The translations under genes were made by a program, and so were the position numbers. A stretch of DNA of 32,703 nucleotides, from positions 1 through 32,703 of IMG/VR virus record IMGVR_UViG_3300020397_001205; one strand, written 5' to 3'. The notes below the pieces were generated by a model. The model was given only the letters and a program-made list of their open reading frames with translations. It had not been told where the DNA came from and ran no database searches. Shown piece by piece: positions 1-32,703 of the stretch (within the stretch, counting starts at the first letter, position 1; each line of letters begins with the position of its first letter). This DNA is from a virus. Its lineage: Duplodnaviria; Caudoviricetes.

Positions 1-2
1 TA

Positions 3-905
3 AAATATGGTGGAAACATTTACATTTGTAACACTGGTCATACTGCCGCGGCCACAAATGCACTTGGACTAGAAACTGACATATTAAAATGGGATCTATT
101 CTCAGAAGGTCAAGATTGGAAAACTAATTGGGCTATAAACACAAGATACAAAGTTAATGACATTGTTAAGTATGGCGGAACACTTTATATTTGTAATACT
201 GGTCATACATCAAATGCTACAGCGGCAAATGGTCTAGAAGCTGATCAAGCCAAGTGGGATTATTTTAACAGAGGTATTGAATACTTAGGTGAATGGGTAA
301 ACAGTTATAGATATAAAGTAAATGATGTTGTACTTTACGGTGCAACACTTTGGATTTGTACAACGCAACATACTTCAGTTGCAACTAATCCTGATTCACA
401 ATTAGGAACATTACAAGCTGATATAACAAAATGGGATAAATTTGTTCCAGGATTAGAATTTGAAAACAGCTGGCAAGGTGATGAAAGATATCAACCAGGT
501 GACTTTGTTACTTACGGTGGTAATCAATATGTTGCTAATCAAAACGTATATGGTGAACTTCCTCCGTCAAGTGATAAATGGGATCTTGTAACTTCTGGAT
601 TTAATTTAAGAGGTGACTGGGGTGCAGACTCTACTAATCAAGAATATAGAATCGGTGATGTTGTAAGACTAGGCGGTTATACTTATGTTGCAACAGCTAA
701 CAGTACAGGACAGCGTCCACCAAACACAACTTATTGGGGAAGATTAAACCAAGGTATTGAATGGAAAGACACATGGACAACTGCAACACTTTATGATGCA
801 GGTGATGCCGTTCGTTACGGTTTGATAAGTTACATTTGTGTGTTAGCACATACTTCGGATACTGCAAAAAGACCAGACAATGATACATCAGGTACATACT
901 GGAAA
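3..905 (+). repeat. About six tandem ~45-55 aa carbohydrate-binding (CBM5/12, ChtBD3-like) repeats
   Basis: Repeated W-x(4-7)-Y-x-x-[GN]D-x-V-x-YG-x-x-x-[YW]-[IV]-[CA]...W units, e.g. WAINTRYKVNDIVKYGGTLYICNTGH, WVNSYRYKVNDVVLYGATLWICTTQH, WQGDERYQPGDFVTYGGNQYVA, WTTATLYDAGDAVRYGLISYICVLAH. Confidence 0.75.
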
Positions 906-3900
906 AACTTGGCATCAGGTGCTGAAGAAAGTTCAATTACTACACAAGGTGATTTATTGTACTATGGTGGTTCAGGACCGACTAGATTACCAATTGGTAA
1001 AGAAGGACAGATATTAAGTGTATCAAGTGGTGGCTTACCAGAATGGAAAGATTTCGGTAGTACTCCAGACGTATACTACGTTGGTACAAATGGTGCCGAC
1101 AATGCTTATCCAACAAATGGAGCAACATTAGATCGTCCTTGGAAAACCATTAGAGCGGCTTGTGAAGCAATTGAGGCCGGAGCAAGAAATCCTAATGCTG
1201 GTTACTTGTTAAAAGTCAACAGAAGATTTATTGCATTTGAAACGGCAAAATGGGCTAAAAGACAAATTATTACACAAACATCTCCATTCTTTATTGGATT
1301 TAGTTTTAATGAAGCAAAGTTTGAAAGACTTGCGGCGTTTGCCATTGATGCTTTAATTATAGATCTTACAAAAGGTGGAAACAGAGAATCACGTAGAGTG
1401 GCACAGGCAATGAAAGACAATGTAAGTGGTGATTACTTTGATACAGGATCCGAAGCACAAAACGTTGCGGCACTTAATTTTGTAATTAGTATTGCTACTG
1501 ACGTAATTAATAGTGCAACTCCGTCAGCAGATTATCAAGACCTTGATAGTGTACCTTCTGCGGATAGATACTTACAAATCAAAGATGCAACTAACTATCC
1601 AGCAGAATCAGGTGCAGTTGCAGAAATTACAGCTAACATGGTGTTAATTACATCAGCTGTTTCACTTGGTGCAGGTTATACTATTCCTGCAGAAGTATTC
1701 AAACATACAATTATTTTTGTAAAAACTGGAGAATATAGAGAAGTACTTCCTATTAGAGTTCCAGAAAGATGTGCGATACAAGGTGACGAATTACGTTCAA
1801 CAAAAGTTCTACCAGCGGGTCAGCAAACACAATCAACTGATACTACATATTCACTTGCTGGAATATTACATATGAAATCAATAATTGATAATATTGTTGA
1901 GGGTGCTTCAGTAACAGCACAGACAGGAAATGCGTTATCTCAAAATGTTTCAAAACCTCTAAGTACATCAGCAGTAGGTGATATTCTTGAAGAACTATGT
2001 CAAGAATTACACGATAAAATTGATTATGAAATAAATGGTGCTTCTGGAGATTCAACAGCACCTACGTTTAGAGGCAATAACACAAGAGTTGATGATTTAG
2101 ATAAAATGTCAGCTATTAGATTGTTAGAACTAAACAAAGATTTTATTGCTAGAGATGTAACAAAATACATTACTGTAAACTATCCTTCATATAGTTTTGA
2201 CTCTACGGCTTGCGAAAGAGATGTAAGAGCCTACATCAATGGATTTATTTACGACTTAATTTATCCAGGAAATTATCAAACACTTTATAATGGTACGTAC
2301 TATGCCAACTCAGCAAGAACAAATGGATCTATCTTAGAAAACATGTTCTTGTTTAGAGATGCGACGGGCTTAAGAAACATGACAGTAAGTGGATTGACAG
2401 GTACATTAAGTTCAGCAAATGCATATGGAACCAAACGTCCAACAGCAGGTGCTTATGCATCGCTTGATCCAGGATGGGGACCAGATGATACCAGAACTTG
2501 GATTACCACACGTTCTCCTTACGTACAAGGTGTAACCACATTTGGTACAGCTTGTGTAGGAATGAAAGTTGATGGAAGTATTCATAATGGTGGTAATGAT
2601 TCTATTGTTGCTAACGACTTTACACAGGTATTAAGTGATGGTATCGGTGCATGGGTAACTAACTTAGGTAGGGCAGAACTTGTATCAGTGTTCTCATACT
2701 ACGGACACATTGGATACCTTGCAGAAAACGGCGGCAAAATTAGAGGCACAAACGGTAACTGTTCATACGGTGACAAAGGTGCTGTATCAGAATTTATAGA
2801 TGTCACAGAAGTTCCAATTACTGGTGGAGTAGATAATAGAAAACGCGAAGCACAAATTGGAAGAGCTTTAACAGACGGTAGTGCTATTATACATTTTGAA
2901 TACACAAATGCAGGTAACAATTACAGTAACTCAACTTATACAGTAACAGGTAATGGATATGGAGCCGCTATTGCAAACGGTAACTATGTAAACAACGGTA
3001 TATTTGAAATTAGATTAAGAAATCCAGACGACGGATCAACTTACAATGAAAATGACTTAGATAATGATGGTTCATTAAATGATCCAGATACAGTGGGTGG
3101 TAGAGGTTATGTGTTTAGTGAAAACACTGCACAAGGCGGTACTGCATCTACAATTACGTTGTCAAATACTGAAACTGCAAATACTACAAAATATATTGGT
3201 ATGAGAGTTGTAATTACAGCAGGTACAGGTGCAGGACAATATGCACAAATCACAAGTTACAATCCAGGAACTAAAGTAGCCAATGTTGCGAAGGAGTCAG
3301 ACGGTACAGCAGGATGGAATACATGGCACCATTCAAATGGTATCGCGGCAACACTTGATGCGACTACAACCTACTCAATTGAACCAAGAGTATACTTCAC
3401 AGGCGGTGGAGGTACAGGTGCTCAAGTAAGAGCTAAAGTGGCTTCAGGCAGAATTGTAAACTTCTTTATTATTAATCCAGGAAGTGGATACACACAAACT
3501 CCAGCTATGACAATAGTGGATCCAAATGAAACTATTGAAGCACCATTCCAAATAAGAATAGGTAACGGAGTTTTAGCACAACCTACTTGGACTAATAGAG
3601 GAACTGACTTTGAAACTGCAGGCGGTACAGTAAGTGGTGACGGGTACGGAGATATTTTCCAATCTGAGAAGTTCTTAAATGTTTATGGATTGACAGATAT
3701 ACCAGAGCCAGGAGCTAACTTAGAAATTGCAGGTGATAGTAGATTCTTTAAAATTGTTTTTGTTAGAGAATTGACAGGTAGTGCAGGAAATTATGCGGCA
3801 AACTTACAAGTTTCACCTAACTTGGGAATTGAACAAGCCCCAATACACGGTGCTAACTTAACTATTAGAAAGCGATTTAGTCAAGTTAGATTAACAGGAC

Positions 3901-4451
3901 ACGATTTCTTAGATATTGGTACAGGTAACTTTGCAAGTACAAACTATCCAGGAACTCCTTCAATACCAGCAGACGCAAATGACGAAGTAACAGAATCCGG
4001 TGGCGGTAGAATATTCTACACATCAACAGACCAAGATGGTAACTTTAGAGTTGGTAGATTGTTTAACGTAGAACAATCAACTGGATCAGCGAGCTTGAAT
4101 ACAAGTGCATTTAGCCTAGCAGGACTGCAAGAACTTTCGCTAGGTGCAGTTGGACTTGGTCAAGGTGGAGCAACTATTAATGAATTTAGTACAGACGGTA
4201 CGTTTAGTGCAAACTCAGATAATGTAGTTCCGACACAGGCGGCTATTATAACTTACATCAATTCACAAATTGGTGGAGGTTCAAGTAGTCTAAACGTAAA
4301 CGCGGTGACGGCTGGTAAGATCAACCTAACCGGTAACACAATCAGTACAACAGATAATTCACCAATTACTGTAAACACAGGAATGAATTTTAATGGTGGT
4401 GTAGCAGGAACACCTGTTGCATTTTCGTACTTTTTGACGAGCAAAACATAA
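3..4451 (+). CDS. Large tail spike/fibre-like virion protein, 5'-truncated; CBM5/12-like repeats, pectin-lyase-like beta-helix, helical 'CxRD' domains
   Basis: The frame of track ORF 822..4451 is open back to position 3 (KYGGNIYICNTGHT...), so the TTG at 822 is not the start. Motifs VYYVGTNGADN..GATLDRPWKTIRAA, IFVKTGEYREVLPIRVP..IQGDELR, RSPYVQGVTTFG, NDFTQVLSDGIG and a C-terminal GHDFLDIGTG..GGRIFYTSTDQDGNFRVG are typical of T4-like phage tail spike proteins. Confidence 0.8.
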   Translation, partial: KYGGNIYICNTGHTAAATNALGLETDILKWDLFSEGQDWKTNWAINTRYKVNDIVKYGGTLYICNTGHTSNATAANGLEADQAKWDYFNRGIEYLGEWVNSYRYKVNDVVLYGATLWICTTQHTSVATNPDSQLGTLQADITKWDKFVPGLEFENSWQGDERYQPGDFVTYGGNQYVANQNVYGELPPSSDKWDLVTSGFNLRGDWGADSTNQEYRIGDVVRLGGYTYVATANSTGQRPPNTTYWGRLNQGIEWKDTWTTATLYDAGDAVRYGLISYICVLAHTSDTAKRPDNDTSGTYWKNLASGAEESSITTQGDLLYYGGSGPTRLPIGKEGQILSVSSGGLPEWKDFGSTPDVYYVGTNGADNAYPTNGATLDRPWKTIRAACEAIEAGARNPNAGYLLKVNRRFIAFETAKWAKRQIITQTSPFFIGFSFNEAKFERLAAFAIDALIIDLTKGGNRESRRVAQAMKDNVSGDYFDTGSEAQNVAALNFVISIATDVINSATPSADYQDLDSVPSADRYLQIKDATNYPAESGAVAEITANMVLITSAVSLGAGYTIPAEVFKHTIIFVKTGEYREVLPIRVPERCAIQGDELRSTKVLPAGQQTQSTDTTYSLAGILHMKSIIDNIVEGASVTAQTGNALSQNVSKPLSTSAVGDILEELCQELHDKIDYEINGASGDSTAPTFRGNNTRVDDLDKMSAIRLLELNKDFIARDVTKYITVNYPSYSFDSTACERDVRAYINGFIYDLIYPGNYQTLYNGTYYANSARTNGSILENMFLFRDATGLRNMTVSGLTGTLSSANAYGTKRPTAGAYASLDPGWGPDDTRTWITTRSPYVQGVTTFGTACVGMKVDGSIHNGGNDSIVANDFTQVLSDGIGAWVTNLGRAELVSVFSYYGHIGYLAENGGKIRGTNGNCSYGDKGAVSEFIDVTEVPITGGVDNRKREAQIGRALTDGSAIIHFEYTNAGNNYSNSTYTVTGNGYGAAIANGNYVNNGIFEIRLRNPDDGSTYNENDLDNDGSLNDPDTVGGRGYVFSENTAQGGTASTITLSNTETANTTKYIGMRVVITAGTGAGQYAQITSYNPGTKVANVAKESDGTAGWNTWHHSNGIAATLDATTTYSIEPRVYFTGGGGTGAQVRAKVASGRIVNFFIINPGSGYTQTPAMTIVDPNETIEAPFQIRIGNGVLAQPTWTNRGTDFETAGGTVSGDGYGDIFQSEKFLNVYGLTDIPEPGANLEIAGDSRFFKIVFVRELTGSAGNYAANLQVSPNLGIEQAPIHGANLTIRKRFSQVRLTGHDFLDIGTGNFASTNYPGTPSIPADANDEVTESGGGRIFYTSTDQDGNFRVGRLFNVEQSTGSASLNTSAFSLAGLQELSLGAVGLGQGGATINEFSTDGTFSANSDNVVPTQAAIITYINSQIGGGSSSLNVNAVTAGKINLTGNTISTTDNSPITVNTGMNFNGGVAGTPVAFSYFLTSKT

Positions 4452-4455
4452 TGGC

Positions 4456-4461
4456 TAAATA
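4456..4461 (+). promoter_or_regulatory. T4-like late promoter core (TAAATA)
   Basis: GCTAAATA in a short intergenic gap, followed by AGGAG (4469-4473) and ATG at 4480; the same core recurs before other units. Confidence 0.6.
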
Positions 4462-4479
4462 TAACTATAGGAGTGAAAA

Positions 4480-4806
4480 ATGGCATCAGGAATATTAGGA
4501 TCAACAGATCTTTCAGCAAACAGCGATACCAGTGTTTATACAGTTCCTGCTAGTACTTATAGTGTTGTAACAGTTTCTGTATGTAATAGGCATGCGACTA
4601 ATACAGCAAGTGTAAGAATAGCATGTGCTACTAGTGGAACACCAGGTTCGGCTGATTACCTTGAGTACGACGTTTCCGTTGGACCCAATGGTGTGTTAGA
4701 AAGAACAGGTATTGTCGTGGAAGCGGCAAGGCAGGTAATTGTTAGATCATCCCAAGCATCTGTAACAGCAGTTGTGATGGGCATTGAGACAGCAGTACCG
4801 GCGTAA
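4480..4806 (+). CDS. Small virion/tail-associated beta-sandwich protein
   Basis: AGGAG RBS; MASGILGSTDLSAN..VYTVPAS..VSVCNR..YLEYDV..NGVLERTGIV pattern, as in small proteins that follow tail fibres in large phages. Confidence 0.6.
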   Translation: MASGILGSTDLSANSDTSVYTVPASTYSVVTVSVCNRHATNTASVRIACATSGTPGSADYLEYDVSVGPNGVLERTGIVVEAARQVIVRSSQASVTAVVMGIETAVPA

Positions 4807-4824
4807 TATAAAGGATAGGAAAAA

Positions 4825-5280
4825 ATGGGAAGAAGAATTTCAGTAGGTTCACCAGGTTTAACTATACCTTATGGGACAACAGCACAAAGAGTTGCTGGAG
4901 CAGGTGATGGAGCACTAAGGTACAACACAGAAGTAAATGTGTTAGAACTTTATAGTACTGCACAAAGCGCCTGGTTACCAGTTGGTACTTTAAGTGCTAA
5001 AACAGTTACTACCACATACTCAGCTAATTCAGGAGAACAATTATTCTGTGATACTAATGGCGGAGGATTTACTATAACACTACCAGGTAGTCCAGCTACA
5101 GGTGATGTGATAAGATTTTACGATTTACGTAAAACTTTTGATAGTAATGCCTTAACTATTGGCAGAAACGGCAAACTTATCCAAGGCGATGCGGCTAATA
5201 TGACTGTTAACTCAGAAGGTGCGGCGTTTGACTTGGTTTATTCAGGTGATTCATACGGTTGGCGTATCTTTACTGTATAA
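4825..5280 (+). CDS. Tail fibre-associated protein with a gp34 N-terminal-like repeat domain
   Basis: GTTAQR..GALRYNT..W motif, then DTNGGGFTITLPGSPATGDVIRFYD..LTIGRNG..LVY..GW, which resembles the T4 proximal long tail fibre repeat. Confidence 0.65.
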   Translation: MGRRISVGSPGLTIPYGTTAQRVAGAGDGALRYNTEVNVLELYSTAQSAWLPVGTLSAKTVTTTYSANSGEQLFCDTNGGGFTITLPGSPATGDVIRFYDLRKTFDSNALTIGRNGKLIQGDAANMTVNSEGAAFDLVYSGDSYGWRIFTV

Positions 5281-5301
5281 TATTGTTGGAGAAGGAACCA
5301 A

Positions 5302-6141
5302 ATGGCAACATATTCAAGTTATAAAAAAGTGACATCAGATGCTATTCCGACTGATACCATAACGGCGGCAAAGTTGGCTCCGGGTGCAGGATCGTGTAGA
5401 AGAGTCCAATGGATATATCATCCAAGAGGAATGCAATGTCATGATTGTTCATCTGCAGGTAACTGTTGTGGTCAAGCATGTGGATATTGTTGTTACTGGT
5501 GTGTTCCAGCAAACGTTTATAAAGTAACCTTTGAAATTTGGTCCGGTGGAGGTGGTTCAGCAGGTCACACTTGTTGTAACTGTTGTTCATTTTCAATTGG
5601 CGGACATGGCGGCGGATATGCCCACAAGACAATCAATACACAACCAAACTGTAAGTATACGGTATGTGCAGGCGGAAGCTGGCCATGTGATAAAGCACAC
5701 ACCTGTGCAGGTGGAATGGGATGCCGTTCTTATGTAAACGGACACAATCTATCAAACTTCTGTGTTGTAGGTGGTTGTTCGGGTTGGATGTGTAATGGAG
5801 ATGCATGGGGTCAAAGGCACTTAACAAGTCTTTGTGCATCATGTTTAATATGCGGTGTGTTTGGACACGATTTTGGATTTGGTGGTTCACCAGGATTTAA
5901 AGCTGGAACTACTATCTGTAGATGTCACGGTCAAACATCATGGACTGGGACAGGTGCAGGCATTGGTAAATATATGCAAACAAGCACTAACGAAGCTTGG
6001 TGCGCCTGTGGATGTCACGTTAATTTTCCATCAGGAGGTGGTACACCGGGTACTTCAAGTTATTGTGGAAATTGGGCAAAGTGTTGTGCTGGGGGATCAG
6101 GACAGGGCGGCTCAGGAATAGTAAAGATAACATACGTTTAG
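5302..6141 (+). CDS. Cys/Gly-rich tail-associated protein, paralog 1 (32 Cys in 279 aa)
   Basis: WCVPANV.KVTFEIWSGGGG..GGHGGGY..YTVCAGG..GGSGIVKITY glycine-rich (adhesin-like) scaffold with CC, CxC and CxxC motifs; Cys counted by hand. Confidence 0.75.
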   Translation: MATYSSYKKVTSDAIPTDTITAAKLAPGAGSCRRVQWIYHPRGMQCHDCSSAGNCCGQACGYCCYWCVPANVYKVTFEIWSGGGGSAGHTCCNCCSFSIGGHGGGYAHKTINTQPNCKYTVCAGGSWPCDKAHTCAGGMGCRSYVNGHNLSNFCVVGGCSGWMCNGDAWGQRHLTSLCASCLICGVFGHDFGFGGSPGFKAGTTICRCHGQTSWTGTGAGIGKYMQTSTNEAWCACGCHVNFPSGGGTPGTSSYCGNWAKCCAGGSGQGGSGIVKITYV

Positions 6142-7021
6142 GAGTAATAGATGGCAACATACGCAAGTTATAAAACACTAACATCAGAAAACTTTATTGA
6201 TGGAAGTATTACTGCGTCTAAGTTAGGTGCTGGTGCCGGACATCAGTATTACACCAAATGGATTTATAATGAAAGAGGACAACTATGTCAGCATTGTGCT
6301 GATGCAGGCGACTGTTGTCAACAAGCAAATGGTAAATGTTGTTACTGGGTTGTACCTTCAAATGTAAACAAAGTAACATTTGAAATTTGGTCAGGAGGTG
6401 GAGCCGGAGCAGGCGCTACATGCTGTAACAACTGTATGCACTCAGCAGGTGGATCAGGTGGAAACTACGCTGTAAAAACTATCACTACATCATCCGGTTG
6501 CGGATATACAGTATGTGCAGGTGGAACATGGCCTTGTAGTAAATCACATACTTGTTCAGCAGGTATGGGATGTCGTTCATATGTAAATGGACATAATCTA
6601 TCAAATTTTTGTGTAACTGGTGGTTGCCCTGGTTGGATGTGTAACGGCGGTGCATGGGGACCTAATCATACACAGACCTGTGCCAACTGTAATATTTGTG
6701 GTATATTTGGAGCAGATTTTGGAATAATGGGATCAACTGGAGTAACAGGTGGTCATGGAGGATGTCAATGTAGATCAGCAGACTGGATGCAAACTGGTGT
6801 TGCACCGTTTGTAGGAAAACAAGGTGTACACGCACACGCAGAAGCATGGTGCGGTTGTGCATGTTATACAAACTGGCCAGCTGGTGGTGGAATGACAGGA
6901 ACAAGTTCATATTGTAATAACTGGGCAAAATGCTGTGCTGGTGGTAATATGGGTGGTTCTGGAATAGTAAAGATAACATACGCATAGGAAAATAGAATGG
7001 CAACATACGCAAGTTATAAAA
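6115..7021 (+). repeat. Direct repeat of the gene junction, copies at 6115-6175 and 6961-7021 (846-bp period)
   Basis: Identical 22-mer ggaatagtaaagataacatacg and identical 25-mer atggcaacatacgcaagttataaaa at the same spacing in both copies. Confidence 0.85.
6151..6987 (+). CDS. Cys/Gly-rich tail-associated protein, paralog 2 (28 Cys in 278 aa)
   Basis: Colinear with paralogs 1 and 3; the AGGAG RBS overlaps the upstream TAG. Confidence 0.75.
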   Translation: MATYASYKTLTSENFIDGSITASKLGAGAGHQYYTKWIYNERGQLCQHCADAGDCCQQANGKCCYWVVPSNVNKVTFEIWSGGGAGAGATCCNNCMHSAGGSGGNYAVKTITTSSGCGYTVCAGGTWPCSKSHTCSAGMGCRSYVNGHNLSNFCVTGGCPGWMCNGGAWGPNHTQTCANCNICGIFGADFGIMGSTGVTGGHGGCQCRSADWMQTGVAPFVGKQGVHAHAEAWCGCACYTNWPAGGGMTGTSSYCNNWAKCCAGGNMGGSGIVKITYA

Positions 7022-7833
7022 AAGTAGCAACAGACTCAATAGTTGACGGTTCGCTTACTTCCGATGATCTGGCACCTGGTGCTGGTCATGCCATGGGTGT
7101 ACAATGGATCTATAACGAAAGAGGAATGCAATGTCATAACTGTGCTAGACAGAGTGGTTGTTGTCAACAGGCAAATGGTAAATGTTGTTACTGGTGTGTT
7201 CCAACAGGTGTATCAACAGTACAATTTGAAATTTGGTCTGGTGGCGGCGGTGGACCAGGAATGACTTGCTGTAATTGTTGTTCTTTTACCGTAGGCGGTT
7301 CTGGTGGTAACTATGCTTCTAAGACGATTAGTACTGCACCAGGCTGTAAATATTCAGTATGTGCTGGCGGGGCATGGCCATGTGGAAAAGCTCATGGTTG
7401 TTCAGCTAGTATGGGTTGTAAATCATATGTAAATGGATATAATTTAAGCAACTTCTGTACTACAGGTGGCTGTGGTGGTTGGATGTGTAATGGAGATGCT
7501 TGGGGACCAAGACACTCACATTCATGTTCAAACTGTAATATCTGTGGAATCTTCGGTGCTGACTTTGGAATGATGGGATCATCAGGATGGGAACCAGGAC
7601 ACGGTGGATGCCATTGTTGGTTTACGTATTCAGGATCAGGATCTGCACCACAATTTGGTAGAATGCAAGTTGGTGTAACCAACGAAGCATGGTGTTCATG
7701 TGGATGTCATATTGACTGGCCAGCAGGCGGTGGACAAGCGGGTGTTAGTTCATACTGCGGAAACTGGGCAAAATGTTGTGCAGGAGGCTCTGGACAGGGC
7801 GGTTCCGGAGTTGTTAGAATAACTTTTATGTAA
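6997..7833 (+). CDS. Cys/Gly-rich tail-associated protein, paralog 3 (30 Cys in 278 aa)
   Basis: Colinear with paralogs 1 and 2 (MATYxSYK start, SYVNGxNLSNFC, SSYCxNWAKCCAGG). Confidence 0.75.
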   Translation: MATYASYKKVATDSIVDGSLTSDDLAPGAGHAMGVQWIYNERGMQCHNCARQSGCCQQANGKCCYWCVPTGVSTVQFEIWSGGGGGPGMTCCNCCSFTVGGSGGNYASKTISTAPGCKYSVCAGGAWPCGKAHGCSASMGCKSYVNGYNLSNFCTTGGCGGWMCNGDAWGPRHSHSCSNCNICGIFGADFGMMGSSGWEPGHGGCHCWFTYSGSGSAPQFGRMQVGVTNEAWCSCGCHIDWPAGGGQAGVSSYCGNWAKCCAGGSGQGGSGVVRITFM

Positions 7834-7839
7834 AGATGA

Positions 7840-7845
7840 TAAATA
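7840..7845 (+). promoter_or_regulatory. T4-like late promoter core (TAAATA)
   Basis: GATAAATA, then AGGAG (7851-7855) and ATG at 7866. Confidence 0.65.
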
Positions 7846-7865
7846 CTTATAGGAGCATATAAGCA

Positions 7866-8657
7866 ATGAGCAGAAGAATAGAAAAACAATTTACATATCC
7901 TGTTTGGGATAAGTGGAGAGAAAATAGCTTTACCGAAGGGCGTACTGCTACACATACATATAAAGGTCCAGAATTTTTGACTTTTGAAATATGTCATGAT
8001 AAGAATTCAGATGATTATGGAAAAGAATGTGGATGGTGCATGTGGGAAAAAAGAGATCTTGAAAGACCCGCAGGTAAAGATATTACAAGAATTACAGTAG
8101 ATTGTAAAGAAAATCCATTGCTTTGCGAAATTGCAAACGACGAAGGTCGTGAAGACATGGTTGCAATGCGTAGAGGTAGAGAGTGGAAAGTTCTTTGGGA
8201 CGCTCCAGACGGTTTTCAAGACGTAGAATACACAGATGAATTAGAACCTCGTGACGTATATGATGAACAAAATATTACATACGATTTTGATAAAAAAGAG
8301 TTTGTAATTGGTATACACGATTGGGAAGCTACAGGAGTCAAAAAAGACTTAACTTGGGCACAAGTAAGAGACGTAAGAGATGCGGCATTGCATGAAACTG
8401 ATGCTAAAGTGGGCATGGATGATGCACCAGCTGAAATTATTGATGGCTGGAAAGGTTATAGACAAAACCTAAGAGATTTACCAAGTGCTATGCAGGCAAA
8501 AGGTTACGAGCCGTGGCAAGTTGTACAAATGTTTCCAGTCATGCCTAAGGATATGAGAGATCCTGAAGAATCTTCAGATCCAAATGATCCATACAGAGAC
8601 GGTGCATTTGCTGTAGACGTTGCCGTTGCCGCACAAAAAGTCGCAGGCAAAAAGTAA
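7866..8657 (+). CDS. Protein with a C-terminal phage tail assembly chaperone domain
   Basis: TWAQVRDVRDAALHETD..DAP..WKGYRQNLRDLP..FP matches the Phage_tail_APC/Tfa-like pattern; the gene lies directly after the Cys-rich genes. Confidence 0.75.
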   Translation: MSRRIEKQFTYPVWDKWRENSFTEGRTATHTYKGPEFLTFEICHDKNSDDYGKECGWCMWEKRDLERPAGKDITRITVDCKENPLLCEIANDEGREDMVAMRRGREWKVLWDAPDGFQDVEYTDELEPRDVYDEQNITYDFDKKEFVIGIHDWEATGVKKDLTWAQVRDVRDAALHETDAKVGMDDAPAEIIDGWKGYRQNLRDLPSAMQAKGYEPWQVVQMFPVMPKDMRDPEESSDPNDPYRDGAFAVDVAVAAQKVAGKK

Positions 8658-8712
8658 ATTACCCTACAATTTAGATAAGCCAGTATTACACATCACCCTG
8701 ACTAATACTCCA

Positions 8713-8718
8713 TAAATA
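8713..8718 (+). promoter_or_regulatory. T4-like late promoter core (TAAATA) heading the enzyme operon
   Basis: CATAAATA, then AGGAG (8729-8733) and GTG at 8741. Confidence 0.65.
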
Positions 8719-8740
8719 TTTGCATATTAGGAGTGTTATT

Positions 8741-9805
8741 GTGTCAAGAAAAAAAGTGTATTTTATGAACGGTGGTGCAGGTAGAACAGTAGCCAGTATT
8801 CCTGCATTTGAAAAATTATACGAAAAAGATAAAGATTTTATAATTGTTTGTGAGGGAGGTATGGAGTTTTACAAAGGACATCCTTTCTTACATGAAATGG
8901 CATTTGATCACTGGCATAAAAATTTATTCAAAGATTATATTAAAGATAGAGATTGTATTACTCCAGAACCATATAGAGTTTGGGAATACTACAATCAAAA
9001 ATGTAGTTTAGCACAGGCTTTTGATATTGCTATAAACAACGAAGGATTGCGAGAATTAGCAGATCCAAAAATATATATGAACAAACACGAACTTGTTCAA
9101 GGTTATAAAGTTGTTGAAGAGATAAAAGCAGTTACAGGTAAAGACAAAGTTTTAGTTTTTCAACCATTTGGTAGGACAGCAGAAAACATGGGAGATTTTA
9201 TAATCGACGGATCTTCTAGAAGTTTTCATTTAAATGACGTAATTAGAATTTGTAAAGATTTAAGAGAAGATTACGCTGTGATAATAATGGCAGAATGGCC
9301 AGTAACAATAGAAGAAAATGCAAAAGTTCCTATTGCTGTTCCACAAATTCCTGATGTGAGAGTATGGTCAAGTATAATACAAATAGCAGATCACTTTTTA
9401 GGTTGTGATAGTTTAGGGCAACATATGGCAAAAGCATTAGGTACAACATGTACAAGTGTGATAGGTAGTACATATCCTATTAATATATCTTATCCTAACT
9501 CTCCAGACTTTGATATAATTGACTTAGGAGAAGGTAAAAGAAAATTTAGTCCTATTAGACTAACGATGGAAGATGAAATTGAAAGATACAACGATGAAGT
9601 AATGGAGTTGAATGATGAAAGTTTTAAGGAAATTGTATCAAGTGTGCGTAAACGCCTTGGTAAACCTCGGGCTTATACGGGAACGTACAAACCTCAAGAA
9701 CAACAAGGAGAAGTCTGCCCGACGCATGGGGTTGTCCACAAAAATGATGCAGGAATAACACATGCCAAGGAACCTGCTAAAATACTTGGAAGGACAGGTC
9801 GGTGA
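8741..9805 (+). CDS. GT-B glycosyltransferase, GT9 (heptosyltransferase)-like
   Basis: N-terminal GGAGRTVASIPA and C-terminal ADHFLGCDSLGQHMAKALG resemble the GT9 'GxGD' and 'DS-x-x-x-H-x-A-x-A-L' motifs. Start moved to GTG 8741 because of the AGGAG RBS. Confidence 0.65.
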   Translation: MSRKKVYFMNGGAGRTVASIPAFEKLYEKDKDFIIVCEGGMEFYKGHPFLHEMAFDHWHKNLFKDYIKDRDCITPEPYRVWEYYNQKCSLAQAFDIAINNEGLRELADPKIYMNKHELVQGYKVVEEIKAVTGKDKVLVFQPFGRTAENMGDFIIDGSSRSFHLNDVIRICKDLREDYAVIIMAEWPVTIEENAKVPIAVPQIPDVRVWSSIIQIADHFLGCDSLGQHMAKALGTTCTSVIGSTYPINISYPNSPDFDIIDLGEGKRKFSPIRLTMEDEIERYNDEVMELNDESFKEIVSSVRKRLGKPRAYTGTYKPQEQQGEVCPTHGVVHKNDAGITHAKEPAKILGRTGR

Positions 9806-10398
9806 GGTTAAACAGTGAACAGGAAAGTGCTATTTTAGAAGATTGGCAAGAAAATACTAGTTCGCAACCTATAAGGCAATTAGAAACTTGGGTAATAGAT
9901 GATTTACACTATCCAGAATACAGAAGATTTGACAAATTATTTACAGAAAATAATATAGGCCATAAAGACTGGGGCAACGGATGGTTGTATTATAAAAAGG
10001 ATATGCAATATCCTGAAGATTTAGATCCTGAAAAACACTTTCATGAATTTATTAAAAAGTCTTGCAAAGGTTTACCAATAAAAATTACAAATTTTAAAAA
10101 GTCGTGGGGCGTAAAATACATAGCTGGAGCATATAGTGGAATGCACAGCCACGTTCCAGGTAGACAATTGACAGCAGTTTTGTTTTTAACAACATCAATC
10201 CATTCTCAAGAATATCCATTGGCAGGAAATTTGGTTACATTACAACCTACTAATCATGAAATAAATTATGTTGCCACGCCTGCGATTCAAGGAAATATTG
10301 TAATAATGGATGGCAGGGTTTATCATGGAACGTATCCAACACTAAATGAACGTAAAGTTTTTGTTTGTGATTTTGATTACGAATTATATAATGGATGA
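9802..10398 (+). CDS. Fe(II)/2OG-type (double-stranded beta-helix) oxygenase, HxH type
   Basis: GAYSGMHSH..LTAVLFL..DGRVYHGTYP..RKVFVCDF; GTGA overlap with the upstream stop. Confidence 0.65.
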   Translation: MRLNSEQESAILEDWQENTSSQPIRQLETWVIDDLHYPEYRRFDKLFTENNIGHKDWGNGWLYYKKDMQYPEDLDPEKHFHEFIKKSCKGLPIKITNFKKSWGVKYIAGAYSGMHSHVPGRQLTAVLFLTTSIHSQEYPLAGNLVTLQPTNHEINYVATPAIQGNIVIMDGRVYHGTYPTLNERKVFVCDFDYELYNG

Positions 10399-10993
10399 AA
10401 AATTTTTAAACAATGCTTATCAGGGAGATAAAGATTTTTGGTTTCTATCCAAACAAGGAAAGATAGCTGATTATTGGATATCTAAATGTAAGTATCCTGA
10501 TTGGAAAAGATTCTTACCATTATTTGAAGAAAATATGGGTATGCAAACACATACTGATCACGGAGGAGCAATATTATCCTATAATAAGGATGGAAAATAT
10601 GTTTATCAAGTAGATCCAAAGCACGAATATGAAAACTTTATAAAAAAAGAATTAGAACCTTTTCAATTTGATAGTATAGAATTTGAAAAATGTTGGTGGA
10701 TAAAATATCCTGTAGGAGCATATAGTGGATTACATACTCATTTACCTTTACGAAAGCTAACATCAGTTTTATTTTTAGACACATTGGAGTTAAATGATGA
10801 CAAACCTTTAGCAGGTAAGTTACAGAGTGTAACACAAAATCCTGTTACTGGAGAACTTATCAGTGATGTTGCTAAATGTATTGCAGGAGATGTATCTATT
10901 ATGGACGGAAAAGTTTATCATGGAGTATATCCTACTCTACAAGAAAGGAGAGCATTTGTTTGCGATTTCATATATGAAGTTACATATGATTAA
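10391..10993 (+). CDS. Fe(II)/2OG-type oxygenase, HxH type; paralog of the upstream gene
   Basis: GAYSGLHTH..LTSVLFL..DGKVYHGVYP..RRAFVCDF. Start taken as ATG 10391 to minimise overlap. Confidence 0.65.
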   Translation: MDEKFLNNAYQGDKDFWFLSKQGKIADYWISKCKYPDWKRFLPLFEENMGMQTHTDHGGAILSYNKDGKYVYQVDPKHEYENFIKKELEPFQFDSIEFEKCWWIKYPVGAYSGLHTHLPLRKLTSVLFLDTLELNDDKPLAGKLQSVTQNPVTGELISDVAKCIAGDVSIMDGKVYHGVYPTLQERRAFVCDFIYEVTYD

Positions 10994-11026
10994 AACAGTT
11001 ACATACAATAAGAGAGGAATAAAAGT

Positions 11027-12850
11027 ATGACACAATGGATAGGAGCAATAACAAGAGGCCACAACGGTGGTGCGGTTTTACTTAAAGATGGTGAAATAGT
11101 TTTTGCTATCGAAGAGGAACGTCTTACAAGAAAGAAATATGATGGTGGTCCTTTAGCCGCTATGACAAAATTTCTTGATTATACAGACAAATTGGATTAC
11201 CTTGTAGTGGCTCATACACAACCTTTAGCTGAATCTAGTAGAATAGACTTCAGTGGTGGCGATATGTACACAGGTTTGGCAAGAAAATTAGGTTTAATAG
11301 ACAGATCAAATAGTGCATATGGACAAAACTTTGATCATAGACAGGTTATTGATATGAGTGATGTACACCACAAGTTACATGCCGCCTGTGCTTTTTATAG
11401 ATCAGGTTTTGAATCAGCGGTTGCATTAGTAGTTGACGGTGCAGGAACGTTCATACCTATGAATATTAATACTGGTTTATATAACGATGAAACTATGACT
11501 TGGGAATGTGAAAGCATTTTTTCATGTAGTTACCCAGATGATTTCAAAACTTTATATAAACACCAAGGTGGAAATGGACCTTATCCTGGTACAAAAATAG
11601 ATCAAATATCGTCCGAAAGAGAACATGAAGAAGGATATCATGAATTAGTGTTGGATGATACAGCTGGTATTGTAAAAGCCTACGAAGCAGTAACACAATA
11701 TTGTGGTTTTCAACCAATAGAAGCAGGAAAAACTATGGGGTTAAGCCCTTATGGACAACCTTGCGATAAATTTCCTAAAATTTATACAGATGGTGGTGGT
11801 GGAAAATGGAGAACAACTGATAAAAACTTCATTATACCGACTTATCCTAACGCCGCTTTAGTAAATGAGTCAAGATTTTCATATTTGGAGACTACAGAAG
11901 ACCAAGCTAACAGTAGAATAGACTTAACTACGTTAGAAAATAGAAGAAATCTTGCATACGCTGTACAAAAAGAATCTCAAGAAGAAGTTTTAAAGTTAAT
12001 TTTCAAAGCAGTTGAAATGACTGGAAATAAAAATGTTGTATTAAGCGGAGGATATGCTTTAAATTGTGTAGCTAATTATTTTTTCCTTGATGAATTGAAC
12101 AAAGAAGGTATCAAACTTTATGTTGAACCGGTTAGTAATGATGCAGGCACGGCAATAGGTGCGGCTATGTTGCAATATCATCAAACTACAAAAGATCGAA
12201 AAGTAAGACCTTACGCAGAAACAATATATGAAGGTTTTGAATACGAGTATACTTTAAATGATATAACAAAAATTGCAGATAGTTATGGTGCAAGTGTAAC
12301 TGATGCAGATAATAAGCATATTGTTGACTTATTAACAAGTAAAAACATTGTTACAATATTTCAAGGTAAGTCTGAAAACGGCCCTAGAGCATTAGGAAAT
12401 AGAAGTATATTATTTGATCCTACTTATGAAGATGGCAAGGATTTTGTGAACAAAGTAAAACGTAGAGAATACTTTAGACCATTTGCAGGTTCAATTTTGT
12501 TAGAACATGCACACGAATGGTTTGATATGAAAGGAATGGAACAGTCTCCGCATATGATGTATGCAATGGATTGTCAGCCAGGTGTAGCAGAAAAGATTCC
12601 GTCGATAATACATGTTGATGGAACATGTAGAATACAAACTGTTACCAAGGAACAAAACGAAAATTACTATAATCTAATAGAAGAGTTCTACAAAAAGACT
12701 AATATTCCAATTGTGTTCAATACAAGTTTCAATCTTGCTGGCGAACCATTGGTAGAAACATTAGAAGATGCTGTTAGAACATTGTATAACAGTGAAATGG
12801 AGTATTGTTATTTGCCAGAATTTGGGAAATTAATAGAAATGAAAAACTAA
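11027..12850 (+). CDS. O-carbamoyltransferase, NodU/CmcH/TobZ family
   Basis: EEERLTRKK, HHKLHA, VDGAG, GKTMGLSPYG, SGGYALNCVAN, NDAGTAIGAA, GPRALGNRS, KRREYFRPFA, HVDGTCRIQTV, NTSFN. Confidence 0.93.
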   Translation: MTQWIGAITRGHNGGAVLLKDGEIVFAIEEERLTRKKYDGGPLAAMTKFLDYTDKLDYLVVAHTQPLAESSRIDFSGGDMYTGLARKLGLIDRSNSAYGQNFDHRQVIDMSDVHHKLHAACAFYRSGFESAVALVVDGAGTFIPMNINTGLYNDETMTWECESIFSCSYPDDFKTLYKHQGGNGPYPGTKIDQISSEREHEEGYHELVLDDTAGIVKAYEAVTQYCGFQPIEAGKTMGLSPYGQPCDKFPKIYTDGGGGKWRTTDKNFIIPTYPNAALVNESRFSYLETTEDQANSRIDLTTLENRRNLAYAVQKESQEEVLKLIFKAVEMTGNKNVVLSGGYALNCVANYFFLDELNKEGIKLYVEPVSNDAGTAIGAAMLQYHQTTKDRKVRPYAETIYEGFEYEYTLNDITKIADSYGASVTDADNKHIVDLLTSKNIVTIFQGKSENGPRALGNRSILFDPTYEDGKDFVNKVKRREYFRPFAGSILLEHAHEWFDMKGMEQSPHMMYAMDCQPGVAEKIPSIIHVDGTCRIQTVTKEQNENYYNLIEEFYKKTNIPIVFNTSFNLAGEPLVETLEDAVRTLYNSEMEYCYLPEFGKLIEMKN

Positions 12851-13455
12851 TGTTACAAAACCTATATGCTATACCAGTTTATAAAATTAAATTACCAGAG
12901 CATGAACAGATCCAGCAAGACTTTGAAGATGTTCTAAAAGATGACAGTAATTTTGATCATGTTTCTACATGGTATAGTAATGTAGATACTACATTTGGTA
13001 ATCCTGAAGCCAATAATTTACCTTTCAATACATTCATCAAAAGTGCAATTATAGGATTGAATGAATATCTCAAACATTTCAAGATAGATGCACCAATTCG
13101 ATATGGAATAGAGTGTTGGCTCAACAGATATAAAAGAGATTACTATCAGGAAGTACATAATCACGCCGGCAGAAGTGTTTTTAGTTGTGCATACATGTTA
13201 AAAACACCTAAGGATAGCGGAAATTTTGTATTTTACAAAAATACGTATGATAATTTGCACTCAAGCGGACTGCCAATATTATCGAGTCAACCATTCATGT
13301 TTAATAATAGAATAACACCACCTATGGAAGAAGGTGATATAATTTATTTTCCTAGCACCTTAGAACATTACGTGACTGGTAACAAAACTGATAATATAAG
13401 AGCAACTATAAGTGCCAATTTTATGTTGGAGTTGAAAGAAAATGAAGAAAAATAG
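12850..13455 (+). CDS. Putative 2OG-Fe(II) oxygenase, TIGR02466-like
   Basis: WLNRY..QEVHNH..FSCAY..EGDIIYFPSTLEHYV..RATISANF. Start at ATG 12850 (TAATG coupling). Confidence 0.8.
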   Translation: MLQNLYAIPVYKIKLPEHEQIQQDFEDVLKDDSNFDHVSTWYSNVDTTFGNPEANNLPFNTFIKSAIIGLNEYLKHFKIDAPIRYGIECWLNRYKRDYYQEVHNHAGRSVFSCAYMLKTPKDSGNFVFYKNTYDNLHSSGLPILSSQPFMFNNRITPPMEEGDIIYFPSTLEHYVTGNKTDNIRATISANFMLELKENEEK

Positions 13456-14149
13456 TATAGATGAATATAAAGTCTTTGAAATAAATCCAAACTATGATGT
13501 AAAAGTTGAAATATATCAACCAGGCAACGTCAAAGTATTAATAGTTGACGACTTTTACAAGGATCCTTGGGCTGTTAGACAACTTGCTCTTGATATTCCG
13601 GCAAGTATTAACAAGAGAATACGGGGAATGAACCCTGCTCATAGGATTAATGCATTTTATGATTTATCACCAATGGCTTGGGCATTTGATCAACTGATTA
13701 GAACACATTTTCATGCAGAAGCTAGTCAACTCCCTCCAGATTACCTCCAGCAAAGTTTTACAAACGCAACATTTATGGTAAATGTCATGCAAAGTGAGAA
13801 CTTGCCACCTTTATGTCCTCACATGGACAACACCAGTGGCGTTAATTTTGCCAGCACAATCTATTTGAACACTGCTGATGAATGCCAAGGTGGTACAAGT
13901 TTTTACACATATGGTGGAAAGACATATTATGATGATCAACATCAAATGCAAACGCTTGACAAAGCAGGAAAAATGCCTATCAAACAATACATTACTGATA
14001 GTATAGGAGATTTTGAAATGATTGGCATGGCTCCGATGATATTTAATAGAATGGTGCTGTATAATCAAGCAGTATTACATACTGCATACGTAAAACCAGG
14101 AATGTTTGTTGGTGATAACTACAGATTAAACCAACAATTTTTTATTTAG
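13442..14149 (+). CDS. 2OG-Fe(II) oxygenase-like protein (DUF6445-like)
   Basis: IVDDFYKDP..PHMD..STIYLN..GGTSFY..FNRMVLY..LH..RLNQQFF, giving an HxD..H..R arrangement. Confidence 0.75.
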   Translation: MKKNSIDEYKVFEINPNYDVKVEIYQPGNVKVLIVDDFYKDPWAVRQLALDIPASINKRIRGMNPAHRINAFYDLSPMAWAFDQLIRTHFHAEASQLPPDYLQQSFTNATFMVNVMQSENLPPLCPHMDNTSGVNFASTIYLNTADECQGGTSFYTYGGKTYYDDQHQMQTLDKAGKMPIKQYITDSIGDFEMIGMAPMIFNRMVLYNQAVLHTAYVKPGMFVGDNYRLNQQFFI

Positions 14150-14158
14150 GAGACAAAT

Positions 14159-14734
14159 ATGGAAGGTGACTACAACGGAATAGAAGAATATAAACATTGT
14201 TTTCCATTAGACTACTGTAAAAAACTAATAGAAACTTTTGAACAACGTGCTAGTATGCAATTAACCGAACATCAAACTGGTTTTAAAAACCAAGATGAAA
14301 GAATATTTATGGATATGGCAAATCATAACAATATGTTTCATGTTGATGCAGACTTATGTAAGTTTTTTTATCAAACTGTAATGACAACATACGAAGAAAA
14401 GTATAGAAAGAAATATGACAGTCTTGGTGCTGTAGTTCAACATTCTCCTAAAGGTATGAGCATTCAAAAAACAAGACCACACCAAGGATATCATGCATGG
14501 CATTGTGAAAATGCAGATTTATGCACTTCTTCTAGATTGATGGCTTATACGCTTTATTTAAATACAGTGGAAGAAGGAGGAGAGACTGAATTTTTGTACC
14601 AAGGTGTAAAAATAAAACCAGAACCAGGCAAGTTAGCAATCTTTCCAGCGTACTATACGCACCCTCATAGGGGAAATCCAATATACAAAGGCATAAAATA
14701 TATTGTATCTGGCTGGTATACATTCGATGAATAG
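14159..14734 (+). CDS. 2OG-Fe(II) oxygenase, prolyl-4-hydroxylase-like
   Basis: YHAWHCE..RLMAYTLYLNTVEEGGETEF..GKLAIFP..THPHRGNP..KYIVSGW, typical of T4-like aquatic phages; AGGAG RBS. Confidence 0.88.
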   Translation: MEGDYNGIEEYKHCFPLDYCKKLIETFEQRASMQLTEHQTGFKNQDERIFMDMANHNNMFHVDADLCKFFYQTVMTTYEEKYRKKYDSLGAVVQHSPKGMSIQKTRPHQGYHAWHCENADLCTSSRLMAYTLYLNTVEEGGETEFLYQGVKIKPEPGKLAIFPAYYTHPHRGNPIYKGIKYIVSGWYTFDE

Positions 14735-14742
14735 GATCTGAT

Positions 14743-15108
14743 ATGAAAAAAATATTATTTGTAGCAATATTAGGAATTTTTATATTATTCGCTACTGGTT
14801 TTACTAGTTTTGCAGGCGAATGGCAAGATAAACCTGTAATGTGTGGTGATGAACAAGAAGTTTTTGGACTTATGGGCAGTAAAGACGAACAATTACTTCT
14901 AAGAGGAGATTTGATAGCGAAAGTTAGAGATCCAGATGAAGCAGATGGCTTATCGGTTACTCCAGCTATATTGCCTTTAGCTGTATATGGTAATTTTAAA
15001 ACAGGAACATTTACTATTGTTGAATATCACGGTGCACCTTATAATCAATTTTGCATAATTGCGTTTGGTCAAAAGTTACAACTACCTGATTATGGAGCAA
15101 CAAAGTGA
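14743..15108 (+). CDS. Small exported protein with signal peptide and two Cys
   Basis: MKK + hydrophobic stretch + SFA cleavage-like site; KPVMCG...FTIVE...FCIIAFG. Confidence 0.65.
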   Translation: MKKILFVAILGIFILFATGFTSFAGEWQDKPVMCGDEQEVFGLMGSKDEQLLLRGDLIAKVRDPDEADGLSVTPAILPLAVYGNFKTGTFTIVEYHGAPYNQFCIIAFGQKLQLPDYGATK

Positions 15109-16544
15109 AAATTTGTGTTGTAGGAGGAGGCACAGCAGGTTTTGTCTCAGCACTTATACTGAAATCTACCTTTCCCACTTATACTGTAGATGTTATTAAA
15201 AGTTCTAATATTCCAACAATAGGAGTTGGAGAAGGATCTACCGAGCATTGGGCAAGATTTATGGATTTTGTAGGTATTCCAGCCGGAGAAATGATAAAAG
15301 AATGTGATGCTACATTTAAATCCGGCATCATGTTTGAAAATTGGGGTGCAAAAGATTATCTACAGAATGTCCACGCACATTATACAGTAGATAAAAACGG
15401 ATTTCCTATAGCATATTCAAAATTGATGTCTGAGGATTGTAATCCAATCGAACTTACTGGATCATATCTTTGGGAAAACAAAACTCCATTCATGAAGTTT
15501 ATAGAAGAAAGACCAAATGAAACAGGAGTATCTCAGTACCATTTTAATACAAGTAAACTAAATGATTATCTTGTTAAAAAAGCACAACTGCTTGGTTGTC
15601 AAGTCATTGACGATGAAATTGAACCAGTGTGGTCGACAGAAATAAAATATTTAAAAGGCAAGAAACAGGATTATCACTATGATTTTTATATCGATTGCAC
15701 AGGTTTCAAAAGACTTTTAATCAGTAAGCTGGGAGCAAAATGGAAAAGTTATAGACAATGGTTAAAAATGAAAGAAGCAATAGTATTTCCTACTCCTGAA
15801 GAAGATGAAATACCAATGTGGACACTTGCAAGGGCAATGAACTGTGGTTGGATGTTTAGAATTCCTGTGTATGATAGGAAGGGTAATGGATATATCTATG
15901 ATAGTGATTACATTACTGCCGATGAAGCTCAAAAAGAAGTTGAAAATTATTTAGGTCATGAAGTAACAGTTGCAAAAAATATTAAATTCGATCCAGGAGC
16001 AATAGATAAGCCTTGGATTGCAAATTGTTGTGCAATAGGCCTTAGTGCTAACTTTGTTGAACCGTTAGAAGCTAGTAGTATCGGTACAAGCATTAATCAA
16101 TCATTCTTATTAGCACAAAGAATTTTCAAATATAACGAAATAACAATACAAAAATACAATGCTGAAGTTGATGCTATAATGGAAAATATAAGAGACTTTA
16201 TTATATTACATTACATAAGTCCAAGACGTGACACAAAATTTTGGGAAGACGTTGCTGAAATAGAATTACCTGAAAGTTTAAAAAATAATTTAAGTATGTG
16301 GAAACATCGATTACCAGTTGCAGATGATTTTCCAAATAAAAGTCTGTTCAATGAATACAATCATGCTTTGGTGATGCACGGAATGAATCTTTTTAATAGA
16401 AATAGTTTGAAAAAACAATATGAGGAACTTCATCCAGATGCAAAACAACATGTTGAACACTTAATAAACGAAAAAAATAATTTTGATAATATAAAAGCAA
16501 TACCGCATAAACTTATGTTAGATTTATTGCGGAGACTTTCATGA
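15105..16544 (+). CDS. Flavin-dependent (tryptophan halogenase family) halogenase
   Basis: GGGTAG, IGVGEGS, DATFKSGI (catalytic Lys position), YHF, IDCTGF, GWMFRIP, FVEPLEASSI. Confidence 0.9.
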   Translation: MKICVVGGGTAGFVSALILKSTFPTYTVDVIKSSNIPTIGVGEGSTEHWARFMDFVGIPAGEMIKECDATFKSGIMFENWGAKDYLQNVHAHYTVDKNGFPIAYSKLMSEDCNPIELTGSYLWENKTPFMKFIEERPNETGVSQYHFNTSKLNDYLVKKAQLLGCQVIDDEIEPVWSTEIKYLKGKKQDYHYDFYIDCTGFKRLLISKLGAKWKSYRQWLKMKEAIVFPTPEEDEIPMWTLARAMNCGWMFRIPVYDRKGNGYIYDSDYITADEAQKEVENYLGHEVTVAKNIKFDPGAIDKPWIANCCAIGLSANFVEPLEASSIGTSINQSFLLAQRIFKYNEITIQKYNAEVDAIMENIRDFIILHYISPRRDTKFWEDVAEIELPESLKNNLSMWKHRLPVADDFPNKSLFNEYNHALVMHGMNLFNRNSLKKQYEELHPDAKQHVEHLINEKNNFDNIKAIPHKLMLDLLRRLS

Positions 16545-17392
16545 GAATATTTGCGTTTGGTTGCAGTCTATCTCAATATTTTTTTCCTACTTGGGCTGAC
16601 ATACTAATATATCAATATAAAAACAAAGGCTATCACGGAGAAAACTGGGCTAAAAGTGGAGCAGGTAATCAGTACATCAACACAAGACTTTGGGAAGCTA
16701 ACACAATCTACAAATTTAACAAAGAAGATATTATTTTGTTACAATGGACAAGTATGTTCCGTGAAGATAGATATCATATGAACAAAGGTTGGTGGACCCC
16801 TGGCAATTTCAATTTAAATAACGAAAATCAATCTTTTGTCCTTAACAATTATTTTTATGACAATCAAAACGTTTGGGCAGACCCAATACATGCTGTAATG
16901 AGAGATTGTGCATTAATATCAAGCACTCATAGAGCTTTAGCAAGTATAGGATGCAAAGTAATTACAACAGGATTTAGAGATTGGGAAGAAGGTTGGACAG
17001 AATTATCTACAGAATTTACTACACAAAAGTATCTTACTATTGAAGATGTAAGAGCTGTTTTAGAAAAATATAAAGATGAAATAAAATTATCGACACCACC
17101 TATACTGACTGCTTTAGGATTTGAAACAAGCGATAAATTTTTCAAAAGTAGACCTACCAGTGTACCTAGCAAACAAGAAGATCATAAACATATGATTTCT
17201 CCAGAAGTACATCCTCTAACTCACGAAGCCGCAGACTTTGTTAACAATCATGTTGAAAAATTAGACCAACAGACAACAGAATTTGTGGAACAATGGAGAG
17301 AAAAATTAAATCAAGATACAATTTTATTATATGAACTTGACTGGTTTAATAAAGATAAACATGGTTGGTCAGATGATGGATGGAGACCATAA
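16541..17392 (+). CDS. SGNH/GDSL hydrolase-like hypothetical protein
   Basis: FAFGCS near the N-terminus, NWAKSGAGN, QWT..RED and a late HP..H motif. Confidence 0.55.
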   Translation: MRIFAFGCSLSQYFFPTWADILIYQYKNKGYHGENWAKSGAGNQYINTRLWEANTIYKFNKEDIILLQWTSMFREDRYHMNKGWWTPGNFNLNNENQSFVLNNYFYDNQNVWADPIHAVMRDCALISSTHRALASIGCKVITTGFRDWEEGWTELSTEFTTQKYLTIEDVRAVLEKYKDEIKLSTPPILTALGFETSDKFFKSRPTSVPSKQEDHKHMISPEVHPLTHEAADFVNNHVEKLDQQTTEFVEQWREKLNQDTILLYELDWFNKDKHGWSDDGWRP

Positions 17393-17976
17393 TGACAATA
17401 CCTGTTATAGGATTAGATAGAGACGGAACAATAAATCAAGATATAGGATTAACAGAGGAGGGTGTACCTCCTTATTGTATCAAACCAGAACAATTTAAGC
17501 CTATACCCGGTAGCTTAGAAGCTGTAAAAATGATAAGAGACAAAGGATATGATGTAGTTATTTTAACTAATCAATCAGGCATACAAAGAGGTGTGATGGA
17601 CGCAGTTGATGTTGACATAGTTAATAATTACATGCTCAAACTTTTAGGCGATATAGGTTGTAAAAGCATTAACGGACTGTATTATTCAACCACACCATTC
17701 AAAGACGATCCGTACAGAAAACCTAATATAGGAATGTTCAAAAGAGCGTCTGCTGAAATTGGAGTCGATTGGACAAACGGAGTGTACGTTGGTGATAAAA
17801 TTACAGATCTAAAAGCGGCCATGAAGGCAAAAGCAAAACCAGTGCTTGTACGCACAGGATATGGTGAAGAAACTACAAAGAAACTTAATACTTTTGCAAA
17901 CAAAGACCTCAAAAAACGCACTGAAATATTTGACGATCTAAGTAAGTTTGCACACAGCTTGGTTGATTTGTCCTAA
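17392..17976 (+). CDS. gmhB: D-glycero-D-manno-heptose-1,7-bisphosphate phosphatase (HAD-IIIA)
   Basis: LDRDGTIN, TNQSGI, RKPNIGM, VGDKITD, VLVRTGYG. Start at ATG 17392 (GGAG RBS, TAATG coupling). Confidence 0.85.
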   Translation: MTIPVIGLDRDGTINQDIGLTEEGVPPYCIKPEQFKPIPGSLEAVKMIRDKGYDVVILTNQSGIQRGVMDAVDVDIVNNYMLKLLGDIGCKSINGLYYSTTPFKDDPYRKPNIGMFKRASAEIGVDWTNGVYVGDKITDLKAAMKAKAKPVLVRTGYGEETTKKLNTFANKDLKKRTEIFDDLSKFAHSLVDLS

Positions 17977-18009
17977 TTTATAATAGTTCTACATATCTGT
18001 TTATAAAGA

Positions 18010-18015
18010 TAAATA
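18010..18015 (+). promoter_or_regulatory. T4-like late promoter core (TAAATA)
   Basis: GATAAATA, then GGAG and ATG at 18034, at the head of the second structural block. Confidence 0.65.
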
Positions 18016-18033
18016 CAATATGGAGCATGTGTA

Positions 18034-18543
18034 ATGAATAAACAGCTGAACAATCTATTATCTAAAGGTCAAAATAACACCATAGAGCTTTCGAATAGAA
18101 GTAGCTTTAGTTTCAAAGGAAACTGGATAGGCGTATATCCTAGCACAATAATGGATAAATGGCATGTTGGTGATTTCAGTAGTGTTGTATATCAGATAAC
18201 AGTAGAATTTGGATCAAATGAAAAAGAAATTATGCAACTATCTGTAGTTGCTAGACCAGATAGAGCTGTTGCTACTATATTTGGAAGATCAAGTATTAAC
18301 CAAGAGCTAATAAATCTTTCAGTCACAGTAGATGCAGGATTATGTTACATTAATGTAACACCGACAAGCGGTTATGCAGGCGCTAAATTAATATTCCATG
18401 GTACATACGCAAGAACAATTAATCAACTTGTTCCTCCGGCTATTGTCGCAGATACGTCAACAGAAGAGCCAAGCGGAATAAATACTTTTGATAGTTTAAC
18501 AAGTACAATGGATAATACAACACTAACATTTGATAAGGGTTAA
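18034..18543 (+). CDS. Putative virion structural protein
   Basis: Beta-rich, with a C-terminal TFDS..TMDN..TFD motif of the kind seen in T4-like baseplate-associated proteins; precedes a gp9-like gene. Confidence 0.5.
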   Translation: MNKQLNNLLSKGQNNTIELSNRSSFSFKGNWIGVYPSTIMDKWHVGDFSSVVYQITVEFGSNEKEIMQLSVVARPDRAVATIFGRSSINQELINLSVTVDAGLCYINVTPTSGYAGAKLIFHGTYARTINQLVPPAIVADTSTEEPSGINTFDSLTSTMDNTTLTFDKG

Positions 18544-18546
18544 GAG

Positions 18547-20028
18547 ATGGCAAAATCAGTATTAAACATAGGTTCAGCGGCAAACGACGGTACTGGTGAC
18601 ACACTGAGAGGTGGAGCAACCAAGATCAATGCAAACTCCGATGAACTTTATAATGCCTTAGGCGATGGCACAAATTTAAAAGATATCGTCAATTCAAGTT
18701 TGGAACTAGATATTCCAAATGACAATGCAAAAATAAACAAAGTAAGTTTTCATGCGTCAACACTAAACCAAATGAACGCAATTAGCCCAAGCACATATCA
18801 CGGTGCAATGCTACATGTTCATGAAGGTGGTAGTGTATATGTAGCACATGCTGGAGCATGGCACAAGATGCTTTTGGATACGAGTGGTGGAGCCATCACA
18901 AACTACACAGATCCATTAAAAAATGTTGCTTACGTAGGAAATATAAATTCACTTTCAGATGTTGACACAACTAGTACCCCGCCACAAACAGGAAATGTTT
19001 TAAAATGGGACGGTGGTAAGTGGGCACCAGGGACTGACGCAACCACAGGTGGCGCAGGAACAGATGCTGACACACTAGATGGGCAAGATGGTTCATACTA
19101 CTTAAATTATAATAATTTAAATAATAAACCAACGATACCTTCTGTATTAACAGATTTAAACATCTCAGACGGATCAGCAGGACAACTATTAAAAGCAAAT
19201 GGTAATGGTACATTTGAATTTACTTCGGTAAGCACAGGAGGTTCACAAAACTTATTTGCTACTGTAGATGGAGACACAGGAACAACTACTGCAAATTCTA
19301 CTACAGATACTTTGACAGTTGCTGGTGGAGCCAATATATCAACACAAGTTTCAGGAGACACCGTTACAATTAATTATACAGGTGATCCAAACTCAGGTGA
19401 AGAAAATCAAAATGCATTTACAAATGTCGCATCAGATTCAGGCACAGCGGTTGCAGATTCTAAAACAGATACTTTGACCATTGCAGGTGGCACAAATATT
19501 ACAACAGCAGTTGCAGGTGATACTGTTACTATTAATTACTCAGGTACTAATACATTGTCATCTTTGACTGATACTGATACATCAGGAGCAATAGCTGGTA
19601 ACGTATTAGTCTACAACGGAAGTAATTGGGTGGATCATGGACAAACTGTTGATCAAATGGCTTATCCTGCTATAACAACTTTAACTGTTACAGCAGATTC
19701 ATTTAATGGTTACAAGTTCGATCAATATGGCAACACAGAAGATCCTACAATTTATTGTTTAGCAGGGGCAACTATTGCATTTAAGTTATCAGGTATAGGC
19801 AGTCATCCATTTTTAATTCAAACAAGTGGTGGTGTGAACTATGATAACGGACTACTGCATGTTGAAACTACCGGAGCAGAGTCAACAGGTTCGTCTGCAC
19901 AGGGTAAGACAAGCGGAACTTTATATTGGAAAGTACCAGCAAACGTTTCAGGAAACTATCAGTATAGATGTTCAAGTCATGGTGCGATGCAAGGTACTAT
20001 TGTAATCAAATCTATGGCAAGTATATAA
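18547..20028 (+). CDS. Baseplate-attached fibre protein; gp9/gp10-like N-terminus and C-terminal cupredoxin-like domain
   Basis: NIGSAANDGTGDTLR..KINAN..ELY; fibre motifs LSDVDT..GNVLKWDG.KW and DADTLDG.DGSYYLNYNN; C-terminal SHPF...YRCSSHGAMQGTIVI. Confidence 0.75.
   Translation: MAKSVLNIGSAANDGTGDTLRGGATKINANSDELYNALGDGTNLKDIVNSSLELDIPNDNAKINKVSFHASTLNQMNAISPSTYHGAMLHVHEGGSVYVAHAGAWHKMLLDTSGGAITNYTDPLKNVAYVGNINSLSDVDTTSTPPQTGNVLKWDGGKWAPGTDATTGGAGTDADTLDGQDGSYYLNYNNLNNKPTIPSVLTDLNISDGSAGQLLKANGNGTFEFTSVSTGGSQNLFATVDGDTGTTTANSTTDTLTVAGGANISTQVSGDTVTINYTGDPNSGEENQNAFTNVASDSGTAVADSKTDTLTIAGGTNITTAVAGDTVTINYSGTNTLSSLTDTDTSGAIAGNVLVYNGSNWVDHGQTVDQMAYPAITTLTVTADSFNGYKFDQYGNTEDPTIYCLAGATIAFKLSGIGSHPFLIQTSGGVNYDNGLLHVETTGAESTGSSAQGKTSGTLYWKVPANVSGNYQYRCSSHGAMQGTIVIKSMASI
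19246..19545 (+). repeat. Two 46-aa internal repeats (19246-19383, 19408-19545)
   Basis: QNLFATVDGDTGTTTANSTTDTLTVAGGANISTQVSGDTVTINYTG versus QNAFTNVASDSGTAVADSKTDTLTIAGGTNITTAVAGDTVTINYSG. Confidence 0.85.
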
Positions 20029-20042
20029 GATAAGGAAATAAA

Positions 20043-20600
20043 ATGGCAGGCACAGTAATTAACGACAGGTTTCAAGCACAATTTGGATTTGAAAGTCCAA
20101 AGTATACTGTGGATACTGCTGGAAAAATTACAGCAGAAACACTAGACGTTAGAACAATTTTGCTCGCAGGTAAATCATTTGTGCAAGCCGCAGATGATGA
20201 CCAAACAGGAGATGATACTGGCACAACTGTATCAAATTCTTTTGAAAGTCTAGCTGTCAACGGTGGAGTTTTCAAAGTTAATGACACTGGAAATAACACT
20301 ATTTTATCAGTAATAAATTCAAGAATAGTAATCAATAACAAAGGAATACCTGGTACGATTGATAATGTTGATATAGGATATCATACACCTGTCCAAGTCA
20401 AAGCATACAACATCGATATGACCACTGCACCAGACAGTTCAGCAAGTAATTTGAATGTAAGTGGTTCAAATCTAAACGGAGATTTAACAGTGAACGATAA
20501 CCTAATCATGCAAAAAGATCCTACAGTGGGTACACATGCCGCTAGAAAAGGATATGTTGATTCAACAGCAACAGCACTTGCAGTGGCATTTGGAGCATAA
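20043..20600 (+). CDS. Short fibre/adaptor virion protein
   Basis: C-terminal DPT..HAARKGYVD trimeric-fibre neck motif followed by ALAVAFGA. Confidence 0.55.
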   Translation: MAGTVINDRFQAQFGFESPKYTVDTAGKITAETLDVRTILLAGKSFVQAADDDQTGDDTGTTVSNSFESLAVNGGVFKVNDTGNNTILSVINSRIVINNKGIPGTIDNVDIGYHTPVQVKAYNIDMTTAPDSSASNLNVSGSNLNGDLTVNDNLIMQKDPTVGTHAARKGYVDSTATALAVAFGA

Positions 20601-20603
20601 AGA

Positions 20604-23600
20604 ATGGCAAAGAAAAAAATAGAAAATTATACTTTTTATCCTGGCATAGGATTAAATGAAGCAGTACATCCTAATGCAAAATGGTTGCTAGAAAATAACA
20701 AAACATTTATTCAATATGAAGTATCGGCATGGATAGCAAAGCAGGTGGCAGACAACGCCACAGGTTTTGAAGGTTATACTTATGATGATGCAAAGTGCAG
20801 AAGAGATACAGGATATAACATAGATGCCTGGTTACATGATTTACAGTATGGAGGTAACCAAGAAACTACAAGAATAGCAAAAACATATTGGGAAAAAGAC
20901 GTTGCACAAATTGACGGCACTAGGATTCCGGAGATCAAAGCAAAAGAATTTACAAGAGATTTAATCATTAATCATGTGTTTACAAATTCTGCACAAGGTA
21001 CACCTTTTCAAAGCACTTATGCTCAAGTCGTAAACAACTCATATACAAGTGAGCCTGTTGCCGGCACACGAATTCAAGAATTATCAAAAATCGTTATAGA
21101 TGTAATTACAACTGGCACTAGTGCGTTACCAACATTCGTAAGAAAAGGTTTGGGACACATAAGATTCGCAGGAAATTATGATGCTAGTGACTTGTTAATT
21201 GTAACTAACTCTACAAGATCTGAAGTTATTTTTAACTTTACTGATGCTACAAAAGGCGGAAACGTTACCAGAGAAAATGATGTTACTCCTAGGGATAGCG
21301 GTGGTTATGTTGTAAAATATGATTCAACAAATTCTAATGAAAATGCAGATGATGATTTTCCAAAATATTTACAAACAACAGATGCTATTACCACAGTAGA
21401 TTTAGTTTATAACACAAGCACTCATGCACAGGATGACGAGATCCAGATATTCACAGATAATGCAGAACAGAAAATTAGACCATATGACTTTGGAACTGAT
21501 GCCATTGAACGTATGCGTATTGCACAACCTCTGTCTATGCTTGATGCTGACTTTGAATATGGCTTACAGCCTACAAAGTGGTCAGCTATAGGCATGATGA
21601 GAGGATATCCAAGTGTATACGAAATACCTGGTACTGATACACAGGTATTGACAGTTGTAACTGATGCATCTTCAGGTACAGCAGGTATAGGTTCATCATT
21701 AATTACAGTCAATACTCTTGGTGCTCATGGATTTACGGCAGGTACTCCAATCACCATAAAAGCGTTAGAAGATGCTGTAATAGGTGCCGCTAGAGCGGAA
21801 GGTTCTTTTGTAATTAATTCTGTACCGAACAACACTTCATTTACGTATTATGCAAAATCCAAAGTTGGAACTACAAACGGAGAAGTATTATCTACAACAT
21901 ATACACAACTCAGACAAGGTGGATTTTATACTGGTGCTTCAATAGGACAACCTGTTTTCCGTGTGTTTAGTAATGGTACTGCTGGAACTATGACCTTGAG
22001 CTTATCCGCTCAACAGAGTGAAAACAGAATTGCTACAACAGGTGATATACCAGAAATAGGTGCTCCAATAAATTATCCAACTGGATTCAACACTGGTACA
22101 CAAGTAACCGGTGTATCTAGCACACCAGGCGGCACGCCGTTGGCTATGAGCTTGACAGGTGATATTGCTCCTGGCAATACACAATTCACTGTTGGTTCTA
22201 CTACAAATATTGTGCAAGGTTTGGCCGCTGACAACGGTTCAGGTGATGCAATTTTTGTAAACAATATTGTTGGAAATACTGTATCTATGAGTGGACAGTT
22301 CACGACAAGTATTGCAAAAAATACTGAGACGTACACGGGTGTAAGCGGATCTATAACTGCACCTGCAGGAACTAATGCACAATTTAATATCAGTAAATCT
22401 GGTGTAAATTATGCAGTTGATGGAATCAATCAGGCTGGTTCAGGATACAAACAAGGCGATACAATTAAACTATTAGGAAGTGATTTAGGTGGCTTGACAC
22501 CTGCGAATGATGCCACTATTTTGGTTACAGCAGTAAATGGAACTGGGGGAGTAACTTCAGCAAGTATTACTGGAACTGCATTAAGTGGTAGTATCACATT
22601 CCAAAACGTAACTTCAGCTTTTAACAATGGCGCAGGTAATTGGGGCGGAACACAAGTTGATATAGCGTGGGAAAATAATGCTTACAACACAATTACGTTT
22701 AATTCACCAAACGCCACTTCAGGTTATGCAGTAAACGACATAGTAAAATTAGCAGGATCAAATGTATCTCCAGGAAGTTCATCAGATGGTTCACAAACAT
22801 ACGGCGGCGGTAATGATGTATTAGCCTATGTTGCGGCAGTAGGCGGTGGCGGATCAATTACAACACTAACTGTTGTTAATGACGCGGCAAGGGTTGGAAC
22901 ACCTCCAGCACTTACTTTAAATTATTCATTTGGACCTTCAGCATTGACATTCAGTGGGGGTTCAGGTACAGATTTTGCATTCAATATTAACAAAGTGACA
23001 GGTGCAAGTGCATCTTACAGTATACAAATTTCATCTAACGGATCGGGTTACAACACAGCAGATACGCTTGTGATAACAGGAAATAAACTTGGTGGCGCAA
23101 CAACTGCCAATGATTTATATCTAAGAGTTGTTTCAGTTGATGGCAGTGGTGGTATTACAGATGTTAGGTTAGAAGGCAGTGACGAATCAACACTTGCTGT
23201 AGCATACAATGGCTCATCTGTTAACGGTAAAACAATGACAAATGTTATAGGTTCAGGAGCAATTTTCGATGTAACAAATAATGGAACAGCATATTCTGTA
23301 GCAATAGATACTGCTGGTACGAATTATTATCAAGGACAAACATTTACTATTGCAGGCACCCAGTTAGGCGGAGCATCGCCTACAAATGATGCTACTGTGA
23401 CGATTGACAGCGTAAACACAACAGGTATAAGTGATCAAGGTATAATCGCAACAGCAAGTATTTCTGGTAGTGCTCCAACATTACCAACTAACTTTACAGG
23501 TGTGGCAGGATCAAATCTTGCACACGCAGGAGCAAGTGGTACTTTTGATATAACTAGGACTCAAGGAACATATTCGATTGCCATTAATGCAAACGGATCA

Positions 23601-26567
23601 GGTTATAAAGTAGGAAATGTTATCACAATAGTTGGCACAAATTTAGGCGGTTCATCTACAGCCAACGATGCATCTGTAACAGTAACAGGTGTTGATGGTT
23701 CGGGCGGATTAAGTTCTGCAAGTGTAACAGGTACTGGAATAGCAGGTGGCACACTTAATTTGGTTAATGGTATAACATTATCTGACTTTACAACCAGTGC
23801 AATCAACCAAGGAACCACTATACCATACGAAGCACTAGCAACTATGGAAGTAACTTTTCCAGGAGCACATGGTATTGTGCCAGGAGATACTTTTATTGTA
23901 ACTGTGAATACCGATAGCGGCAGTAATAATCACTCTTTAGCGGCAGGATCCTTCATAGCAATTACTGTTCCAACAAGTAAAACACTAAGATATAACACTA
24001 GATCTCCAGGAAATATTTCGGAATTCCTTGGAGATTCAACAGAAAATTATGTAAGAGGTCGGGTGTATATGAGACCTGATTCGTTCTTTGTACACAGACC
24101 TTATGATGGAGGTGTACAATTAGGCACAGGTGGTCCACAACACGGTGCACAGGCTATTAGACAGAGTAAAAAATATATTAGATACCAGTCAGGTAAAGGT
24201 ATCATGTATACAACTGGTGCCTTGTTTGCTCCATCTTATGATGTAAGATCAGTTACTTCAACGGGTATAGAAATAGGATCTACTCTTACAATTACAACAG
24301 ACGATAATGATCACGGTGCACAAGTAGGCGGAAGAATCAGGCTGATAGGTGTTGAAACCGCAGGATTCAATGGAGAATATATTGTCAATCAAATCATAGA
24401 TGAAAGAACATTAAAATGCTTATCTATAAGACGTCTAGGAGCAACAACAGCCGTACTAGGATTTGCCGCTCAAATGACAGTGGTAGGTTGGCATGGTGCT
24501 ACTGTACGTTCGGGAATATTTGATGATCAAAACGGAATTTATTGGGAGTATGACGGAACTAATACCAGTGTTGCACAGAGAACTTCAACAAAACAATTGG
24601 CAGGGACCGTAAATGCAGTTCCAGATTCTAATATAATTATTGGTACAAACAGTAGATTTAGAGATCAACTTAAGGCAGGAGATAGACTAGTTATCAAGGG
24701 TATGACTCATGTGGTTTCTAACGTTGATTCTCAAACACAGATTACAGTAACACCAGACTATCGTGGTGTTAATCAAGTGTATGCGGCGAAAATAAATCTA
24801 GTAACTGATAAAAAAGTCCTACAAAGTGAATGGAATCTTGACAAATTGGATGGCACTGGACCAAGTGGATACAATATGGATGTGAGATACATGCAAATGA
24901 TCGGTATCCAATACAGTTGGTATGGTGCTGGTTTTATTGATTGGATGGTAAGAGGTGCAGATGGAAATTTTGTTTTCTGCCATAGAATGAGAAACTCCAA
25001 CGTTAACACAGAAGCATTTATGAGATCAGGAAACTTACCTGTAAGATACGAGGTTACAAATGAAGGAGCAGTTGATAGATTGACTGCTGATATAGATGCA
25101 ACACAAACTTCACTTACTTTAAATGAAACCAAATTCTTTCCATCAAGCGGTACAGTTTTTGTAGATAACGAGATTATATCTTATACACAGAAAAATGATA
25201 TCACCAAAACATTAAGTGGTCTTACCAGAGGTACAGCACTTACAAACTTCCAAGCAGGCGCTACAAGACAATACACAGCAAGTCCTGCCAGTGGACATGC
25301 GGCTAGAACAGGTGTTATATTGATTAGTAACACAATAACCCCACTGATATCACATTGGGGTTCAGCGTTTATCACAGATGGTAATTTTGACGAAGATAGA
25401 GGTTACATCTTTAATTATACTGAGCCTGGTATCGAAGTTAGCACAACAAGACAGACTGCTTTCTTACTAAGATTGGCACCTAGTGTATCCAATGCTATTG
25501 TTGGAGATTTAGGAGATAGAGAACTTTTAAACAGAGCTCAATTACTAATGCAAGGATTAGAGCTGACATCAGACGGAATAGATCCAGACAATGCAAATGC
25601 ACCAATCACAGGTGGTATTGTTATTGAAGGTATTTTAAATCCACAAAACTATCCAGTAAACCCAGGAGATGTAAGTTGGCAAGGATTATCAGGATTAGCA
25701 CAAGGTGGACAACCTAGCTTTGCACAGATTGCCTCTGGAGGAGGTATTACTTGGGCAGGTGGGGCAAGTTCTTCTTATACTACTGGTGCAGTAATGCCAA
25801 CCGTTACTGCCGACGTGGCACTTATCTCTTGGGACAGATTCTCTACAGGTTACAATAACTTTTATTTTCTAAGATTCGGAGCTAATGGTTGGGAAGAAAG
25901 TAATATTAATGTAGGTGATGAAATAAATACTTCTGGCAACAACTATTTTCCAGCAGGTACCACCGTGCTGTCGGTATCAACTTTCCCAAATTTTGTAGAA
26001 GTTGTATTCTCACAAAATCCAAGCAGTGGTTCAAGTTACGGAGCTTCTCAAAGATTTGGAAAAGGTGGAGATCAAGTCAATTCAGCTCAACAATTTTTCC
26101 TCAAGTCAGTATGGGATGCCACTGGAGCAAAAGCAGGAACTCTAATTGGTGATTCAGGAGGTGCTCCAACAGACCAAAATGATATTAAAATACCAGCAGG
26201 ATCATATGTATCACAGGTACAAGGACCTTTATTATTTGGTAATCAAAGTGGATCTGGTATTGAATACTACAGAGTAATTTTTAATAATTCATTTTCAGGA
26301 ACAACTTCACCAGGTGACTTGATAAACTTTACATTCGAACAACCTGCGTATGCACAACCAGGCGAAACAGTATTTTCATTCATTGCACAACCAGGAGAAA
26401 GATCAACATTAGATCTTGGACTATTGAAAGAATTGACTAATACTACACTAGGTGGACGTGGTACTTTTCCAAATGGACCTGATGTATTAGCTGTCAATAT
26501 ATACAAGACAGAAGGTGCTACTACTACAGCAAATATTATTGTTAAGTGGGGCGAGGCTCAGGCTTAA
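20604..26567 (+). CDS. Giant virion structural (tail/baseplate-associated) protein, 1987 aa
   Basis: G/T/S/N-rich; conserved-looking blocks DADFEYGLQPTKW, RQSKKYIRYQSGKG, GIFDDQNGIYWEYDG, WNLDKLDGTGPSG, YSWYGAG, SHWGSA..DG.FDEDRGY and W.EAQA, plus inserted repeats. Confidence 0.75.
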   Translation: MAKKKIENYTFYPGIGLNEAVHPNAKWLLENNKTFIQYEVSAWIAKQVADNATGFEGYTYDDAKCRRDTGYNIDAWLHDLQYGGNQETTRIAKTYWEKDVAQIDGTRIPEIKAKEFTRDLIINHVFTNSAQGTPFQSTYAQVVNNSYTSEPVAGTRIQELSKIVIDVITTGTSALPTFVRKGLGHIRFAGNYDASDLLIVTNSTRSEVIFNFTDATKGGNVTRENDVTPRDSGGYVVKYDSTNSNENADDDFPKYLQTTDAITTVDLVYNTSTHAQDDEIQIFTDNAEQKIRPYDFGTDAIERMRIAQPLSMLDADFEYGLQPTKWSAIGMMRGYPSVYEIPGTDTQVLTVVTDASSGTAGIGSSLITVNTLGAHGFTAGTPITIKALEDAVIGAARAEGSFVINSVPNNTSFTYYAKSKVGTTNGEVLSTTYTQLRQGGFYTGASIGQPVFRVFSNGTAGTMTLSLSAQQSENRIATTGDIPEIGAPINYPTGFNTGTQVTGVSSTPGGTPLAMSLTGDIAPGNTQFTVGSTTNIVQGLAADNGSGDAIFVNNIVGNTVSMSGQFTTSIAKNTETYTGVSGSITAPAGTNAQFNISKSGVNYAVDGINQAGSGYKQGDTIKLLGSDLGGLTPANDATILVTAVNGTGGVTSASITGTALSGSITFQNVTSAFNNGAGNWGGTQVDIAWENNAYNTITFNSPNATSGYAVNDIVKLAGSNVSPGSSSDGSQTYGGGNDVLAYVAAVGGGGSITTLTVVNDAARVGTPPALTLNYSFGPSALTFSGGSGTDFAFNINKVTGASASYSIQISSNGSGYNTADTLVITGNKLGGATTANDLYLRVVSVDGSGGITDVRLEGSDESTLAVAYNGSSVNGKTMTNVIGSGAIFDVTNNGTAYSVAIDTAGTNYYQGQTFTIAGTQLGGASPTNDATVTIDSVNTTGISDQGIIATASISGSAPTLPTNFTGVAGSNLAHAGASGTFDITRTQGTYSIAINANGSGYKVGNVITIVGTNLGGSSTANDASVTVTGVDGSGGLSSASVTGTGIAGGTLNLVNGITLSDFTTSAINQGTTIPYEALATMEVTFPGAHGIVPGDTFIVTVNTDSGSNNHSLAAGSFIAITVPTSKTLRYNTRSPGNISEFLGDSTENYVRGRVYMRPDSFFVHRPYDGGVQLGTGGPQHGAQAIRQSKKYIRYQSGKGIMYTTGALFAPSYDVRSVTSTGIEIGSTLTITTDDNDHGAQVGGRIRLIGVETAGFNGEYIVNQIIDERTLKCLSIRRLGATTAVLGFAAQMTVVGWHGATVRSGIFDDQNGIYWEYDGTNTSVAQRTSTKQLAGTVNAVPDSNIIIGTNSRFRDQLKAGDRLVIKGMTHVVSNVDSQTQITVTPDYRGVNQVYAAKINLVTDKKVLQSEWNLDKLDGTGPSGYNMDVRYMQMIGIQYSWYGAGFIDWMVRGADGNFVFCHRMRNSNVNTEAFMRSGNLPVRYEVTNEGAVDRLTADIDATQTSLTLNETKFFPSSGTVFVDNEIISYTQKNDITKTLSGLTRGTALTNFQAGATRQYTASPASGHAARTGVILISNTITPLISHWGSAFITDGNFDEDRGYIFNYTEPGIEVSTTRQTAFLLRLAPSVSNAIVGDLGDRELLNRAQLLMQGLELTSDGIDPDNANAPITGGIVIEGILNPQNYPVNPGDVSWQGLSGLAQGGQPSFAQIASGGGITWAGGASSSYTTGAVMPTVTADVALISWDRFSTGYNNFYFLRFGANGWEESNINVGDEINTSGNNYFPAGTTVLSVSTFPNFVEVVFSQNPSSGSSYGASQRFGKGGDQVNSAQQFFLKSVWDATGAKAGTLIGDSGGAPTDQNDIKIPAGSYVSQVQGPLLFGNQSGSGIEYYRVIFNNSFSGTTSPGDLINFTFEQPAYAQPGETVFSFIAQPGERSTLDLGLLKELTNTTLGGRGTFPNGPDVLAVNIYKTEGATTTANIIVKWGEAQA
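22370..23740 (+). repeat. Five beta-rich protein repeats
   Basis: GSGY..GD.I.I.G..LGG...ANDA.I.V..V.G.GG consensus near 22425, 22716 (degenerate), 23028, 23304 and 23583. Confidence 0.75.
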
Positions 26568-26943
26568 TTTCCTGATTACCTTGGCTGTCGCCAGGTGCAA
26601 TACGATAATTATCTTCAACAGAATCAGCAGTACTAACTTCGGTTACGCTACTTCCTGCTTCCATACATACTAATTGATGTGGTTGTAAAGGAGGATTATG
26701 CCAAGTCATACCTTGTGTCAATTCTTGTTCGTAAATCTTAGATGTTTTTGTATCAATCCATCTAAGTAAAAATTTTCCATTATTTACAAACCAAGTTTCA
26801 TCTTTTTCTTTATGAAAATGTAAACTAAATTTTGATCCTACTTTCTCAAATACCATGATTTTGCCACAGTATTTGTCGTTGGTAGCCCAAATCAACTCAT
26901 AACCCCAACCTTTTTCTACTTTACCTTCAAGTCTTTCGGTCAT
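26542..26943 (-). CDS. Cupin-fold protein, sugar isomerase-like
   Basis: KGWGYE..YCGK..SLHFH..KDETW..PH..EVST..DNYR..GD. Start at ATG 26943 with an AAGGA RBS. Confidence 0.8.
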   Translation of the reverse strand: MTERLEGKVEKGWGYELIWATNDKYCGKIMVFEKVGSKFSLHFHKEKDETWFVNNGKFLLRWIDTKTSKIYEQELTQGMTWHNPPLQPHQLVCMEAGSSVTEVSTADSVEDNYRIAPGDSQGNQEIKPEPRPT

Positions 26944-27769
26944 TAACAATATCCTTATAGTATTCTTCTAGTGTGATCCAATGTCTAATTGGTATAGTAT
27001 TATGTAGCTTGGCATTATCCGCACAAGTAAAATCCTGATATTGATTTTTTAAATGATCGGGCATGTCAATATATTCTATTTTTGCTCCGGTTTCATTTGC
27101 AACAATCTTTGCAATACTTTCTATGTCTACTGCCTTACCAGTACCTAGGTTATACAGACCACTTACATCTTGATGCATCATTTCTTCATGTATGCGTACA
27201 AGATCATATACACAAACTATATCTCTTTTATATTTGTCACTGTTCTTAAATAGCTTGATTTTTCCATCTGTTGATGCTTGTTGTTGAAATTTGCTTACCA
27301 TACTCATTTGATCACCTTTGTGTCCTTCTCCAGGACCATACACATTGAAATATCTATAACTTTGCACCAACATGTTAAATCTATCTATTCCATTGTCAAG
27401 TAAGAATTTATCAATTAAAAATTTACTCCAAGCATAAGGTGTTTGAGGATAACAGGGATCTTCTTCGTTAAAGTCTTTATTAGGACCATACACAGAGGCA
27501 CTACTAGCTAATTGAATATTTGTTTGATAATTATCACAAATTTGTAGAAGACGCATAGTAAATTCATAATTGTGTTTCCAAACCTTGTTGATATCTCTCT
27601 CAGTAGTATCAGAAATAGCGCCACAATGCACTACCCAATCGTACTGTTCAACAGAAGGCACCACATTTTCTATCCAGTCAAATCCCTCTACTTCATGACC
27701 TTTGTGTAACAAATATTGAGACATATGGCTTCCTATAAAGCCTTTGTGTCCAGTGACTAAAATCTTCAT
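26927..27769 (-). CDS. hldD: ADP-L-glycero-D-manno-heptose-6-epimerase
   Basis: TGHKGFIGS, HCGAISDTTE, ASSASVYG, YAWSK, RYFNVYGPGEGHKG, YQDFTCAD. Confidence 0.88.
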   Translation of the reverse strand: MKILVTGHKGFIGSHMSQYLLHKGHEVEGFDWIENVVPSVEQYDWVVHCGAISDTTERDINKVWKHNYEFTMRLLQICDNYQTNIQLASSASVYGPNKDFNEEDPCYPQTPYAWSKFLIDKFLLDNGIDRFNMLVQSYRYFNVYGPGEGHKGDQMSMVSKFQQQASTDGKIKLFKNSDKYKRDIVCVYDLVRIHEEMMHQDVSGLYNLGTGKAVDIESIAKIVANETGAKIEYIDMPDHLKNQYQDFTCADNAKLHNTIPIRHWITLEEYYKDIVNDRKT

Positions 27770-29022
27770 TGTGTAATTTTACCTATTGTGTTTGTTGTAC
27801 TGATACCTTCAATTGTTGGAAATATCACTACTTCTGCAAGTTCATGACCAACTACTGTTTGCACTGTGTAATCGCCTCCTTTGACTATTACATCAGGTTT
27901 GTATGACATAATACTATTTAATGGTGTATCTTCATCAAACACTACAACCTGATCCACCCACGGTAATGATTCAAGTTGTGATTTACGTTCGTTAACATCA
28001 TTAATGGGTCTAGTTTCACCTTTTAAGCGTTTTACACTGGCATCGTTATTAATACCTACTATAAGTTTATCACCTTGTTTATGTGCAAATTTAAGTAATT
28101 CAAGATGTCCTTTGTGTAGGACATCAAATACTCCGTTAGTCCAAACTGTAGTTTTTTTACGTAAATCTTTTTTGGTTATAATACTAGTGCCACGACGTTC
28201 TACTCCTCTAGCGGCGGCGTAACAAGCTATTTCACATGCTTCGAAAACGTCTTTACCTTGGTGTAAAAGATGTGCGATAACAGCCAAAACTATATCACCA
28301 GCACCCGTAACATCAACTATTTGGTTTGCTGGTTCTTTGAAATGTTGATATCTACTATCTTCACAAAGCACATGCATACCATTTGCACCATCAGTCACTA
28401 CTAACCATTGCCAATTATGTTTTCTCATTATGTTTGTTGCATCTATTTCATCAAATTCGCCAAACCATTTATTATATTCTGACATATTTGGTTTGACAAG
28501 AAATGCTCCATCATAAAAATAATCCTCTTGTTTAGGATCAACTAAAACTTTGCATTTCCTAAAAATTTGATTTATTGTATTTGCTTTGACTGTGCCTTTT
28601 GCATAGTCACTTACACAAACAATATCATCTATTTTTATATCTTGTAGTAAAGAATCAAAGGGAGTTTCATTTTCATATTCTGTTTCTCTATCCCATCTTA
28701 GAACTTGTTGACCGCCTTGTCCTACAAAGCGTGTTTTAGTTGTAGTAACTAAAGCATCTGTGCAAACTTTATTTGTAACATTTGTTTCTTCTAGTATATC
28801 TTGAACAATCATTCCTTCTGTATCTAAAGCCACACTTCCATACAATACTACATCTTCTTTTTTATTAATATTTCCTAAGTTATTAGCTAAATTTCCCGCA
28901 CCACCTATGCTGTCTATAAATGTTTTTTCTTTGATTACAATAACTGGAGCTTCGGGACTAATCCTGTTACAGTCTCCTTCAATCCACCTGTCGAGCATAA
29001 CATCGCCATATATTCTTATCAT
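27766..29022 (-). CDS. hldE: Bifunctional heptose-7-phosphate kinase / heptose-1-phosphate adenylyltransferase
   Basis: GDVMLD..RISPEAPV, GGAGN, SDYAKG, VDPK, DVTGAGD (PfkB domain) fused to TNGVFDVLHKGH..RLKGETRPIN..FDEDTP..VKGGDY..STT. Confidence 0.93.
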   Translation of the reverse strand: MIRIYGDVMLDRWIEGDCNRISPEAPVIVIKEKTFIDSIGGAGNLANNLGNINKKEDVVLYGSVALDTEGMIVQDILEETNVTNKVCTDALVTTTKTRFVGQGGQQVLRWDRETEYENETPFDSLLQDIKIDDIVCVSDYAKGTVKANTINQIFRKCKVLVDPKQEDYFYDGAFLVKPNMSEYNKWFGEFDEIDATNIMRKHNWQWLVVTDGANGMHVLCEDSRYQHFKEPANQIVDVTGAGDIVLAVIAHLLHQGKDVFEACEIACYAAARGVERRGTSIITKKDLRKKTTVWTNGVFDVLHKGHLELLKFAHKQGDKLIVGINNDASVKRLKGETRPINDVNERKSQLESLPWVDQVVVFDEDTPLNSIMSYKPDVIVKGGDYTVQTVVGHELAEVVIFPTIEGISTTNTIGKITQ

Positions 29023-30500
29023 TGCATATCTCTAATAAATTTTGTATTGTCAGGTAAATTAATCGATTTATTATCATGTTGAGAAACATGATAAACATAA
29101 GCAGTATCAGAAATCTTAACATCATTATTGAAGTGCAATTCTCTTCTACAAACTTTATCGGTTAATTTGCCAGTGCCTGCAAGTACATAACTCCATAACG
29201 GCCATCCAGCACACCCTTCATGCCTAGGAAACATGGTATGATTAGGTACTCTATTTTTACAAACCTCATGCATTGTTTTTACAAAATCTGTTGCTGTTTC
29301 ACCACTGTCTATATAACGCCAAAATTCTGTATCATTACGTCCACAAGTATAATGAGCTACTAAGAAATCTTTTAGGGTGTCATATAAATGTGCATTTTTA
29401 TCGTTATAATCATTTATTTGGCCGTCATTGCAAGTTTCATTTCTATCTTTGCCTAAACAACCAAAAACAAAATGTTTTAGTTGAAAAATAGTAGTGTGTA
29501 TACTTGTCGCTTCTAAAGGTTCAGCAAAAGCGGCACATAATCCTACAGACAAAACATTTTTAATCCAAAGTTTTTCTTGTCTGCCACTTTCAAATTTTAA
29601 AAGTCTAATTGGTTCAACTTTTTTTCCTATATTTTGTTCTAATTCTTCTTGAGCTTTTTCAGGTGTAACAAAATCATCAGAGAACACATAGCCACAACCT
29701 CTTCTATTCAATGTTGGAATCTGCCAACACCAACCATTTTTTTGAGCCCAAGCATTGGTGACAGGCTCAATTTTTTCATCTTCGTCATATGGTAATAAAA
29801 ATGGTAATGCAGAATTTACAGGCAAATTATTTTTGTAACTTTTCCATTTGCTACCAACAGCTTTCATTAATATCTGATTGAAGCCACTTGCATCAATAAA
29901 CATATCACCTTCAACGGATTGTCCGTTGCTTAATTTTAATTTTGTTACCCAACCGTTTTCAGGATCTGTTTCTACATGTTCTACTTCACTATCAATATGT
30001 TTTGCTGTATTTGATATTTTTTTAAAATATTGCCCTACTTTATGGGCATCAAAATGATATGCATGATTACCTTTATCTTCTACAAAACTGTTTTTATTAT
30101 GTTCAATTTTATATCCAAGTTCAGTTGATACATGTAGTAAATCTTGTTCACGATAACCTAATGCATGTTGGAATACAATGTCAACAACATCTCCACTAGT
30201 TGGAGATCCATCAATAGGTCCATAGTAATGGGATTTTGTGTCTTTATTCCAACCAATATGTTTGATACCAAGTTTTAAAGTTGCATCACACTCTTTTACA
30301 AAGTCTTGTTCAACGCAACCTAAATTCCACATTTCATTTTGCACTATATTTGTTAAAGAACCTGTGCTACCTTCTCCTGCACCAATAATACCAATCTTAG
30401 AACTTTCTATCACTGTGACATTATGTTCAGGTCTGATTTTTGATATCATTAAGGCCGCCAGCCATCCAGCAGTTCCGCCTCCAACAACGACTATCTTCAT
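29019..30500 (-). CDS. Flavin-dependent (tryptophan halogenase family) halogenase
   Basis: MKIVVVGGGTAGW, GAGEGS, DATLKLGI, AYHFDA, GWCWQIP, FAEPLEATSI. Start at ATG 30500 (ATGA coupling). Confidence 0.9.
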   Translation of the reverse strand: MKIVVVGGGTAGWLAALMISKIRPEHNVTVIESSKIGIIGAGEGSTGSLTNIVQNEMWNLGCVEQDFVKECDATLKLGIKHIGWNKDTKSHYYGPIDGSPTSGDVVDIVFQHALGYREQDLLHVSTELGYKIEHNKNSFVEDKGNHAYHFDAHKVGQYFKKISNTAKHIDSEVEHVETDPENGWVTKLKLSNGQSVEGDMFIDASGFNQILMKAVGSKWKSYKNNLPVNSALPFLLPYDEDEKIEPVTNAWAQKNGWCWQIPTLNRRGCGYVFSDDFVTPEKAQEELEQNIGKKVEPIRLLKFESGRQEKLWIKNVLSVGLCAAFAEPLEATSIHTTIFQLKHFVFGCLGKDRNETCNDGQINDYNDKNAHLYDTLKDFLVAHYTCGRNDTEFWRYIDSGETATDFVKTMHEVCKNRVPNHTMFPRHEGCAGWPLWSYVLAGTGKLTDKVCRRELHFNNDVKISDTAYVYHVSQHDNKSINLPDNTKFIRDMQ

Positions 30501-32008
30501 ATCATGAAACCTTCTCTTTGTCCTTTGTATGTTTTGAACCAATCAAGACCCATGTTAGTAGTTTCAATTGCGTTCACATGTGATATACTAGTTCTTAGTC
30601 TTATTTCTTCTGCTTTCTTAAATTCTGACATTGCAAAATCTATTTGCATTGGGGACAATCTGTTTAAATCTTTTTCTACAGGATAACCCATTTGAATTAA
30701 CCATAATTGCCAATTTTGTGGATGAAACAAAGTGTTGCTAGATACGTCACTGTAGAATGATCTTTGAGGATCTTTTAACCATTCTTCATACCATAAATGT
30801 TTTTCGGATTTGACATGCATTTCTTTTACATAATTCCAAAATGCTGTGTCCCATTCTGTGTCAGCATAATGACTTCCAACAAAATCCACTGCATCGTCAT
30901 ACCAACTCATCATGGTTTGATTATAAGTCTGTATATCGTTATCATAATATACATATTGAGGTATATGTTTTGCTAATTCTTGCACACCAGTAGTCATACT
31001 CGCTAATCCTGTGCTTTCTAAAGGTTCTATAAATCCTCCACTTAGGCCAATTGATACAACATTCTTTTCCCAAAAATTTTCGCTGTAATAAGGTGTCCAA
31101 TCAATTAGTTTTAAATCTTCTGGTTTTATTCTCCCATTCCAATGATCGCTAAAATACTGCATAGCAGTATCAGGATCTGTAATATCTCTATTGAATACTA
31201 ATCCTGAACCTATTCTAGATTGAACAGGTATCTTCCAAATCCAACCGTGGTCAACGGCAGGACATTTTACGTAAGGTGTACACTCTTTTTCAAAGTCTTC
31301 ATAAGGCACATGACCAGCCACGGCAGAGTTAGTAAACAGTCTACCGTTAGACATTAATTCTTTCTTTTTTCGGTGTTTTAAAAGCGATATAAAGCCCGTA
31401 CAGTCTAGGTAAAAGTCAGATACATGTGTTGCACCATTCTTTAGATCAAGGCTGGTTATATACCCGTCTTCGTCTCTATTTACATTCACTACATCGCTCT
31501 TAATAGTTCTCACTGTGCGGGAACAAATGTTTTGTAATTCTGTTACAAGTTTTCCTGCGTCAATATGATAAGCCAAAGTTTCAAAACTATTATACATGTC
31601 TAATCTGTCTTGCATAATTGTATCAAAACAAGGTAATGCAGTCTTACGAAAATCTTGCTCTTGTTTCTGAGCCCAAATATCATATTGTGTAGTCTTCAAA
31701 TCAAAATATGATCTATTCAAATAAAAAGGATGCCATACTCTATTTTTTGGTGATTTCCAATGTGGAAAATCAATTCCTGCTTTGTATGTTCCGTCCACAT
31801 TTTTAAACCATTGAGGAAGATCTATACCACATTGTCTTAGAAAGTAAGGAAATGTTAGTACGGTAGCTTCACCAACTCCAATGGGATTGCCTATTTCTTT
31901 ATCTATAACTGTAACAGGCAAATCCCAAAAGTTATTTTGTATGTATGTTGCCGCCAACCAAGCCGCAGATCCACCACCTACTATTGTAATATCGTTAATT
32001 CGTCTCAT
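30497..32008 (-). CDS. Flavin-dependent (tryptophan halogenase family) halogenase
   Basis: GGGSAAW, IGVGEAT, GTYKAGI, AYHIDA, GWIWKIP, FIEPLESTG. Confidence 0.9.
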   Translation of the reverse strand: MRRINDITIVGGGSAAWLAATYIQNNFWDLPVTVIDKEIGNPIGVGEATVLTFPYFLRQCGIDLPQWFKNVDGTYKAGIDFPHWKSPKNRVWHPFYLNRSYFDLKTTQYDIWAQKQEQDFRKTALPCFDTIMQDRLDMYNSFETLAYHIDAGKLVTELQNICSRTVRTIKSDVVNVNRDEDGYITSLDLKNGATHVSDFYLDCTGFISLLKHRKKKELMSNGRLFTNSAVAGHVPYEDFEKECTPYVKCPAVDHGWIWKIPVQSRIGSGLVFNRDITDPDTAMQYFSDHWNGRIKPEDLKLIDWTPYYSENFWEKNVVSIGLSGGFIEPLESTGLASMTTGVQELAKHIPQYVYYDNDIQTYNQTMMSWYDDAVDFVGSHYADTEWDTAFWNYVKEMHVKSEKHLWYEEWLKDPQRSFYSDVSSNTLFHPQNWQLWLIQMGYPVEKDLNRLSPMQIDFAMSEFKKAEEIRLRTSISHVNAIETTNMGLDWFKTYKGQREGFMI

Positions 32009-32444
32009 TTTCTAAATATCCTATCAGGTCAAAAACCGTTTGTAGTTTTGTTTGGTTTGTTTTATTTTGTAGTGTGTTTCGCAATCCCATGTGTAACGGC
32101 TTTGGCCATTTTCCAAAACTGACCCAAGCGTATCCATCATGTTCTTCATTTAGTTGAGGTAAAAACTCTTCTTTTACTACACACAGATAAGTGTGAAAAT
32201 GAAACTTTGAATCTGTGCTTACAAATGTTTCTAATGGAATAGTTTTTTCTATATCTGGTAATGTACCAATTTCTTCTTTTATTTCACGCTGTAATGCAGG
32301 CCAAGGAGATTCATTTTTTCCGTTAGTACCTCCTACTAAACCCCATACATTTTTTTGTTTGCTTTGTGTCCTGTGTAATAATAAGAATCTTTTGCTTTTT
32401 AAACAATAGAAGAGGGCACCACTACAAATTATTTCTTCACTCAT
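31995..32444 (-). CDS. NUDIX hydrolase
   Basis: WGLVGG..ES..ALQREIKEEIG Nudix box; LNEEH..YAW. Confidence 0.88.
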   Translation of the reverse strand: MSEEIICSGALFYCLKSKRFLLLHRTQSKQKNVWGLVGGTNGKNESPWPALQREIKEEIGTLPDIEKTIPLETFVSTDSKFHFHTYLCVVKEEFLPQLNEEHDGYAWVSFGKWPKPLHMGLRNTLQNKTNQTKLQTVFDLIGYLENETN

Positions 32445-32449
32445 AAAAA

Positions 32450-32455
32450 TATTTA
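32450..32455 (-). promoter_or_regulatory. T4-like late promoter core (TAAATA) heading the minus-strand operon
   Basis: GTAAATA on the - strand in the 12-bp gap between the upstream stop (32457) and the NUDIX ATG (32444). Confidence 0.55.
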
Positions 32456-32456
32456 C

Positions 32457-32702
32457 TTAAAAAATAAGGCGCCAAGTGCCTTTTTGATATTCACCTTCGA
32501 ATGAAAGTATCCATTCTGTACCTGTCCATCGGTATTGGACCCCTGTATTTAGGTTAGTTAAATACTTGGTTGTAGTTCCGGCATCTTCACTAGCATCAAA
32601 AACTATATGCCATTTGGTGCCATCCCATTCAACTACATCATTTTCGCCAGCTACAAAATCAGATCCGTCTGTATTTTTCCATGCATCTGGACCATCATAT
32701 GG
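32457..32702 (-). CDS. C-terminal fragment of a probable virion structural protein (not in the ORF track)
   Basis: Open frame from the window edge: PYDGPDAWKNTDGSDFVAGENDVVEWDGTKWHIVFDAS...QYRWTGTEWILSFEGEYQKGTWRLIF*. Confidence 0.65.
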   Translation of the reverse strand, partial: PYDGPDAWKNTDGSDFVAGENDVVEWDGTKWHIVFDASEDAGTTTKYLTNLNTGVQYRWTGTEWILSFEGEYQKGTWRLIF

Positions 32703-32703
32703 G

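Follow-up and report, generated by a model that had tools for sequence, protein, structure and literature searches.

The window, the whole stretch of DNA analysed here, is a 32.7-kb genome fragment of a marine phage from a jumbo T4-like lineage, in which the relative G001 reaches 262 kb at 73% complete. A fibre block on the + strand begins with a large tail fibre protein (822..4451; PHROG 9851, E 8e-117; syntenic in relatives) whose true start may precede the ORF call. Two small tail-associated genes of 108 and 151 aa follow (4480..5280, +; PHROG tail matches, order kept in relatives), with a TAAATA at 4456. Next on the + strand are three Cys/Gly-rich fibre-tip paralogues, CysA (5302..6141; 32 Cys in 279 aa), CysB (6151..6987; 28 Cys in 278 aa) and CysC (6997..7833; 30 Cys in 278 aa). 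The predicted CysB model (pLDDT 74) has a TNF-like and glycine-rich fold, from which the family fold of CysA is taken, and matches the Pam3 fibre 7ypx (E 9.6e-8, TM 0.53) and the Bxb1 tail tip, with a weak match of CysB to PF21722. The tips are also rich in Trp, with 9-11 residues, and 11 of the 31 invariant columns in the trio are cysteine; many of these cysteines also fit disulfides or metal sites. The block ends with a tail fibre assembly chaperone (7866..8657, +; PF16778, E 4.6e-8) with its own TAAATA at 7840, kept in 29 of 32 relatives.

All 11 ORFs from 8741 to 17976 lie on the + strand behind a TAAATA at position 8713 (8713..8718, +), a putative T4-type late-promoter core distinct from the candidates of the fibre genes. 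The original prediction had placed a TAAATA at the head of a translationally coupled operon, and both statements held: genes overlap at 7 of the 10 junctions (by 8 nt between ox1 and ox2, whose start is 10391) and are separated by gaps of 33, 9 and 8 nt at the others. The T4 consensus is TATAAAT (PMC3037559). TAAATA is not enriched window-wide (28 observed, 51.7 expected); upstream of the first operon gene it was present in 40 of 42 distinct regions, which are kin and not independent samples, compared to 4.8% of random 116-nt windows, and upstream of the carbamoyltransferase it was present in 0 of 41 regions. A T4-type late promoter has a TATAAATA-like core shortly before late genes; the TAAATA core keeps its position across relatives and is a candidate for such a promoter.

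The first operon gene encodes a GT9-fold glycosyltransferase (GT; 8741..9805, +) that most likely starts at GTG 8741, with AGGAG upstream, giving 354 aa. The operon also encodes a NodU/TobZ-family O-carbamoyltransferase (11027..12850, +; PF02543 and PF16861 over cut-off), the GH, HHxxHA, DG and DAG motifs of which align with GdmN and 7xb6, TobZ also being matched. A GmhB-like heptose bisphosphate phosphatase of the HAD type (17380..17976, +; start possibly 17392; PRK08942, E 4.5e-37) belongs to the donor pathway, which continues on the - strand with a metal-binding cupin (26542..26943; HxH..K.E...H), the ADP-heptose 6-epimerase HldD (26927..27769; TIGR02197, E 2e-68) and the bifunctional heptose kinase/adenylyltransferase HldE (27766..29022; PRK11316, E 1e-99). 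HldE, GmhB and HldD are named from their best NCBIfam matches, all below the equivalog cut-offs. The earlier gene list omitted these minus-strand genes. The cupin occurs in 75 of 80 viral HldD loci, and GmhA (SIS fold) occurs in 0 of 80 such loci, 0 of 5 virus fragments and 0 of 4 complete cyanophages; in some loci the cupin is fused to the heptose kinase. Judged from this distribution, the cupin is a likely substitute for the isomerase GmhA. The GT-free cyanophages S-SM2, S-T4 and Sf-CH8 also have the cupin and heptose-pathway genes.

The other operon genes, all on the + strand, are most likely accessory. Five encode Fe/2OG-type or related oxygenases: ox1 (9802..10398; HxH...H; PHROG 81, E 2.3e-8), absent from many relatives; its paralogue ox2 (10391..10993; PHROG 81, E 3.4e-6), variable in relatives; ox3 (12850..13455; PF13759); ox4 (13442..14149; DUF6445, HxD...H...R), with DUF6445 near the core also in S-SSM7 and Sf-FS3; and ox5 (14159..14734; PF13640, prolyl-hydroxylase-like). 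A 121-aa protein with a hydrophobic N-terminus and no family match (14743..15108) is a sporadic insert present in 18 of 80 GT loci. The predicted flavin-dependent halogenase (15105..16544; PF04820 over cut-off, E 1.7e-91; PDB halogenases matched) carries GGGTAG at the GxGxxG motif, Lys72 at the place of the catalytic Lys and a WxFxIP motif, WMFRIP, with Phe for the second Trp of WxWxIP. A 283-aa protein (16541..17392) had been called SGNH-like; it does carry FGCS, G-x-G-N and E-x-H-P, which are similar to blocks of the SGNH/GDSL hydrolases, and has no Pfam or PDB match, so that the call is one of motifs only. Two more predicted flavin-dependent halogenases (29019..32008, -; PF04820) lie within the heptose operon, and a halogenase is present in just 8 of 80 HldD loci. 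The claim that no scaffold-building enzyme is visible agrees with the 28 proteins scanned, among which NRPS, PKS and precursor families did not turn up. The genes after the operon had been read as more fibre genes; they are not clear fibres, and their matches are to virion structural proteins, one of them a gp9/10-like baseplate connector.

Conservation of the core across phages

Comparison with relatives divides what had been regarded as a single unit into a conserved core and variable or swapped accessories. The conserved core is the three Cys/Gly-rich fibre-tip proteins, the chaperone, the GT9-fold transferase and the NodU/TobZ-type carbamoyltransferase, accompanied by ADP-heptose genes (here GmhB in the operon and HldE, HldD and the cupin at 26.5-29 kb). 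Co-occurrence of the GT and carbamoyltransferase with the Cys-rich genes, originally proposed as a check, was complete among the Cys-anchored loci compared. Of 76 such loci, 18 were too short and were dropped; each of the 58 that had 3 kb or more of downstream sequence carries the chaperone, GT and carbamoyltransferase. The same core is present in S-SSM7, Sf-FS3, S-CAM3 and P-SSM2. Most loci are close kin, and independent lineages number about four. The oxygenases, halogenase and exported protein are variable or exchanged among relatives.

The coupling of the GT to cysteine extends beyond this core. Clustering of the GT at 70% identity gave 21 clusters, of which 16 could be evaluated (one being a fragment of another). 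All 16, among them those of unrelated Vibrio and Aeromonas phages, have a Cys-rich neighbour, defined as a protein with at least 8 Cys in 100 aa encoded no more than 7 kb away, compared to 1 of 31 GT-free HldD loci. In the Vibrio phages SBP1 and D497, the GT gene directly precedes that of a tail protein whose residues 101-350 include 19 Cys in either phage, whereas five homologues from GT-free phages have 0, 0, 0, 2 and 1 in these residues; identity to these controls is only 24-36% and covers part of the protein, and the GT-positive lineages compared are two. In an alignment with one control, D/E/S/T/Q stand opposite 15 of the 23 SBP1 cysteines, and the Vibrio-protein cysteines replace polar residues in repeats. 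The gene preceding the GT in Aeromonas HJ05 has 4.1% Cys compared to 0-0.9% in 13 other neighbours. Neither a carbamoyltransferase nor heptose genes were found near the Vibrio and Aeromonas loci.

The GT9-fold transferase and its candidate acceptor

The GT9-like assignment was upheld by fold. The predicted model (pLDDT 81) matches the GT9 structure 3tov, TibC, WaaF and WaaC (Foldseek: 3tov, E 6e-10; 1psw, 1.3e-7; 2gt1, 1.8e-7), and Atlas clusters carrying the name heptosyltransferase point the same way. The Pfam scan of the GT gave zero matches, PF01075 included, and the cut-offs of TIGR02193/02195 were not reached, with TIGR02201 at E 0.009 only. All 87 intact sequences of the family (87 of 87) have Arg at the position of the catalytic Asp (Arg15 in the window). 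In a family profile that included three canonical GT9 rows, this Arg falls opposite WaaC D13, which opens helix 1 and is the proposed base of that enzyme, where D13A causes a 4688-fold drop (PMC5713226). The donor-side Asp is retained: D223, invariant and part of 'GCDS', is aligned to 'VSVD' and is equivalent to WaaC D261. A PEPY glutamate present in 84 of 88 GT sequences could serve as an alternative base. Loss of the catalytic Asp suggests thiol rather than hydroxyl acceptors, and together the Asp-to-Arg change and the Cys-rich neighbours of all evaluable clusters point to cysteine as the putative acceptor.

In the mechanism that we propose, ADP-heptose would be made late in infection, the cupin converting sedoheptulose-7-phosphate and HldE, GmhB and HldD then yielding ADP-heptose. 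The GT would place heptose on the Cys-rich fibre-tip proteins, CysA being a likely acceptor, possibly through cysteine sulfur: with the general base absent, a cysteine thiolate, needing little activation, would attack the donor, and Arg15 could hold the thiolate. The carbamoyltransferase may then act on a heptose hydroxyl, by analogy with NodU and TobZ on sugars, and the sugar coat might tune adsorption or shield the tip. That the phage decorates its own fibres by heptosylation and carbamoylation, with the virion fibre as the target, we consider slightly better than an even prospect. Counting against it are the kinship of most loci, the distant Vibrio controls, the PEPY glutamate, the invariant cysteines, the Vibrio and Aeromonas loci that have neither carbamoyltransferase nor heptose genes close by, the GT-free cyanophages with heptose-pathway genes and cupin, and a promoter candidate for the operon apart from those of the fibre genes. 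S-linkage of the sugar is held more tentatively, somewhat under even. The complete proposal, in which a phage-specific GT9 branch with the Asp-to-Arg change is a protein S-heptosyltransferase that puts carbamoylated heptose on dozens of fibre cysteines, drives Cys enrichment of the paired fibre and is fed by a cupin-started pathway, is a shade more tentative again. The original idea of a virion-protein substrate is well supported for the GT and plausible for the carbamoyltransferase, given the synteny, the pairing of the GT with Cys-rich fibres even in phages that are not related, and searches of relatives in which DNA-priming enzymes did not turn up; neither the hydroxylation order nor a role for the halogenase found support.

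If fibre decoration is true, genes of abundant ocean phages that have long been classed as 'LPS' or auxiliary metabolic genes would build the particle instead of modifying the host, and host range would be affected by the sugar that covers the receptor-binding tip. An Arg-for-Asp GT9 would have uses as an enzyme, and the cupin would be a second type of sedoheptulose-7-phosphate isomerase.

Alternative readings and known systems

The GT and carbamoyltransferase could instead alter a glycan on the host surface, either LPS or some other receptor, blocking competing phages or preventing progeny from sticking to debris, with the adjacency of fibre genes explained by a need for receptor and fibre to match. 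We regard this as unlikely, though it fits the LPS enzymes WaaC and WaaF among the nearest folds, the 'LPS genes' label in print (PMC3037559), the operon's own promoter candidate with a loose sigma-70 pattern also matched in 6 of 42 GT-upstream regions, and the presence in G001 of other GT2, GT8 and GT25 clusters. Against it, Synechococcus WH8102, the host of Sf-FS3, has LPS without Kdo and heptose (PMC4515613), so the WaaC acceptor is missing in that host; the hydroxyl-activating Asp is gone; and the gain of Cys in neighbouring tail proteins of unrelated folds, only alongside the GT, is left unexplained.

Rather less probable still is that the 11 genes work together as a single line for tailoring the virion, with hydroxyl acceptors created by the oxygenases and aromatic residues of the fibres modified by the halogenase. 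The common promoter and gene overlaps, the recurrence of DUF6445 and the Trp-rich tips agree with it, as does the presence of ox3, DUF6445, ox5 and the halogenase each in 47-51 of 58 Cys-anchored loci. However, S-CAM3 keeps the core with neither oxygenase nor halogenase at the locus, which, with five further PF13759 genes scattered over the genome of the close relative G001 and the lost catalytic Asp favouring thiol, undercuts the predicted order of hydroxylation, then heptosylation. Nor does the halogenase role fare better: Sf-FS3 and P-SSM2 lack one within 12-15 kb, and the slot is occupied by different clades in different phages, those of S-SSM7 and the window operon separating at 100/100 with a long-branch warning. 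Four loci (L194, L198, L203, L204) have another cassette after the carbamoyltransferase. In the reading that we favour, the shared promoter most likely carries the oxygenases, the halogenase and the SGNH-like and exported proteins along as passengers or as extras of particular lineages.

It is improbable that the Asp-to-Arg protein is a nucleotide-sugar-binding assembly factor, or a transient Cys capper during fibre folding, with mature cysteines in disulfides or metal sites. Loss of the base in every member and the many invariant cysteines would suit such a role, but the donor-side Asp is retained, the GT is accompanied by all steps of a donor pathway and by a carbamoyltransferase of the sugar type, and the Vibrio-protein cysteines stand in for polar residues. 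Heptosyl- or carbamoyl-5hmC hypermodification of phage DNA is very improbable: heptosyl-5hmC (bioRxiv 10.1101/2023.12.21.572611) and a 5hmC carbamoyltransferase (PMC8670742) do exist in phages, but a C5-methyltransferase plus TET-type oxygenase, or a thymidylate-synthase-like hydroxymethylase, is required, and PF00303 gave 0 matches in 5 of 5 GT-bearing records (S-CAM3 and P-SSM2 being covered by this search only among DNA-priming families), PF00145 none in G001 (73% complete), S-SSM7 and Sf-FS3, and PF12851 none over cut-off in 5 records (a weak 15-bit match in Sf-FS3, control genomes likewise giving no positive), while T4 beta-glucosyltransferase is missing among the GT fold matches listed.

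Fibre heptosylation has partial precedents. Cys-linked sugars are made by glycocin S-glycosyltransferases such as SunS, and phage-encoded virion glycosylation is known from glycosylated mycobacteriophage virions; both systems use other GT families and hexoses. A limited literature search found no heptose-on-cysteine linkage. The GT shares with WaaC/WaaF (CAZy GT9, PF01075) the fold, the glycine loop before helix 1 and the donor-side Asp, but differs in Arg for D13, the lack of a Pfam match and at least one host without the Kdo acceptor. TibC/AAH (PMC4358343) is similar in its GT9-like fold, ADP-heptose donor and gene beside an adhesin, the likely substrate. The N-terminal beta-barrel and four-Cys iron finger that are BAHT features (PMC4358343) are, however, absent from the GT, whose model begins at Rossmann strand 1 and which has a single invariant Cys; it has Arg at the place of the TibC catalytic Asp110, and its proposed substrate is a Cys-rich phage fibre instead of a Ser-acceptor autotransporter. 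The carbamoyltransferase has the two-domain (Kae1-like/YrdC-like) architecture and motifs of NodU, TobZ, GdmN and the phage 5hmC enzyme (PMC8670742), but belongs to a phage clade of its own that goes with the GT, with no thymidylate-synthase-type partner. Pam3 gp24/gp25 (PDB 7YPX; PMC9608196) likewise combine a TNF-like and glycine-rich tip with a following chaperone gene; the window differs in its three paralogues with 10-11% Cys, and cysteine is never mentioned in the Pam3 paper (PMC9608196). Closest are the cyanomyovirus 'LPS genes' T4-GC 302-308 (P-SSM2 307-313, S-SSM7 120-134, S-CAM3; PMC3037559), of which GCs 304, 305, 307 and 308 were listed among LPS genes without a known function that might be stuffer DNA (PMC3037559). 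These have a homologous GT (45-59% identity), annotated as hypothetical, with a carbamoyltransferase, heptose enzymes and the cupin behind three Cys-rich genes, whereas the window comes from the jumbo T4-like lineage and has a fused HldE and a true GmhB.

Phage origin, operon structure and conserved core

The window is a virus record of 32.7 kb, and its closest long relative, G001 (262 kb, estimated completeness 73%), shares its gene order and encodes a glycosyltransferase (GT) 83% identical to its own. Gp23, a T4-type portal, terminase, gp32, RecA, haem oxygenase and bilin reductase were identified in G001 (195 of 285 ORFs scanned), and the source of the window is a marine jumbo T4-like phage. 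G001 also carries an enzyme cluster with GT8, GT25, a sulfotransferase and methyltransferases at 87–103 kb (L090, L091) and a cluster with radical SAM, DegT aminotransferase, ATP-grasp, a second carbamoyltransferase and an ABC transporter at 220–246 kb (L097, L098). Contigs with the phage module that were binned into a bacterial genome assembly (L100, L101, L112, L113) appear to be phage contigs.

All genes of the predicted 11-gene operon (8741–17976, plus strand) were found, with overlaps at 7 of 10 junctions. Family membership was confirmed for the carbamoyltransferase (11027–12850), the halogenase (15105–16544), the GmhB-like HAD protein and the five oxygenases (two of the five weakly); the SGNH-like protein is a candidate by its motifs. 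The PHROG label 'minor coat protein' for the DUF6445 oxygenase was not adopted. A TAAATA motif at 8713 was conserved in position in 40 of 42 distinct regions upstream of the GT compared to a background of 4.8%; it also lay upstream of the chaperone gene (7866–8657, plus strand) in 29 of 32 cases and of the gene after GmhB in 19 of 19, with none before the carbamoyltransferase (0/41 regions). These positions mark the operon as a separate, putatively late-type unit within the tail block, its late timing being presumed from sequence. TAAATA was not enriched across the whole window, and between 7.8 and 18.1 kb both sigma-70 sites (59 vs 48.9 ± 8.4) and terminators (5 vs 4.9) occurred at about chance frequency.

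The carbamoyltransferase followed the GT in 79 of 80 GT-anchored viral loci, the remaining contig ending there. Of 76 loci anchored on the Cys-rich genes, most of them close kin, 58 had at least 3 kb downstream and were counted, and all 58 carried the chaperone, GT and carbamoyltransferase. Accessory genes were present in fewer of these 58 loci (ox3 51, DUF6445 51, ox1-type 50, halogenase 49, ox5 47), some absences being contig ends. The cultured cyanophages S-SSM7, Sf-FS3, S-CAM3 and P-SSM2 retain the fibre, Cys genes, GT, carbamoyltransferase, split HldE, HAD, cupin and HldD; neither an oxygenase nor a halogenase was found at the S-CAM3 locus. The operon halogenases of S-SSM7 and the window fell into different clades (in a tree with long branches flagged), four loci had a different cassette after the carbamoyltransferase, and G001 carries five more PF13759 genes (the ox3 family) and two more carbamoyltransferase genes elsewhere. 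The original prediction had read the whole operon as a candidate line for chemical decoration of the virion; given the variable oxygenases and halogenase, swapped cassettes and scattered copies, this line therefore reduces to the GT, the carbamoyltransferase and the heptose donor.

Examples of the different cassette (L194:16789–20834, L203:15041–20262) include a 353-aa ORF, which we take from its motifs to be amidinotransferase-like, and another that is presumably radical-SAM-like. The small exported-type gene at 14743–15108 turns up only sporadically (18/80 loci), inserted ahead of the halogenase. Two more flavin-dependent halogenases, of different clades, lie within the heptose operon (29019–32008, minus strand), and no flavin reductase was visible in the window.

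Cysteine-rich tail proteins beside the glycosyltransferase

The three fibre-tip paralogues CysA, CysB and CysC (5302–7833, plus strand) contain 10–11.5% Cys, and their G001 orthologues are the three most Cys-rich among 241 proteins (median 1.2%). A model of CysB (pLDDT 74) matched gp24, the fibre of Pam3, as well as the tail tip of Bxb1; in Pam3 the gp24 fold is described as carrying out host recognition and being folded by a neighbouring chaperone (PMC9608196). A RiPP-like reading of the Cys proteins was discarded, since each is 278 aa long with a fibre fold and a chaperone accompanies them. An 843-aa G001 protein with a local density of 10 Cys per 100 residues (L086:14493–17024, minus strand) lies far from the GT and had no match in a Pfam search.

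Forward and reciprocal searches with the GT each returned 55 phage records of identical make-up, consisting of cyanomyoviruses, N4-like Vibrio phages and Aeromonas phage HJ05. The gene immediately after the GT in the Vibrio phages SBP1 and D497 encodes a tail protein with 19 Cys between residues 101 and 350, compared to 0, 0, 0, 2 and 1 in five homologues from Vibrio phages outside the GT list. Fifteen of the 23 Cys in the SBP1 protein stand opposite D, E, S, T or Q in one alignment, and one position of the D497 repeats, probably surface-exposed, is occupied by Cys in some copies and by N, Q, K, D, E or T in others. The gene that precedes the GT in HJ05 codes for a product with 4.1% Cys compared to 0–0.9% in 13 neighbours; a search for homologues of the HJ05 fibre yielded none that could act as a control. 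Overall a Cys-rich neighbour was present in 16 of 16 evaluable GT clusters (21 in total, 5 not evaluable, one of the 16 a fragment) compared to 1 of 31 GT-free control loci, a comparison that spans few independent lineages and uses weakly similar controls. The strongly Cys-enriched tail proteins beside the GT in cultured Vibrio and Aeromonas phages are located at L005:8742–11519, L290:5001–10271 and L287:6306–7985, and SBP1 would be the simplest of these systems to test.

Heptose donor genes and the cupin

HldE, HldD and a cupin are encoded at 26.5–29 kb on the minus strand, the cupin (26542–26943) having the site HxH..K.E...H. GmhA was absent from 4 complete cyanophages, and 80 viral HldD loci contained HldE in 78, the cupin in 75 and GmhA in none. 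The 13 phage records with GmhA and 35 with the cupin did not overlap; a DNA-level search for GmhA and a viral scan using bacterial HldE both returned nothing. Among the cupin's Atlas neighbours, lyxose- and mannose-phosphate-isomerase families were carried by 13–32% of members, and by 96% in one cluster. The cupin was fused to a heptose kinase in several metagenome loci, and a bacterial genome without a GmhA match carries an hldE-hldD-cupin-gmhB operon. Such fusions or operons lie at L355:4991–6301, L357:4990–6315, L364:4984–6315 and L102:3888–6952. This cupin was rare in cellular genomes (2/31 and 2/401, one being the centre genome in each set). Against an isomerase role, a GmhA-like gene also occurred in 2 of 80 cupin loci, and the cupin occurred in sugar clusters of phages without the GT. 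On balance the cupin is probably an isomerase standing where GmhA would be expected.

The PHROG label 'cysteine dioxygenase' for the cupin was not adopted. The label 'phosphoheptose isomerase' on 106–114-aa cyanophage genes (L001:23708–24043, L002:20821–21147, L003:15930–16250, L004:16024–16368) was also rejected, as 4 of 4 matched an EcbF-type HAD phosphatase, below the cut-off; these phosphatases likely perform GmhB's step.

Glycosyltransferase fold, catalytic site and target

PDB sequence searches with the GT and Cys families gave only noise, and fold searches were required. A model of the GT (8741–9805, plus strand; pLDDT 81) matched the GT9 structure 3tov, TibC, WaaF and WaaC. We lean slightly towards the virion as the target of the GT module. 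An earlier report lists module genes among the 'LPS genes' of cyanophages, with no known use (PMC3037559). Host LPS as the target is unlikely, since it gives no account of the cysteine coupling, and Kdo and heptose are both described as absent from Synechococcus WH8102, the host of Sf-FS3 (PMC4515613). In a search with most subscription papers and supplements outside its range, no published assignment of the module to virion glycosylation, or of the cupin to GmhA's step, was found.

Where helix 1 starts, canonical GT9s carry G-D, whereas the phage GT family has G-R, found in 87 of 87 intact sequences (88 distinct in all). D13 of WaaC (PMC5713226) and Asp110 of TibC (PMC4358343) have been proposed as the base. 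The donor-side Asp is retained in the phage family. On general chemical grounds a thiol acceptor would fit a base-less enzyme better than a hydroxyl, and S-linkage of the heptose is put forward tentatively, at somewhat short of even chances; the PEPY glutamate, conserved in the phage family, could possibly substitute as the base. That the GT, with G-R in place of G-D, is non-catalytic or transient in role seems improbable to us. DNA modification by the GT and carbamoyltransferase is highly improbable, as modifications of these kinds require a 5hmC source (bioRxiv 10.1101/2023.12.21.572611; PMC8670742) and the GT-bearing records tested yielded no such source.

Membership of the GT in the BAHT family (TibC/AAH) was rejected. 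The virion reading resembles in kind the heptosylation of an adhesin by TibC, with the phage GT lying outside TibC's family.
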